Shown one piece after another: positions 1-64,000 of a stretch of 64,000 nt of DNA; position 1 is the stretch's first letter, and each line of letters begins with the position of its first letter. The position numbers were made by a program, and so were the translations under genes. The notes beneath the pieces are model-generated. The model was not told the origin of the DNA and ran no database searches. It saw nothing but the letters and a program-made list of their open reading frames with translations. This stretch comes from an uncultured Mycoplasmatota bacterium. GTDB taxonomy: Bacteria; Bacillota_I; Bacilli_A; RF39; UBA660. The stretch spans positions 3,160-67,159 of the forward strand of contig CANTCQ010000007.1 in NCBI GenBank assembly GCA_947652325.1, in the 5' to 3' direction.

Positions 1-1056
1 TTTATAAACATCCAAAATTAAATGTACAACGGATGCAAATTCACTTTCAATTTGTTCTGGCGTTACGAATAAATGGGCATCGTTTTGACAAAAGCTTCTT
101 ACCCTTTCTATTCCTTTTAACGCTCCACTTGCTTCATATCGACAATCTCTTGCAATTTCTCCTATACGAATCGGTAAATCACGATAAGAATGAATACTAT
201 CGGCATAAATCATCATATGGTGTGGGCAGTTCATAGGTCTTAAAACAAACTCTTCTCCTTCTACCTCCATTTTTGGAAACATACTTTCTTGGTAGTGGTC
301 CCAATGCCCACTTGTTTTATAAAGCTCAACATTTCCAAGTGGCGGTGTTAATACATGCTTATACCCAAGTTTTCTTTCTTTTCCTTTGATATAATTTTCA
401 AGTGTTTCCCAAACAATATACCCATTTGGTAAATACATAGGAAGCCCTTTTCCAACCAAATCATTGGTTGTAAATATTCCTAATTCACGTCCAAGTTTAC
501 GATGGTCTCTATTTTTTGCTTCTTCTAATTCCTTTAAATAAATATTTAACTCTTCTTCTGTAGGAAAACATACACCATAAATACGTTGTAAAACTTTATT
601 ATTGACATCTCCCTTCCAGTAAGCTCCACTAAACTTAATTAATTTAAAGTTTTTACATTCCTTTACTGTATCAACATGAGGACCACGACAAAGGTCTGTA
701 AAATCTCCCTGCGTATAAGTAGAAATAATAGTATCTTCTTCATTCATTCTTTCAATTAAATCTAGTTTATAAGGGTCATCACAAAACTTGTCTATTGCCT
801 CATTCTTACTAATTTCATTACGAACTATTCTTTTACCATCTTTACTAATTTTTTTCATTTCTTTTGAAATAGCTTCAATGTCTTCTTCTGTTATAACTTT
901 ATCTCCTAAATCTACATCATAGTAAAATCCAGTTTCAATAACAGGACCAACCCAAAATTTGGCATCTTTCCATAAATGTTTAATCGCTTGAGCCATCATA
1001 TGTGCACAACTATGATTTAATTTATTTAAATATTCATCTTCTTTAAAATTTATCAT
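1..1056 (-). CDS. thrS: Threonyl-tRNA synthetase, 5' part. The CDS runs off the window edge. It starts at MINFKEDEYLNKLNHSCAHMMAQAIKHLW (editing N2 domain), with no intact TGS domain.
   Basis: Minus-strand translation from ATG at 1056 gives the HSxAHxxAQAIKxLW editing-domain motif and downstream class II aaRS-like sequence. The frame stays open to position 1. It is absent from the ORF track because it has no stop inside the window. Confidence 0.8.
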   Translation of the reverse strand, partial: MINFKEDEYLNKLNHSCAHMMAQAIKHLWKDAKFWVGPVIETGFYYDVDLGDKVITEEDIEAISKEMKKISKDGKRIVRNEISKNEAIDKFCDDPYKLDLIERMNEEDTIISTYTQGDFTDLCRGPHVDTVKECKNFKLIKFSGAYWKGDVNNKVLQRIYGVCFPTEEELNIYLKELEEAKNRDHRKLGRELGIFTTNDLVGKGLPMYLPNGYIVWETLENYIKGKERKLGYKHVLTPPLGNVELYKTSGHWDHYQESMFPKMEVEGEEFVLRPMNCPHHMMIYADSIHSYRDLPIRIGEIARDCRYEASGALKGIERVRSFCQNDAHLFVTPEQIESEFASVVHLILDVYK

Positions 1057-1203
1057 CTTTTTCTCTCCTCTTCTTTATTTTCTAACTCATCAATTATACT
1101 ATTTTCTACATCTTCCATTGTTTTTGTCTTTTCATAATAGGAACGTATTCTATTTCACCATCTGGGTATAACAAAATAAGTGCTTGATGTCGTAAATTTT
1201 TCA

Positions 1204-1430
1204 TGAATCCCCTTTCAAAAAACAAAAAAGCAAGCCAAGCTCTAAGGAGCAAAGACTTGCGGTACCATCCTTTATTTTACTTAATTTTAGATAACGGCTT
1301 ATACCGGGGAGTATTAGTCCCTCTAGAAAGTAGTAATATTATAAATCACTTATTCATTCACACCAACCATGAACTCTCTTTAAAATGATTTCATAATACC
1401 TTGTCTTCCTTTAACGATTTCTACTTGAAG
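1204..1430 (-). ncRNA. T-box riboswitch leader upstream of thrS: promoter, stem I region, T-box motif and terminator.
   Basis: Minus strand carries AATAAAGGATGGTACCGCAAG, matching the T-box consensus AAnnnGGGTGGTACCGCG (plus 1259..1270 gcggtaccatcc). This is followed by a GC-rich hairpin plus a U-run (plus ~1225-1260). A sigmaA-like -35 TTGACA (plus 1452-1457) and -10 TAAACT lie upstream. Confidence 0.6.
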
Positions 1431-1490
1431 TTTAGCACTTTCTCTATTCATTGTCAAATTTTTTCTATAGCGACAATTTATAAAATTTCA

Positions 1491-3602
1491 TTATTTTTCT
1501 TTTACAAAAATCATAAAAGAATTTTCTTGGCAATCTACAACTAAAGTATCATTAAATTTCACTTTATCTTCCAAAATTAAATTGGCAAGTAAATTTTCTA
1601 CATTTTTGGTTACATACCTTTTAATGGGACGTGCTCCGTAATTTTTATCATAAGATTCTTCTATAATTTTTTCTCGAGCAGGATTAGTAAGTTCAACATG
1701 AATATTACTTGGCACCAGACGTACCTCGATTTCTGAAATAATCTTATCCAAAATATCATTTACAACTTCTTTTGTAAGAGATTTAAAAATAATGATTTCG
1801 TCAATTCGATTAATAAATTCAGGTCGAAATGTTCTTTTTAGTTCATCCATAACCAAATTTTCACTATTTTTTTGCTCTTCTAAAATGTATTCACTACCTA
1901 AATTGCTTGTCATTATAATAATAGTATTTTTAAAATCAACTACTCTACCTTGACTATCTGTAATTCTTCCATCATCTAAAATTTGTAATAAAATATTGAA
2001 TACATCACGATGTGCTTTTTCGATTTCATCAAATAAAACAATCGAAAATGGATTTCTTCTTACGGCTTCGGTTAGTTGCCCCCCTTCATCATATCCAACA
2101 TATCCTGGAGGAGCTCCTACTAAGCGGCTAACATTAAACGATTCCATGTATTCTGAGCAATCAATCCTTACCATATGTCTTTCATCATCAAATAATTCAT
2201 TGGCTAAGCTTTTTGCAACTTCCGTCTTACCTACTCCAGTAGGTCCTAAAAAAATGAAGGAACCAATAGGGCGATTTGGGTCTTTAATGCCACTTCTTGC
2301 TCTTTTAATTGCTTCTGAAACAAGTGTTAAAGCTTCATCTTGTCCTTTAACACGTACTTTTAAACGTTCTTCCAAATGGAGCAACTTTTCTTTTTCACCA
2401 CTTACCAATTTAGAAACAGGAATATTGGTCCATTTTGATACAGTAGATGCTATATCTTCATCACTTACAATGTCAGAAAGCATTGAACTTGTCATATTCT
2501 TTCTTAAACTTTCCAATTCACGCTCTAAGTCTGGAATCACTCCATGACGCAATTTCGCACTTGTCTCCAAATCATAATTATTTTCAGCCATCGATAATTT
2601 GTGGCGAGCATTTTCTAATTCTTCTTTTTTATTACTTATTTTCTCATTAACACTTTTTTCTTCTTCCCATTTTCCTCGAAGCTCACTCTCTTTTGTTTTT
2701 AAGATTTCTAATTCTTCTTTAATTTTTTCAAGTCGTTGTTTTGATAATTCATCACGCTCTTTTTTTAATGCTTCTCGTTCAATTTCCAAACGCATAATGT
2801 CTCTAGTTAAACTATCTAGTTCTACTGGCACAGAATCCATTTGCATCTTAATTGTAGCACATGCTTCATCGACCAAATCAATTGCTTTATCTGGTAAAAA
2901 ACGGTCTGTTATATAACGGTCACTAAGTGTTGCTGCAGCAACTAAAGCATTGTCTTTAATATTTACTTTATGATATACTTCAAATCTTTCTTTTAATCCT
3001 CTTAAAATTGTAATGGTATCCATTACATTTGGTTCACTCACCTTCACTTTTTGCAAACGTCTTTCAAGTGCTCCATCTTTTTCAATATACTTACGATATT
3101 CATTTAAAGTAGTCGCACCAATTAATTTAATTTCTCCACGTGCCAGCATGGGTTTTAACATATTACCAGCATCCATGGCACCATTTTCTCCTGCACCCAC
3201 TATCATATGAATTTCATCGATAAACATAATAATGTCTCCATTACTCTCTTTTACAGTTTTTAAAACGGATTTTAATCTCTCTTCAAATTCTCCACGATAT
3301 TTCGCTCCAGCAACGAGTGCTCCCATATCAAGCTCCCAAATTTTCTTATTCTTTAAACTATTAGGAACATCACCAGCTACAATCCGTTCTGCAAGACCCT
3401 CTACAATTGCAGTCTTTCCAACACCAGGTTCTCCAATCAATACGGGATTATTTTTTGTTTTTCGAGACAAAATACGAATAACATCTCGTATTTCAGAATC
3501 CCTCCCAATAACAGGGTCTAATTTATTATCTAAAACACTTTGTACTATATCACGACCATATTTTTCAAGCACATTTTCTACTTCTTCTTGATTATTATAC
3601 AT
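1491..3602 (-). CDS. clpB: ClpB-type AAA+ disaggregase that lacks the N-terminal substrate domain. NBD1, the coiled-coil M-domain and NBD2 are present.
   Basis: Two Walker A motifs ([16 protein letters not shown]), a long coiled-coil middle domain and a C-terminal D2 small domain. The likely start is MYNNQEE at 3602, preceded by GGAGGG. The ORF-track start at 3653 would lie inside the promoter. Confidence 0.85.
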
Positions 3603-3639
3603 ATATATCCCTCCATTCATCTTTAATATACGCCTTTTA

Positions 3640-3666
3640 TTGGCACTTGTCAATAATGAGTGCTAA
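3640..3666 (-). promoter_or_regulatory. CIRCE-like inverted repeat (HrcA operator) overlapping the clpB promoter.
   Basis: Minus strand TTAGCACTC-N9-AAGTGCCAA versus the CIRCE consensus TTAGCACTC-N9-GAGTGCTAA (left arm 9/9, right arm 7/9). It overlaps -35 TTGACA with -10 TATATT. Confidence 0.55.
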
Positions 3667-3699
3667 CAAAATAAAAAAAGGACAAAATCCTTTCTTATA

Positions 3700-5241
3700 T
3701 CACATATACAAATAATTAGCCTTTTTTCCAAGTCCTGGCATCGTTAAAATTTCACCAAAATAAACAGTTATAAAACCAGCTCCTTGAAATAATTTAATAT
3801 TTTTTACTGTCATTATAAAATCTTTTGGATAACCTAAAACTTGTGCATCATCCGTTATAGAATACTGTGTTTTTGCAACACAAATAGGAAGTGAAATATT
3901 TCGATATTTTTCCAATTTTTCTAAAATTTCTTTTGAATAGACAATTTCTTTTGCTCCATAATGTACTTTACAAAATTTTTCAATTTTTGTTTTTAAATCT
4001 TCTTTCACATCGTAAGAATATATTATTTCTTTTGGCTTATATTTGGCAAGTTCTGTCACTTTTTGGGCCGCTTCTAAACTTCCACAGCTTCCCTCTAAAT
4101 AGCCAGTACTGACACTAAATAAAATGCCTAATTCTTTTACGTACTTCTCTATAAAAGAAATCTCCTCTTTTGAATCTGTTTCATGTTTATTCAAGACCAC
4201 TATTAAATTATTGGTATATTTTCGCATATTTTCAATATGATAATATAAATTTTTAATACCTTTTTCTAAACTTTCTTCTCCATTGTGTTTCAAACTCTGC
4301 ACTGTGGTATTTAAAACAACCACATCTGGAATGAATTCTTTATCTACACGTGTTATAATATCATAAAATTTTAAAGCCCCCATGTCACTTCCAAAACCAG
4401 CTTCCACAATCGTATAATCGTAATGTTCTACTGCATAAATTGTTGAAATAATACTATTTGTTCCATGCGCAATATTAGCAAATGGGCCTCCATGTACTAT
4501 TGCAAGATTTTGTTCTTTTGTAGAAACAATATTAGGTTTTATCGCATCTTTTAACAGTAAAAATAAGGCATTTATACACTTTAAATCTTTTGCGTAAACT
4601 GGCTTATTTTCATAGGTATAAGCAACAACAATATTTCCAATTCGCATACGCAAATCTTCTTCATCTTTGCTCATACATAAAAGCGCCATAAATTCCGAAG
4701 CTGTACTAATATTAAAATGCGTAACTACTCCATTAATCACAACATTTCGCAAACTTCTATCGTTTAAATCTATACACCGTTCATGACAAATCTTTGTAGG
4801 GTCAATCTGTAATTCGTTTCCTTGAAAAATGTGATTATCTAGTATAGCTGCTAGTAAATTATTCGCTGAAGTAATCGCATGAATATCTCCTGTAAAATGT
4901 AAATTTATTTCCATTTCTGGTTCAATAGAAGCACATCCTCCTCCTGTAGCTCCTCCCTTCATTCCAAAAACGGGTCCTAAAGATGGTTCTCTTAATACAA
5001 CTACACTACGCTTATTTAGTTTTCGAAGGGCATCATTCAAACTAATAGCTAACGTAGTTTTTCCTTCACCATACTTTGTAGGACTAGTTGAAGTAACCAA
5101 AATAAGTTTTCCTCGCTTATTTTCTTTTTTTGAAATATCTTTTATTTTGGCTATTTCATTTCCATAAAATATAAAATCATTTTCTACAAATCCATCTCTA
5201 TGTAGGATTTCTCTTACATTGTTTGCTTTAATCTCCTCTTT
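3700..5241 (-). CDS. fhs: Formate--tetrahydrofolate ligase. The frame is open and homologous up to 5241, but no canonical start codon lies upstream of the TTG at 5100.
   Basis: TSPTKYGEGKTT P-loop typical of Fhs. The conserved N-terminal region (KEEIKANNVREILHRDGF..YGNEIAKI) is in-frame directly after a TAG at 5242-5244. Confidence 0.8.
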   Translation of the reverse strand, partial: KEEIKANNVREILHRDGFVENDFIFYGNEIAKIKDISKKENKRGKLILVTSTSPTKYGEGKTTLAISLNDALRKLNKRSVVVLREPSLGPVFGMKGGATGGGCASIEPEMEINLHFTGDIHAITSANNLLAAILDNHIFQGNELQIDPTKICHERCIDLNDRSLRNVVINGVVTHFNISTASEFMALLCMSKDEEDLRMRIGNIVVAYTYENKPVYAKDLKCINALFLLLKDAIKPNIVSTKEQNLAIVHGGPFANIAHGTNSIISTIYAVEHYDYTIVEAGFGSDMGALKFYDIITRVDKEFIPDVVVLNTTVQSLKHNGEESLEKGIKNLYYHIENMRKYTNNLIVVLNKHETDSKEEISFIEKYVKELGILFSVSTGYLEGSCGSLEAAQKVTELAKYKPKEIIYSYDVKEDLKTKIEKFCKVHYGAKEIVYSKEILEKLEKYRNISLPICVAKTQYSITDDAQVLGYPKDFIMTVKNIKLFQGAGFITVYFGEILTMPGLGKKANYLYM

Positions 5242-5248
5242 CTATTAC

Positions 5249-6556
5249 TTAAAATGGCATTTTCATGTTTCCAGAACTTACCATTTTCATCATTTTTTTC
5301 ATTTCTTCAAACTGTTTTAACAGTTTGTTTACCTCTTCAACACTTCTTCCACTTCCTTTTGCAATCCTTTGTTTTCGAGTAGCTTTTAATATTTCTGGAT
5401 GATGTCTTTCATAAGGAGTCATAGATAAAATGATGGCTTCTACATGGGCCATATCTTTTGGATTAATGTTGACATTATTGATTCCTAGTTTTCTCGCTTG
5501 AGGAAGCATTTTTAAAATATTTTCTAAAGGACCTAACTTTTTAATTTGTTTTAAAGTAGCTAAAAAATCTTCTAAATCAAATGTTCCTTTTTTCATTTTT
5601 TTAGCTGTATCCAAAGCTTCTTCTTCACTTATAATATCGTTAACTTTGTCTGCAATGGATAAAATATCACCCATATCTAAGATTCGGTTGGCCATCCGCT
5701 CTGGAAAAAATTCTGATAAGCCATCTAACTTTTCACTATCCCCAACAAACTTAATAGGAATATTGGTTAAATGTCTAACCGATAAAGCCACTCCCCCTTT
5801 TGTATTTCCATCTAATTTGGTAAGAATGGTTCCTGTTAAAGAAAGAGCTTCATTAAATCCATTGATGACATTTATTGCATCTTGTCCCATCATGGCATCA
5901 ATGACAAGTAAAGTTTCATGAGGATTAATTGTACTTGAAATATCTTTTAACTCTTGCATCAACGCTACATCAATTTGTAAACGACCTGCTGTATCAATGA
6001 TAATATAATCATGTTTTTTTTCTTTAGCAAAATCTAGAGCATCCAAAACAATTTGAACGGGAGCAATTTTTCCTTCTGTAAAAACTGTAATTCCTAAGCT
6101 TTTTCCAATCGTTTCCAACTGTTCTATGGCTGCAGGTCTATATATATCGCAAGCGACAAGAAGTGGATTCTTTGCTTGTTTCTTTCTTAAAAAATTAGCA
6201 AGCTTTCCGGCAGTTGTTGTCTTACCACTTCCTTGTAATCCTACAAGCATTAAAATTGTGGGGTTTTTACTTGTCTCAAGTGGCACAAAGTCTCCACCTA
6301 GTAAGCTTACAAGTTCATCTTTTACTAGTTTTATAAATAACTCATCTGGTTTTAAACTTTTTCCTACTTCTGCTCCTATTGCTTTTTCTTTAATACTTGC
6401 AATGAATTCTTTTACCACAACATAATTAACATCCGCTTCCAATAGAGCCATTCTTATCTCACGTAGAGCATCACTAATATTTTCTTCCGTAATACGACCC
6501 ATTCCTCGAATATTTTTAATAGCATTTGAAAGTCTATCTCCCATGTATTCGAACAT
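5249..6556 (-). CDS. ffh: Signal recognition particle protein Ffh.
   Basis: GLQGSGKTTT SRP54 GTPase motifs and a Met-rich C-terminal M-domain. Confidence 0.95.
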   Translation of the reverse strand: MFEYMGDRLSNAIKNIRGMGRITEENISDALREIRMALLEADVNYVVVKEFIASIKEKAIGAEVGKSLKPDELFIKLVKDELVSLLGGDFVPLETSKNPTILMLVGLQGSGKTTTAGKLANFLRKKQAKNPLLVACDIYRPAAIEQLETIGKSLGITVFTEGKIAPVQIVLDALDFAKEKKHDYIIIDTAGRLQIDVALMQELKDISSTINPHETLLVIDAMMGQDAINVINGFNEALSLTGTILTKLDGNTKGGVALSVRHLTNIPIKFVGDSEKLDGLSEFFPERMANRILDMGDILSIADKVNDIISEEEALDTAKKMKKGTFDLEDFLATLKQIKKLGPLENILKMLPQARKLGINNVNINPKDMAHVEAIILSMTPYERHHPEILKATRKQRIAKGSGRSVEEVNKLLKQFEEMKKMMKMVSSGNMKMPF

Positions 6557-6688
6557 AGCAACATCACCTTTTCTATTCGTTATTATACCATGTTTTCCTA
6601 TATTTTGGATATAAACAACAAAATCTACTATTCTTTTTGCTGATATCGTTTTATCAAAAAAATATTTTAATAATAAGCAATTAGTAGT

Positions 6689-6823
6689 GATGAAAGAAGC
6701 AATAATAGACTATAGAGCTTCACTGCATAAAGAACCTAGAAATATTTATGGAAAATTAATATCATCTGCTGATAGAAATATAGATGTTACGGAATTATTA
6801 AAAAGAATTTTATATTTATAGTA
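6689..6823 (+). other. Short unlisted ORF (~44 aa, MKEAIIDYRASLHKEPRNIYGKLISSADRNIDVTELLKRILYL) in the ylxM-ffh spacer. It may be a gene remnant.
   Basis: ATG-initiated ORF in a 400-bp non-coding gap with no convincing RBS. Confidence 0.15.
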
Positions 6824-6957
6824 TTACACGTTTTAATAAACACAGCGTTGAAGAAACGATTGAGGAATGTTATGTGTATACACTAAAGAGATGACAAGGA
6901 TTATAAAACAGAAAATTTTTAATACTATATTTATAGTATTTTTTTGTTCATTATAAT

Positions 6958-7269
6958 TTAATCATGATTTAAAATTTTTAGAATTTTTTCTTTCAAACTT
7001 TCATCCGAAATTTTTGAAATCATTTTTTTTAAAGCTTGTTCTTTTTTTAAAAATCTTAGCTTTTCTTCATACTCTTGTAGTTTTTTGGTAAGGGTTGCAA
7101 TAGCACTTCCTACTGCGCTTTTACTAATCCTACGTATTTCTGCAATCTCTTGTAAAGACAAATCTTCTTCATAAAACAAACGATAAATTTCTTGTTCTCG
7201 TTCATTTAATAAATTACCATATAAATCAAACAAAGCATTATAATAAATATATTCTTCGGTACGATTCAT
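6958..7269 (-). CDS. ylxM: YlxM/UPF0122 putative DNA-binding protein (SRP operon helper).
   Basis: Sigma-70 region-4-like HTH. Conserved ftsY-ylxM-ffh arrangement. Confidence 0.85.
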   Translation of the reverse strand: MNRTEEYIYYNALFDLYGNLLNEREQEIYRLFYEEDLSLQEIAEIRRISKSAVGSAIATLTKKLQEYEEKLRFLKKEQALKKMISKISDESLKEKILKILNHD

Positions 7270-8255
7270 TACATCATGTCCTTAAATAAGCCATAAATAT
7301 ATTCTTCAATATCAAAAGTTTGTAAGTCTTCCATTCCTTCTCCTAGCCCTACAAATTTAACCGGAATATTTACTGTTTCTTTTATAGCGAGTACAATTCC
7401 ACCCTTAGCTGTTCCATCTAATTTGGTTAAAACAATTCCTGTAATCTTGGTAATTTCTTTAAAACTTTGGGCTTGCATAATCCCATTTTGACCAGTGGAA
7501 GCATCCATTACTAAAAGCGTTTCATGAGGAGCACCAGGAATGATACGGTCAATGACTTTGTTCATTTTTTCAAGTTCTTTCATTAAATTCACTTTATTTT
7601 GAAGTCTTCCTGCTGTATCAATTAAAACAATATCTGCGTTTTGTTGTTTGGCCATTTCCAATCCATCAAAAATGACTCCTGCTGGGTCTATATTGTCGCA
7701 TCCATAAAACAATGATTCTGTTTTATTTGCCCATATTTTTAATTGTTCTACTGCTCCAGCCCGAAAAGTATCTGCTGCTATTAGCATAACTTTCTTTCCT
7801 TCTTTTTTATACTTATAAGCAAGCTTAGCAATAGTGGTTGTTTTTCCAACACCATTTACTCCAACCATTAAAATAATCGTTGGACTATTTTCCACTATAT
7901 TAATTTTTGTAGTCAAAGACTCATTATTTACATAAATAATAAAAAGTTCATCAACTATCACTTCATTTAAATCTTTTGTATTTTCAATTCTTTCTTTTTT
8001 TACTCTCTGTTTTAATCGCTCTAAAAAAGAAAAAACAGTACTAACACCAATATCAGCGGAAATCAATAAGTCTTCTAGTTCTTCGAAATAAGCGTCATTT
8101 ATACGTGTATATTTAATTCCTAACCTGCTTAATTTAGAAACAAACTCTTCTCTTGTTTTTTTTAAACCCACATCATATAATGCTTCTTTTACTTGTTGCT
8201 CTTCTGTTTGTGGTTTATTACGTACTATTTTTTTTAATTTATCAAATAATCCCAT
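7269..8255 (-). CDS. ftsY: SRP receptor FtsY.
   Basis: GVNGVGKTTT, DTAGR and TKLDG motifs of SRP GTPases. Confidence 0.95.
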   Translation of the reverse strand: MGLFDKLKKIVRNKPQTEEQQVKEALYDVGLKKTREEFVSKLSRLGIKYTRINDAYFEELEDLLISADIGVSTVFSFLERLKQRVKKERIENTKDLNEVIVDELFIIYVNNESLTTKINIVENSPTIILMVGVNGVGKTTTIAKLAYKYKKEGKKVMLIAADTFRAGAVEQLKIWANKTESLFYGCDNIDPAGVIFDGLEMAKQQNADIVLIDTAGRLQNKVNLMKELEKMNKVIDRIIPGAPHETLLVMDASTGQNGIMQAQSFKEITKITGIVLTKLDGTAKGGIVLAIKETVNIPVKFVGLGEGMEDLQTFDIEEYIYGLFKDMM

Positions 8256-8270
8256 TTTCTTTTTTCCTTT

Positions 8271-8714
8271 CTAATTCGTGCAAGCCGAATCACTTGCATA
8301 TGTTTTATATTCACTATTGCCATAAGTGTCTGTATACCGATAAACTACCACCGTATCACTATTGTTACAATATTCATGGTTATCTTCAAATAAACCGGCC
8401 TCTTTTAGGGTGTCTACTCTAATTTTTGTAAGACAGGAAGCATTTGCAGCATCATTTATATGGCTCGTATTCTTATTTTCATAAAGTTCTTTTGAAAAGG
8501 AAACACTACATTTTGTTAAATGAGCATTAGTAAAAGAATAAGTAAGTGCAGCTTCTTTAAGACTCTCTCGCATTTCAAAAGCTGTTTGTTCTTTGGTATT
8601 TCGAATAATTCGGAATACACTTCTACTCGCTAGTGTAATGACAACTGCAAGGATAACCACTACTGCTAAAAGTTCTACCAAAGTAAACCCACTATTTTTC
8701 TTTTTCATTTTCAT
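8271..8714 (-). CDS. Type IV pilin-like protein (class III signal peptide, prepilin N-terminus).
   Basis: MKMKKKNSG/FTLVELLAVVVILAV matches the prepilin peptidase motif G/FTLxE plus a hydrophobic helix. It lies 15 bp upstream of ftsY. Confidence 0.7.
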   Translation of the reverse strand: MKMKKKNSGFTLVELLAVVVILAVVITLASRSVFRIIRNTKEQTAFEMRESLKEAALTYSFTNAHLTKCSVSFSKELYENKNTSHINDAANASCLTKIRVDTLKEAGLFEDNHEYCNNSDTVVVYRYTDTYGNSEYKTYASDSACTN

Positions 8715-8819
8715 CACCATAGAAAAAGTATACCACACAACAGTAGACAAGAAAATAAATTTGCGTTATAATGTGAAAGAAGAAAAAAACTTTATTTTTT
8801 ATTTGAAAGGAAATGAATA

Positions 8820-10496
8820 ATGAAAGAAGATAGTACAAGTACGTCTATCACCGCCCTAGGTGGTTTAGGTGAAGTCGGTAAAAATATGTATGTGGTCAGC
8901 CACAAAAATGAAATTTTAATTATAGATGCAGGAGTTATGTTTCCAACAGATGATTTATTAGGAGTTGACGCAGTCATTCAAGATGTGACTTATCTTAAAC
9001 AAAACGAAAAAAAAATCGTGGGACTGGTCATTACTCATGGACATGAAGACCATATTGGAGGAATACCTTACCTTTTGCAAAGTATTCGTATTCCAAAAAT
9101 TTATGCTCCAAAAATAGCAGCAGATTTAATTAACAAAAAACTAATAGAGCATAATATTAAATACCAAGAAATGGATATCATTACGGATGAAACACAAATA
9201 AAAACAAAATATTTTGCATTAGAATTTGTAAGAACCACTCACTCTATTCCCGATTCATTTGCCATTGTTATTCATACACCAAATGGAACTATTTTTGAAA
9301 CAGGGGATTTTAAATTTGATTTGACACCTATTGGCCCAGCAGCCGATATTCACAAAATGGCAAGAATTAGTGAACAAGGAGTAAAAATCTTATTAAGTGA
9401 TAGTACTAATGCTTTATCTCCTGGATTTTCAACAAGTGAAAGCAATGTAGATGAAGCCTTAGAAAGTGTTGTTAACAAACACCCTGCTCGTATTATCATC
9501 GCAACGTTTGCTTCTAATATTTACCGGATTAAACATATTATTGAAACCTGTAAACGCCATAACCGTAAAATTGTTGTTTTTGGTCGTTCTATGGAAACCA
9601 ATATTGAACTTGCCATTAACAATGGTTTAATTGAAGACAAAACGATTATTATTGATTATAATAAAGCAAAATCTTTAAAGAAAAACGAAGTTTGTATTTT
9701 ATGTACAGGTTCTCAAGGAGAACCACTTGCAGCTTTATCAAGAATAGCTAATGGAGTGCATAAACAAATTACATTACTACCTGATGATTTAGTGGTATTT
9801 TCCTCGAATCCTATTCCAGGGAATGCTAGTAGTGTTAATAAAATTATTAATAAGTTGTATTTAAAAGGAGTACAAGTATTTACAAATAGTGAATTTAGTG
9901 ACATCCATGCTTCTGGACATGGTAAACAAGAAGAACAAAAATTAATGCTTCGTTTAATTAAACCCGAATATTTTATGCCATGTCACGGAGAATATAGAAT
10001 GCTAAAAAAACATGCTGAACTTGGCGTAGCCTGTGGCATTCCCAAAGAAAACATTTTCATTTGTAAAAACGGCGATACATTAATAATGGATAAAAAAGGA
10101 ATTCATCGCGGTTCTTCTGTACAAGCTGGAGATATTTATGTTGATGGTTCTCGTATTGGGGATATCGGCAGTGTTGTTATAAAAGATAGAAAACTTATGA
10201 GCAACGATGGAATTCTTCTTACTATTTTAAATATCAATCCTTTTACAAAAAAATTGCTTATTAAACCCAATGTTACAACCAGAGGATTTGTAATGGTAAA
10301 TGAAAATGGAGAATTAATCAACCAAATTGAAAGAAAAGTATCCTACATTGTAAACAATACTTTAGAGCAAAATAATTACAATTATACTGATTTAAAAAAT
10401 CAAATTATTTTAGAATTACATCCTTTCATTAATGAACTAACAGGAAGACATCCTATTATTTTACCCGTGATTATGGAAGTAAAAGAAAATAATTAA
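8820..10496 (+). CDS. rnjA: Ribonuclease J (metallo-beta-lactamase / beta-CASP RNase).
   Basis: HGHEDHIGG motif, beta-CASP and C-terminal domains, 558 aa. Confidence 0.9.
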   Translation: MKEDSTSTSITALGGLGEVGKNMYVVSHKNEILIIDAGVMFPTDDLLGVDAVIQDVTYLKQNEKKIVGLVITHGHEDHIGGIPYLLQSIRIPKIYAPKIAADLINKKLIEHNIKYQEMDIITDETQIKTKYFALEFVRTTHSIPDSFAIVIHTPNGTIFETGDFKFDLTPIGPAADIHKMARISEQGVKILLSDSTNALSPGFSTSESNVDEALESVVNKHPARIIIATFASNIYRIKHIIETCKRHNRKIVVFGRSMETNIELAINNGLIEDKTIIIDYNKAKSLKKNEVCILCTGSQGEPLAALSRIANGVHKQITLLPDDLVVFSSNPIPGNASSVNKIINKLYLKGVQVFTNSEFSDIHASGHGKQEEQKLMLRLIKPEYFMPCHGEYRMLKKHAELGVACGIPKENIFICKNGDTLIMDKKGIHRGSSVQAGDIYVDGSRIGDIGSVVIKDRKLMSNDGILLTILNINPFTKKLLIKPNVTTRGFVMVNENGELINQIERKVSYIVNNTLEQNNYNYTDLKNQIILELHPFINELTGRHPIILPVIMEVKENN

Positions 10497-10530
10497 AAAA
10501 TTCGAATCGTTTTTTAGATTCGAATTTTTT
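10495..10530. terminator. Rho-independent terminator after rnjA.
   Basis: AAAAATTCGAATCG-TTTTTTAG-ATTCGAATTTTTT hairpin followed by a T-run. Confidence 0.7.
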
Positions 10531-10698
10531 ATTATATTTATCGCTTTCAATGCTCCAACAAACATCCGGAAGTGTTAATATTTCCAATGTGTGCGTTAAA
10601 TACTACATTTTTAAATGTTTTTGATAACTTTCAAAATGCCATTCTTTTATTGTGATTTTTCCTCATGCTTTTCAAAGTGTTTGAGCAGTTAATTCTTT

Positions 10699-11742
10699 TT
10701 AGCCAATTCGAAGTATTAGCAAAGAGGGTCCAGCGATTGTATAACCTTCTATGCTTAACTTCTGATTAGCTTTTACTGTAAAATTCCAAAGTCCACTTCT
10801 ATCAATGTTAGCCCATTTAGAATTAGCAGGAACTACAGACCCATCTACTTTGACTGTGAAATTTGATATATTTGTCACTATATAAACTACCCAATTTTCT
10901 GGAAAACTAAATGTTTTTTCAATGCCATACACAAAACTAGTATTAGACGAAGAAGGAGTCTCACCATACTGTAAGAGAATATCTCCTCGAGTAATATAAG
11001 CACTTCCCGTAACCTTAGTTCCATTTACATAAGCAGTTTTTCCTGAGCGAATGTCACCAGAATTGGCATTCGCATCACTCGTAAATGTTCCAGCTACCCC
11101 AAAAATAGAAACGCCTTTTTTAATATTAGCAGCTTTTAAATTGGCATCTCCTTTAATAGTTTGAACACCACTTAAGTGTTGTCCTGCACTTATAGTTTGA
11201 TTAACTGTACCTGGTGTATAGGTAGCTGCTGTCTTGCTAGGGATTGTACCTGTTATTTTTGTACCATTTACATATGCTGTTTTGCCACTTAAAATATTTG
11301 CTGCTGCAGCATTTGCATCACTCGTAAATGTTCCACTAACTCCAAAAATAGAAGTCCCAGCTTTTATATTTCCAGCTACTAAATTTGCATCTCCTTGAAT
11401 TGTTTGAGGTCCACTTAAATATTGACCTGCTTCAATCACTTGATTTACAGTACTTGGCTGATAAGTTGCTGCTACTTTACTTTCTATGGTACCTGTCACT
11501 AATGACCCTTGAGCATATCCAGTAGCTCCTTTTAACATTTGGTTAGATTTAACAGTACCTCCTGTCTTATAAGTATTTAATCCTTTATATAAATCATCTA
11601 ATGTTTTGGTTAAACTTTCATTGGTGCCATCATTATTGTAAATTACATCACTACTTGTAATAGCATAAACATTTTGGGTAAACAACAAAAATAATACAAA
11701 TATAAAAGCATATTTTCCATTTTTTCTTTTTAAAGACTTCAT
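10699..11742 (-). CDS. Secreted repeat protein with two ~75-aa tandem repeats rich in G/T/S/N (fibre-like).
   Basis: Signal peptide MKSLKRKNGKYAFIFVLFLLFTQNVYA. Internal repeat ...TAYVNGTK[IV]TG...TVNQ.I.AGQ.LSG.QTI.GDANL.A.NIK.G.SIFGV.GTFTSDANA. Confidence 0.6.
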   Translation of the reverse strand: MKSLKRKNGKYAFIFVLFLLFTQNVYAITSSDVIYNNDGTNESLTKTLDDLYKGLNTYKTGGTVKSNQMLKGATGYAQGSLVTGTIESKVAATYQPSTVNQVIEAGQYLSGPQTIQGDANLVAGNIKAGTSIFGVSGTFTSDANAAAANILSGKTAYVNGTKITGTIPSKTAATYTPGTVNQTISAGQHLSGVQTIKGDANLKAANIKKGVSIFGVAGTFTSDANANSGDIRSGKTAYVNGTKVTGSAYITRGDILLQYGETPSSSNTSFVYGIEKTFSFPENWVVYIVTNISNFTVKVDGSVVPANSKWANIDRSGLWNFTVKANQKLSIEGYTIAGPSLLILRIG

Positions 11743-11759
11743 TATTTCTTTTTCCTCCT

Positions 11760-12167
11760 TTAATCTACTAATTCATAGTCTAAAGCTTTATAGTTAGACA
11801 AATTACCACCATAAGAACATGTAATGGTTATCGTTTCTTGGCTTTTTATTTCTTGTTCTACAACTCCCGATAAAGTAATCATATTATCATCTTCTAATGT
11901 AACTTTAACTATAAATTCTTTTAGGTATTTTGCTTCATTTGCTAAATTTGTAACTTCAAAATCAAAGGAAGTTGCTCCATTTTCTGTTTTAGCATCTTTT
12001 AATGAAAATTGAATATCATTAAGTTCTGCTTTGCTTTCTATTGTTTTTGTTTTATCTTCTGTTTCTGTACTTGTAGGTTGTTGTGTTTTATTTCCACAAC
12101 CACTTAGTAACAGCAAAGTAATACATAATAAAATGATTTTTTTCATAATTCCTATACTCCTCCCCAT
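11760..12167 (-). CDS. Small lipoprotein of unknown function.
   Basis: Lipobox LLLLSGC, 135 aa. It overlaps the upstream gene by 16 nt, consistent with an operon. Confidence 0.6.
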   Translation of the reverse strand: MGRSIGIMKKIILLCITLLLLSGCGNKTQQPTSTETEDKTKTIESKAELNDIQFSLKDAKTENGATSFDFEVTNLANEAKYLKEFIVKVTLEDDNMITLSGVVEQEIKSQETITITCSYGGNLSNYKALDYELVD

Positions 12168-13762
12168 TTTCTACGTATAGCATCTATTGCCTCTTGTACA
12201 TTGGTAACACTAGGCTCTTCGGCAATTGAATAAGTAACCGAACTTGCTTTGTAATATATATTAACTTGTTGGGCACCACTCCAACTACTCTTATTGCCCC
12301 TGTTAGATACAGTTCTATAGAAGATATAATTAGTGCCTTCTAAATCTGAATTTATCACAGCCTGATTATCTGTTGTTCCCGATACAACTACATCACTGGA
12401 AGGCGTTTCATTCGTTTTAGAAATATAATATTCGTATTCTTTTACTCCAGATTCCGCTGTTCCTGGAATAGAGACACTAATCGTTTTAGAATATGCATAA
12501 AGAAGACTTCCCCCTGTAATGGTTGGTGCAGTTAAGATTTCATCCGTTGTAATTTTACCAGTTTCTTTGGCTACATTTCCAACTTTATCTGTCGCTTCTA
12601 TAGCATAATAATACTCTGTATTACTTTTAAATTCTGTTAATATACACTGATTATTTGCTATGGTTCCATTTAAATTTAAGTCTGTTTCGCTCAAACCATA
12701 TTTACAAACTACATCTGATAAACCAGATTCCGAATCATTTGCAGAGAAATCAATAACAACTTGATTAAGATTTACCTCGATATTATTTACTAACACTTGT
12801 GGTGAAGTAACATCTTGTTTTAATAAAGTATATTTTTCTTGTTCACTACAATCAAATCCTACACATACCATTGTCGTTAAGTCAATAGTAGAAGTTTGAT
12901 TTTCTGTAGGCCTTATCACTAAATCCGTTTTGGTCTTGTACCATGTATTAGGATTTATTTTAAAATTTTCTGAAACATCTACGCAATTTTCTGGTTCATC
13001 TTTCATTCCACAAGTTTGCAAGATAGTTCCTTCTATATTCACTTCTTCACTTGTTTTAATATAACAAACCGATTTTTCTCCTTCACAAATCAAATGTGCA
13101 GTGGAAGAAAAAGGATAATTTCCAACATCTGCTAAATTTTCAATTTCTTTACCATTAATATCTTTATTGGATATTATAACATTTGGCGTACCTGCCAATA
13201 TTTCATTTAATGTGCCTTCCACAACAACTTTACTTAAAAATGTTTTATTTTGGCTTTCATTTCCGGCACTTTCATCTATCCATAAACGTAAAACATGTCC
13301 TTGTTCTTCATATCCATCCAAAAATCCATTTAATAAAACATGACTTTCAACCGCCGAATAATCATTTCCTTCATATATAGGAGGTACATCTAAAAATTTG
13401 GATAAAACTTGTTTGGATTTTCCGTCTACAGAAACCGCAATATTTTCACTACCCATCAAATTAGCAATATCTAACGATTCCAAACGTACACTATAATCAA
13501 TTAGTGAATCACAATTATTCTTTACAGTAAAAGTATAAGGTTTCGTCTGCATTCCAGCATCATCCGTAAGCGGATATGCTTTTTCAACTGTAATGGCTTC
13601 AGTTTCATCTACAAGTGAAATACTCAAACATTCCGTTCCTGCTACATTTATTTGTTTTTGGTCTGTACTATATTTCCAAAAAGCATAAGTACTACTCATT
13701 AGGATGGCTAACATTCCAATGATTCCCAAAAACAATAAGAATACTCTTTCTATCTTTTTCAT
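12152..13762 (-). CDS. Large secreted/surface protein. It has an N-terminal signal-anchor plus a conserved ~170-aa module shared with the LRR protein at 46199..47899.
   Basis: N-terminus MKKIERVFLLFLGIIGMLAILMSSTYAFWKYS... The motifs AYPLT..PYTF.VKN.C....YSV.LE and RLWIDE are paralogous to the LRR protein. Confidence 0.6.
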   Translation of the reverse strand: MKKIERVFLLFLGIIGMLAILMSSTYAFWKYSTDQKQINVAGTECLSISLVDETEAITVEKAYPLTDDAGMQTKPYTFTVKNNCDSLIDYSVRLESLDIANLMGSENIAVSVDGKSKQVLSKFLDVPPIYEGNDYSAVESHVLLNGFLDGYEEQGHVLRLWIDESAGNESQNKTFLSKVVVEGTLNEILAGTPNVIISNKDINGKEIENLADVGNYPFSSTAHLICEGEKSVCYIKTSEEVNIEGTILQTCGMKDEPENCVDVSENFKINPNTWYKTKTDLVIRPTENQTSTIDLTTMVCVGFDCSEQEKYTLLKQDVTSPQVLVNNIEVNLNQVVIDFSANDSESGLSDVVCKYGLSETDLNLNGTIANNQCILTEFKSNTEYYYAIEATDKVGNVAKETGKITTDEILTAPTITGGSLLYAYSKTISVSIPGTAESGVKEYEYYISKTNETPSSDVVVSGTTDNQAVINSDLEGTNYIFYRTVSNRGNKSSWSGAQQVNIYYKASSVTYSIAEEPSVTNVQEAIDAIRRKWGGV

Positions 13763-13894
13763 GCTATACCTCTCTTTACTATCTATTGTTCTTTTATCTT
13801 AAATTTAGTATAACATAAATTAGTCTTTTCTTACAACAAATTGATTGTATCAAAAAATAAAAAAAACAACTTTTAAAGTCGTTAAAATAAAATA

Positions 13895-15172
13895 TTAATT
13901 GATAACTTTTAAAGTATGGGCTTTATCTTTGTGAGTAGTGTGCAATAATTTTTTAGCCTTTTCACTTAATGGAGCATCTAAAAAATTTTTATATAATTCT
14001 TTTACTTCTTTATTTTCATAACTACTTCTTTTTTTTATTTGTTTATCTTCCTTATATAAATTTTTACATCTTTCGTCGATATATGTTTCCTCTTTTTGTT
14101 TTGGTAAAATAGGTTGTCCTCCACCACCAATACATCCATGTGGACAAGTCATTACTTCTATAAACTGATATTTTGAAAGAGAGGAATAGATATTTTTCAC
14201 CGTATGAAGTCCAATAATAACTGCTACATGTAACTTAATAGAACCTAAGTTAACTTCTGCTTCCTTAAGATTTTCTTTTCCACGTACACATTCTAATTGG
14301 AAAAAATTTTCAGGTGCTTTTTCTAGATTTAGTAAAAAATATGCGGTTCGAAGAACTGCTTCTGTAACACCACCACTTGTTCCAAAAATAAGGCCTGCTC
14401 CACTTCCTTTTCCAAGTAACGAATCAAATTCTTTTTCTTCAACCGTTTTTAAATTAATTCCTTGTTCTCGAATAAGATAAGCAAGTTCACTTGTTGTAAG
14501 TATATAATCGTTGTCGTCATTATTTCCTTTTTTTATCTCTGTTTTTTTAGAAACACAAGGTGCAATTGTAACCGTAACGATATCTTTTGCATTTAAGTTT
14601 TTTAAAGTAGCAAAGTAGTTTTTGATAATTGCTCCTTGCATACCAATTGGACTTTTGCAAGTAGATAGATGTCCTAAATCTTTTGGATAATATTTTTCCA
14701 TATAATTTACCCAAGAAGAGCAACAACTTGTATACATTGGCAAAATGCCCTTATTTTGTATTCGTGAAATAAGTTCACTTGCTTCTTCCATAATTGTTAC
14801 ATCTGCACCATAAGTTATATCAAAAACATAATCGAAGCCTAAAGTTTTTAAAGCACCTACTACTTTTTTTTCCAAAAATTCACCTGGAGCAAAACCAAAT
14901 TCATCTCCAATAGAAACACGAACTGCTGGAGCAATAGATACCACAACAATCTTTTCTTCATCATGAATATTTGCTAAAACCTCTTTATAATTATATTTTG
15001 GTACTAAAGCCCCCATAGGACATGTCAAAATGCACTGTCCACAATTTACACAATCATTTTTTGCTAAATGATTCAGTTCTGTACAAGTTTTTAAACAAGC
15101 ACCGCAGTTAATGCATTTTTCATTAATTCTTTGCAAGGATAAATTATCCTCACTCACCAATACTTTTGCCAT
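13895..15172 (-). CDS. [FeFe]-hydrogenase, small monomeric type with two N-terminal [4Fe-4S] ferredoxin motifs.
   Basis: H-cluster motifs TSCCSSW, APCVSKKTE and EVMTCPHGCIGGGGQP. Two CxxCxxCxxxCP clusters at the N-terminus. Confidence 0.85.
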   Translation of the reverse strand: MAKVLVSEDNLSLQRINEKCINCGACLKTCTELNHLAKNDCVNCGQCILTCPMGALVPKYNYKEVLANIHDEEKIVVVSIAPAVRVSIGDEFGFAPGEFLEKKVVGALKTLGFDYVFDITYGADVTIMEEASELISRIQNKGILPMYTSCCSSWVNYMEKYYPKDLGHLSTCKSPIGMQGAIIKNYFATLKNLNAKDIVTVTIAPCVSKKTEIKKGNNDDNDYILTTSELAYLIREQGINLKTVEEKEFDSLLGKGSGAGLIFGTSGGVTEAVLRTAYFLLNLEKAPENFFQLECVRGKENLKEAEVNLGSIKLHVAVIIGLHTVKNIYSSLSKYQFIEVMTCPHGCIGGGGQPILPKQKEETYIDERCKNLYKEDKQIKKRSSYENKEVKELYKNFLDAPLSEKAKKLLHTTHKDKAHTLKVIN

Positions 15173-15178
15173 AAAATC

Positions 15179-16054
15179 CTACTTTCTTCTATTTTCACTT
15201 ACTAAAGCCATTGGTATGGAAAGTTGTTTAATTCTTTCAATAATTCTTCTTGCTTTTACTTTATCTACACTATTTTTAGTGAGAGATAAATGTTCTTCTA
15301 ACTCTTCTATTGTTAAATTTGAAGTGAAAAAAGTGGTTTTTTGTGTTTCCATACGAGACTGTAAAATTGTACCAAGTATTTCATCTCTTCCCCAGTCCGT
15401 TACTTTTTCAGCACCAATATCATCAAGTAAAAGAATATCCACTGTTTGATATCTATACATAAGAGATGCAAAATTATCCCAATCTTCTTTCAATGTTCTA
15501 AGAGCGTTTGGAAAATAGACAATTTCAACATCTATATTTTTGGTAATCAAAAGTTCATTTAAAAGTGCTGAAGTTAAAAATGTTTTTCCAGAACCAAAAC
15601 TTCCATGCAAATAAAGACCTTTGTAAGAAGTAACTAGTGAAAAAGAATCATAAAAACTATCCAACCACTTTATAACTTTTAATTGGTTTTTATCTGAGGT
15701 ATCAATATCTTTCATACGTACTTTTTTATTTTGCAACTGTTCTTTTTCCATTACTTTTCTTTGATAAGGACAAGGTTCATAGGAAAAATAAATTCGATTT
15801 TCTTTTTGTTTGGCGAAAAGAATATGTCCAGCATAAGCATTTTTACACATAAAAAAGCCTTTACAATTTTTGCAATTTTTATTTTCTTCTACCACTTCTT
15901 GTAGTTTGCTTGTTATTTGTTTTGCTTTTTTTTCCGTTAATTTTAATTTTTTAATTAATGAAACAAATTCTTTATCCATTATTGCTTCTCGATACGATTT
16001 TTCTAAATCTTGATTTAAATTTTCGAGTTTTGTCATTTCTTTTAAACCTTGCAT
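15179..16054 (-). CDS. dnaI: Primosomal helicase loader DnaI.
   Basis: N-terminal Cys-rich zinc domain, AAA+ Walker A GSFGSGKTFL, Walker B LLLDDIG. Confidence 0.85.
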   Translation of the reverse strand: MQGLKEMTKLENLNQDLEKSYREAIMDKEFVSLIKKLKLTEKKAKQITSKLQEVVEENKNCKNCKGFFMCKNAYAGHILFAKQKENRIYFSYEPCPYQRKVMEKEQLQNKKVRMKDIDTSDKNQLKVIKWLDSFYDSFSLVTSYKGLYLHGSFGSGKTFLTSALLNELLITKNIDVEIVYFPNALRTLKEDWDNFASLMYRYQTVDILLLDDIGAEKVTDWGRDEILGTILQSRMETQKTTFFTSNLTIEELEEHLSLTKNSVDKVKARRIIERIKQLSIPMALVSENRRK

Positions 16055-16105
16055 AATTTCACCTATCTTTTATATTAAAAGTTATACTCATTTTAAACAA
16101 TAAAA

Positions 16106-17377
16106 TTATTTATATTTATCGAGTATACTCTCTAGTTCCTCTTTTTCTTCGGCACTCATATTTTCTTTTTCAAGTGTTTCATTAAACCAAACAGGTTCAA
16201 CGGTTTTATCCACTTTTGGATTTGTAATTTTTTTACTATACTTTTTATGCTCTTTTTCGGCAACATTCATTGCATCTTCTGCTGTTTCAATATTAAGTCG
16301 TTTCCACTGTCCTGCAATCGTCTCAACAAAAGCACTATTTAATTTATTATCGTTCTTTTTTAAAACATAATCAATTAAGACATTTACTACAGCAGGTTTT
16401 AACTTCAAATCAACCAGTAAAGTTTCTAATAAACGTAAATCACGGTTCGTTGGTTGACTTCCTTTATATTTACTTTTTAAAAAGTCATACGGCGTTGTAT
16501 TTTCAAATACCCCAATAATCTTTCCACGTTTGCTATTATCCCCTACTGGATTTTTTAAATATTCAGGTTGCGTACGATAAACCAATGTGGGAAGCTTTCC
16601 ATTATGATTGTACTGGTAATACTTTCTGGCATTCTTTCGTAATTCTTCTTTATCAATAAAACCTTTTTCATTTACAACCATTCGTAATAATTCTATCATT
16701 TTAAAAGTATCTAAATTGTAAGCAAAAGATAGATTATTAATAAGTTCTTTTAATTTTTTTGTAAAACTTCTCTCATTTAAAATTCCCTTCGGAATGGAGG
16801 ATAAAAGCAAATCAAAATCCACTTGGTCTTGTAAATGGATTCCTTTTTCTTCTTTCCCAATAGCATCGAATATACAATCACTACTTGCTTTATATGTCTT
16901 ATCCATAGAAGTCGTAATATCTTCATATTCTTTTAAGTCGATTTTATATTCCCGAAATTCACTTTTCAAAAGTTCATATTCATATTTTCCTAAATTGTTA
17001 TAAAGAACAACACTTAAAATAGGATGAGAAAAAAATTCCTTAGGACTTAAGGGAGAATAAAGTTCATACACATAACTGTTAATATCTCCTGGTTTAAAAT
17101 ATGTTTTTATTAAACCGACAGCTTCTAAAGAAAGACGGGCTTTTTTAATCGTATCTAAATCGCATTTTAAAAGACTCATTAAATGATGATGTGTATAATC
17201 CATACTCACAAGTTCTAACCGGTCTAAATCGCGCCATAAGGTAAGATATAAAGAAACTGCAGTATATCCAATAATCGGTTCATATAAACTAATCACGTTT
17301 TTACGTTCCTTATCCATAAGAATTGTTTTATTTACAACAATATATTTATCTGCTGGAAGCAAAGTAATTAGTTTCAT
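16106..17377 (-). CDS. dnaB: Replication initiation / membrane attachment protein DnaB (DnaD-like DDBH2 domain).
   Basis: Position upstream of dnaI, ~420 aa, C-terminal DnaD-domain-like region. Start chosen at MKLITLL (RBS GAGGTG). Confidence 0.65.
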   Translation of the reverse strand: MKLITLLPADKYIVVNKTILMDKERKNVISLYEPIIGYTAVSLYLTLWRDLDRLELVSMDYTHHHLMSLLKCDLDTIKKARLSLEAVGLIKTYFKPGDINSYVYELYSPLSPKEFFSHPILSVVLYNNLGKYEYELLKSEFREYKIDLKEYEDITTSMDKTYKASSDCIFDAIGKEEKGIHLQDQVDFDLLLSSIPKGILNERSFTKKLKELINNLSFAYNLDTFKMIELLRMVVNEKGFIDKEELRKNARKYYQYNHNGKLPTLVYRTQPEYLKNPVGDNSKRGKIIGVFENTTPYDFLKSKYKGSQPTNRDLRLLETLLVDLKLKPAVVNVLIDYVLKKNDNKLNSAFVETIAGQWKRLNIETAEDAMNVAEKEHKKYSKKITNPKVDKTVEPVWFNETLEKENMSAEEKEELESILDKYK

Positions 17378-17452
17378 TAAAAACACCTCAAGTTCAACTC
17401 TATTATAAAGGATATTGAAAAACAAATAAAGAAAAAAAGTCTAATTTAGACT

Positions 17453-18190
17453 TTAACAAGCTTCATCGCAATTAACATCATAAACTTTGTTAATAAGTTC
17501 CATTAAACTTCCATTTAATTCTTTTGTTTCTTCTTCGGTTAAATCATCATATCCACTTTTTTGGGATTCCACAGTTCCTACATGAATCCCTACAATTTTT
17601 CCATTTTTAACTCCCACAACCGTTGGAGCATATAATCTTTTTTCTTTTGTATCTATTTTTTTTCCATCACTTGTTGTCAAATAGTAAGGCTCTAAAACAC
17701 CATCCATAAGCTCCAAGATTTTATAATACCCTTTGGTTCCTTCTTCTTTTACTTCGACTTTATTTTTTTCATCTAATGCAAGAGTGTCTCGAATGCTTCC
17801 TATATTTAAATAATACAAACGGTCAATACTCATATTATCAAGAGTACTTAAAAGAGTCGGAAGTAAACTCCTACACCAAGGACAATCTGCAAATCCAAAA
17901 TAAAGTATGCCCGTTCCGTTTTCTAATAAACTTACAGTCTCTTCTTCTGTTAAAATATCCACTGGATTTGTAGATGAAATAGAAAGTTCTTTAATCGTTT
18001 TTCCATCTTTTTCACGAACCACATTATTTAAAGATTCATATTCGTTTTTAAATAAAATTGCATCTGTACTCCCAACAATCACTTCCTTTTTATCTTGAAA
18101 TGCTAAAATTCCTATAAAAAGCATAAAAGCAAATAATAACAAAATAATTCCCAAAAACATTTTTTTATCTTTATCCATATTTACCACCAT
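17453..18190 (-). CDS. Membrane-anchored thioredoxin-fold protein (CPWC active site).
   Basis: N-terminal TM helix. The FGFADCPWCRSLLP CxxC motif is typical of thiol-disulfide oxidoreductases. Confidence 0.6.
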   Translation of the reverse strand: MVVNMDKDKKMFLGIILLLFAFMLFIGILAFQDKKEVIVGSTDAILFKNEYESLNNVVREKDGKTIKELSISSTNPVDILTEEETVSLLENGTGILYFGFADCPWCRSLLPTLLSTLDNMSIDRLYYLNIGSIRDTLALDEKNKVEVKEEGTKGYYKILELMDGVLEPYYLTTSDGKKIDTKEKRLYAPTVVGVKNGKIVGIHVGTVESQKSGYDDLTEEETKELNGSLMELINKVYDVNCDEAC

Positions 18191-18214
18191 ATAAAAAAGT
18201 GTAACTTAAAATGC

Positions 18215-19144
18215 CTAGCTTTTCAATATATTTCGAATAAGTTCTTTATTTTTAAGTGTATTTCTAGCATTTACTCTTGCATATAATAAAGATTTAGCAG
18301 CACACAGTTTTGACTCATGCAAAACAAAATCAGAAGTTTCTGCAATACAATTTTCTAAGGATACCACCATAAAATCTTCTATTTTATTTGATTCTGAAAC
18401 CGAATAAACAAAACGTTGTAAATATAACATAGCGATATACAAAGCTCTTTTTTTATCCATTCCACATGATTCAATAAAATAGGCAAAAGCTTTTTCTTTT
18501 ATATCCTTTTTAAATACAAAAACAGAGTGTAACAATTCTACTAACTCCAGTTCTGTATGTTCATATCTTTCTTCTTGATTTGAGATATCTTTGAACTCTT
18601 TTACTAGTTCTACATAATACTGGCCATTTTTTCTCTTTTTTATTTTAGTAAGTATTTGTTTATAATATTCTTCGTGATAATTTGTTGGGTCAGCTAAAAT
18701 AAAATTTTCTATCCAAGAACAAACTTCTTTATTTAAATCAAATTCAATATTTTCTTCATAAACAAATGTATCCAAATAAAATAAAAATACTTTTCCTATT
18801 TGATGATAATCATTTTTAAAATCATTATATTTTTCAATAAGATGAAGATAAAAAAAATAATCATTATTTTCAAAATAATTTTGAATAAAATTTAAAAATT
18901 GTTCATTCGCAAAAAGTACAAAAGAATGAATTTCTTGAAAAGATAAATCTTTTTTCCTATATTTAAAAAACTCATCCTTAATGGCTGTTAATTTAAAAAT
19001 ATCTTTACGAACATCCTCTAAAAAACAAGATACTCTATTTCTTACATTTTTACTTTCTTGCAATTCCTTTTGTTGTTCTTCAAAACTTTTAAAAAGAGAA
19101 CCTTGTATAAATTCTTGATTATTATATTCTGTAAATTCTGGCAT
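18215..19144 (-). CDS. Hypothetical protein, 309 aa, no recognisable motifs.
   Basis: Long ORF with gene-like codon usage and no similarity to known families. Confidence 0.5.
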   Translation of the reverse strand: MPEFTEYNNQEFIQGSLFKSFEEQQKELQESKNVRNRVSCFLEDVRKDIFKLTAIKDEFFKYRKKDLSFQEIHSFVLFANEQFLNFIQNYFENNDYFFYLHLIEKYNDFKNDYHQIGKVFLFYLDTFVYEENIEFDLNKEVCSWIENFILADPTNYHEEYYKQILTKIKKRKNGQYYVELVKEFKDISNQEERYEHTELELVELLHSVFVFKKDIKEKAFAYFIESCGMDKKRALYIAMLYLQRFVYSVSESNKIEDFMVVSLENCIAETSDFVLHESKLCAAKSLLYARVNARNTLKNKELIRNILKS

Positions 19145-19421
19145 ACTATCACCCTTTAAAAGTATTGTTTATTATAGCACGAAAAGTAAGTTATACAAGT
19201 TAAAAATCATTTTTTTCTTTTCCTTAAAAAATAATACTACACAAAAAGTAATGGCGATACTTCTTACTGACTGATGAGTTTGAACAAATCGATATCTAAT
19301 TATAATGATAAGTCCCATTAATACCAAATAAAATACATAATCAGTACTAATAATGAATCCATTTGGCTATTTTTTTATACTTATTAAAAATAACTCTCTT
19401 AAAAATTCAAACAATATTGCC

Positions 19422-19685
19422 CTATTTCATTCTCTTTTCTTTTACTTTTTCAATTTTAATGGTGTAGCCAATGGGTCCTAAAATTTCAAGTAAACTTTTT
19501 ACACTTGGGGAATACAATCCTGCTTCTATTCGTGCTATTTTTACTCGCGAAACACCTGCATACTTTGAAAACAAATCTTGTGTTAAATTATTTTCTTTTC
19601 GAAAACGAATAAATTCTTTTCGAAATATTTCATGTAATTCTTCTGGGTTATAAGAAGCTTCTATATAATTAATATCGTAATCCAT
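19422..19685 (-). CDS. XRE-family HTH transcriptional regulator (~87 aa from MDYDINYIE).
   Basis: NNLTQDLFSKYAGVSRVKIARIEAG HTH_3 motif. Divergent from the AMP-ligase gene. Confidence 0.65.
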   Translation of the reverse strand: MDYDINYIEASYNPEELHEIFRKEFIRFRKENNLTQDLFSKYAGVSRVKIARIEAGLYSPSVKSLLEILGPIGYTIKIEKVKEKRMK

Positions 19686-19817
19686 AATCTTTTTCCTTTC
19701 GAATATAGCTATTGTATCATATATGATACCAAAATATAAAATAAACTTGTAATCTAAAAAAATACATATTATATTCAAATTGTAGTAATAAAAATATGGA
19801 AGGAAATAAAATTATTT

Positions 19818-21680
19818 ATGGAATTAAATAAAATTAATGAACAGAAAAGAAGAAAACTAAATCGACCAATTACTGGCATTATTCAAAACGATAGAATTTG
19901 GGAACAATGGTTTGACCAATATTTATTAAAAAATGAGTTACCAAAAATGAGTCAAAAAGATTATTTAATAGAATGTATTCAAAGCGATCCAAATAGAATT
20001 ATATTAAATAATAGAAACAAAAAAAAATTTACAGTACAAGAATTTCTAAACAAAATTGAAATATATGAAAAAGCATTTACAGTAATGAATCTACAAGAAG
20101 GAGATGTTATTTGTACCATTGGCTTACAAACACCTGAAATGTATTTTATAAAATACGCAGCTACTAGTTTGGGTCTAATAACTAGTCATTTAAACGTTTT
20201 AGATGCAGATATAACAGATAATGATGTAAACCGCCTATATTTACAATTAAAAAATGTAAATCCTAAAATGATTTTCACTTTGGATATTTTAGAAGATAAA
20301 ATACATGAAGTTGTAAATCATGAAAGATTTTCAACAGCTTTTAAAGTTTCTATGCCGTTTACTTTTTCTACCCCTTTATTAAATCTTGAAAAAGCTATTT
20401 TAAGCCTTAAAAACTTAAAAGATTTTTTATCCGGAAAAAAGATTAAAAAGACAACGCCTTTAAATGAATTTTTAAAGTTTGGTAATCAAATTAAAAAAGA
20501 AGATATAAAAGAAATTTACTATCCTACAATGCCTTGTAATATTTCATTTACAAGTGGAACTACTGGAATAAACAAAGCAGTTGTTTTAAGTCACGATGCC
20601 AACAACGCTTTACCTTTTCAACAAAAAATTGGAGAATTTGGTTATGAAAAAGGAACTACAAATTTAGCCCTTGTTTTTCCCTTTTTAGCTTTTTGGGATG
20701 CAGACATAGTGCATGCTGTTCTTTGCCAAGAAGGAGAAAATATTATCGAAACATCACTTGATTTTAAAAATATTCCAGAATATTTTAAAAAATACCAACC
20801 GAATATGGGAATATGGAGTCAATATTTATGGAGTTCGCTTTTAACACTTCCAGAGGAGGAATTAAAAAAAGCAACTAAAAATTTAAAACATGCTATTATT
20901 GGAGGAGCAAGATGCGAAGTAAATGCTGCAAAACTATTTTATAAACTAACAGGAGTGATGCAGACTTGTGGATTTGGTGCAACAGAAGTAAATACTGCTT
21001 TTAGTGTTCCTCATCCTGATTGTATAAAGTTAGGTACAGCTGGTATTCCCCAACCTTTTAATAATGTTAAAATTGTGGATGACTCTTTCCATGATGTTAC
21101 TTATAACATTCCAGGAAAATTATTTATTACAGGTCCTGCTTTAATGAATGGTTACTATAAACGAGATGATTTAACAAAAAAAGTTTTATATACTGATGAA
21201 AAAGGGATTACTTGGTATAATACAGGTGATTATGCAATTTTAGATGACGATGGCTGTTTGACAGTTTTAGATAGGTATATGGACCCAATTGAAATACATT
21301 ATAATGATAAAATTAAAAAAGTAAATCCACTTGATATTGCTGAAATTATAAGAAAAAATCCAAACACAAAAGATATCAAAATAACATGCCATGATAATAA
21401 CAAAAAATTGGTTTTGCATATTTCTTTTGATACAACGATTACAGAATTATCAGATACTGAAGCTTTGGAAAGTGTTTTAGAAACGATAAAAAGGGATTTA
21501 CCAGAAGAAGAATGGCCAAATATTATTAACATTTATGAAGAATTCCCAAAAACACCTGTTGGAAAGTCAAACTATCCTTTATTACAACTTACTGGAGAAG
21601 AATTAAGTCATAAATTTAGCAAAACGCAAAAGCTAATTGTTTTAAAACCAAAGGGTACGTCTTTAGTAAAAAAGAAATAA
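19818..21680 (+). CDS. AMP-dependent synthetase/ligase (acyl-CoA synthetase-like adenylating enzyme).
   Basis: FTSGTTGINKAVVLSH AMP-binding motif, YNTGDYAILDDDG, and C-terminal PVGKSNYPLL (conserved Lys). Confidence 0.75.
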   Translation: MELNKINEQKRRKLNRPITGIIQNDRIWEQWFDQYLLKNELPKMSQKDYLIECIQSDPNRIILNNRNKKKFTVQEFLNKIEIYEKAFTVMNLQEGDVICTIGLQTPEMYFIKYAATSLGLITSHLNVLDADITDNDVNRLYLQLKNVNPKMIFTLDILEDKIHEVVNHERFSTAFKVSMPFTFSTPLLNLEKAILSLKNLKDFLSGKKIKKTTPLNEFLKFGNQIKKEDIKEIYYPTMPCNISFTSGTTGINKAVVLSHDANNALPFQQKIGEFGYEKGTTNLALVFPFLAFWDADIVHAVLCQEGENIIETSLDFKNIPEYFKKYQPNMGIWSQYLWSSLLTLPEEELKKATKNLKHAIIGGARCEVNAAKLFYKLTGVMQTCGFGATEVNTAFSVPHPDCIKLGTAGIPQPFNNVKIVDDSFHDVTYNIPGKLFITGPALMNGYYKRDDLTKKVLYTDEKGITWYNTGDYAILDDDGCLTVLDRYMDPIEIHYNDKIKKVNPLDIAEIIRKNPNTKDIKITCHDNNKKLVLHISFDTTITELSDTEALESVLETIKRDLPEEEWPNIINIYEEFPKTPVGKSNYPLLQLTGEELSHKFSKTQKLIVLKPKGTSLVKKK

Positions 21681-21733
21681 TATCTATATTCTTTTTTTTA
21701 TGGTATACTTTTAGTAAGATAGGTGGTTAAAAA

Positions 21734-23569
21734 ATGCAAAATGGAATTTTTTTCTCAATCATAAGTTTTGTTTATTGTATATTTGCAATTGTTTTATTTT
21801 TTTCTAAAGATAAAATAAAATCTAAAGAAAATAAAATATACAGCGTTCTTTTGATAACCAATTTAATTGGCTTATTTATTGAAGTAGTTCCTATAACTTT
21901 AGGAATCCGAAGTATAGTTACTATGAATGAGGCAACGTTAATTTTTCTTTTAAAATTGCTTCTCATTTATTTTATAATATGGACTTTATTTTTTACAGAT
22001 TATATATTAACTGTTTCCAAAATGAAAGAAAAAACATCCTTGTATTGTAAAATAATTGGCATTATTTTAGGGATAATTAGTTCTGTAATTATTTTTATTC
22101 TTCCTCTTGACTATTACATAAATAATGGTGCTGCTTATAGCTATGGTGCTGCTGTAAATTATTGTTATTTAATTGCTGGAATGTTAATAATTATATGTAT
22201 TTCTCTTTTACTTATTAATATTAAAAAAATAGCATTAAAAAAGTATTATCCTTTAATTGTATTTCTTTTATTAGGAACAATAATTACTATAATTCAAGCA
22301 AGATTTCCAGAATTAACTTTAATGTCTTCACTTCATACCTTTGTACTATTGGTTATGTTTCATTCTATTGAAAATCCTGATTTAAAATTAATAAACGAAT
22401 TAGAAATGGCCAAAGAACAAGCAGATAAAGCCAATATGGCGAAAACAGAATTTTTATCCAACATGTCTCATGAAATACGTACTCCCCTAAATGCTATTGT
22501 TGGATTTAGTGAGTGTATGTTACCTTCTACTGATTTAAATGAAATCAAAGGATTTGCTCGTGATATTGTAGATGCTTCCCATAACTTACTCGAAATCGTA
22601 AATGGTATTTTAGACATTTCTAAAATCGAAGCTAATAAAATGGAAATTATAAATAAAGAATATAATCCTCGTGAAGTATTTAATTCTCTTTGCAAATTAG
22701 TAAAACCAAGAATTAAGGAAAAGCAAATTGATTTTAAAATTAATATCTCCCCTGACCTACCAGGTATCTTAAAAGGAGATATGGGCAAATTAAAACAAAT
22801 AGTATTAAATATACTTACCAATGCTGCAAAATACACAGATAAAGGACAAATTGAATTTAATATTACTTGTGTCAATCGAACAGATATAAATAAATGTCTA
22901 CTATATATTGCCGTTAAAGACACAGGTCGAGGTATCAAAAAAGAAAATATTGAAAAATTATTTAATAAATTTGAACGCATTGATGTAGATAAAAATACAA
23001 CCATTGAAGGTACTGGCTTAGGTCTTGCTATTACCAAAAGTTTAACAGAAATGATGGGCGGAAAAATTACTGTTAATTCTAAATTTGGCGAAGGCTCTAC
23101 TTTTAGAATTTATCTAGAACAAGAAATTATTAGTATGGAAATACCAGAAGGAACATCAGAAGAAATTGAAATTGATTATACAAAACACAGTGGAAAAAGA
23201 ATACTCATTGTGGATGATTCCAAAATCAATTTAAAAGTGGCAAATCAAATATTGAAGCCTTATAAGTTTAATGTAAAATTAGTCGAAAGTGGATATGAAG
23301 CTTTAGAATGCTTAGAAAGTGGAACGTTTGATTTAATTTTAATGGATATTATGATGCCTAAAATGAATGGTGTGGAAACGCTTAGAAGATTAAAGAAAAT
23401 AGAAGGTTTTGATATTCCTGTTGTTGCTCTCACTGCAGATGCCATTGAAGGAACAGATGAAAAATACTTAAATGCTGGATTTGATGATTATTTATCAAAA
23501 CCAATCGATAGATATGAGTTAGATAGAGTTTTAAAGAAATTTTTTGGAGGTAAAAAAAATAATGAATAA
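21734..23569 (+). CDS. Hybrid sensor histidine kinase: N-terminal polytopic membrane sensor, HisKA, HATPase_c and a C-terminal receiver domain.
   Basis: ~6 TM helices in the first 200 aa. H-box [14 protein letters not shown]-boxes DTGRGI and GTGLGLAI. Receiver ILIVDDS...LILMDIMMP...K. Confidence 0.85.
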
Positions 23570-24311
23570 TATAGAAATTTTAAAATCTAATAATGTAGAC
23601 ATTGATGCAGCTTTAGAATTATGGGGAGATATGGATTCTTACAACGAAAGTTTACTAGAATTCAAAGAGTCTTTAAATTCTAAACTTGCAAGTTTAGAAA
23701 ATTATAAAAATAGCAGAGATTGGAATAATTACGCTATTCTGGCACACAGTATGAAAAGTGAATCAAAATACCTAGGTTTTATGAGAGAAGCAGAAGTATT
23801 TTTAGACCATGAACTAAAAGGAAAAGAAGAAAATGGTATCTATATTGAAGCAAATTTTAGTACTGTATCAAACACAGTTCGAAATATTGTTACCCTTCTT
23901 ACTTCTTATTTTGGTGAAGAAAATCCAAATAAAAAAAATATATTAATTGCCGATGATTCTAACATTATTTTAAATTATTTAGAAAAAAATATTGGAAATG
24001 AATATGCAATTTTAAAAGCCTTAAATGGGCAAGAAGCTATTCATTTACTTACAAAACATAACATTTATGCCATTTTACTTGATTTAAACATGCCAGGAAT
24101 TAATGGTTTTGAAGTATTGCAATATTTAAAAGAAAGTAATTTAATGGATAAAATCCCTGTAGTAATTATTACAGGAGATGATACAGAAGAAACTATAAAA
24201 AAAGCTTTTACTTACCCTATTTTGGATGTATTAAATAAACCCTTTAATGAAAAAAGTATTTACAGTGTTATTACTTCTATAAAAAACTTTTATGAAAATC
24301 AAAATTTATAA
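23562..24311 (+). CDS. Hpt (histidine phosphotransfer) domain fused to a stand-alone receiver domain.
   Basis: [13 protein letters not shown] fits the Hpt HxxKGxxxxxG signature. C-terminal [11 protein letters not shown]...[13 protein letters not shown]. The start at 23562 (RBS GGAGGT) overlaps the end of the kinase gene by 8 nt. Confidence 0.75.
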
Positions 24312-24362
24312 ATTTATAGTTGCGAACGATATAAAAATTTGTTACAATTATATTGTTCTTAT

Positions 24363-24439
24363 GGCGCTGTAGCTCAGTTGGCTAGAGCAACCGGTTCATA
24401 CCCGGTAGGTCGAGAGTTCGAATCTCCCCGGCGCTACCA
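24363..24439 (+). tRNA. tRNA-Met (anticodon CAT), elongator type.
   Basis: Cloverleaf: acceptor GGCGCUG/CGGCGCU, D-arm GCUC..GAGC, anticodon loop UUCAUAC, T-loop GUUCGAAUC, encoded CCA. Close to the B. subtilis elongator tRNA-Met. Confidence 0.85.
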
Positions 24440-24450
24440 ATTTTGATTTT

Positions 24451-24482
24451 AAAACCCTTTTTTAGAAGGGTTTATTTTTTTA
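24451..24482 (+). terminator. Rho-independent terminator after tRNA-Met.
   Basis: AAAACCCTTTTTTAGAAGGGTTT hairpin plus a T-run. Confidence 0.75.
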
Positions 24483-24729
24483 TTATAAATGTGAAAAAGA
24501 ATATTGTACAAAATAAATAAAATTAAATAATTGAAGGAATTTTAAGAATTTTAAATTATGATAAATCCTTATTTTATAAGGAAACATAGGAAATATACTT
24601 AATATTATAATTAGAGTTTTCATATATTTAAAATTATGATAAAATACTATATATTAGAATTAGTTAGTCTATTTATAAAAAATTTGTATATTGTTTCTGT
24701 CAATATACATTTAAATTAGAAGAGGTCTT

Positions 24730-25434
24730 ATGAATAAAGATTATAAATTGGTTTTTTATGAAAATTTTGATAATCTAGATAATTGGAATTTTGATATTGG
24801 AAGTGGACTTAAAAATTTATGGGGAAATCACGAAAAAGAGTTTTATACTAACAAAAATGACAACATATATATAAAAGATAATAAATTATATATTGTTGCT
24901 AAGAAAGAAAAATTTGAAGATTGCCATTACACTTCGTCAAGAATAAACACAAAAGATAAAAAATATTTTAAGTATGGTTATATTGAAATTAATGCCAAAC
25001 TTCCTACAGGAACGGGGTCATGGCCGGCTTTATGGATGATGGGGCAAAATGACTCATGGCCTGTAGGTGGAGAGATAGACATTATGGAACATATCGGAAT
25101 CAACCAGAATATGATTTATCATACAATTCATTCTAAAAATCATATATGTAAACCATATTTTTCATATAAAGAAAAAATAAATGATGTTTCAAATAATTTT
25201 CATAGATATGGATTGCTGTGGGAAAAAAATAGTATTGAATTCTTAGTTGATGATATTTCTTATGGAAAGATTATAAATCAAAATTATACAAAAAAAGAGG
25301 ATTGGCCATTTAATGATTATTTTTATTTTATTATTAATTTAGCAGTAGGAGGAGATTTTGCAGGGAAAATCGTCGATGAAGATTTGCCATTTGTTTTCGT
25401 AATTGATTATGTAAAAGTTTACCAAAAAAATTAG
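24730..25434 (+). CDS. Glycoside hydrolase family 16 (laminarinase/licheninase-like) with no signal peptide.
   Basis: Catalytic EIDIME motif (ExDxxE) and GSWPALWMMG. 234 aa with no N-terminal hydrophobic segment. Confidence 0.75.
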   Translation: MNKDYKLVFYENFDNLDNWNFDIGSGLKNLWGNHEKEFYTNKNDNIYIKDNKLYIVAKKEKFEDCHYTSSRINTKDKKYFKYGYIEINAKLPTGTGSWPALWMMGQNDSWPVGGEIDIMEHIGINQNMIYHTIHSKNHICKPYFSYKEKINDVSNNFHRYGLLWEKNSIEFLVDDISYGKIINQNYTKKEDWPFNDYFYFIINLAVGGDFAGKIVDEDLPFVFVIDYVKVYQKN

Positions 25435-25816
25435 TTATTGAACTATCTTTTTCAAAAAAATTTAAGTTAAATATTCACAACTTTTTTGTTACTGTAAAAT
25501 CCTTAATTTACATGGATGGAAATTAAATTTTAAAGAAGTTAATGAGTATGTCAAGAAAACTTGCATAAAAATAAAAAAGGAATACCTGTTTTTAGAAAGT
25601 TAGGTATTCCTTTTCAATTCGATATAGTATAAACTTATATAGAACTATTTGACTAAAATCACTAAATTTTCCTGAATTAATTATGTTAAATAATTGTTTT
25701 TAAAGCAACAATATTACAAATTTGATAATAAATATTAAAATATTAGTTACATTGTTGCAATAGCGATTTAAAACTATATGAAGGTAAAGGGCCCTTTATG
25801 AAATAGCTTGTCTTTT

Positions 25817-26758
25817 TTATTTATCTAACCAATAACTGTCTTCTTCGATATTTCTGAAAACATTTTCTTTTTCTTTAGAGTCTGTTGAAACTTTATTAAA
25901 TGTACTTTCAACCGCCTGCTCCATATTGGTATTTCTCTTTGGTAAATCTGCCATTTTAGGAAGTTCAAATTGAGGTCTTGTAGGAGTAATTGTTCTTCTT
26001 GGAATTGATTCTGTTTTTTTATCTTCTTGTATGTTCTTTTCCTCATTATTTAAATATACCGAGCTAAATATGCTAGAAGATGGCATTTTTTTAATAGTCT
26101 CTTCTTTTCTTAAATCTTCTGTACTCGGAAATATATGTAAATCATTTTCAGTTTGTGTATCTCTCCTATTATTTTCTAAAGGTTCTTCTATAATAGAAAT
26201 ATTTTCTTCTACCGAATCATATTTATTTAAAACTTCTTCAATGCTTTGTTCTTTTTCTTCATAAAGAGGTATATTATATTCAGGCTCTTCTAAAATGCTT
26301 TTTTCAAAAACAGTTGGTTCTTCTTGAATACTGTATTCTTTATTATATAATGAACTTTTATTTTCTGGTAGAGTTTCTTTTATTTCTCTAAATGTATCAG
26401 ATATTTCGCTTGGAGGATATTCTTCCATTTCTACTTGATTTATATCCTCGTTATTATTTGTTAAAGAAATAGTTCCTAAGTCTTCTTCTTTTAAGCCTAT
26501 TGGTTCTAAAGATATCTCTTCTACTACTTTTTCTTCTTCTAAAGGTTGGTTTGTAGGTAGTATTTTTTGCTTTTCTTCTAAAGAATTTAGTATTTTTGCA
26601 TTTTCTTCTACATTATTCATCATTTCTGTATTTCTAGCTTTCTCATCTTTTTTTCCAAAAAATAAAATAATTAAAAATGAAAAAGCCAAAACGGTAATTA
26701 CTATAAATAAACCTATTCCAAAATAGTTATTGCTATAAAGTTTGTATAGAAATTCCAT
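25817..26758 (-). CDS. Membrane-anchored acidic low-complexity protein (E/P/S-rich).
   Basis: N-terminal TM helix YFGIGLFIVITVLAFSFLIILFF followed by ~270 aa of acidic low-complexity sequence. Confidence 0.5.
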   Translation of the reverse strand: MEFLYKLYSNNYFGIGLFIVITVLAFSFLIILFFGKKDEKARNTEMMNNVEENAKILNSLEEKQKILPTNQPLEEEKVVEEISLEPIGLKEEDLGTISLTNNNEDINQVEMEEYPPSEISDTFREIKETLPENKSSLYNKEYSIQEEPTVFEKSILEEPEYNIPLYEEKEQSIEEVLNKYDSVEENISIIEEPLENNRRDTQTENDLHIFPSTEDLRKEETIKKMPSSSIFSSVYLNNEEKNIQEDKKTESIPRRTITPTRPQFELPKMADLPKRNTNMEQAVESTFNKVSTDSKEKENVFRNIEEDSYWLDK

Positions 26759-26863
26759 GGTTCCACCACCTTTTATTCTGTTCTTAGAATATCATATTCT
26801 ATTTTACAAATCAAGAAAAAATGTCGACATCTTTAAAGAAATGACAATAAAAAAAGCAAAAAA

Positions 26864-27073
26864 CTACATATATTTTGTCATTTGCTTCATTACTTGGTTT
26901 ACTTGTTTTTGACTTGGTTTTCTTCCCATACTACTCATCATAACTTCAATCATTTTCTCATTGATTGGAGGATTTTTTTTCATATATTTTTTCATTACAA
27001 ATCTAGCACCAAAAAAACCGATTATAAGCCCCACAAGAAGGCCAATTCCAATTAATATGATATCATGAAACAT
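26864..27073 (-). CDS. yneF: UPF0154 small membrane protein YneF.
   Basis: GFFGARFVMKKYMKKNPPINEKM...MGRKPSQKQVNQVMKQM closely matches the YneF family. Syntenic with tkt. Confidence 0.85.
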   Translation of the reverse strand: MFHDIILIGIGLLVGLIIGFFGARFVMKKYMKKNPPINEKMIEVMMSSMGRKPSQKQVNQVMKQMTKYM

Positions 27074-27116
27074 TTTGTTTCCTCCTTTTTCTTATTTTAC
27101 TAAAAATTATCCTTTT

Positions 27117-27539
27117 TCACAAGTTTGTTGTTAGTTTTTCTAACCAAAAATAATCTTTATTTTCAAAATCACATAAAAAGAGATTTTCCAATTCTTCCAA
27201 ATCTTGTAAAAAAGTTGGGCGAATGATTGTACTTTTTAAAAGCAAAAAATGTTGGTGAACAATTAATTTTGATTCTTCTTTTTTATATATGTTATTTATT
27301 TGATGAATATTCTTAAATTTGGTATAAAAAAAATTATCCTGGTATTTTTTGAAAAGTTTATTATCAAATTCTTTATTTCTAAATCGCTCTACCATCTTAT
27401 AAAAAAGGTCTGCTCCCCTTTTTATTTCTTCACGGTCAATATTGTAAATATAAGAAAGCATTTTAAATAAATGATAAGGATTGTTTTTTGTTAAATGAGC
27501 ATATTCTTCTTTGATTTTAAAAATATAGAAGGTACGCAT
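27117..27539 (-). CDS. sirA: SirA-like (YneE) sporulation inhibitor of replication, tentative.
   Basis: Position between tkt and yneF as in B. subtilis. N-terminus RTFYIFKIKEEYAH resembles the SirA N-terminus; weak similarity otherwise. Confidence 0.45.
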   Translation of the reverse strand: MRTFYIFKIKEEYAHLTKNNPYHLFKMLSYIYNIDREEIKRGADLFYKMVERFRNKEFDNKLFKKYQDNFFYTKFKNIHQINNIYKKEESKLIVHQHFLLLKSTIIRPTFLQDLEELENLFLCDFENKDYFWLEKLTTNL

Positions 27540-27602
27540 AAGCATCACCATATTTAGTATATAAGAAAAAAAAACTTATTTTGTCGAAAAAAAGCGAAAA
27601 AT

Positions 27603-29588
27603 TTACTTTTCTAAAAATAATCTTGCTACTTTCATTTTTATGGTTTCATAATCAAAACCACATTTTTTCAAAACTTCTTCTGGTTTACCACTATAACCAA
27701 AATCATTAACTCCTATAATATATTTTTCATTGTTTACAAATAATCCCCAATTCATTTTATGACTTGGTTCTATGACAAGTGTCCGAATATTTTTTGGTAA
27801 TACTCCATTTTGATACGCTTTGTCTGTTTTTAAAAACAATTCTTGACTGGGCATGCTAACCACTCGAATATCTAAATTTTCTTTTTTTATTTCTTCCTTA
27901 ATTTGCATTGCTGTTAAAACTTCTGTTCCTGTTGCTATAATGATACCATCAAGTCTTTTTTCTTCTTTTCCCAATATATATGCACCTGCGGCAACTAATT
28001 TAGGATTCGAATTGGGTATTTTGGGCATTTTCTTTTTACTAATAATTAAGTTAATTGGCTTTTTATTTTTGGCAATGTATTCCCAACATCCCAAAACTTC
28101 ATTAAAATCGCATGGCCGAAAAGTTACCATATTGGGAATACTGCGAAGGGTAAGTATTTGTTCTATTGGTTCATGAGTAGGCCCATCTTCCCCTATCGAA
28201 ATAGAATCATGTGTAAAAATATAAGTGATGGGTAAATTCATTAATGCACTCATCCGCATAGAGGGCTTTAAGTAATCACTAAATGCAAGCATTGTACTAC
28301 AATATGTTTTTAAACCAAGCATAGATAACCCATTTAAAATTCCTGCCATTGCTTGCTCTCGAACTCCAAAGTTTATGTTTCTTCCTAAAGGATATTCTGC
28401 AGAATTTATATGAGTATTATCAATATAAGCTTTTGTAGAAGAGGCTAAATCGGCACTTCCACCAAGTAATAAGTCAGTTTTAGAAGCTATTAAATTTAAA
28501 ATTTTATGATTAGTCATTCGCATTTCTTCTTGATAAGTATCATTTACACGATAATTTAGACTTTCAAAAGGAACTATAATTTCTTTATTTAGTAAGGCTC
28601 GAAGTACATACATCAGTTTATCATTACCAGAAGTTTTCATTTTATTAAAATAAGAAATATGGTCTTTGTATTTTTGCTCTACTCTATCTTTTATTAAATT
28701 CCTTACATGTACTACTGTATCTTTTCTTACTTCAAAAGGAGCAATGGTTACATTTAATTTTCTTTTAATAGCAAAAATATCATCATCACTTAGGGGGGTT
28801 CCATGAACAACACTTTTGTTTTCGTACATACTATCTTTCCCTAAAATCGTATTAAAAATAATAAGAGATGGTTTTTTACTTTTTTTAGCAGCGGTTATGG
28901 CTTTATCAATGGCTTTTAAATTCGTACCATCTTTTACTGTATCTACATAAAATCCCATGGCTTCAAAGCACATTTCTATGTCTTCTAAAAAGCAAGTATC
29001 GATACTTCCATCATTGGTCATTTTATTACAATCATATAAAATTATAAGTTTTTCTAATTTTTGAGTTCCTGCAAAAGACGTAGCTTCATAAGAGATACCT
29101 TCCATTAAATCACCATCACCACATAAAACATAAGTGCGATAGTCAATTAAATTTTGCGTTTCTTCTTCTTTTTTTATATATGATTCTATATATCTTTCTC
29201 CAAGGGCAAAACCTACAGCATTTGCAATTCCTTGTCCAAGAGCTCCGGTTGTCATATCTACTCCTGGAGTTACTCCATATTCAGGATGTCCTGGACATTT
29301 CGAATCGATGCTTCTAAATTGTTTTAAATCCTCTTTTGTTATATTATATCCACATAAATGAAGTGTCGCATATAAAAGAGCTGAACCATGTCCAGCGGAC
29401 AAAACAAAACGGTCACGATTTATCCATTCAGGATTTTCTGGATTAATCATTAAATGTTTTGCATATAAAGTATAAATGATAGGAGCGGACGATAAAACAA
29501 TACCTGGATGTCCACTTTTAGCAGTACTTATCATGTCTAAAGCAAGTGCTTTTATTTCACTTACAGCATTGGTATCGTTTATATTCAT
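27603..29588 (-). CDS. tkt: Transketolase.
   Basis: TPP-binding motif GHPG near the N-terminus, GDGDLMEG, and a transketolase C-terminal domain. Start chosen at MNINDTNAV. Confidence 0.9.
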   Translation of the reverse strand: MNINDTNAVSEIKALALDMISTAKSGHPGIVLSSAPIIYTLYAKHLMINPENPEWINRDRFVLSAGHGSALLYATLHLCGYNITKEDLKQFRSIDSKCPGHPEYGVTPGVDMTTGALGQGIANAVGFALGERYIESYIKKEEETQNLIDYRTYVLCGDGDLMEGISYEATSFAGTQKLEKLIILYDCNKMTNDGSIDTCFLEDIEMCFEAMGFYVDTVKDGTNLKAIDKAITAAKKSKKPSLIIFNTILGKDSMYENKSVVHGTPLSDDDIFAIKRKLNVTIAPFEVRKDTVVHVRNLIKDRVEQKYKDHISYFNKMKTSGNDKLMYVLRALLNKEIIVPFESLNYRVNDTYQEEMRMTNHKILNLIASKTDLLLGGSADLASSTKAYIDNTHINSAEYPLGRNINFGVREQAMAGILNGLSMLGLKTYCSTMLAFSDYLKPSMRMSALMNLPITYIFTHDSISIGEDGPTHEPIEQILTLRSIPNMVTFRPCDFNEVLGCWEYIAKNKKPINLIISKKKMPKIPNSNPKLVAAGAYILGKEEKRLDGIIIATGTEVLTAMQIKEEIKKENLDIRVVSMPSQELFLKTDKAYQNGVLPKNIRTLVIEPSHKMNWGLFVNNEKYIIGVNDFGYSGKPEEVLKKCGFDYETIKMKVARLFLEK

Positions 29589-29908
29589 ATTATCCCTACC
29601 TATTCTTTTCCTATTAAGTATAACAAAAAAAAAAGAAAGTCGCAAACTTAACTCTTTTATTTTTTATAAAAAATCAAATATTTTTAATAGCACTTATCTT
29701 TTTTTGTATTTACTCTAATATTTATTGGATATTTACCCTGATTTTATTTTCTAGTTCTTTTGCGTATTTTACTAATTCATCATTATACCTAAAAATTTGC
29801 TATATTCATACAGCAAAGCTAGAGTTTTACAACAATAATCTTAATTTCTTTTACTATCTTTATTATACTTGAAAATTTAAAAGTGCAAAGACAATTCTAA
29901 TTTTATTT

Positions 29909-31225
29909 CTATTTACTATTCAAACAGTCCTGTAAGACTAAAACTTTTTTATGTCCGATTTCTTTTGCATAAACAACATTTGTAGCATTTTCAAATTGTT
30001 CTCTTATTAAATTAAAATAACTTTCTTTGTTGGAACTTATTAATTTATATATATCTTCTACTGGAGTATTTATTAATAATTTTGGTGACAACGGGTCAAA
30101 CTCTTCTTCAAGTCTCCCATTTCTAAACTCCATTTTATTTCTAAAGGTTTCTATATTCTCACAAATAATTGCAATAAAACTATCTTTTCCAAATCTTTTT
30201 TGGATAGTTACCATAATCTCTTTTAATTCTTCACTCGTTATTTTGCCTTCACTAAAAACAGGTAAATTAAATTCTTCATTTACAAGAATTTTTCTGCGAA
30301 ATTCAGGTTTAAATGTACGTTTTTCCCAAAAATATTTAATATAGATTGATTGATTATTTTTATAAATTTCCATTGTATGATGATTTCCCTCACCTGTTCC
30401 TCCTCTAAATACTATTGCTGAATTCGTTTGACTGTCTTTTATAAAAGGATAATCTTCAACTCGTAAATTTAAAGGAAAATAATTTTCCACATCCGTATCT
30501 TTCGTATTTTCTAAACATATTCCTCTTAAGTAATTACATATATCTCTTTGCTTAAAATTATTTATTCCGAAAATAATATCATTATTTTTATAAAAAAAAT
30601 ATTTATCTTGTGAATCATTTGTTTTTATCTTATTAGATAATCCGTAAGTAAAAACTCGTTCAAAAGCTTTAGTTCCAAGCTTTTGTCCATTAAAGGAATG
30701 CCTAAAAACTTTTGTTAATAATGGTTGATTATACATATTATCATTTTCTAATATATTTTTATTGTATCTAACAGTGAACTTCTCTCCATCATTTATAAAA
30801 AAATGAATAGAATTGGGCATCTCTTTTTCAATAATTAATTCATATTTTTCTTTTATAAATGTTATTTTTGTTATAATAGGGTTATTTTCTCCAATATAAT
30901 AAAGAGCCTCTATGTTAGCATTTTTATTTTTTACTTTCGTACTAATAAAACGTGTTACACATCCGCTATAATTTAGTAAATCTGCATCTTCAGTAAATTT
31001 TCCTTCGTAAGAAGTATTGTATTTTGTATCTACTATTACTATAGAAGGACAATCATAATCTATCTTTTCTATTTTATAATCATCTTCTCTTTCTCTATCA
31101 ATTAAAATATTAAAATAAGATGCTATTTCAAATAATGTGGCTGTTCCATCCGTTCTTTCTTTTGTATAAAATTTGTGTGTTCTTCTTATAGAACGTTTTA
31201 TATATTCTATATCATTTTGTCCCAT
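29909..31225 (-). CDS. Hypothetical protein (~438 aa), last gene of the putative SOS-controlled operon divergent from lexA.
   Basis: RBS AAGAGG before MGQNDIEYIK. No recognisable domains. Confidence 0.5.
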   Translation of the reverse strand: MGQNDIEYIKRSIRRTHKFYTKERTDGTATLFEIASYFNILIDREREDDYKIEKIDYDCPSIVIVDTKYNTSYEGKFTEDADLLNYSGCVTRFISTKVKNKNANIEALYYIGENNPIITKITFIKEKYELIIEKEMPNSIHFFINDGEKFTVRYNKNILENDNMYNQPLLTKVFRHSFNGQKLGTKAFERVFTYGLSNKIKTNDSQDKYFFYKNNDIIFGINNFKQRDICNYLRGICLENTKDTDVENYFPLNLRVEDYPFIKDSQTNSAIVFRGGTGEGNHHTMEIYKNNQSIYIKYFWEKRTFKPEFRRKILVNEEFNLPVFSEGKITSEELKEIMVTIQKRFGKDSFIAIICENIETFRNKMEFRNGRLEEEFDPLSPKLLINTPVEDIYKLISSNKESYFNLIREQFENATNVVYAKEIGHKKVLVLQDCLNSK

Positions 31226-31314
31226 ATGTACCTCTTCTTTTTGTTTATATTTTATCATGTATCAACACTTATTAACAATAAAAAATTGTATCAAAGAAGA
31301 TACATGTTTTCTTA

Positions 31315-31647
31315 TTATATCCATTTGGCAAGTGTTCCATTTAGAACCATTTCTTTTTCGGTTAAGGCATCAAATAAATTAATATTTAAACTATTACAAA
31401 TCGAAACAAGTACGAGGAATATGTCAGCAATTTTGGACTCAGAATTTTTATAATTTTCTTCTTTAATCGAAACACGTACTTCACGCCCTAATTCTATTAC
31501 ATTAAAGAATAAACGGAACATTTCACTTGCTATATCTTTTTTATTAAATGTATTTACATTTATTTTTTCTTCTACGTAAGCTTGTATTAAATCCAGGCTA
31601 TCTTCACGTGATAATTTGTTTAGTAATTCTTCTTTTTTTATATTCAT
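31315..31647 (-). CDS. MazG-like all-alpha NTP pyrophosphohydrolase domain protein (110 aa), tentative.
   Basis: Small helical protein with an E-rich central helix (FNVIELGREV) and an IADIFLVL...NINLFDA pattern resembling MazG/YpjD-type house-cleaning NTPases. Confidence 0.4.
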   Translation of the reverse strand: MNIKKEELLNKLSREDSLDLIQAYVEEKINVNTFNKKDIASEMFRLFFNVIELGREVRVSIKEENYKNSESKIADIFLVLVSICNSLNINLFDALTEKEMVLNGTLAKWI

Positions 31648-31650
31648 TAT

Positions 31651-31800
31651 TTAATCCTCCATTCCTATTGCAACAATCGTATTGTTGTTTTTTTCTATTT
31701 CATTTAGATGTCTAAATCTGGCATTTAGTATAAATACCCCAAAAACGATAACCGAGTAAAGAAAAATTGCTCCACTATATTTTGTTATTAATTTTTTCAT
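31651..31800 (-). CDS. Small single-pass membrane protein (50 aa), first gene divergent from lexA. It is a candidate SOS cell-division inhibitor analogue.
   Basis: RBS AGAGGGA 7 nt before ATG. MKKLITKYSGAIFLYSVIVFGVFILNARF... has one TM helix. It sits in the genomic position of yneA/sosA. Confidence 0.5.
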   Translation of the reverse strand: MKKLITKYSGAIFLYSVIVFGVFILNARFRHLNEIEKNNNTIVAIGMED

Positions 31801-31860
31801 ATACATTCCCTCTTTCTGAATCCACTTTAACACGTATATTTGTTCGTGTCAATATCTTTA

Positions 31861-31874
31861 TGAACATTTGTTTG
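31861..31874. promoter_or_regulatory. Candidate LexA (Cheo) box between the divergent lexA and SOS operon promoters.
   Basis: tGAACATTTGTTTG versus the Firmicute consensus CGAACRNRYGTTCG (12/14). It overlaps the lexA -35 region. Confidence 0.45.
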
Positions 31875-31922
31875 ACTTTTTACATTTGCTATGATACGAT
31901 GATTATGGAGGTTACGTTTAAA

Positions 31923-32540
31923 ATGAAAGAACTAACTACAAAACAAACGGAAGTCTTAAATTTTATTAAAAAATATACAGCTATGCATGGGTATCCCCCT
32001 GCTATTCGAGAAATTTGTGCTGGACTTGGTTTATCTAGTCCTGCAACGGTTCATGCTCATGTTAAAAAGCTAGAAGAAGCTGGAGTTATTAAAACGAGTA
32101 ATAACAAATTTAGAACGATTGAAATCTTAGTGGAAAATGAATATGTAGAAAAAGAAGAAGATGTTGTAAAAATTCCTCTTTTGGGAAAAGTTACAGCAGG
32201 AAGTCCAATCGAGGCTATTGAACAACCCAATGAATTTTTTAATATTCCTGCTTCTTTGGTTCCTAGAAAAGAAGTTGTATTTGCTTTACATGTAAGTGGT
32301 GAATCGATGATTAACAAAGGAATATTCGATGGAGATTATGTAATAGTACAAAAGCAAAAGGTAGCTCGTAATGGCGATGTCGTTGTTGCCATGACGGAAG
32401 ATAATGAAGTTACTTTAAAAACGTTTTATAAAGAAAAAGATTATGTACGCTTGCAACCTGAAAATGATACAATGGCTCCAATTATTTTAGCAAATTGTAC
32501 TATTTTAGGAAAAGCGATTGGTTTATATCGACAATTTTAA
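31923..32540 (+). CDS. lexA: LexA repressor.
   Basis: N-terminal wHTH and C-terminal S24 peptidase with the cleavage-site AG and catalytic S...K (VSGESMIN). Start at MKELTTKQTEV after GGAGG. Confidence 0.9.
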   Translation: MKELTTKQTEVLNFIKKYTAMHGYPPAIREICAGLGLSSPATVHAHVKKLEEAGVIKTSNNKFRTIEILVENEYVEKEEDVVKIPLLGKVTAGSPIEAIEQPNEFFNIPASLVPRKEVVFALHVSGESMINKGIFDGDYVIVQKQKVARNGDVVVAMTEDNEVTLKTFYKEKDYVRLQPENDTMAPIILANCTILGKAIGLYRQF

Positions 32541-32590
32541 AAAAGACACTATTAAGAAAAACTCGTATGTTATTTTTGATGCGAAAGTTT

Positions 32591-33655
32591 TTAGAGCCCA
32601 TATCTTCGATTAAATTTTTCTATTTGAGATAATCTTTTCTTTTGTAAAGTATACGATTGTTCTGTTTGGCTTTGTTCTTGATATGTTGTTTCATTATAAT
32701 TTATCAAATTTTCTTTTCTTAACTCTTCTTCATTATTAATGTATCCAAAAGTTACATTTCGATTTTTTAGTAAATTATACTGTGCTTCACTTAGTAAGTA
32801 TATTTTTTCACCAAAAAATATTTGTTTTAAATATACTGTGCTTATATATCCTTTTATAAAATTTAAATTTATTTCTACTGCTGTTGGAAACGAGGCATTT
32901 ATATCTGATAATGAAGGAACATTGACATGTAAAGTTTTGTTATGCGCATTTATCAAATATTTGTGGGAATGTCCATGAAGTACAATAGGAGCGGTTGGAA
33001 GTAATACTTTTCCACCTAATATATGATGATAAAGTAATATGTTATCATTTTTTATATTTATAATTGTATTATTAAATCCACCAATAATAATATCTTGGCG
33101 ATAACTTTTTGCAATTTCAATAATATTTTGTGCACTACTTTGTAAAGCACTTTTATCATGGTCTCCTGCTACTCCAAATGTTAAAATATTTTTATCAAAT
33201 GGATAATCCTTAATAAAATGTTCTATTTGTAAAAAGGTGTCTTCTATGTTTTGTTGTGTTTTTGAAAAAGTACCATCTATCAAATCACCACAACAGAAAA
33301 TAATATGAATTCCATTATTTATACAATAATCAAATGCTTTATCTAATAAATCTAATCGCTCTAAAGAACTTCCAAAATGTAAATCCGAAATTGCTAGACA
33401 TCTAAATTCTGTTTCTTTATGGGATGTAATTATATTTAATTGTTGTTTCTCATTCAACTCCTTTATTGAAAAAATAGGTTTATAAGAAATAACTCCATTA
33501 GAATAATATTTTTGTTTTAATAAGAATCCTTTATTTTTTAAATTTGTTAAATTATTAAATAGCTGTTTATTTGAAATGTTTAAAATAGAACATATTTCAT
33601 TACAGGTCTTCTTTTCCTTTAAAAGCTGTATTAATTGTGTAGTTTGGTCTGACAT
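32591..33655 (-). CDS. Fusion of an N-terminal HTH domain to a calcineurin-like metallophosphoesterase.
   Basis: N-terminal ~70 aa HTH-like (CNEICSILNISNKQLFNNLTNLKNKGFL). The phosphoesterase motifs are ISDLHFG, GDLIDG, GNHD-like GDHD and GHSH. Confidence 0.7.
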   Translation of the reverse strand: MSDQTTQLIQLLKEKKTCNEICSILNISNKQLFNNLTNLKNKGFLLKQKYYSNGVISYKPIFSIKELNEKQQLNIITSHKETEFRCLAISDLHFGSSLERLDLLDKAFDYCINNGIHIIFCCGDLIDGTFSKTQQNIEDTFLQIEHFIKDYPFDKNILTFGVAGDHDKSALQSSAQNIIEIAKSYRQDIIIGGFNNTIINIKNDNILLYHHILGGKVLLPTAPIVLHGHSHKYLINAHNKTLHVNVPSLSDINASFPTAVEINLNFIKGYISTVYLKQIFFGEKIYLLSEAQYNLLKNRNVTFGYINNEEELRKENLINYNETTYQEQSQTEQSYTLQKKRLSQIEKFNRRYGL

Positions 33656-33680
33656 AAATATATCCCCCTTTTTTATTGGG

Positions 33681-33716
33681 CTATATTATAACTCCCCCCC
33701 CCCGATACTTGTCAAG
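33681..33716 (-). promoter_or_regulatory. SigmaA-type promoter of the HTH-phosphoesterase gene with a G10 tract in the spacer.
   Basis: Minus strand: TTGACA-agtatcGGGGGGGGGGagt-TATAAT. The spacer is 19 nt and a strong RBS AAGGGGGAT precedes the ATG. Confidence 0.6.
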
Positions 33717-33734
33717 CAAAAATGGCATAAAAAA

Positions 33735-33760
33735 AACAGATAATGCTCTGTTTTTTTCAA
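33735..33760. terminator. Bidirectional rho-independent terminator downstream of the rhomboid gene.
   Basis: AAAAAAACAGATAATGCTCTGTTTTTTT hairpin flanked by A- and T-runs. Confidence 0.65.
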
Positions 33761-33766
33761 AAATTT

Positions 33767-34906
33767 TTATCTAAACAACACAAATATTAAAAATATAAGA
33801 TAAATAATTAGGACAATTGCACCATTTAATTTATCGTTTTTTTCAGATTTGCCTATAATACCAACTGCCATTGTAGCAAGATATCCTCCTATTAAACCAC
33901 CCAGATGCGCAGCATTATCAATACCACTCATCATAAACCCTAAAAACAAATTCATTAAAATTAAAGGAATAATTTGAGCTTTTAATATGTTTCCTAAAAA
34001 CAATCGGTAATGGTAACCAAAGTAAAGCATACTGCCAAGTAACCCAAATATGGCTCCACTTGCTCCAACGGAGATTGTTGTTGAAAATATAGATGACATG
34101 AGGCTTCCACTTATAGCACTTATGATATAAACAAATAAAAATTTCTTTTTCCCGATGAAATTTTCAAGCTGAGAACCTATAATACATAATGAATACATAT
34201 TGACAAACAAATGGATTAGACCAGCATGTAGCAATGTCCCAGTTAACAGGCGCCATATTTCTCCTTCTTGAATAGCTGGTGCAGATACTGCTCCAAATTT
34301 ATAAAGCGTTAAAGCGTTCATACTTCCATTCCCTAAGGCATAAGTAAGCAAAAACATAATCGTACAGATTGTCATAATAGCATAGGTAATGATTATTTTT
34401 TTTGGTTTAAACGTTGCTTCATAAATTCGATTATTTTTTTCCGTTTTGGCGTTAATACCTTCTGTTACATTTAAAATCAAATCAATTCCTTTTGTATCTT
34501 TTATCAACTTATTTTCTATGCTCGGGAAAAAAGGAATAATTTTTGTTGTTTCTTTTTCGCTTCCATCTTTTAAAATAACTGTCTTAATATGTTTATCTTC
34601 AAGAGGTTTTACTTCATCATTTACATCTAAAAAAATATTAAATGTATTCATTGTAAATGAAACGGTTTTTTTCTTTATTTGGCGCATTACATTTTTTATT
34701 TTAAATAAATCAGTTCTTAATTGCTCATTGTTATGAATATAATTAGAATTAATACGAACGATTTTATATTTTGCTTCACTATTTTCTAACCAAACTTCAT
34801 CTTTTACACCATTTACTATAATTGGTACATAATTTTCTTCTGTTATAAAATAATGAACAAGTCGCATTACGATTTCATCTTTTTTAGTAATTGTAATTGT
34901 ATTCAT
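33767..34906 (-). CDS. Rhomboid intramembrane serine protease with an N-terminal cytoplasmic domain (YqgP/GluP-like).
   Basis: Six TM core with GASGAIFGLLG (GxSG) and a downstream His. ~180-aa soluble N-terminal domain. Confidence 0.8.
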   Translation of the reverse strand: MNTITITKKDEIVMRLVHYFITEENYVPIIVNGVKDEVWLENSEAKYKIVRINSNYIHNNEQLRTDLFKIKNVMRQIKKKTVSFTMNTFNIFLDVNDEVKPLEDKHIKTVILKDGSEKETTKIIPFFPSIENKLIKDTKGIDLILNVTEGINAKTEKNNRIYEATFKPKKIIITYAIMTICTIMFLLTYALGNGSMNALTLYKFGAVSAPAIQEGEIWRLLTGTLLHAGLIHLFVNMYSLCIIGSQLENFIGKKKFLFVYIISAISGSLMSSIFSTTISVGASGAIFGLLGSMLYFGYHYRLFLGNILKAQIIPLILMNLFLGFMMSGIDNAAHLGGLIGGYLATMAVGIIGKSEKNDKLNGAIVLIIYLIFLIFVLFR

Positions 34907-35282
34907 TTCATTCTCCCTTTGGTACTATTATTTTAGTATATTTCATATCTTTAGTAAAGAGGTGATATTTATTCTACTCCTTTATTTTACAATTGGTTTT
35001 ATTTTCACTCATTTACTTCTTTTTGTTCCAATTCGAAAAATTATTATCCAAGAAAAAGTAGACAATGACTTTTTATTTATATATCTCAGCAATCTCATTT
35101 TACTTTTTACTTTTTTCTTTTTCTTTATTTTAAACAATAATTTACTTTTTTCTTTTTATATTTCCTTATTTTTAATGATTTTTTCCTATTTATTTGTTTA
35201 TCATATCAAAAATATTTTGGGGAAATATCAATTTTATAGTTTACCATATTTTTTCTTTAGTGTTTATACTTTTGCCAAAATT

Positions 35283-36185
35283 TTAATTTTTTTTCTCTTC
35301 TAACGTTTCTAAGTATTCTGCAAAATAAGAAGGCAAAGAAGATGAAAAATACATTTCTTTTTTGGTAATAGGATGAATGAAATTAATTGTTTTTGAATGC
35401 AAAAACTGCCCTACTTCTTCATATTTTTGTTGTCCATATACGGGGTCATTAAAGATAGGATATCCAATGTATTTCATATGTACTCTGATTTGATGTGTTC
35501 TTCCTGTTTCTAAATGTAAACTTACTAATGTATTTTCTGTATACCTTTTTAAAACAGAAAGATGTGTAATAGCATTTTTCGAATTTTCACTTGTCACAGT
35601 CATTTTCTTTCTATTTTGTTTATCTCTTCCAATAGGAGCATCTATTTTGGCTTTGTTATGTGGTAATATTCCACAAAGAAGCGCTATATACTCCCGTTTT
35701 ACTGCATGATTTTTAAAGTCCTCTGTTAAAATGGAATGGGCTTTATTTGATTTGGCAACTAACATAAGTCCCGAAGTATCTTTATCTAAACGGTGCACAA
35801 TTCCAGGTCGTTCTTGCCCATTACAGTCACTTAAATTTTTTGTGTAGTATAATAGGCCGTTTGCAAGTGTATTTTGTTTATTTCCACTTCCAGGATGAAC
35901 CACCATCCCAGTTGGCTTGTTAATAACCATTATGTCTTCATCTTCATAGAGAATATCTAATTTCATTGGAATTGGAAGCAAATTCGTATCTTCTTCCAAT
36001 TCTCTTACAATTTTTATTGTATCCTTTTCTTTTACTTTATAACTAGGTTTTGTAGGTATACCATTTACCAAAATATCTTCTTTTTCAATCATTTTGATAA
36101 GAGTACTTCTAGAATATGCTGTTGTTTCAGCTAAAAATTTATCAAGGCGTTTTTGCATTGGTTCTGTTACTACTATTTCTTTCAT
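35283..36185 (-). CDS. rluD: RluD/YlyB pseudouridine synthase (S4 domain plus RluA-family catalytic domain).
   Basis: S4-like N-terminus and the HRLDKDTSGL catalytic Asp motif. It follows lspA as in Bacillus. Confidence 0.85.
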   Translation of the reverse strand: MKEIVVTEPMQKRLDKFLAETTAYSRSTLIKMIEKEDILVNGIPTKPSYKVKEKDTIKIVRELEEDTNLLPIPMKLDILYEDEDIMVINKPTGMVVHPGSGNKQNTLANGLLYYTKNLSDCNGQERPGIVHRLDKDTSGLMLVAKSNKAHSILTEDFKNHAVKREYIALLCGILPHNKAKIDAPIGRDKQNRKKMTVTSENSKNAITHLSVLKRYTENTLVSLHLETGRTHQIRVHMKYIGYPIFNDPVYGQQKYEEVGQFLHSKTINFIHPITKKEMYFSSSLPSYFAEYLETLEEKKN

Positions 36186-36636
36186 TTTTGTCTTCTCCTT
36201 TTATAATGGCTATTATTAAAAGAAATACACCTATAACAATAAAAGTATCGGCGAAATTAAATACGGGATAATGATAATTAAATATTTTAAATGATAAAAA
36301 ATCTCTCACGTATCCTAAAAAAATCCGGTCAATTAAATTCCCAAAGATACCACCTATTATAAAGCCAAATGCTATGTTATTTCTTTTATTTTCTTTAAAA
36401 TTATACATATATCGATAAATAATAACAAGTGCTATTATACTTGTTATTATTAATATTTCTACTTTATAATTAAAAATGCTCCATGCAGCACCATAATTTT
36501 CAAGAGGATAAAGCGAGAAAAAATCTTTAATGATTATTACTTTTTCATTTATATGAATAAACATATTCATCATAATTTTCGTTGTTTGGTCTATTAATAA
36601 AGCTATAACTGCTGCTAAAAATATTTTTCGATTCAT
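36142..36636 (-). CDS. lspA: Lipoprotein signal peptidase II.
   Basis: 4-TM protein with conserved NxGAAW-like and FNFAD motifs (GAAWSIF, FNFADTFIVIG). Confidence 0.85.
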   Translation of the reverse strand: MNRKIFLAAVIALLIDQTTKIMMNMFIHINEKVIIIKDFFSLYPLENYGAAWSIFNYKVEILIITSIIALVIIYRYMYNFKENKRNNIAFGFIIGGIFGNLIDRIFLGYVRDFLSFKIFNYHYPVFNFADTFIVIGVFLLIIAIIKGEDKNERNSSNRTNAKTP

Positions 36637-36674
36637 ACTTACTAGCTCCTTTTTGTATTATAGCAATACACCTT

Positions 36675-36905
36675 TTATATTTCAACCAATATTACATCTT
36701 CCCCAATTTTTTTTATTTCTTTCATACTTACGTTTACTTCACTACTCGTGCCAAAAAAGTGAAAAAATCTTTTAGGTTCTATTACAAAATATTTGACTGC
36801 TCCATTTTCTTCCAGTTCAATATCTACAATTCTCCCTAATTTTCTCCCATCCACAATGCTTACCACATCTTTTATTTGTAAATCTGAAACACGCATAGAT
36901 ACCAC
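36675..36905 (-). CDS. YlmC/YmxH-family PRC-barrel sporulation protein.
   Basis: 76 aa with the PRC-barrel motif VVSIVDGRKLGRIVDIELEENG. Confidence 0.75.
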   Translation of the reverse strand: MVSMRVSDLQIKDVVSIVDGRKLGRIVDIELEENGAVKYFVIEPKRFFHFFGTSSEVNVSMKEIKKIGEDVILVEI

Positions 36906-37441
36906 CTTTATAAAAGATATGACTAAGTATTAAAAAAATGTCTAGAGGTCTTGGATATTTAATCTCTTCTTTGATTATTCTTTGCTAAAGTAGTTTTATG
37001 ATTTTCATCCTATATCAATTGATTGAATACTCATATAGTAAATATATATCTGTTGAAAATTGTAAAGTATATAGTCTGTTGCGTAATTGAGATTTTCTTT
37101 CTTTTACAAAAAAATATGGATTTTTTTATCCCATTTTACTATATAACATATAAAAGCAAATGCTTTGTCTTTGCTTCTCTAATATTCTTAAAATTTTTCC
37201 TACTAATAAGCTTTCTACATTTTCCCATAGTATAATAGTATTATCTAAAAAGATTAACCTAAATGTATAGGTTAATCTCTCAAAGTATTGGTTTTATTTT
37301 CCCATATCTCATTTTTTTATATCCATCATAATAGGTGTTATATTATCTTCAAAAATTTTGTTTTCTTTGTAGCAAATTCTGGAAAGTCTTACAAACTTTA
37401 TTTCTTGTTACTCCACTTTTACTTCAATAATTATATTGTTT

Positions 37442-37909
37442 CTACTTTGCATCTGTCGTTCCAAAGCCACCTATTCTTATGCCATCTGCTTGGTCATTGT
37501 CTACCAGTAAATATTTTTGAAATATAGCTTGTCCAATGACATCCCCTTTTTTGATTTCTATATCGTGGTCTAAAATATTATAATATTGAAAATAAAAGTG
37601 ACCATCGTTCGTTTCATTTTCATAATAATCTGCATCTATTACACCAATACTATTGCTCATTACTAAACCTTTTTTTGGCCCCGAGCTACGATTTACAAGC
37701 ATATACCATTCATCGTCTTGACAATATGCTTTTAATCCTGTTGGGATAAGTGTTGGTTTTCCACCTAGTTGAAATGGAGGAATTACTACATCCTCAGCAG
37801 CTTCTATATCATATCCTGCGGCATGTTTTGTCTTTCTTACAGGCAAATGAATGTCTTTATCTTCCCAACCTTTTGCTATTTCAAATCCTCTTATTTTTTC
37901 TTTTAACAT
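37442..37909 (-). CDS. dut: dUTP diphosphatase (dUTPase).
   Basis: Motifs AGYDI, RSSGPKKGLVMSNSIGVIDADY and C-terminal GGFGTT. Confidence 0.8.
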   Translation of the reverse strand: MLKEKIRGFEIAKGWEDKDIHLPVRKTKHAAGYDIEAAEDVVIPPFQLGGKPTLIPTGLKAYCQDDEWYMLVNRSSGPKKGLVMSNSIGVIDADYYENETNDGHFYFQYYNILDHDIEIKKGDVIGQAIFQKYLLVDNDQADGIRIGGFGTTDAK

Positions 37910-38484
37910 CTACAAACACTACTTTCTATATTATTTAATTCTTCTTTATTATGCTTTGCTATATCCGTATTATCAATATATAACACAATTTCTTTTTGTT
38001 CTAAAGATTTTTTTACGTCAATAATTCTTTGATTGGAACTTCCCACATAATGGAGTTTTTCATTGGCAAGCTTTAACACAAATCTTCCTTCCAATAAAAC
38101 ATCGATATTTTCTAAAATTTCTTTTAGATTTTTATCATCATGCATTTGCTCCATTAGTTCTTCCCATGTGTATCCTGTATAAGACCAAATGGTTTTATTA
38201 GGATATATTTTTTTTACATTGGTTACTAAATCGCGAATGTTTTTTCGATTTGGAATAAAGAGTGGATCCCCTCCTGAAAGCGTAAGTCCACTACACCAAT
38301 CGGTATCTAACTCCGCATAAATTTCTTTAATGGCATCATCATCAAAATCTACTCCATCGTTTTCATCCCAAGTAAGCGCATTTTGACAAGCTGGACAGTG
38401 ATGAATGCAACCACTTGTCCATAAAACTACACGAAGTCCTTCTCCGTTTAACATATCAGCTTTTGTTATATTATGATATTTCAT
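37903..38484 (-). CDS. nrdG: Anaerobic ribonucleotide reductase activating protein (radical SAM).
   Basis: GCIHHCPACQN cluster motif. It overlaps dut by 7 nt and follows nrdD. Confidence 0.85.
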   Translation of the reverse strand: MKYHNITKADMLNGEGLRVVLWTSGCIHHCPACQNALTWDENDGVDFDDDAIKEIYAELDTDWCSGLTLSGGDPLFIPNRKNIRDLVTNVKKIYPNKTIWSYTGYTWEELMEQMHDDKNLKEILENIDVLLEGRFVLKLANEKLHYVGSSNQRIIDVKKSLEQKEIVLYIDNTDIAKHNKEELNNIESSVCRC

Positions 38485-38494
38485 TTTTCTTCAC

Positions 38495-40651
38495 CTACAT
38501 TGACTTTCTTTCCGCTATTTCGGCCATTTTGGCTTTATTAAGTCTTGTATCTCCATGTACTCTTGAGTAAGATAAATATCCATTCATTCTATCAATTTTG
38601 GTAAGGTCAGAACTTCCACATTTAGGACAAGTATCCATATCTAATTCTTCATGTCCACAGTTACTACAGTATGCTAAGGATAAATTAACTCCTTCATAAA
38701 ATCCTTTTTCCATCGCTCTTTCAATATAGGTAGTCATGGCTTTTTTGTTGTAATTTAAATTGTAACGAACATATTGGATTCTGCCACCACGGAAAAGGTC
38801 CCAAAATCTTTCTTCTAAGTCTTGTTTTTGAACTCCTGTTATTTCCTCCCAAACGCCACAGTGGAAAGAATTACTTACGTATTCTCTTGAAGATACACCT
38901 TCTACAATTCCATATTTTTTTCTAAATTGTTCGACTTGAAGTCCACACAAATTTTCAGCTGGAGTTCCATAAATGGCATATAAAATATGGTCTTCTTTCT
39001 TAAATTCTGCAATTTTATCGTTAATGTATTTCATCACATCTAAAGAAAATGCACCATCTTCTACTAAAGATTTGCCATTGTAAAGTACTTGTAATTCGTT
39101 AAGCGCTGTAATTCCAAACGATGCTGTTGCTGCTTCTAATAATGGTTCAATATTATCGTTTTGTTTCAAATGCCCTTTATAAAATCCGCCTTCGCAATAT
39201 GCTAGTGGATTCGTGCTTGCTTTTTTCTTTCCTAAATATTTATAAGTCCGAATGTGAATTTTACGAATCATTTCTAAATAATAGTCAAGCACTTCATAAA
39301 AATCTTTTCTTTCTTCTCTGGCTTTTGCTAAAATCATAGGTAAATGAAGGGATACTGCTCCAATATTAAATCTTCCGATAAATATTGGTTTATCGTCTTT
39401 ATCCGCTGGTTCAAATCCTCCACGTTCAAAGTAAGGACTTAAAAAAGCACGACATCCCATTGGACTTACAACACGACCATATTTTTTATACATTTCGGGA
39501 ACGTATCCTTCTCCAGTTAAAGATAAATAATCTGGATACATGGTTTTAGAACTACATTCAATGGCTGCCAAAAAGTTTTCATACAATTCTTTTCCTTCTT
39601 TATGCAAATTTTTGTCATACAAAAAAACAAGTTTTGGAAATAAAGTTGGTTTTTTGAAGCCTTCACGTCCTTGTCCTTTTTGGTGTGTTTCTAAAATAGT
39701 TTTAGCAATCATACGACCAAAACGACTGGTGTCAATTCCAAATGTAAAGGTAACAAAAGGATAATCGCCACGGGAAGAACCAACACTGTTTAATTTATAT
39801 TCGATACCTTGATACCCTTGTTCACATTCTCTATGTGTTTTCTTTAACGCATAGGCCTCTGCCCCTTCTGAATCGCCATCCTCTCCTTTAATATCTAAAT
39901 ACTCTTGGTAATATTTCCGATAGGTTTTTTCAGCATAAGGAGTGAGTATACTATCTACTTCAGGAACAGTAAATCCTCCGTATTGCATAGCAGCTGTATT
40001 TATGACAACATCTCCCATAACATCAAAGGCTGTATCCAAGGTCTTTGGTTCAGTGTACCAAAGATTTCCCATTTCAAATCCACCTTTCATAATAGCCCCA
40101 ACATCACATAAGCAACAGTTCATTGTATCGCGTCTTGCACTCATATCGTGTACATAAATATAACCATCTTCACAAGCCTCTACTTCCGCTGTTGTTAGAA
40201 AAAATTTTCTATATAATTCTTTATTTAAAGAACCATATACTAAACTTCTTTGAGTAGCTACTAAAGCACTATCCGTATTTGAATTTTCTTTATCTCCAAT
40301 ATAATTTATAGCTTGAGCTTTTTTATATACTTTATCTAAAATATGAACAAATTCTTTTTTATAATTTCTATATTCACGGTAACTTTTGGCCACTAGCGGA
40401 TTTACTTTTTCTAAAGCGGCTTCTACACAATTGTGAATTTGTTGTACTTCAGGATTTGTTGTTTGATTTTTTAAAAAATCAAGCACAATCGATACAACTT
40501 CATCTTCAGCTTCTGGAGTTAACTCTACCATTACTCTTTCGGCACTTTTTTGAATAGCGGATTTTATCTTTTCAGCATCAAATTCTTGTTGGTTTCCATT
40601 TCTTTTTACAATTTTTATTTTTGCGGCAATCGCTGCTTCTTTTTTATTCAT
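38495..40651 (-). CDS. nrdD: Anaerobic ribonucleoside-triphosphate reductase (class III RNR).
   Basis: N-terminal ATP-cone and a C-terminal CxxC...CxxC zinc ribbon next to the glycyl-radical region. 718 aa. Confidence 0.9.
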   Translation of the reverse strand: MNKKEAAIAAKIKIVKRNGNQQEFDAEKIKSAIQKSAERVMVELTPEAEDEVVSIVLDFLKNQTTNPEVQQIHNCVEAALEKVNPLVAKSYREYRNYKKEFVHILDKVYKKAQAINYIGDKENSNTDSALVATQRSLVYGSLNKELYRKFFLTTAEVEACEDGYIYVHDMSARRDTMNCCLCDVGAIMKGGFEMGNLWYTEPKTLDTAFDVMGDVVINTAAMQYGGFTVPEVDSILTPYAEKTYRKYYQEYLDIKGEDGDSEGAEAYALKKTHRECEQGYQGIEYKLNSVGSSRGDYPFVTFTFGIDTSRFGRMIAKTILETHQKGQGREGFKKPTLFPKLVFLYDKNLHKEGKELYENFLAAIECSSKTMYPDYLSLTGEGYVPEMYKKYGRVVSPMGCRAFLSPYFERGGFEPADKDDKPIFIGRFNIGAVSLHLPMILAKAREERKDFYEVLDYYLEMIRKIHIRTYKYLGKKKASTNPLAYCEGGFYKGHLKQNDNIEPLLEAATASFGITALNELQVLYNGKSLVEDGAFSLDVMKYINDKIAEFKKEDHILYAIYGTPAENLCGLQVEQFRKKYGIVEGVSSREYVSNSFHCGVWEEITGVQKQDLEERFWDLFRGGRIQYVRYNLNYNKKAMTTYIERAMEKGFYEGVNLSLAYCSNCGHEELDMDTCPKCGSSDLTKIDRMNGYLSYSRVHGDTRLNKAKMAEIAERKSM

Positions 40652-40706
40652 CTTACTCCCACTTCCTTCTATGTTGTATTCATTTTAGCATTTAAAAAAA
40701 TTAAAG

Positions 40707-40726
40707 TTTGTTGCAATTGCAACAAA
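40707..40726. promoter_or_regulatory. Perfect 20-bp palindrome TTTGTTGCAATTGCAACAAA in the nrdD / crp-family divergent intergenic region. It overlaps the -35 of the crp-family gene.
   Basis: Read directly. -35 TTGCAA (40717-40722), 17-nt spacer, -10 TATAAT (40740-40745). The TTGT..ACAA arms resemble Rex and Crp/Fnr-family operators. Confidence 0.5.
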
Positions 40727-40778
40727 TATGTACTTTTGTTATAATTTTTTTAAGAGGTATTTTGGGAGGCCTGGAACT

Positions 40779-41423
40779 ATGCATAATTTTAAGCAAAAAA
40801 AATTAACTGATTTACAAATAGAAGTCATGTCAAACTGTGTCAATATAAAAAAGAAAACATTTAAAACCGGAGAATACATTTTAAGTTTTGGATTAAGACA
40901 AAAAATGATAGGACTTGTAGCTGTGGGAAAAGCCGATATTATTCGTATCGATATTGATGGAAATGCTTCTGTTATTAAAAAGTTAATTCCTGGAAGTATT
41001 TTTAACGATGCTTTTTCCTGTTTTTCGAATACTTCCACTTTTGTAATAAGCCGAACAGATACAGAAATTTATTTTATTGATTATGCCCAAATCATGACGA
41101 ATTGCTTAATGAACTGCAAATATCATCATCAAATGATACAAATCATTTTAGAACTTTTAACGGAAAATACTATTATTTTAAATGAAAAAATCGAAATTTT
41201 AAGTTATCCGAAAATTCGTGACCGTATTTTATCTTTTTTATCTATCAAAATGGAAGATATTCATACACAAAGCATTACCCTTCCCTTTTCTATTACAGAA
41301 TTTGCAGAATTTTTATGTGTAGATAGAAGTGCTTTAATGCGTGAACTTAAAAAAATGGAGAGTGATGGAATTATTAGGCGCCATAATAAAACCATTACTT
41401 TATTAAACGTTTCACATTACTAA
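40779..41423 (+). CDS. Crp/Fnr-family transcriptional regulator.
   Basis: cNMP-binding-like beta-roll and C-terminal HTH (FSITEFAEFLCVDRSALMRELKKME). Start MHNFKQKK after GGGAGG. Confidence 0.75.
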   Translation: MHNFKQKKLTDLQIEVMSNCVNIKKKTFKTGEYILSFGLRQKMIGLVAVGKADIIRIDIDGNASVIKKLIPGSIFNDAFSCFSNTSTFVISRTDTEIYFIDYAQIMTNCLMNCKYHHQMIQIILELLTENTIILNEKIEILSYPKIRDRILSFLSIKMEDIHTQSITLPFSITEFAEFLCVDRSALMRELKKMESDGIIRRHNKTITLLNVSHY

Positions 41424-42177
41424 TGGCATTCTTTTCGATTCTAGAGACTTGGGCTTGAGAAATGCCCAAACTTTGTGCAATTTCCATTTGGGTTTTGCCA
41501 ATAATGAAACGTTCAACAAGTACATTTCGTTCTCGTGTTTTAATTTTGTTAATAGCACGCCTTAAAGAAATGAGCATATCTTTGTCTTCTCTCATATCTT
41601 TTTTATCCGCAATTTGGTCTAGTAAATAAATGGTATCTCCACCATCATTATAAATTGGTTCAAAAATACTCATGGGTTCCTTTAAACTGTCTAGTGCAAA
41701 GTTAATTTGGTATTCTTCTATTTCTAATGCTTTTGCTATCTCTTTATTTGTAGGTTCCACTCCATTTGTTTTTAGACAATCTTCTTTATATTTTATAATC
41801 GAATATGCTAAGTCTTTTATACTTCTACTTACGCGAATGGAAGTATTATCTCGGATATATCTTTTGATTTCTCCCACAATTAAAGGAATAGCATAAGTTG
41901 ATAATTTTAAATTATAAGATAAATCGAAATTATCGATAGCTTTTATTAAACCAACAACTCCGACTTGAAACAAATCATCTAAATTGTATTTTTCTTTATT
42001 AAACTTCTTTAAAACGCTTAATACCAGTTTTAAATTTCCTTCTACGAGTTCATCTTTCGCTTTCACATCTCCTGCTTGATACCGTTTAAAAAGTTCAACC
42101 ATTTCTTTTTGTTTTAATACTTTAAGATTACTTGTATTTACATTGGTAATGTCCACTTTATATTTACTCATAAACAA
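41395..42177 (-). CDS. sigG: Sporulation sigma factor SigG (forespore late).
   Basis: Sigma-70 regions 2-4. It is immediately downstream of sigE in the conserved spoIIGA-sigE-sigG cluster. Confidence 0.85.
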   Translation of the reverse strand: MFMSKYKVDITNVNTSNLKVLKQKEMVELFKRYQAGDVKAKDELVEGNLKLVLSVLKKFNKEKYNLDDLFQVGVVGLIKAIDNFDLSYNLKLSTYAIPLIVGEIKRYIRDNTSIRVSRSIKDLAYSIIKYKEDCLKTNGVEPTNKEIAKALEIEEYQINFALDSLKEPMSIFEPIYNDGGDTIYLLDQIADKKDMREDKDMLISLRRAINKIKTRERNVLVERFIIGKTQMEIAQSLGISQAQVSRIEKNAISNVKRLIK

Positions 42178-42240
42178 AAGCTCCTTTCATAGTTGTTTTG
42201 CTATGAAAAGAGCTTTTTTATTCTTTTTTTTGCTTTTTTA

Positions 42241-42930
42241 TTATGTTTTTAATAAATTTTTTAAATTTTTAATTACTTTTTTTTCAATTCTTGATATATA
42301 TGATTGACTAATTCCAAGCATTTCTGCTACTTCTTTTTGAGTATATTCTTCTGTATTATTTAAACCGTACCGTAAAACCATAATTTGCTTATCACGGGGT
42401 TCTAGTTTATTGATTTCGCTTGCAAGCATCCTTTTATCCATGGAATTTTCAAATTCTTTAATAACAATATCTTCTTCTGTTCCCAAAATATCTTCTAAAT
42501 GCAATTCATTTCCTTCGGAATCATAATTTAAAGCATCTTCAAACGATATTTCTGTTTTTCTTCTTTTGTTTTTTCTTAAAAACATTAAAATTTCATTAGC
42601 AATACAACGCGAAGCATAAGTAGCAAGTTTAATGTTTTTATCAATTTTATATGTATTAATCCCTTTAATTAAACCAATGGAACCAATACTCACTAAATCT
42701 TCAATGTCATATCCAGCGCTCTCATACTTTTTTGCTAAAAATACGACCAATCGTAAGTTGTGTTCAATTAACGAATCTCTCGCACTTTCATCGCCTTCTT
42801 TTAATCGAATTAAAAGAGAAAGCTCTTCTTCTTTACTCAAAGGTGGGGGGAGTTTATCTGTACTTCCCACAAAGAAACATTCTGCGTATTTTTTCCTTAA
42901 CCACAAAATGATTTTTTTAATTATATTCAT
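42241..42930 (-). CDS. sigE: Pro-sigma-E (mother-cell early sigma factor precursor).
   Basis: The N-terminal pro-sequence ...YAECFFVGSTDKLPPPLSKEEE is typical of pro-sigmaE. Sigma-70 r2-r4 follow. Confidence 0.9.
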   Translation of the reverse strand: MNIIKKIILWLRKKYAECFFVGSTDKLPPPLSKEEELSLLIRLKEGDESARDSLIEHNLRLVVFLAKKYESAGYDIEDLVSIGSIGLIKGINTYKIDKNIKLATYASRCIANEILMFLRKNKRRKTEISFEDALNYDSEGNELHLEDILGTEEDIVIKEFENSMDKRMLASEINKLEPRDKQIMVLRYGLNNTEEYTQKEVAEMLGISQSYISRIEKKVIKNLKNLLKT

Positions 42931-43715
42931 GATAGTTCCTCCATTAATTTATTATTTAATATGCATTCTACACCTTCTAAAGAAAATTTTTTGTCGCTTA
43001 TACCAAGCAAATAATTTTTATAAGTTTTTCCTTGTATTTCTACTCTTTCTGGTTTTAAACATTTTATTAAGTTGTGATTATTTAAACTATTAAAAGGAAC
43101 ATAATAATATTTTATATTTTCCTCGTTTATTACTCCCTTTTGGAGCAAAATAATGGGCTTATTTGTTATGGGGTCAACGAGTTTATTTCCTGTATCTAAA
43201 AAACCATGAAGTGTATATTTTTTTTTCTCTTTTAAAATAATTGTCACTTCATAAATCAAATTATAATTACTTTTCATTTTTTTTGCTTGCCTATAATAAA
43301 TATATAATATAACAGGGGAAAAAATGATTAAAAAAATAGCATTTATATTAAGTCCTTTATTTATAAAGATAAGTCCAATGTGGGAATAACTGAATTCTAA
43401 ATTTAAATAATATAAGAATCCTCCTAAAATGACACTAATCATGTAAAAATACCCAAAATTATTTACAAAATATTTTATATCTTTAAAACCAAATGTAAGA
43501 ATGTTCATCAAACAGGCTAGTCCTATTTTAAAGAAAAAAAGAAGAATATTATTGGTATTCCAAAATAAAAACAAAGTAGAGAGACTTCCTACGATGGCTC
43601 CCAAACCTATTTTTTTTAGTGGGGCACTTCTTTTTAATACAATAGAAGTTGTCATTAAAAGAAGAAAGTCTAAGTATAAGTTTAAAATAAGAACTAAATC
43701 TATGTAGACTTTCAT
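42927..43715 (-). CDS. spoIIGA: SpoIIGA pro-sigma-E processing aspartic protease.
   Basis: Five N-terminal TM helices and C-terminal HGFLDTGNKLVDP (DTG). Start MKVYIDLV with RBS AGGTGAT. Confidence 0.85.
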   Translation of the reverse strand: MKVYIDLVLILNLYLDFLLLMTTSIVLKRSAPLKKIGLGAIVGSLSTLFLFWNTNNILLFFFKIGLACLMNILTFGFKDIKYFVNNFGYFYMISVILGGFLYYLNLEFSYSHIGLIFINKGLNINAIFLIIFSPVILYIYYRQAKKMKSNYNLIYEVTIILKEKKKYTLHGFLDTGNKLVDPITNKPIILLQKGVINEENIKYYYVPFNSLNNHNLIKCLKPERVEIQGKTYKNYLLGISDKKFSLEGVECILNNKLMEELS

Positions 43716-43776
43716 ACTATCACCTAAAAGAAGTATACAAAAAAACAACATAAAATTATGTTGTTTTTTGTATTAT

Positions 43777-44871
43777 TTAAAATCCATTGTGATTTCTTAA
43801 AAATGGTGGGATATCATATTCTGAATCAAAATCTTCTTCCCTATTTCTTCCTCTATTTTTTTGTTCACGTTGTCCATATTGTGGTTCATCATCACGACTG
43901 CTAGATGTTTGTTTTCCATCAAATCCAGTTGCAATAACGGTTACAATAACTTCTTCATTTAAATTAGAGTTAGGTATTGCCCCAAAAATAATATTGATAT
44001 CGTTATTTGCAGCAGAACGTACGGTTTCTACAGCATCTTCAATTTCAAATAAAGTTAGAGAATCTCCTCCTGTGATATTAATAATAGCATCTGTAGCTCC
44101 TTCTATAGTTGTTTCCAGAAGAGCACTTGATACAGCTTGTTCTGCAGCTTCAACAGCTCGATTTTCACCAACACCCATTCCAATACCAATCAAAGCGGTT
44201 CCTGATTTTTCCATAACAGTTTTAACATCTGCAAAATCTAGGTTAATAATTCCAGTTACTGCAATTAAATCAGAAATGGATTGTACTCCTCTATGTAATA
44301 CGTTATCTACTTCTTTGAAAGCATCTTGAAAACTTGTTGTTTTGTCAATAATATCGCGTAGACGGTCATTTGGAATAATGATTAATGTATCCACGTGTTT
44401 TTTAAGTTCTTCTAAGCCTACTAAAGCATGTTCCATTCTTCTTTTTCCTTCAAAACGAAATGGTTTTGTAACAATTCCCACTGTTAAAGCTCCTAAATCT
44501 TGCGCTATTTCTGCAATAACTGGAGCTGCTCCTGTACCTGTTCCACCACCTAAACCACAAGCAATGAAAACCATATCTGCCCCACGAATAGCATTTTCAA
44601 TTTCAGATTTACTTTCTAAAGCTGCTTCCCTACCTACTTCTGGATTAGAACCAGCTCCACGACCACCTGTAATATTTTCACCAATTTGAATTTTATGTGG
44701 TGCACGTGATGCATCTAGCACTTGTTTATCTGTATTTACTACGTAAAATTCAACACCTTGTACACCTTCTTCTATCATTCGATTTACTGCATTACAGCCG
44801 CCACCACCAGCACCAAATACTTTTATTTTCGCAATTGGGTTTATTTTTAATCCGTTACTTATCCCGTCCAT
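43777..44871 (-). CDS. ftsZ: Cell division protein FtsZ.
   Basis: GGGTGTG tubulin signature. Confidence 0.95.
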
Positions 44872-44883
44872 AATACACTCTCC

Positions 44884-46128
44884 TTAATTATCGAAAAAAT
44901 ATCCAAATAATTTTCCTAAAATGGAATTATCAGATATATTGATTTTTTTATGTTTTCCACTCAGTTCTTCTTGTTCCTCTACACTAAATATAGAAATCTC
45001 TTTTCCACGCAATTCTAATTTACTATTGTAAAACTTAATTAAGCCTAAACAAGCAGAATATTTATTATTTCGAACTCCAATTTCTTGTATCTTTCCTATT
45101 TTAGCACTTCTGCCAAAAATACTTTCAAGTGTTAGTTCAAAATCAGGCATCTCGCTTACGCCGCCCGTTACTATTATATAATGAATTTCTTTTTTTGTTA
45201 AGTGATTAATTTGATTTTTTGCAACATTTAAAATTTCTTCTAAGCGGCTCATTATAATTTCACTTAATTCATATTGATTTATGGAAATACTTTCCCCTAA
45301 CTTATTTGTAACAATTGCTGATGCTGTTGCTTGGGCCATTCTTTTATGAGCTAATCCTAAATTTTCTTTTAAATACCTTGCATCATTCTTCGTTACTTTA
45401 TATATAAATGATATATCATTATCAATATTTTGTCCACCCATTTCAATCACATTTGTATTTGTTTCAACTCCTTTATTAAAAATAGATACTGTTGTTGTTG
45501 CCTCACCAATGTTAATAATTGCTCCTACTAAATTATCCATTTTTTCATTTCGAAGAGCGTAATAATCTCCATTAGAAGTTAAAGCAATATCCATTATTTC
45601 TACTCCTATTTTTTCAAAACTTTCTAACAAGGCATGCACATTTTCTTTCGGAATAATAGAAGATACTGTCTTTACAGTTAATTTATTTGCTACACAATTT
45701 AATGGATTTTTAATAGGCTCCTCGTTATTTATTTTAAATCCTGCTGGAACAATACTTACAATTTCTTTTTCTGGTGGAATACGATTGTAAACCGATGCTT
45801 GCATAGCCCTTACAATATCAATTCCTTTTACTATTTTATCCTCATTGGTAATAGAAGTACTTCCTTCACTCATTAAAAATTCTGTTTGAAAACTTGGAAC
45901 GGTCACAATCATTTTTCGAATACTTAAGCCTAGCATGTCTTCTGCTTTTTTTATCGTTGCTTTTAAAATAGGCATTAATACTTCTTTGTTTACAATTAAT
46001 CCTTTTTTTATTCCTTTTGCCTCTGTTTCCGCAACTGCTAAAATATTGGTTCTATATTTTTGGATTTCCGCAACAATTATTTTAATTGAATTGGTTCCAA
46101 TATCCATACTGGCTATGATTTTTCTCAT
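44884..46128 (-). CDS. ftsA: Cell division protein FtsA.
   Basis: Actin-fold ATPase. IASMDIGTNSIK phosphate-1 motif. It sits upstream of ftsZ. Confidence 0.9.
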   Translation of the reverse strand: MRKIIASMDIGTNSIKIIVAEIQKYRTNILAVAETEAKGIKKGLIVNKEVLMPILKATIKKAEDMLGLSIRKMIVTVPSFQTEFLMSEGSTSITNEDKIVKGIDIVRAMQASVYNRIPPEKEIVSIVPAGFKINNEEPIKNPLNCVANKLTVKTVSSIIPKENVHALLESFEKIGVEIMDIALTSNGDYYALRNEKMDNLVGAIINIGEATTTVSIFNKGVETNTNVIEMGGQNIDNDISFIYKVTKNDARYLKENLGLAHKRMAQATASAIVTNKLGESISINQYELSEIIMSRLEEILNVAKNQINHLTKKEIHYIIVTGGVSEMPDFELTLESIFGRSAKIGKIQEIGVRNNKYSACLGLIKFYNSKLELRGKEISIFSVEEQEELSGKHKKINISDNSILGKLFGYFFDN

Positions 46129-46198
46129 TGCAACGCTCCTATTTTTTTACTACTACCATTATATAAAAATTGCTTGAAAAACACAAGTCGTTCTATTT

Positions 46199-47899
46199 TT
46201 AAAAAACTCCATTCCAAGATTCATGTGTTGGTTTATTTGCTGGGCTTTTATAAAACATATTTGATATTTGAGAACTGGATTGTCGTATAAAATTATTTCC
46301 ATAATTGATTTGATTCAAGTTTTTGCATTCATAAAACATTTCAGTCATATCTGTTACATTGCTTGTATCAAAATTACTTATATCTAAATTAATTAAATTT
46401 TCTCTTCCATAAAACATACGTCGCATGTTGGTTACTTTATTGGTATTAAAATTACTTAAATTTAAATTTGTTATTTTACTACGATTATTAAAATTATCAT
46501 AAAACATTTCTTCCATATTTGTTACGTTACTTGTGTTAAAATGGCTTATATTTAAGTTTACTAAACTTGGACAAAGCCCAAACATTTGTCTCATATTTGT
46601 TACATTACTTGTATCAAAGCTACTTAAATTTAAATTAACTAAATTTCGACTATTATAAAACATACCAAACATATTTGTTACATTACTTGTATCAAAGCTA
46701 CTTAAATTTAAATTAACTAAATTTATGTCACCAGCAAACATATTAGACATATCTTTTACTTTGCTCGTATTAAAATTACTTACATCCAAATCAGTTAATC
46801 TTTCACACGCGAAAAACATACCAGACATATTTGTTACATTACTCGTATCAAAATGGCTTACATCTAAATTTGTTATGTGATTACTCCCTTGAAACATACC
46901 AGACATATTTGTTACATTACTTGTATCAAAATTACTTAAATCTAAATTAATTAAATTTATGTTAGAACGAAACATACCAGACATATTTGTTACATTACTC
47001 GTATCAAAATATTCTAATCCTTCAATACTTTCTAAATAATAAAAACTTTCAAATAACATTCTACTATTAGAAGGTGCTTTAACCCCACCTTCACTTTGTA
47101 TATATAAAGTATATTTTGATGCGTTATTTTCATTCGGAACCAAATAACCCATAACACTTCCATCCGAATTTTCAGATAAATTAAAGCTTTCTATAACATT
47201 TTCTTTAGAATGCATTTCGGGTTCAAATACTATCTTTGTAATAGTATTTTGATACTTTAACGACCAAAAAGCTTCATACTGTTTATAAGCCATCATTGTT
47301 CCTCTAGCATCATAATTATCATCTATGACTCCTGTAACACTTATTTTTCCGATAAGATTTTTGTTCATAACATCATCTTCCATTGTAACGTTTTCATCTA
47401 ACCATAATTTTAAAGTATATGTTTTACTTTCTCCTATTCCTAAAGAATCAGTAGTTAGTTCATAAGCTTCTATAGCTTTTTTGTTATTTTCTTCATAAGT
47501 AGGTTCTACACTTGTATATTCTTTTAATTTTTGTATTTTTTTCTCATTAAAATTTGTATGGATATATTCACTTGAAAGTTGATTTTCTACTTCTAGTATT
47601 TCTAAATTCACACTATAACTTACTGCTAAATTACAAGTATTTTTTACTCTAAATGTATAGGGAACTAAACTTTTTGCTTCTTCTTTAGTTAATGGATAAG
47701 CATTTTTTAAACTAATAGCACTATTCTCTACATCTTCTATTATTACTTGTAAACAATTACTGGTTATTTTATTAATGCTTTCTTGATAGGCAGTATGAGT
47801 CCATAATGCATAACTGACACCTAGTGCTACTCCTATTATTGTTATGATTCCGATTATAAGTAAAAATATTTTTGTTTTCTTTTTGTATTTTTCTTTCAT
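46199..47899 (-). CDS. Surface protein with BspA-type leucine-rich repeats. Its N-terminal module is paralogous to 12152..13762.
   Basis: About nine ~22-aa repeats of the form L.NL.[LI]S.FDTSNVTNM.GMF. N-terminal signal-anchor plus the AYPLT..PYTFRVKNTC..YSVNLE module. Confidence 0.75.
   Translation of the reverse strand: MKEKYKKKTKIFLLIIGIITIIGVALGVSYALWTHTAYQESINKITSNCLQVIIEDVENSAISLKNAYPLTKEEAKSLVPYTFRVKNTCNLAVSYSVNLEILEVENQLSSEYIHTNFNEKKIQKLKEYTSVEPTYEENNKKAIEAYELTTDSLGIGESKTYTLKLWLDENVTMEDDVMNKNLIGKISVTGVIDDNYDARGTMMAYKQYEAFWSLKYQNTITKIVFEPEMHSKENVIESFNLSENSDGSVMGYLVPNENNASKYTLYIQSEGGVKAPSNSRMLFESFYYLESIEGLEYFDTSNVTNMSGMFRSNINLINLDLSNFDTSNVTNMSGMFQGSNHITNLDVSHFDTSNVTNMSGMFFACERLTDLDVSNFNTSKVKDMSNMFAGDINLVNLNLSSFDTSNVTNMFGMFYNSRNLVNLNLSSFDTSNVTNMRQMFGLCPSLVNLNISHFNTSNVTNMEEMFYDNFNNRSKITNLNLSNFNTNKVTNMRRMFYGRENLINLDISNFDTSNVTDMTEMFYECKNLNQINYGNNFIRQSSSQISNMFYKSPANKPTHESWNGVF
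46596..46735. repeat. Near-perfect ~66-bp tandem duplication inside the LRR coding region.
   Basis: ...catatttgttacattacttgtatcaaagctacttaaatttaaattaactaaattt... occurs twice in direct succession. Further diverged copies occur through 46380-47000. Confidence 0.7.
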
Positions 47900-48003
47900 A
47901 TTTTTTCTCCTACTATTGTTTTTATTATATCTGTTTTTTTTCTGTTTTTCAACTTCTTATCATCTTAAACAGCGTATTAAAAGGATTGCATTTTGCAATC
48001 CTT

Positions 48004-49053
48004 TTAAAATAATTTTAAAATATCTTGACAGGTTATATATATCATTAAAATCATAAGTAGAAGAAAACCTACTGTATGAAATGCATTTTCTATTTTTGCA
48101 TTCATTGGACTTCCTTTTATTTTTTCAATTATCATGAAGAGTACTCGACCACCGTCAAAAGCTGGGAAAGGTAAAATATTAATAAATCCAACATTAATGC
48201 TTAAAAATGCTATTATGTATAAAAATTGTGATAATCCAAGACCCATGGAACTATCTACTACTTCATACATTCCCACTGGTCCAGATAAAGCATTTAAAGA
48301 AATTTTTCCTGTAAACAAACTTGTGATGGTTAAAATCATTGAGTCTACTATACTTTCAAATTTTAAAAATGCATATTTTAAACTTGCTATTATTCCATGA
48401 TATTTTGTCGTATCAATCCCAAAGCCAAATTTATTCGTTTCTATGCCATTTTCATCTTTTACCTTTTCGGGTATTACTTGGTATGTTTTTTCACTACCAT
48501 CTTTCTTTTTTACAACAAACTCAAAAGAATCTTTTGGATTTTTTCGGTATAAGGCTATTTGTAATTTATCCCAAGAAGATGATTTTATTCCATTAATTGC
48601 TAGTATTTGGTCTCCTACTTCTATTCCTGACTTTGCAATAGCAGAATTTTCTAAAATAGTTCCAACAATTGGTTTTGTTGTAGTAGACCCCCCTATAAGC
48701 GCAATAAAAAATAACAAAACAATAGCTAAAATAAAGTTATTCACTACTCCAGCTATTAAAATCATTAATCGTTGTAGCCATGGTTTGTTGCACATAAATC
48801 TTTCTTTTTTTATTTTTTCATCATCTTCGTACACTTCTCCAGCCATTGAAACAAATCCTCCAATAGGAAAAGCTCGTATATTATAATTTATACCATCACG
48901 ACCCTTATGCGTAAAAAGAACTGGCCCCATTCCTAATGAGAATTCATAAATATATACACCACATTTTTTGGCCCAAATAAAGTGCCCAAATTCATGCACT
49001 AAAATAATAATGCTCAATATAAGAACTAATAAAAGTATTGTTACTAACCACAT
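48004..49053 (-). CDS. rseP: RseP/RasP site-2 zinc metalloprotease with a PDZ domain.
   Basis: HEFGHF HExxH motif in TM1, a PDZ domain and a C-terminal LDG motif. Confidence 0.9.
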   Translation of the reverse strand: MWLVTILLLVLILSIIILVHEFGHFIWAKKCGVYIYEFSLGMGPVLFTHKGRDGINYNIRAFPIGGFVSMAGEVYEDDEKIKKERFMCNKPWLQRLMILIAGVVNNFILAIVLLFFIALIGGSTTTKPIVGTILENSAIAKSGIEVGDQILAINGIKSSSWDKLQIALYRKNPKDSFEFVVKKKDGSEKTYQVIPEKVKDENGIETNKFGFGIDTTKYHGIIASLKYAFLKFESIVDSMILTITSLFTGKISLNALSGPVGMYEVVDSSMGLGLSQFLYIIAFLSINVGFINILPFPAFDGGRVLFMIIEKIKGSPMNAKIENAFHTVGFLLLMILMIYITCQDILKLF

Positions 49054-49067
49054 TTTTTTTCCTCCTT

Positions 49068-49865
49068 TTAAATTATTTCAAATAAAATCATATAGGTTAA
49101 AACGATAAACAATAAACTATCTAAACGGTCTAGTATTCCCCCATGACCAGGAATTAAATTACTAAAATCTTTCGTTTTATTTTCTCTTTTTATTTTACTA
49201 AAAACCAAATCCCCTATTTGTCCCATAATCGATAGAATAAAAGTAATTAAAATGACTTTTCCTACTACATTTCCACCAATAAAATATATGTATAAAACTG
49301 TTGCTATACTTGTTCCTATAATGGTTCCTCCGATGGTTCCTTCCCACGTTTTTTTTGGACTAATAGTAGGAAAAGATTTATGTTTTCCTAAAAAACTTCT
49401 TCCAATTAGCATTGCAACAATATCTGTAGTTATTGCGATACTTGCCAAGTAAAACAAGTGCCACATACTGTAATTCCTTATTAAAACAAGACCACTAAAA
49501 GATGCTCCCAAAAATAAAATGCTTCCGCATAAATAAATGGCTTCATGGGTTGTGTATCTTTCATTTTTATAAAATAAAGTGGGGATAAATAAACTAAACA
49601 GAATTAGTGAAATTATACGATAACTTAAACCTAAAATAGTTCCATATCCATAAAATCCAGAAAAGATAAGTAATAATAAATCCGCAATACTTACAAAAAA
49701 TATCATTTCAGGTATTTTTTTATGATGCTCTTTTAAATCTATTATTTCTTTTAAAGCAAATACTCCGACTATTCCTGATAAAATAGCAAAATATTTTTCT
49801 CCTAAAATAACTAACGGAAGAAGAAGCAAAGTCATGCCAATAGCACTTATTATTCTTTTTTTCAT
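49068..49865 (-). CDS. cdsA: Phosphatidate cytidylyltransferase.
   Basis: Polytopic membrane protein with the C-terminal CTP-transferase signature SKIKRENKTKDFSNLIPGHGGILDRLDS. Confidence 0.9.
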   Translation of the reverse strand: MKKRIISAIGMTLLLLPLVILGEKYFAILSGIVGVFALKEIIDLKEHHKKIPEMIFFVSIADLLLLIFSGFYGYGTILGLSYRIISLILFSLFIPTLFYKNERYTTHEAIYLCGSILFLGASFSGLVLIRNYSMWHLFYLASIAITTDIVAMLIGRSFLGKHKSFPTISPKKTWEGTIGGTIIGTSIATVLYIYFIGGNVVGKVILITFILSIMGQIGDLVFSKIKRENKTKDFSNLIPGHGGILDRLDSLLFIVLTYMILFEII

Positions 49866-49995
49866 ACATCATCTACTCTCTTTTTAAGTATACGTTCCTA
49901 TTTTCAAAATGTCAATTTTGAAAAGTATTTTTCATATAAAAATAAAAAAAGTTAACATATAATTGGTTAACTTTTACTTCTAATTTATAACTAAA

Positions 49996-50268
49996 TTAGT
50001 TAACTGATTCTTTTAATTTGCTTCCAGCTTTGAATGAAACAACAGTTTTAGCTGGGATTTTAAGTGGTTCTTTTGTTAATGGATTAATTCCTTCACGTGC
50101 AGCTCTTTCTTTAGCACTGAATGTTCCAAATCCTACAAAAGTAACTTTTCCTTCTTTTTTTAGTCCTTCTGTAATTGCTTCAAATGCAGCATCTAATGCA
50201 CGACCTGCAGCAGCTTTTGATATTTCAGCTTGTTCAGCTATTCTTTCGATTACATCTTGTTTTGACAT
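49996..50268 (-). CDS. hup: DNA-binding protein HU.
   Basis: HU/IHF fold: GFGTFSAKERAAREGINPLT arm motif. Start at MSKQDVIER. Confidence 0.9.
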   Translation of the reverse strand: MSKQDVIERIAEQAEISKAAAGRALDAAFEAITEGLKKEGKVTFVGFGTFSAKERAAREGINPLTKEPLKIPAKTVVSFKAGSKLKESVN

Positions 50269-50376
50269 AATTTTTCTTACCTCCAAATTTTTTATTTTTT
50301 ATAAGTGCATCAGCCTTACATACTAAAAATAGCAAATATTCAAATCAAAAGCAAGAAAAAATAAAGTCTTTTGTCA

Positions 50377-51855
50377 CTATATGACAATTGTAATTAAATT
50401 GCTTGACCCTTTATTGACAATCTTCGTTACTGTTTGGCTTAGTTTATAACGCATATTTTCGGGCATTACAGACAATTTTGCTTGAATTCCTTCTTTTACA
50501 ATTACATCTAAACTACGGCCAAATATTTCACTTTTCCAAATACTTCCAGGGTCTACTTCATAATCTTTCATTAAATAGTTAATAAGTTCTTTACTTTGTA
50601 ATTCACTTCCAATAATAGGTTCAAAAGTAGATTCTACATTTACTTTCATTAAATGAATGCTTGAGGCTACTGCTTTTAATTTTACTCCATAACGAGAACC
50701 TTGTTTTACAATTTCTGGTGTAGATAAAGTCATATCTTTTAAACTAGGATACACAATACCATATCCAGTACTTTTAGCCATTCGTAAGGCTTCTTTCATT
50801 CCATCTAGCTCTTCTTTTCCTTCTTTGTAACTTGCAAATATTTTTAAAAGACCTGCTTTGGTTGTTACCATATCGCCCATTAAATCTTTTAAAACATCAT
50901 TATAGAGTTCATCGCTACTTTCAAGCGTAATTGTTATTACTCCTGTTGAAGTATCTACTTCGCTAATGTAACTTTTTGAAATAATTTCCGAATCATTAAA
51001 CAATCCCAATATATTATCTACATCGCGTATTTTATTAACAGAAATAACACTTTCTTTTATTTTTTCTAGGTAATATTTCTTTATATAATGATTATTATCT
51101 AAAACATGTACCCATTTGGGAATTTGAACATTAATATCTAAAACAGGAAATTCATACAAAGCCTCTTTTAAAACATTTAAAATTTCTGGTTCTTCCATTT
51201 CTGTTGCATTAAGAGGAATAACAGGAACTTCATACGTATTTCTAAGTTCATGAGCCAAATTGTTAGCAGTTTCACTGTTTTTGTTTTTTGTGTTTAGTAC
51301 CACAATAAATGGTTTACCAAGTTCCTTTAATTCAGCTACAATTTTTTCTTCAGCTTCTATGTAATTTTCTCTTGGGATTTCTCCAAACGTTCCATCAGAA
51401 GTCATCACAATGCCAATGGTTGCATGGTCTTTAATTACCTTTTCTGTTCCAATTTCTGCCGCTTCATAAAAGGGTACAGAATCTTCAAACCATGGTGTTT
51501 TTACCATTCTTGGATTTCCATCTTCATCTACATGGCCATTTGCTCCTTTTATAACAAACCCGACACAGTCTACTAACTTTATATTCGTTGAGAATTCTCC
51601 TACTTTTATTGTAGCACCACTGGAAGGTACAAATTTGGGTTCAGTTGTCATGATGGTTTTTCCTTCTGCACTTTGAGGGATTTCATCTAAGCATTTTCTT
51701 TTTTCATATTCATCTTCAATGTTTGGAACCACTAAATTTTCAATAAAACGTTTGATAAAAGTTGATTTACCACATCGTACGGCACCAACTACACCTAAAT
51801 ATATTTCACCATTACCACGAGTTGCAATGGATTTAATTATTTCACTTTTTTCCAT
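50377..51855 (-). CDS. spoIVA: Stage IV sporulation protein A (spore coat basement-layer ATPase).
   Basis: Walker A GVVGAVRCGKSTF, 492 aa, next to hup as in Bacillus. Confidence 0.9.
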   Translation of the reverse strand: MEKSEIIKSIATRGNGEIYLGVVGAVRCGKSTFIKRFIENLVVPNIEDEYEKRKCLDEIPQSAEGKTIMTTEPKFVPSSGATIKVGEFSTNIKLVDCVGFVIKGANGHVDEDGNPRMVKTPWFEDSVPFYEAAEIGTEKVIKDHATIGIVMTSDGTFGEIPRENYIEAEEKIVAELKELGKPFIVVLNTKNKNSETANNLAHELRNTYEVPVIPLNATEMEEPEILNVLKEALYEFPVLDINVQIPKWVHVLDNNHYIKKYYLEKIKESVISVNKIRDVDNILGLFNDSEIISKSYISEVDTSTGVITITLESSDELYNDVLKDLMGDMVTTKAGLLKIFASYKEGKEELDGMKEALRMAKSTGYGIVYPSLKDMTLSTPEIVKQGSRYGVKLKAVASSIHLMKVNVESTFEPIIGSELQSKELINYLMKDYEVDPGSIWKSEIFGRSLDVIVKEGIQAKLSVMPENMRYKLSQTVTKIVNKGSSNLITIVI

Positions 51856-52148
51856 TTATACTAATCCTTTCCTCTTTCTACTTAACCGTATGAAAAAAGA
51901 AAGTCTTTTAGAACTTTCTTGTGAATTTTATTTCTTACATTGTTTTTGCAAGTCGTTTAAATGAAGTTTTATTCTTCTTTGTAATATTTCCGTTTTGGTA
52001 GGAAAAAAGGCGGATATTTCCGAATTTAATTCTGCAAAAAAATCGTTTAAAGATACCGTACATGCGTTTTCTAAACAACAACTTGCCTATCTACATCTTT
52101 TAATACAATTCTATAGCAATTTTCTATAATCATCAATAATTAAAAAAA

Positions 52149-52355
52149 CTATTTTTCTTTTTCATAGAAAATATCATCTGGCTTTAAATCGAATACCTTT
52201 GCAATATTTTTAGCCATATCATAATAAAGTCTTCTCTTTTTATGTTCAATTTGCCAATAAAAACATTTACTAATTTTTAATTTTTCGGCCATATCATCAT
52301 AACTATATTGTTTTGCCTTTCTTATTTTAGTTAATTTAGGATACCCATTTACCAT
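52149..52355 (-). CDS. Small XRE/Cro-like HTH regulator (68 aa), copy 1.
   Basis: HTH_3: YSYDDMAEKLKISKCFYWQIEHKKR. ~65% identical to the 53197..53418 product. Confidence 0.7.
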   Translation of the reverse strand: MVNGYPKLTKIRKAKQYSYDDMAEKLKISKCFYWQIEHKKRRLYYDMAKNIAKVFDLKPDDIFYEKEK

Positions 52356-52469
52356 ATATATACTTCACCTTTTTCTATTTAAATTAATTATAACACAATT
52401 TATAACTATATCCCACATATTCCCGTATTTTAAATTTTTTTAGGAGAAAATTATTACTAGGTGATTCTA

Positions 52470-52904
52470 ATGTATGAAATCCTAAAAGATTTAAGAGAGT
52501 ACCATGATTTAACCCAACAAGAAGTAGCTGATGCTCTTAAAATAAGTCGTTCTACCTATGCTGGATATGAAAGTGGAAAAGATGTTATTCCTTTAAAAAG
52601 GTTAAATGACTTTGCTAATTTTTATCATACAACCATTGATTATTTAGTAGGAAATAGTCCTACTATGGAAGAAGTTTTAATTTACCATACTTTTGATAGA
52701 AAGCAAGTTGCCCAAAATCTAAAGTCCTTTCGTGAAACTCGTAATATTACTCAAGAAGAGATTGCCGAAAAAATTAAGGTAAGTCAATCTTGTATTCATA
52801 AATACGAAACCAATAAAATTTTAATTACCACTTATTATACTTTAGAGTTTTCTAAGCAATACCACTATTCTTTGGATGAATTATTAGGAAGAAAAAACAA
52901 CTAA
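52470..52904 (+). CDS. XRE-family regulator with two tandem HTH_3 domains.
   Basis: The two HTH motifs are LTQQEVADALKISRSTYAGYESGK and ITQEEIAEKIKVSQSCIHKYETNK. Divergent from the small XRE. Confidence 0.7.
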   Translation: MYEILKDLREYHDLTQQEVADALKISRSTYAGYESGKDVIPLKRLNDFANFYHTTIDYLVGNSPTMEEVLIYHTFDRKQVAQNLKSFRETRNITQEEIAEKIKVSQSCIHKYETNKILITTYYTLEFSKQYHYSLDELLGRKNN

Positions 52905-52920
52905 TTTTTTAGTTGTTTTT

Positions 52921-53172
52921 TTAAAACATTTTGTCTATATTTTTGGGTACTTTATCACTTACGATTGTATTAATTATTTTATCTTCTTGCTCTTTGGATA
53001 CTTTCTTACCAGTCATTAAACTCAGAGTATTTATCACTTCTCGTAATGTATTTTCATTTTTCATATTTCCATCTTGTAATTTTTTAGCTAAATCAATGAT
53101 AGTATCTTTATTTACTTTTGTTTTCTTTTCTACTTTCTGAAAGAAATCATCTTTAAATTCCATTATACTCAC
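52921..53172 (-). CDS. spoVIF: Stage VI sporulation protein F-like (SpoVIF/YjcC family).
   Basis: FFQKVEKKTKV...DLAKKLQ..N.KNENTLREVINTL...KKVSKEQEDKIINTI matches the SpoVIF pattern (FFKNIEKKTGV...LA..LQ.ANF.DE.TVR.VI..V......V.KE.EDKIV). Confidence 0.55.
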   Translation of the reverse strand: MSIMEFKDDFFQKVEKKTKVNKDTIIDLAKKLQDGNMKNENTLREVINTLSLMTGKKVSKEQEDKIINTIVSDKVPKNIDKMF

Positions 53173-53196
53173 CTAGTAGTAATATATGAAATCTTT

Positions 53197-53418
53197 TTAT
53201 TTCGTTGTCATTTTTTCTTTTTCTTCATAAAAAATATCATCTGGTTTTAAATCAAAAACTGCTGCTATTTTTACAGCCATGTCATAATATAGTCTGCGAT
53301 TTTTATGTTCAATTTGCCAATAGTACGCTTTGCTTATTTCTAATATTTCAGCCATATCTTTACAGCTTAATTTTCTTTCTTCTCTTAATTTTTTTAAATA
53401 GTTTGTACTATTGTCCAT
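53197..53418 (-). CDS. Small XRE/Cro-like HTH regulator (73 aa), copy 2.
   Basis: LSCKDMAEILEISKAYYWQIEHKNRRLYYDMA. Paralogous to 52149..52355 at both protein and DNA level. Confidence 0.7.
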   Translation of the reverse strand: MDNSTNYLKKLREERKLSCKDMAEILEISKAYYWQIEHKNRRLYYDMAVKIAAVFDLKPDDIFYEEKEKMTTK

Positions 53419-53475
53419 AAAAACCCTCCAAAGTGTTTTTTATCATACTCTATATTTTTTAGAATGTCAATTTTA

Positions 53476-53534
53476 TATAGTTATAGCTAGGTAGACTTAC
53501 AAAGACTTAATTTCTATAGTTATTAGTAGGTAGA
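53476..53534. promoter_or_regulatory. Two 20-bp direct repeats, TATAGTTATAGCTAGGTAGA and TATAGTTATTAGTAGGTAGA, spaced 39 bp apart: candidate operators between the divergent XRE genes.
   Basis: Read directly at 53476-53495 and 53515-53534. The related motif TTATAACTATA (reverse complement) lies in the paralogous intergenic region at 52410-52420. Confidence 0.5.
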
Positions 53535-53548
53535 AATGAGGAAAATAT

Positions 53549-53821
53549 ATGAAATGTATTCGAAAAATTATTGGGGAAAATTTAAAACTTTTGCGCTATA
53601 AAAGTGGAAAAAGCCAAGAAAAATTTTATGAAGAATATAAATTAAGTTCTAAATATTATGCTTGTATTGAACGTGGTGAAATCAATATGACTATTGACTT
53701 TTTAGAAAAACTTGCTAAAACTTTGCATGTCGACATATCAGAGTTTTTTAATCGAGATGAAACAAGATTTGTTGATAAAAAACGAATTGATGAAAAAGAA
53801 AAAGAAGAATGTTTAAATTAA
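53549..53821 (+). CDS. XRE-family HTH regulator (90 aa).
   Basis: HTH_3: KSQEKFYEEYKLSSKYYACIERGE. Its end overlaps the der stop by 4 nt. Confidence 0.65.
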   Translation: MKCIRKIIGENLKLLRYKSGKSQEKFYEEYKLSSKYYACIERGEINMTIDFLEKLAKTLHVDISEFFNRDETRFVDKKRIDEKEKEECLN

Positions 53822-55125
53822 TCTTCTTTTTTATTTTTAAATTTTAATAGAATTGGTGTTCCCGAAAAATCAAAATTTTCTCTTATTTTATTTTCTAAAT
53901 ATCTTTCATAACTAAAATGAATTAATCCTTTATTATTTACTTGAAAGGTAAATTTTGGAGGTTTATTATCTGTTTGGCTTGCAAAATAGATTTTCAAACG
54001 TTTTCCTTTATAAGAAGGTGATTGGTGCATCGCTACTGCCTCTGTAATTACATTATTTAAATCGCTTGTTTTAATTTCTTTTTTGTTATTTTCATAAGCA
54101 GAGATTATAGCAGGCATAAGTGTATGTAATCTTTTTTTAGTTGTTGCTGAAACAAATACAATATTAGCATAGGATGCAAACATAAAGTGCGATTCTAAAT
54201 TTTTCTTCCATACTTTTATGGTTTTATCTGGGTCTTCAATCGTGTCCCATTTATTTACAACGATAACAATCCCTTTTCCTGCTTCTATCGCGTAAGATAA
54301 AATGTGTTTATCGTGTTCTATAATTCCTTCTTCGGCATTTACAACAAGTACACAAACATCACTTCTATCCATTGCTTTTAAACTACGAAGTAGACTGTAT
54401 TTTTCAATATTTTCATAAATACGCCCTTTTTTACGCATTCCGGCTGTATCAATTGCAACATATTCTTCCTTATTATATAAAAAAGGAGTGTCTGTTGCAT
54501 CTCGAGTAGTTCCAGCAATATCACTTACAATTACTCTTTCTTCATTTAATAAAGCGTTGATAAGGCTACTTTTTCCTACATTTGGTCTTCCAATAAAACA
54601 AAATTTAAGACGATTATCTTCTTCTTTTTCTTGTTCTAAGAAATCTTCTGTAATATTTTCTAACAGTTCTTCAAAACCTAAATTATGCGTGGCACTTATA
54701 GGTAATACTATTGCAAATCCTAGTTCATAAAAATTATAAATTAACTCATTTCTTTTTTGATTATCGATTTTATTCACTGCAACAATTACTTTTTTATTGG
54801 TTTTTATGAGCATATCACGAATTTTTAAATCACTTGCACTCATCTCTTCTTTGCCATCAACTACAAATACAATACAATCTGCTTCCTCTATAGCAAGTGT
54901 TGCTTGCGCTAAAATATCTTTGTTCCAATCATCATTATTATCTTCTATTCCACCCGTATCAATTAGTAAAAATGATTTGTTTTTATAAAATACATCTCCG
55001 TAAATCCTATCTCTTGTTACACCGGGTGTATCTAAAACAATCGATTTATTTTCTTTGATTAAACGATTAAAAATTGTAGATTTTCCTACATTCGGTTTTC
55101 CAATTAAACAAACAGTTTGTTTCAC
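53818..55125 (-). CDS. der: GTPase Der/EngA (tandem GTP-binding domains plus KH-like domain).
   Basis: Two G-domains (GKPNVGKST and GRPNVGKSS Walker A; DTGG/DTAG). Confidence 0.95.
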   Translation of the reverse strand: MKQTVCLIGKPNVGKSTIFNRLIKENKSIVLDTPGVTRDRIYGDVFYKNKSFLLIDTGGIEDNNDDWNKDILAQATLAIEEADCIVFVVDGKEEMSASDLKIRDMLIKTNKKVIVAVNKIDNQKRNELIYNFYELGFAIVLPISATHNLGFEELLENITEDFLEQEKEEDNRLKFCFIGRPNVGKSSLINALLNEERVIVSDIAGTTRDATDTPFLYNKEEYVAIDTAGMRKKGRIYENIEKYSLLRSLKAMDRSDVCVLVVNAEEGIIEHDKHILSYAIEAGKGIVIVVNKWDTIEDPDKTIKVWKKNLESHFMFASYANIVFVSATTKKRLHTLMPAIISAYENNKKEIKTSDLNNVITEAVAMHQSPSYKGKRLKIYFASQTDNKPPKFTFQVNNKGLIHFSYERYLENKIRENFDFSGTPILLKFKNKKED

Positions 55126-55167
55126 TCCTCACCCTCCTTTTTTGTTTCGTTATCTTACCATATTTTC

Positions 55168-55584
55168 TTATTTTCCGCAAATTGTTTTTACATCGTCATT
55201 AAAACCTACATAAACACGGTTGTATTTCACATAAACCTTAAAACTCATGTTATATAAATCTTCACTTGCTTTATCGCGAGGGTCAACTACATAAGGAGCA
55301 GCATTTTGGTCTTTTTTTAAATATCCTGTATCAATTAAGTCTTTTACTGTTAATACTTTTGTAGGATAACCTGTTGCGTTATCTATTGAAAAACTTTCTC
55401 TTCTATCTTCTCCATACATTTTCGCTGCTGTTTCTATAGAAGTATCTATTTTGGAACAATACATATTTACTTTTATTTTATTTGAAATACTAATTGTACT
55501 TGGTACAGCAATGGTTACTAAAACGGCTAATATTACAATAACCGCTAATAACTCTACTAATGTAAATCCTTTTTTATTTTTCAT
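55168..55584 (-). CDS. Type IV pilin-like protein, second orphan copy.
   Basis: MKNKKG/FTLVELLAVIVILAVL prepilin leader. RBS AAGGTGA. The C-terminal region is similar to the 8271 pilin (LTVKDLIDTGYL vs IRVDTLKEAGLF). Confidence 0.7.
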   Translation of the reverse strand: MKNKKGFTLVELLAVIVILAVLVTIAVPSTISISNKIKVNMYCSKIDTSIETAAKMYGEDRRESFSIDNATGYPTKVLTVKDLIDTGYLKKDQNAAPYVVDPRDKASEDLYNMSFKVYVKYNRVYVGFNDDVKTICGK

Positions 55585-55724
55585 ATTCTTCACCTTATTT
55601 TTAGTATAACATATTTTTTTCAAACATAATCTAGACTTTTTTTTATTATGTAAATAAATTGCAAAAATGCCTTGACATATATTCGCTTTTTCTTTATATT
55701 AATTAATTACGAAGGGGGATTTAT

Positions 55725-56957
55725 ATGTCTAATTTTAGCAACAATACAATTAAAGACGAAATAGAAAATTTGTTTCCAAATGAAAGTGTATATGATGTAA
55801 TTCATTTTATAAAAAAAATAAAAAAATTAATTCCTTTTGATTCTAAAGAAAAACTTGCTTATTTTAACGAAATTATAATATATGTTGATGGATTAATTAA
55901 TGGAGATATTATTTCTCAATATTCTACTTATGATGGTTTATCTAAGTATGCAAAAGAGGCATTTGATACCATTCTGCATTCTATTCATAAACAAATATTA
56001 GAATCTTACAAACAAGAAAAATATGAATTAGAAACAAGTATTAATAAGCTATCGAATGAACAAAAAGTACTTACAGAAGATGTTTCTAACTTACAACAAA
56101 AAAAGACAGATTTACAAAATGATACTTCTACTCTTGCTTTAGAACTTTTAAAAATCAAAGAAGAATTAGAACAACTAAAAGTAGAAGGGGTTAAAAATGC
56201 ACATGCAGAATTAGATAGTGAAAAAGAAATCATTCAAGCAGAAATTTCTACATTGAAAGGTGAAAAAGATAATTTAACTACTGCTACAGGCGAACTAAAA
56301 ACTTTATTAGCCAATTATAATCACACTATTTTAAAGCTTTTAGGGGATGAATCAAATAATTCCTGTACTTGGGAGCCTGTAAGTAAGGATGATGCCATTT
56401 ATAATACCAATGTATATACTATTGATAAATATGTTAAATCTTTAAAACGCACTTATCAAGAAAAAATGGGAGTATCTGAAAAAAAAGCTGAAAAAGATTT
56501 TAAAATGCATTGTCCTGGATTAACAGAATTTGTAAGTATATTAAAAGAATTTACTAACAAGATTCCTGAATGTGCTTCCGTTACAAATATTATTAATTTC
56601 GATAATTGGAACGAGAAAGCAAATTTCGATGTACAACGATTAATTGCAACATTAAAACTCTTAAAAATGCCAGCTTATTCTCCAAAAAAGATAAGTAATA
56701 TAGATAGTTATAGTATAACTCCAGATACGATTTCCAATAATATGAATATTATGTTACGAGAATTACATTTACAAAGAGTTGCCATGGAAGCAGTTGCAAA
56801 GCAAAAGATTTTAGAGGCAGAGCTTAAATCTGTTATTGAAATTTTAAAAAATGTAGTTCCTCAAGATTTTGATTTTGCACCACTTCTTCAAATGTATGGT
56901 CAAATAGACAGCTTGTTGCTTGATGAATTTAGTAATGATGCTAAGTTAACATTATAG
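55725..56957 (+). CDS. Hypothetical coiled-coil protein (410 aa).
   Basis: The central ~150 aa have a heptad-rich Q/E/L/K composition. No catalytic motifs. Confidence 0.5.
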   Translation: MSNFSNNTIKDEIENLFPNESVYDVIHFIKKIKKLIPFDSKEKLAYFNEIIIYVDGLINGDIISQYSTYDGLSKYAKEAFDTILHSIHKQILESYKQEKYELETSINKLSNEQKVLTEDVSNLQQKKTDLQNDTSTLALELLKIKEELEQLKVEGVKNAHAELDSEKEIIQAEISTLKGEKDNLTTATGELKTLLANYNHTILKLLGDESNNSCTWEPVSKDDAIYNTNVYTIDKYVKSLKRTYQEKMGVSEKKAEKDFKMHCPGLTEFVSILKEFTNKIPECASVTNIINFDNWNEKANFDVQRLIATLKLLKMPAYSPKKISNIDSYSITPDTISNNMNIMLRELHLQRVAMEAVAKQKILEAELKSVIEILKNVVPQDFDFAPLLQMYGQIDSLLLDEFSNDAKLTL

Positions 56958-56970
56958 ATTTTTAATTTAA

Positions 56971-56997
56971 AGAACACGAGAGTTTGTTCTTTTTTTA
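56971..56997 (+). terminator. Rho-independent terminator after the coiled-coil gene.
   Basis: AGAACACGAGAGTTTGTTCT hairpin plus TTTTTTT. Confidence 0.7.
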
Positions 56998-57103
56998 TCT
57001 TCTATTTTTTCAAAAAGTCGCTTGTAATGGGTTTCAAAATAGTTTTCTAAAAAATTTTGTTCTTCCTCACTACTACTATTAAAAAAAGAGAGTTTTTTCT
57101 CTC

Positions 57104-57352
57104 TTAAAAAGAATCAATATTGATTTTTACTTTTTTCTTATCGTGTAAATACGAATAGGCTTGTACGAGTGTACGAATAGCTTTAGCAGTAGAGCCAGAT
57201 TTTCCAATTACAGCTCCCATATCACTTTCTTTTACTAAAACTTCTAAATTTATAAACTCTTCTTCACTTCCTATTTCCTTAACACTTACCATATCGGAAT
57301 CTTTGGCAACACTTTTTACCAAAAATAATGTGTATTCTATAATACTATCCAT
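57104..57352 (-). CDS. KH-domain RNA-binding protein (YlqC-like).
   Basis: GAVIGKSGSTAKAIRTL (GxxG KH motif). It is cotranscribed with rpsP. Confidence 0.8.
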   Translation of the reverse strand: MDSIIEYTLFLVKSVAKDSDMVSVKEIGSEEEFINLEVLVKESDMGAVIGKSGSTAKAIRTLVQAYSYLHDKKKVKINIDSF

Positions 57353-57627
57353 TACTTACCTGCTTTTTTAGCTTCAGCGTATTTTTTCATTATTCCTTCT
57401 TTTGAAAGAATATTTCTTACTGTTTCTGTTGGAAGTGCTCCATTGTTTAACCAATAAAGCGCTTTTTCTTCATCTATTTTTGTTTCAGCAGGATTTGTAA
57501 TTGGATTATATGTTCCCACTACTTCCAAAAAACGTCCATCTCTAGGAAATCTAGAATCTGCCGCAACAATACGATAAAAAGGTCTTTGTTTTGCTCCCAT
57601 TCTTTTTAATCTTAATTTAACAGCCAT
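57352..57627 (-). CDS. rpsP: 30S ribosomal protein S16.
   Basis: [26 protein letters not shown] matches the canonical S16 N-terminus. Confidence 0.95.
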
Positions 57628-57698
57628 TTTTTTTCCTCCTTTAATTCGTTTTTAGTATAACACAGTAGAAAAATAGTGTCAACTTGATTTGGTTGACA

Positions 57699-58235
57699 CT
57701 ACTTCAAATATTCCTCATCAATCTCTTCGATTGCTTCTTCTTCTTTTTCACTTAAAATGTCTTCATCCGTAATAATTTCATATTCATCTTCCTCTTCTTC
57801 GATTGAAACTTTTATTTTTGTATCTCCTACTACTTCTACTCCAAGTTCTTTTTCTACATTTAATTTTACAATACCTTCATTTACAGATACATTGGTAACT
57901 GTTGGTTGTTTTAAACTCCTTACAATAATTTCTTCTTTGTTTGTAAGAGTCATATTATCCTTTAGATGTACTGGCATTTTTTCTTGATAACTAAAAGAAT
58001 TGTTTGTAACAGCTGTTTTTGTATCATTATCATAAGAATACCAAACATTTACATCAAATGTTCCTTCAATGTTTACAATACCTCCATTATTTCTTCCTTG
58101 AAACTGGTGGTTAATCACCCAACACCCTAAAATAGTGTCTGGTCTTAATTCTGGTGTAATTGTAAAATTTGATGTACTGGTTTTTTTAGCTTTTCCAATA
58201 ATTGCTTTTGTTACTATCTCTTTGTAATTTGCCAT
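57699..58235 (-). CDS. cotE: Spore coat morphogenetic protein CotE.
   Basis: The N-terminus MANYKEIVTKAIIGKAKK...FTITPE...ILGCWVINHQF...NVWYSY.D.TKT is collinear with B. subtilis CotE, and the tail is acidic. Confidence 0.8.
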   Translation of the reverse strand: MANYKEIVTKAIIGKAKKTSTSNFTITPELRPDTILGCWVINHQFQGRNNGGIVNIEGTFDVNVWYSYDNDTKTAVTNNSFSYQEKMPVHLKDNMTLTNKEEIIVRSLKQPTVTNVSVNEGIVKLNVEKELGVEVVGDTKIKVSIEEEEDEYEIITDEDILSEKEEEAIEEIDEEYLK

Positions 58236-58351
58236 TTTCGTAACCCTCCTCTATTTTAATGTATGCTACTCTATAGTATTTGTTCACATTCCTTTGCTAT
58301 TTTTATACTTTTGTGCTAGGATAAATTCTACATTTATTTAGAGGGGGTATT

Positions 58352-59209
58352 ATGAAAAAAATTTATTTAAACGAACAAGAAATTTTAAAATATCCTTTGT
58401 ATACTAAAAATAAAACAAATGAAGCTGAAGTACGAATATTTAGTTCAACAGAACTGATGAAGATTTTTCATTTTTATAGTCAAAACAAAGTAGATACTTT
58501 GTATTTACTTAATAAGTATCAGAATGATTTAGCTTTGGTTTCTGAATTTATTCTCTTTAAAAAATATATATACAATAAAAAGGATTTGTTACAAGGAATA
58601 CTTATAAATAAAGGTTATAAAATAAATTTACGAACACTTCTACAGGAGGGGTACAACTTTTCTTTTAATGATTTAATAGTTACTTTACAAAATGTAGGGA
58701 AAGTATTAGAAAAATTAAAATATATTCGTAATCATGAAAATAAATTAACTACTTTTTTTATTGGCGATTTGCAAGAGAGTAATATTTTGGTGGATATCCA
58801 AACAAAAAAGATTCAAATTATCGATTTAGATAGTTGCAAAATTGAGAATAATCGTGCTTTTGCTGCTAAATATTTAGAGTTTTTAAAAACATATTTTTAT
58901 GTAAGAGAAAATTTACAAGAAAAATATCCTTGGGATGGTTATCATTTTTCGAATAATGAAAATACAGACCTTTATTGCTATACTATGATAATTTTGAGAT
59001 TTTTATTTGGTGTGGATATAATGTTACTCGATTTAAATGCTTTTTATAACAAAATGTATGATTTAAAACAAGATGGTCTTCCAGATAGCCTGTATCAAAT
59101 TTTTATAAACCTTTATAACCATGTACCTAATCAAAATCCTTATCGGCTTTTGGATTTTATCCCCTCTTCTTTTGAAAGAAAAAGAGATTTGCATACACAA
59201 AAACAGTAA
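58352..59209 (+). CDS. Protein kinase-like fold protein (APH/CotS-type phosphotransferase-like), tentative.
   Basis: FFIGDLQESNILVD resembles the catalytic loop HGDLHxxNIL, and IQIIDLDS resembles the DFG/IDxD metal-binding motif. 285 aa, next to cotE. Confidence 0.4.
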   Translation: MKKIYLNEQEILKYPLYTKNKTNEAEVRIFSSTELMKIFHFYSQNKVDTLYLLNKYQNDLALVSEFILFKKYIYNKKDLLQGILINKGYKINLRTLLQEGYNFSFNDLIVTLQNVGKVLEKLKYIRNHENKLTTFFIGDLQESNILVDIQTKKIQIIDLDSCKIENNRAFAAKYLEFLKTYFYVRENLQEKYPWDGYHFSNNENTDLYCYTMIILRFLFGVDIMLLDLNAFYNKMYDLKQDGLPDSLYQIFINLYNHVPNQNPYRLLDFIPSSFERKRDLHTQKQ

Positions 59210-59228
59210 CAAAATTGTTACTGTTTTT

Positions 59229-61019
59229 TTATTCATACCAACTATTCTCAATATTGACGTTGCTACTTGCTGGCATTGGGTCTGGTAAATTTAATTTAGT
59301 TAATAATGGAACCCGAAAAGCTGTTCCAAAGACTAAAGCAGTCCCAGGTCTTAAGGTTTTTAATTTTTCAATATCTTGAGAGGTCAAATTACTAGAAATG
59401 GAAATTACTATATTTAAATCTTCTGGATGGAAAATACGATAGATTAAGAAGTTTGAACATTGTGATAAACAAGTTGTAGATAATTCACTTGGTCTTTGGG
59501 TAACAAAACCAAGTATTACCCCATATTTTCTTCCTTCTTTGGTAATTCTATCAAAAATGTTGTATCCAATTATATTGATATCGTTGTCATTTTGAACATA
59601 ACGATGTGCTTCTTCAATTATAATATGAATTGGAAAACTTGCTCTTTTTTCTAAAGATGTTGCAAAATCAAAAAACAATTTCATGTATAATTTAGTTAAA
59701 ATTTTAGCAAATCTTTCATCTACATAATTAAAATTCATATTTAAAAGTTGGACATATTCGACTTGATTTGTTAAAAACATACTTTTTACGAATTGCTCTT
59801 TTTTTATAAATTCACCTTTGTATTCAAAGTATTTTGATAGACCACTATTTAAAATAGAATGCATACGTACACGTAAATCGTTTGCTTTTTCATAAAGAGT
59901 AGCGTTATTTAGCATTCCTTCACTCATAAGTGCAAATTCTAAAGCATTGTATATATCTTCTAAGGTATAAGTAAGTTCTGTTTTCTCTATTTCAAAAGTT
60001 TCTATAGTTGTAAATGTATTTAAAAATTCAATAATGAATTGTAATGCTCCCATTTTTCCTTGTGAATCTATATTTAAGCATTGTTTTAAAGTTCTAGTAT
60101 ATCCTGGTTGCACGATAGCACTTTCTAAATTTAACTCTGGCGTATTAAATTTATTTAAAGTAGAAATAATTTGGTCACTTAATTGAGTAGAGGATTTTCC
60201 ACTTCCAATAATATCTAGCAAACTTTTGGCAATGATAGAATTTTTATATTTTATGGCTTTTTCTCCTGCTCCATGAAAAATAGCAACGTATTGTAAAGTT
60301 TTTTCCAAAATAGGAAGTAAAGTATGGTCATTTACATTAAGTAGAATAGCTAAATCATCTACTTCTAAAAAATAAGGAGGTATACTTACAATTTCGGATG
60401 ATACTTCATCTATATCTGTTTTAGTTGTATAGTATTTTACATTAATATTTGGAAAATTATTAATTTTCGTTAAGGCCGCATGGTATTCTCCATAAATATC
60501 AAATATTACTATATGCGCATTTTTAGGTATTTTGTTATTATAGTAAAATATATTTTGAATGAGACTTGCAACACCGCATGATTTACCGCAACCAGAATTT
60601 CCAATAATTGCAAAATGTTGATTAAAAAAGTCATTCATCTTTGCTGTTATTTTGTAGCCATCATATAAAGTGGATGCCCCTATTAAAAGATTTTCAGAGG
60701 ACATATACTCTTGGGAACCAATTATTAATTCTAATTCTTGTTTGTAAACAATTCGACAGTTACTTGTAATACTTGGATATTTCGTGGCCCCTGAGATAAA
60801 AGTATTTTCTTTTATTTCTCCAATTAATAAAATCGTAATTTCTTCTTCATTCATTCCAGAAATTTCTCCCACTATTTTAGGAGAAGTCGATGTACCTGTA
60901 TCTAATTCTTCAAACACTACATGAAAATTAATAACGTTTGCTTGAATCATTTTTGTTTTATTTTCTATTTTTACTACTTTTTCATCTATTTTTACAATTT
61001 TTCCAAACATACTAGTCAC
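59229..61019 (-). CDS. HerA/FtsK-superfamily (DUF87-like) P-loop ATPase, 596 aa.
   Basis: N-terminal beta-barrel-like region, Walker A GNSGCGKS, Walker B IIIEEAHRY and the VTQRPSE motif typical of HerA-like ATPases. No TM segments. Confidence 0.65.
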   Translation of the reverse strand: MTSMFGKIVKIDEKVVKIENKTKMIQANVINFHVVFEELDTGTSTSPKIVGEISGMNEEEITILLIGEIKENTFISGATKYPSITSNCRIVYKQELELIIGSQEYMSSENLLIGASTLYDGYKITAKMNDFFNQHFAIIGNSGCGKSCGVASLIQNIFYYNNKIPKNAHIVIFDIYGEYHAALTKINNFPNINVKYYTTKTDIDEVSSEIVSIPPYFLEVDDLAILLNVNDHTLLPILEKTLQYVAIFHGAGEKAIKYKNSIIAKSLLDIIGSGKSSTQLSDQIISTLNKFNTPELNLESAIVQPGYTRTLKQCLNIDSQGKMGALQFIIEFLNTFTTIETFEIEKTELTYTLEDIYNALEFALMSEGMLNNATLYEKANDLRVRMHSILNSGLSKYFEYKGEFIKKEQFVKSMFLTNQVEYVQLLNMNFNYVDERFAKILTKLYMKLFFDFATSLEKRASFPIHIIIEEAHRYVQNDNDINIIGYNIFDRITKEGRKYGVILGFVTQRPSELSTTCLSQCSNFLIYRIFHPEDLNIVISISSNLTSQDIEKLKTLRPGTALVFGTAFRVPLLTKLNLPDPMPASSNVNIENSWYE

Positions 61020-61117
61020 CCTATTCTTTTAATAGAATATCATAAAATTTTAGAAAATTAAATAGATAAAAAATCAACTTTATTTCTTTTACAAAAAAAA
61101 GAAGGTTGTTCCTCCTT

Positions 61118-61255
61118 TTAATATACGCCGTATCCGCTAAATCCTGCAAAGATTATTGCTAACAATATAAATAATACGATTATGATTAAAGCTGAACTTA
61201 TTCCTTGATTATTGTTATTGCAGCAATTGTCTTGATTTTTTTTACAGCAATTCAT
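61118..61255 (-). CDS. Tiny Cys-rich transmembrane protein (45 aa), YjcZ-like / tiny_TM_bacill family.
   Basis: RBS AAGGAGGTG 9 nt before ATG. MNCCKKNQDNCCNNNNQGISSALIIIVLFILLAIIFAGFSGYGVY: Cys-rich head, one TM helix, G/Y tail. Not in the ORF track (<60 aa). Confidence 0.7.
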   Translation of the reverse strand: MNCCKKNQDNCCNNNNQGISSALIIIVLFILLAIIFAGFSGYGVY

Positions 61256-61286
61256 TTAATTGGACACCTCCTTATATTTTTAAAGA

Positions 61287-61379
61287 CTAAATGAAAGCCC
61301 CTACAATGATAATGAGTAAGATAAATAATACAAGTATAATAGCTGGACCAAGTCCGTTATTGCAGCAACCATGATTCAT
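61287..61379 (-). CDS. Tiny Cys-rich transmembrane protein (30 aa), tandem paralogue.
   Basis: RBS AGGAGG 8 nt before ATG. MNHGCCNNGLGPAIILVLFILLIIIVGAFI. Confidence 0.7.
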   Translation of the reverse strand: MNHGCCNNGLGPAIILVLFILLIIIVGAFI

Positions 61380-61502
61380 AATTTCATTCCTCCTTTATTT
61401 GTCTTTTCATTTATATTGTATGGTAAGTTTTGTAGTTGGTGAGTGTTCTTCTTGTATTTTTTTTTTAAATTCGTTATAATAATTATTGTTTAGGAGGATT
61501 TT

Positions 61503-62513
61503 ATGAAGAAAAAAATAATTGTACTTGGTTTATGTAGTTTAATGATATGTGGATGCGGTAAAACAATACCGAAGCTGGAAAATGGAAGTGATGCAATCGT
61601 TAGTTTTTCCAATGGAGAAAAAATAAGCATTGATGATTTATACAATGATTTAAAAAATAACTATGCTTTGGAGTCTCTTATTAGTTTAGTCGATAAGAAA
61701 ATATTAGAAGATAAATATAAAGACAATTTAAGTAGTGCAACTGAATATGCAGATGCGACTATGAAATCTCTAGAAGAAAATTATGGAGAAGATTTACTTA
61801 GTGCCATTCAAAGTTATACTTCTTTTTCTACTGTAGAAGCCTATAAAAATTATGTTTATATTAGTTATTTACAAAATCAAGCTATTGAAGATTATGCTAA
61901 AAATCAAATACAGGAAAAAGAATTAAAAGAATATTACGAAAAAAGCATTTATGGAGATGTTTTGGTTCATCATATACTTGTGACACCTAATGTAAAAGAT
62001 GGAGCAACAGCAGAAGAAAAAACGGCTGCTGAAGAAGAAGCGAAAAACAAAATAAATACGGTTATTGCGAAATTAAAAGAAAGCGATAATATAAAAGATA
62101 CTTTTGCTTCTCTTGCTAAAGAATACTCCGAAGATACTTCTACAAAAGATGAAGGAGGTTCTCTTGGATATATTAATGATGGAACACTTTCAAGTAGCTA
62201 TGATGAAATTATAAAAAATGCTTTTAAGTTAAAAGATGGAGAATACTCAACTGAAATAATTACTACAGAACTAGGCTACCATGTTATTTATCGTGAAGCA
62301 TCAAAAGAAAAAGCAAAATTTGAAGATGTAGTAGATAGCATTCGTGAAACGTTAGGAAAAAAACTCTTAAGTGAAGATACCACAATTAATACAAAAGCAA
62401 TGCAAAATATTCGAAAAGAATATGGAATGGATATTATTGATAGCGAAGTACAAAATCAATATGCAAGATATATTCAAAATGCTCTTTCTCAAAAACAAAA
62501 TACAACTAACTAA
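61503..62513 (+). CDS. prsA: PrsA-like foldase lipoprotein (parvulin-type peptidyl-prolyl isomerase).
   Basis: Lipoprotein signal LGLCSLMICGC. Parvulin motifs VHHILV, GGSLGYI and ELGYHVIY. Confidence 0.8.
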   Translation: MKKKIIVLGLCSLMICGCGKTIPKLENGSDAIVSFSNGEKISIDDLYNDLKNNYALESLISLVDKKILEDKYKDNLSSATEYADATMKSLEENYGEDLLSAIQSYTSFSTVEAYKNYVYISYLQNQAIEDYAKNQIQEKELKEYYEKSIYGDVLVHHILVTPNVKDGATAEEKTAAEEEAKNKINTVIAKLKESDNIKDTFASLAKEYSEDTSTKDEGGSLGYINDGTLSSSYDEIIKNAFKLKDGEYSTEIITTELGYHVIYREASKEKAKFEDVVDSIRETLGKKLLSEDTTINTKAMQNIRKEYGMDIIDSEVQNQYARYIQNALSQKQNTTN

Positions 62514-62520
62514 AAAAATA

Positions 62521-63312
62521 TCATTTGATTGATATTTTTTTTATACCTTCTAAAACTTCTTCTATATCTTCATATAAAAATCCCTTATTTATAAGTCTTC
62601 CTTTAATTTGAAAAAACAATTCTTTTTCTTTATACTTCTTATTTAATTTATTATAAAGTTTTTCAGCTTCTTTTTCTAAAGCTTGATTATTTTTAGGAAT
62701 ATTTATCATTTCCAAAATACTTAAAATTTCTTCTTTATTAAATCCTTCCCTTATAAAAGTAAAAAGTATTTTTTCTTTTATTTTATTACTTCCCTCTTTT
62801 TTATTAGCTTTTGTTTTTTTTATAATGCTATGTTTTAATTTTTCATGCCAGATTTCATCGGGAATTTTTGCTAAATAGTCCTCTATTTTTTCTTCTGCAA
62901 ATTCTAAATCCATCAATTTTTTTTTAATTTTCTTAGGACCATTTGCTGTTAATTTTAGTTGGTCATTTACAAATGCTTCTATATAATTTTCTTCATTGAT
63001 AATATTTTTTTCTTCTAATTTTGTTATGGTATTTTCAATTTGTTGATAGTCAAAACCATTTCTTTTTAAATACTCTTTTATTTCTTTTTTCGCTCGATTT
63101 TTATTGGTTACATAATGGATCGCTTTGTAATAACAGTTTAGTTTTTCATTTTCTTTTTGTATTTCTATTAATTCTTTTTCTGTTATTTCTTTTTTTAAAA
63201 GTAAATTGTATTTTAAAATAATATCATCGTAAAGCGTAATCTCTTTTTGATTATCAATAAAATATATTTGATAACAATTGTTTTTTACTTTTTTATAATT
63301 TTTTATTTTCAT
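62521..63312 (-). CDS. recX: RecX regulatory protein.
   Basis: 263 aa of repeated three-helix RecX motifs (KKEI.EYLKRNGFD..., EAFVNDQLK...GPKKIKKKL). Confidence 0.7.
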   Translation of the reverse strand: MKIKNYKKVKNNCYQIYFIDNQKEITLYDDIILKYNLLLKKEITEKELIEIQKENEKLNCYYKAIHYVTNKNRAKKEIKEYLKRNGFDYQQIENTITKLEEKNIINEENYIEAFVNDQLKLTANGPKKIKKKLMDLEFAEEKIEDYLAKIPDEIWHEKLKHSIIKKTKANKKEGSNKIKEKILFTFIREGFNKEEILSILEMINIPKNNQALEKEAEKLYNKLNKKYKEKELFFQIKGRLINKGFLYEDIEEVLEGIKKISIK

Positions 63313-63374
63313 GTATTAATTATAACACCATTTTTTTTAAATTAAAAAAAAATTAATATTTTCATATTAATTTT

Positions 63375-63959
63375 TTATTTTTTTAATTGTTTTAAGTAGC
63401 CTTCTACCACTTCCATTTGTTCCAAAAGTTCATTTTTTTTATTATATGTTTCTTCTAATTGCCTTATACAATCTTCTAAAAAATATATCTTTGCTGTGTT
63501 ATTAGTATTTCTTATTTGTAGGTGTAACTGCTCTATTAAAAGTAAAGATTTGGTACAAACTTCCTTATCTTCTTTTTCCATTTCATTCACTATTGGTGCT
63601 ATTTCTTTTTGTCTATTTTTTTCAATTTGTCCAGTTTCAATTGCTTTTTTATTTTTATTTAATTCTTCAGATAATGCAATAGTTAAATCATATATTTTCT
63701 TTAATCTATTTTCTGTTTTATCTTCTATTTCCATTTTTAAATTGTTATATAAGTATTCTGTATAAGTATTTAAATCAAAACGAGGGCCTTGTATAACAAT
63801 TTCTTTTGCTTCTATCATTTTTTCGGCTTCATTTAAAATAAATTTTGCTTTTTTGCATAAATATTTTTCTACTGTTTTTGTATCCACATAATCAAAAATT
63901 TCATTATAAATACTTGCTAAACCAAAATTTTCTATTTCTACTAATCTTTTTAAAGACAC
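63375..63959 (-). CDS. Hypothetical coiled-coil protein (194 aa).
   Basis: ORF with charged heptad-rich sequence and no motifs. Confidence 0.4.
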   Translation of the reverse strand: MSLKRLVEIENFGLASIYNEIFDYVDTKTVEKYLCKKAKFILNEAEKMIEAKEIVIQGPRFDLNTYTEYLYNNLKMEIEDKTENRLKKIYDLTIALSEELNKNKKAIETGQIEKNRQKEIAPIVNEMEKEDKEVCTKSLLLIEQLHLQIRNTNNTAKIYFLEDCIRQLEETYNKKNELLEQMEVVEGYLKQLKK

Positions 63960-64000
63960 TGGTTTATTGTTTGTGTCATATTTTTGATTTTCTTTTAAAC

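Follow-up and report, generated by a model that had tools for sequence, protein, structure and literature searches.

Two tiny, previously unlisted reading frames lie close together in DNA from an uncultured Mycoplasmatota bacterium, and they raise the question of whether they are genes and, if so, what their products might do. Throughout, the window refers to the whole 64,000-nucleotide stretch of DNA that was analysed. A sequence-only reading had proposed two such ORFs between 61100 and 61400, each with a strong Shine-Dalgarno sequence and both with the same architecture, leaving the strand unstated. Both frames are indeed present, on the minus strand, as orfA and orfB, and both have the ribosome-binding sites claimed for them (Table 1). 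The proposed architecture was likewise seen in alignments, where a head rich in Cys and Asn is followed by a VLFILL helix and then by a short tail. Since all three stop codons are in use in the window, with TAG ending 8 of its 37 long ORFs, the standard bacterial code applies.

Table 1. The two small genes, their expression signals and landmark genes, in window coordinates.
Feature	Position	Strand	Remarks
-35 block ACACTCAC	61439..61446	minus	last AC is the sigmaK-type -35
-10 element CATACAATA	61414..61422	minus	sigmaK-type CATAnnnTA
Leader GAAAAGACAAATAAAGGAGG	61389..61408	minus	ends in the orfA Shine-Dalgarno sequence AAGGAGG
orfA Shine-Dalgarno AAGGAGG	61395..61389	minus	9 nt before the orfA ATG
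orfA	61287..61379	minus	30 aa, stop TAG included; predicted A-type YjcZ-family peptide; MNHGCCNNGLGPAIILVLFILLIIIVGAFI (translation of 61379..61287)
orfB Shine-Dalgarno AAGGAGGTG	61273..61265	minus	9 nt before the orfB ATG at 61255
orfB	61118..61255	minus	45 aa, stop TAA included; predicted B-type, divergent YjcZ-family peptide with a Cys/Lys/Asn-rich head; MNCCKKNQDNCCNNNNQGISSALIIIVLFILLAIIFAGFSGYGVY (translation of 61255..61118)
Intrinsic terminator	61089..61119	minus	9-bp hairpin overlapping the orfB stop, then 8 U
prsA-like lipoprotein peptidyl-prolyl isomerase gene	61503..62513	plus	Pfam Rotamase, Rotamase_3; divergent from the pair
SpoIVA gene	50377-51855		encoded in the window
CotE gene	57699-58235		encoded in the window
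ftsA-ftsZ-spoIIGA-sigE-sigG cluster	41395-46128		encoded in the window

Species-representative genomes were scanned with the neighbouring HerA-like protein as the query, which gave 22 loci in uncultured gut Bacilli, labelled at NCBI as Bacilli, Tenericutes or Erysipelotrichaceae MAGs from rabbit and mouse. Wherever both a prsA-like and a HerA gene are adjacent (5/5 loci), the A-then-B pair lies between them. More distant relatives were found via a protein database and then read in their own contigs. The sequence-only reading had made its case depend on the conservation of these small ORFs in related genomes, and the pair, with both Shine-Dalgarno sequences, is kept in all 12 loci analysed in detail; it is also found in further metagenome loci and in every related locus examined that has a readable flank. 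The layout is constant across the 12 loci, with a divergent prsA, the promoter, a Shine-Dalgarno sequence and orfA, a second Shine-Dalgarno sequence and orfB, and then a terminator. Frames, starts, Shine-Dalgarno sequences and stops have all been kept, although the HerA-like or PrsA-like neighbours are only ~34-57% identical to those of the window. In front of orfB the ribosome-binding site reads (A)GGAGGTG in the loci nearest to the window, and a site of the same type (AGGAG, GGAGG or GGGAG) stands 7-12 nt before the ATG in 12/12 loci.

The coding sequences themselves are also constrained. No difference is seen among six genomes in the C-terminal 21 residues of orfA, whereas the HerA proteins of these genomes are only 54-80% identical. 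Between genomes the last 21 codons of orfA show up to 16 synonymous codon differences and 0 non-synonymous ones; because the differences in this core are synonymous only, orfA must be under selection at the protein level. Eleven relatives of orfB were found at 70-93% identity. A metagenome scan for Bacillus-type members returned 8 loci only, all from the same broad clade. The exact orfA and orfB peptides had no match in a collection of 15 billion proteins, and a tblastn search of plasmids with orfA gave no match. We conclude that orfA and orfB are genuine genes, previously unlisted, and that purifying selection acts on them.

In several contig records orfA is uncalled, or is called from a spurious upstream ATG. 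A related matter is a set of database proteins, around 12 in number and 68-81 aa long, that contain a linker such as 'IQGGVNM' and looked like in-frame fusions of A and B and hence like a Rosetta-stone link between the two. This was ruled out at L029, the one readable locus, where the DNA has TAG at the position at which the protein has Q and does not encode the fusion. Based on this check at a single locus, the database 'fusion' proteins are gene-calling artefacts in which the orfA TAG has been read as Gln.

The promoter of the pair consists of ACACTCAC, 16 variable nt and then CATACAATA. Across the related loci the motif is placed 45-60 nt upstream of the orfA ATG, and its -10 reads CATAC(A/T)ATA or CATAAAATA. 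The arrangement AC-16/17 nt-CATAnnnTA is kept in 11 of the 12 loci, and the twelfth (L031, which carries CGTACAATA) has one mismatch. We read this as a two-part promoter because both elements and their spacing are kept while the sequence of the spacer varies among loci. A sigmaK-type -10 had been suggested here from the window sequence, and the suggestion is strengthened by this conservation and by the presence of the same arrangement upstream of cotE. Across the whole window it has 4 matches against 2.8 expected, and so is not enriched; two of the four lie directly upstream of sporulation genes, namely this operon and cotE (58257-58283). The -10 sequence CATACAATA itself has a single copy in the window, which equals the chance expectation. 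In B. subtilis, yjcZ and cotE P2 are sigmaK-dependent, and the sigmaK consensus combines a short -35 with a 10-nt -10 across a gap of 14-16 nt (PMC517825).

From sequence, sigmaE may also recognise this promoter, as CATACAAT fits the sigmaE -10 consensus as well. We favour sigmaK because the conserved -35 is AC without ATA and because L001 has the variant CATACTATA. The region upstream of spoIVA provides no clean sigmaE reference site, and no sigK gene was found within the window. The leader GAAAAGACAAATAAAGGAGG is near-identical in the window and in six further loci (L001, L005, L016, L021, L022 and L026), and its element AAAGACAAAT presumably fits the SpoIIID consensus, which we take to be WWRRACAR-Y. 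At the other end of the pair, the terminator hairpin has a predicted energy of -9.8 kcal/mol (z = -2.2), and a hairpin with a U-run is found at the same place after orfB in 12 of 14 loci, with stems of differing sequence. orfA and orfB thus form a self-contained two-gene operon on the minus strand. The window also holds spoIVA, cotE and the genes spoIIGA-sigE-sigG, and because of these the host is, judged genetically, an endospore former.

To which family the peptides belong had been answered earlier with the YjcZ-like tiny_TM family, together with a proposal for an HMM search, and the outcome differs between models and between the two peptides. orfA narrowly passes NCBIfam TIGR01732 (22.1 bits, cut-off 21.35) but fails Pfam PF09680 (14 bits, cut-off 21), and orfB matches neither model. 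On TIGR01732, orthologues of orfA score 18.4-21.8 bits and those of orfB at most 13 bits, and 14 of 30 B-type relatives match it at E<=1, below threshold, the best at 5e-5. A profile search recovered 628 relatives at E<=0.01, and these fall into two types: A-type peptides of 28-32 aa with the C-terminus ...AIILVLFILLIIIVGAFI, and B-type peptides of 36-47 aa in which a Cys/Lys/Asn head is followed by FI(I/V)L(I/V)LFILLAII. B. subtilis YczN, a bona fide family member with its sequence taken from PMC4196992, scores 44.3 bits on TIGR01732. In hhalign comparisons, where scores on short hydrophobic helices may, like those of HMM searches, be inflated by composition, the A-type and B-type profiles align at 98.1% (E 9e-14), and the alignments with YczN reach 95.7% (E 1e-8) for the B-type profile and 95.2% (E 3e-8) for the A-type one. 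Several relatives from Bacilli, Anaeroplasmataceae and Acholeplasmatales MAGs carry the NCBI names 'sporulation protein YjcZ' or 'YjcZ family sporulation protein'.

Taking these comparisons together, we regard both peptides as YjcZ-family homologues, so that the family proposal stands in substance. orfA would be a borderline formal member, and orfB part of a divergent branch largely missed by the curated models, joined to the family through the profile-profile alignments and the weak TIGR01732 matches of its relatives. A profile search of the PDB returned no relative of solved structure, only a chance match to PsbK (E 0.21).

AlphaFold2 predicts a helix over residues 17-42 of orfB (pLDDT ~90 over 21-40) and a disordered head. 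Across all aligned types, including YczN, the pattern L-x-I-L-L never varies, and the conservation of V and F is 90% or higher. orfA has practically no C-terminal part outside the membrane. The heads are rich in Cys, which makes up 15.6% of B-type heads, with at least one Cys in 93/93 of them, and 9.4% of A-type heads, against a background of 1.28% in the long ORFs of the window. These residues drift in position between relatives, an argument against any defined metal site. In Clostridia-like relatives the head reads MYYYGGY, in some cases together with a Cys-rich tail. Cys/Asn-rich heads are specific to this clade, and the contrast with the Gly/Tyr-rich head of Bacillus YczN suggests that the head is a cross-linkable module with a chemistry that varies between lineages.

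The reading that we prefer, at a probability of about 60%, is that the operon is read late in sporulation by sigmaK in the mother cell and gives rise to paralogous, coat-associated hydrophobic micro-proteins with cross-linkable heads, which aid the assembly of the coat. The sigmaK dependence, the localisation, the cross-linking and the coat role are what we infer in this proposal. Once sigmaK RNA polymerase had transcribed the operon, both peptides would be made in large amounts, given their strong Shine-Dalgarno sequences. The helix would partition them into the outer forespore membrane or the interface with the inner coat, by insertion or by self-association. The heads would supply the cross-linkable residues, Cys here and Gly/Tyr in Bacillus, and in this clade the thiol-rich heads would be secured in the coat through disulfide bonds or links mediated by metal. 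The peptides, once fixed, could then help other coat proteins to assemble, as has been reported for SscA and SscB.

A more specific scheme can be imagined, although we consider it doubtful. Here A and B would form an obligate heteromeric module that has stood beside prsA since before the gut lineage and the Bacillaceae split, and this module would be ancestral to SscA/SscB. At the outer forespore membrane the helices of A and B would be packed against each other. The thiol heads, with Cys replacing the Gly/Tyr of Bacillus, would serve as a latch, triggered by redox state or by metal, to secure the inner coat upon lysis of the mother cell.

The conserved neighbourhood raises a different possibility. 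The pair had been noted to lie next to cotE and a HerA-like ATPase, and a HerA-like gene does adjoin it in the window, where its neighbours are PrsA-like, HerA-like and RecX. Nearness to cotE or HerA is, however, not what has been conserved. A linkage to cotE or HerA was rejected, as the pair is upstream in only 5/22 HerA loci; these are exactly the five with prsA, and the linkage is therefore to prsA. The prsA-like gene is adjacent and divergent in every locus with its flank available, usually with recX beyond, and the far-side neighbour varies between HerA-like, ABC transporter, Bac_transf and unknown genes. Upstream of prsA, a TATAAT -10 preceded by TTGTAT can be seen by eye; a sigma-70 consensus scan reported no site there. 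The peptides might accordingly be partners or clients of the PrsA-like foldase, that is, small membrane subunits which modulate or anchor this lipoprotein chaperone, or which depend on it, at the outer face of the sporangial membrane, with the linkage reflecting shared function and not inherited order. That prsA is the sole invariant neighbour, always divergent across a shared control region of 120-250 nt, is in keeping with such a role. The peptide operon, however, has its own conserved sporulation-type promoter, and the near-absent extramembrane C-terminus of orfA and the disordered heads also count against this role. An ancestral gene order that has simply been kept would account for the adjacency just as well, and the order in B. 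subtilis may be the same; we consider a partnership with PrsA unlikely.

We also considered whether the peptides damage membranes. Peptides as short and as extremely hydrophobic as these, each with a single helix and strong translation signals, could resemble type I toxins or holins, and a late mother-cell promoter would suit the timing if they permeabilised the mother-cell membrane and so aided lysis and the release of the spore. Yet no antisense or overlapping RNA gene or antitoxin is apparent: Rfam finds no family in the region, its only match in the window being a tRNA at another place; shuffled sequence contains more sigma-70-like sites than the region does, and the same holds for promoter-like sites on the opposite strand; and both Shine-Dalgarno sequences are unobstructed. 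Spores stably incorporate an SscA fusion (PMC13417171), which speaks against a lytic function, and the conservation of the VLFILL helix face from this clade to Bacillus suggests specific packing over generic disruption. Membrane damage is accordingly an improbable function for the pair.

Far less probable is a role as Cys-containing precursors of modified or secreted peptides, such as bacteriocins or RiPPs. The Cys-rich N-terminal regions bring such precursors to mind, an ABC transporter follows the pair in L026-L028, and one B-type relative weakly matches a radical-SAM RiPP peptide model, but this match (E 0.024) is far below significance and the conserved neighbours include no modification enzyme, protease or immunity gene. 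RiPP precursors usually have a conserved leader and a variable core, and the layout here, with a variable Cys head and a conserved C-terminal hydrophobic helix, is the reverse; nor was a double-glycine-type leader cleavage motif seen by eye in the peptide sequences. Finally, that the two ORFs are chance frames in an AT-rich intergenic region around a conserved non-coding element, as their very short length, the absence of the exact peptides from the protein collection and the frequent skipping of orfA by gene callers might suggest, is effectively refuted by the synonymous-only substitutions in orfA, the frames kept beside diverged neighbours and the matches to a curated family, and the joint conservation of the pair, its Shine-Dalgarno sequences, its codons and its promoter exceeds what chance alone would produce.

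The finding is overall a modest and fairly ordinary one, and its main interest lies in the A/B pairing, the thiol-rich heads, the prsA linkage and a possible orthology to sscAB. Among bacterial proteins of <=50 aa, YjcZ-family peptides rank with those most often annotated (sORFdb preprint), and their genes are among the most strongly induced sporulation genes (PMC12756439). The family is thus known and often annotated yet functionally obscure, and orfA and orfB would be new, clade-specific members of it. A whole uncultured gut lineage keeps the fixed pair beside prsA with a clean sigmaK-type promoter, and this offers a comparative handle on the family, in which the helix is invariant and the head is variable but, as far as we can judge, always cross-linkable.

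Compared with the YjcZ family at large (TIGR01732 tiny_TM_bacill; PF09680 YjcZ_2; B. subtilis YjcZ and YczN), the peptides share the size of 25-50 aa and the single hydrophobic helix with the core (A/F)(L/I)I(V/L)VLFILL(I/A)I(I/V)G. The family is confined to endospore formers and often occurs in tandem copies, of which there are two adjacent ones here, and the sigmaK-type promoter has its counterpart in B. subtilis, where yjcZ belongs to the sigmaK regulon (PMC517825). They differ in that the pair is a fixed heterotypic A-then-B arrangement and not an array of near-identical copies, in that orfB, like most B-type relatives, scores under the thresholds of both curated models, and in that the pair always stands beside prsA. 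YczN has a Gly/Tyr/Ser-rich head without Cys, in contrast to the Cys/Asn(/Lys)-rich heads found here.

SpoVM, a mother-cell peptide of 26 aa that tethers SpoIVA to the forespore membrane, provides a looser comparison. It too is a tiny peptide made in the mother cell, and acts at the forespore surface in coat morphogenesis. However, SpoVM depends on sigmaE, forms an amphipathic helix at the surface and has an unrelated sequence, and the searches detected no homology of orfA or orfB to it; the helix of the present peptides is fully hydrophobic and of membrane-spanning length, and their promoter is sigmaK-like.

The closest functional parallel may be with SscA and SscB. In B. subtilis, sscA (BSU09958, 1,071,402) and sscB (BSU09959, 1,071,613) are two tiny genes in tandem, ~200 bp apart, each annotated as 'spore assembly and germination protein' (PMC5743806). 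Both are listed as GerE-activated and have been deleted together as sscAB (PMC12613536), and this late mother-cell GerE/sigmaK expression resembles what the sigmaK-like promoter would predict for the present operon. SscA (YhzE) is a very highly expressed hydrophobic peptide of 28 aa, the size of orfA; it is loaded onto spores in a safA-dependent manner, which places it in the inner coat, and spores that lack it contain less CotB, CotG and CotH (PMC13417171). The coat localisation and the assembly phenotype are known only for the B. subtilis proteins. The B. subtilis prsA gene is, we assume, BSU09950, in which case the locus tags would set sscA and sscB beside prsA, as here; a literature search for BSU09950 gave no match confirming this position. 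With a parallel that extends over size, tandem arrangement and late mother-cell control, and possibly over position, sscAB may nevertheless be the best functional lead for this operon, the two being likened by description and not by sequence. If the parallel holds, orfA and orfB would provide a plausible bridge from an uncultured gut lineage to SscA and SscB, the sole characterised relatives, and might even be orthologous to them.

The gene content of the window bears on the host itself (see the table). Because it includes the full ftsA-ftsZ-spoIIGA-sigE-sigG cluster together with spoIVA and cotE, the host's gut lineage, low in GC (about 28%), appears to form endospores, despite the labels of the closest public genomes (uncultured Tenericutes, Anaeroplasmataceae, Acholeplasmatales or Erysipelotrichaceae). 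The [FeFe]-hydrogenase and the anaerobic ribonucleotide reductase encoded in the window similarly indicate that the host is a strict anaerobe. Roughly half of the related loci keep the order HerA-like ATPase to cotE/rpsP, with the 285-aa ORF variable or missing in relatives. The gene for the DUF285-repeat protein is flanked by ftsA on one side and by an M50/PDZ protease gene on the other.

Features of the window outside the peptide genes
Feature	Position	Strand	Remark
536-aa ORF	12152-13762	-	no match in Pfam search
[FeFe]-hydrogenase and anaerobic ribonucleotide reductase NrdD/NrdG	13895-15172, 37903-40651	-	gene content
AC-16-CATACTTTA motif	13910-13936	-	about 150 nt 5' of 536-aa ORF start
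ftsA-ftsZ-spoIIGA-sigE-sigG cluster, full set	41395-46128	-	gene content
566-aa protein	46199-47899	-	DUF285 ('Mycoplasma protein of unknown function') repeated three times
spoIVA	50377-51855	-	gene content
cotE	57699-58235	-	gene content
AC-16 nt-CATACATTA motif of cotE	58257-58283	-	about 22 nt 5' of cotE ATG
285-aa ORF	58352-59209	+	between HerA-like ATPase and cotE; no Pfam match
HerA/DUF87-like ATPase, 596 aa	59229-61019	-	upstream of cotE and rpsP
Leader GAAAAGACAAATAAAGGAGG of the peptide operon	61389-61408	-	between -10 and start codon; near-invariant in many loci

Judged by its sequence, the motif preceding cotE is a predicted mother-cell promoter of the same type as that of the peptide operon. 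A comparable match lies upstream of the 536-aa ORF, which may be one more mother-cell-expressed gene.

The Cys-head pair of A and B peptides is one of several YjcZ-like subfamilies, since a contig of GCA_900198705.1 (L042, 2944-3081) carries a lone YjcZ-like gene of a second kind, with a Gly/Tyr-rich head (MFGYGGFGGYGGGCYGG...) and no prsA-like match found in its flanks.

In public protein catalogues, several entries (P0012, P0018, P0020, P0021, P0024, P0025, P0029, P0033, P0034, P0038, P0085 and P0104) appear as A-B peptide 'fusions' of 68-81 aa. One such locus was read at the DNA level (L029, 1131-1367) and its fusion was rejected as a gene-calling artefact of a recoded-stop table, as the DNA carries a TAG stop where the protein shows Q. 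The A-type gene is often skipped entirely by gene callers, so that nothing is annotated between prsA and the B gene (L023, L026, L030 and L033). Other A-type calls begin at an ATG within the conserved leader, and the proteins then carry a spurious extension starting MKRQIKGGS... (P0056, P0065, P0106 and P0110).

Within this leader, AAAGACAAAT is compatible with the SpoIIID-box consensus (WWRRACAR-Y) and is thus a candidate box of that kind; alternatively, the leader could serve as a transcription-start or stability element.
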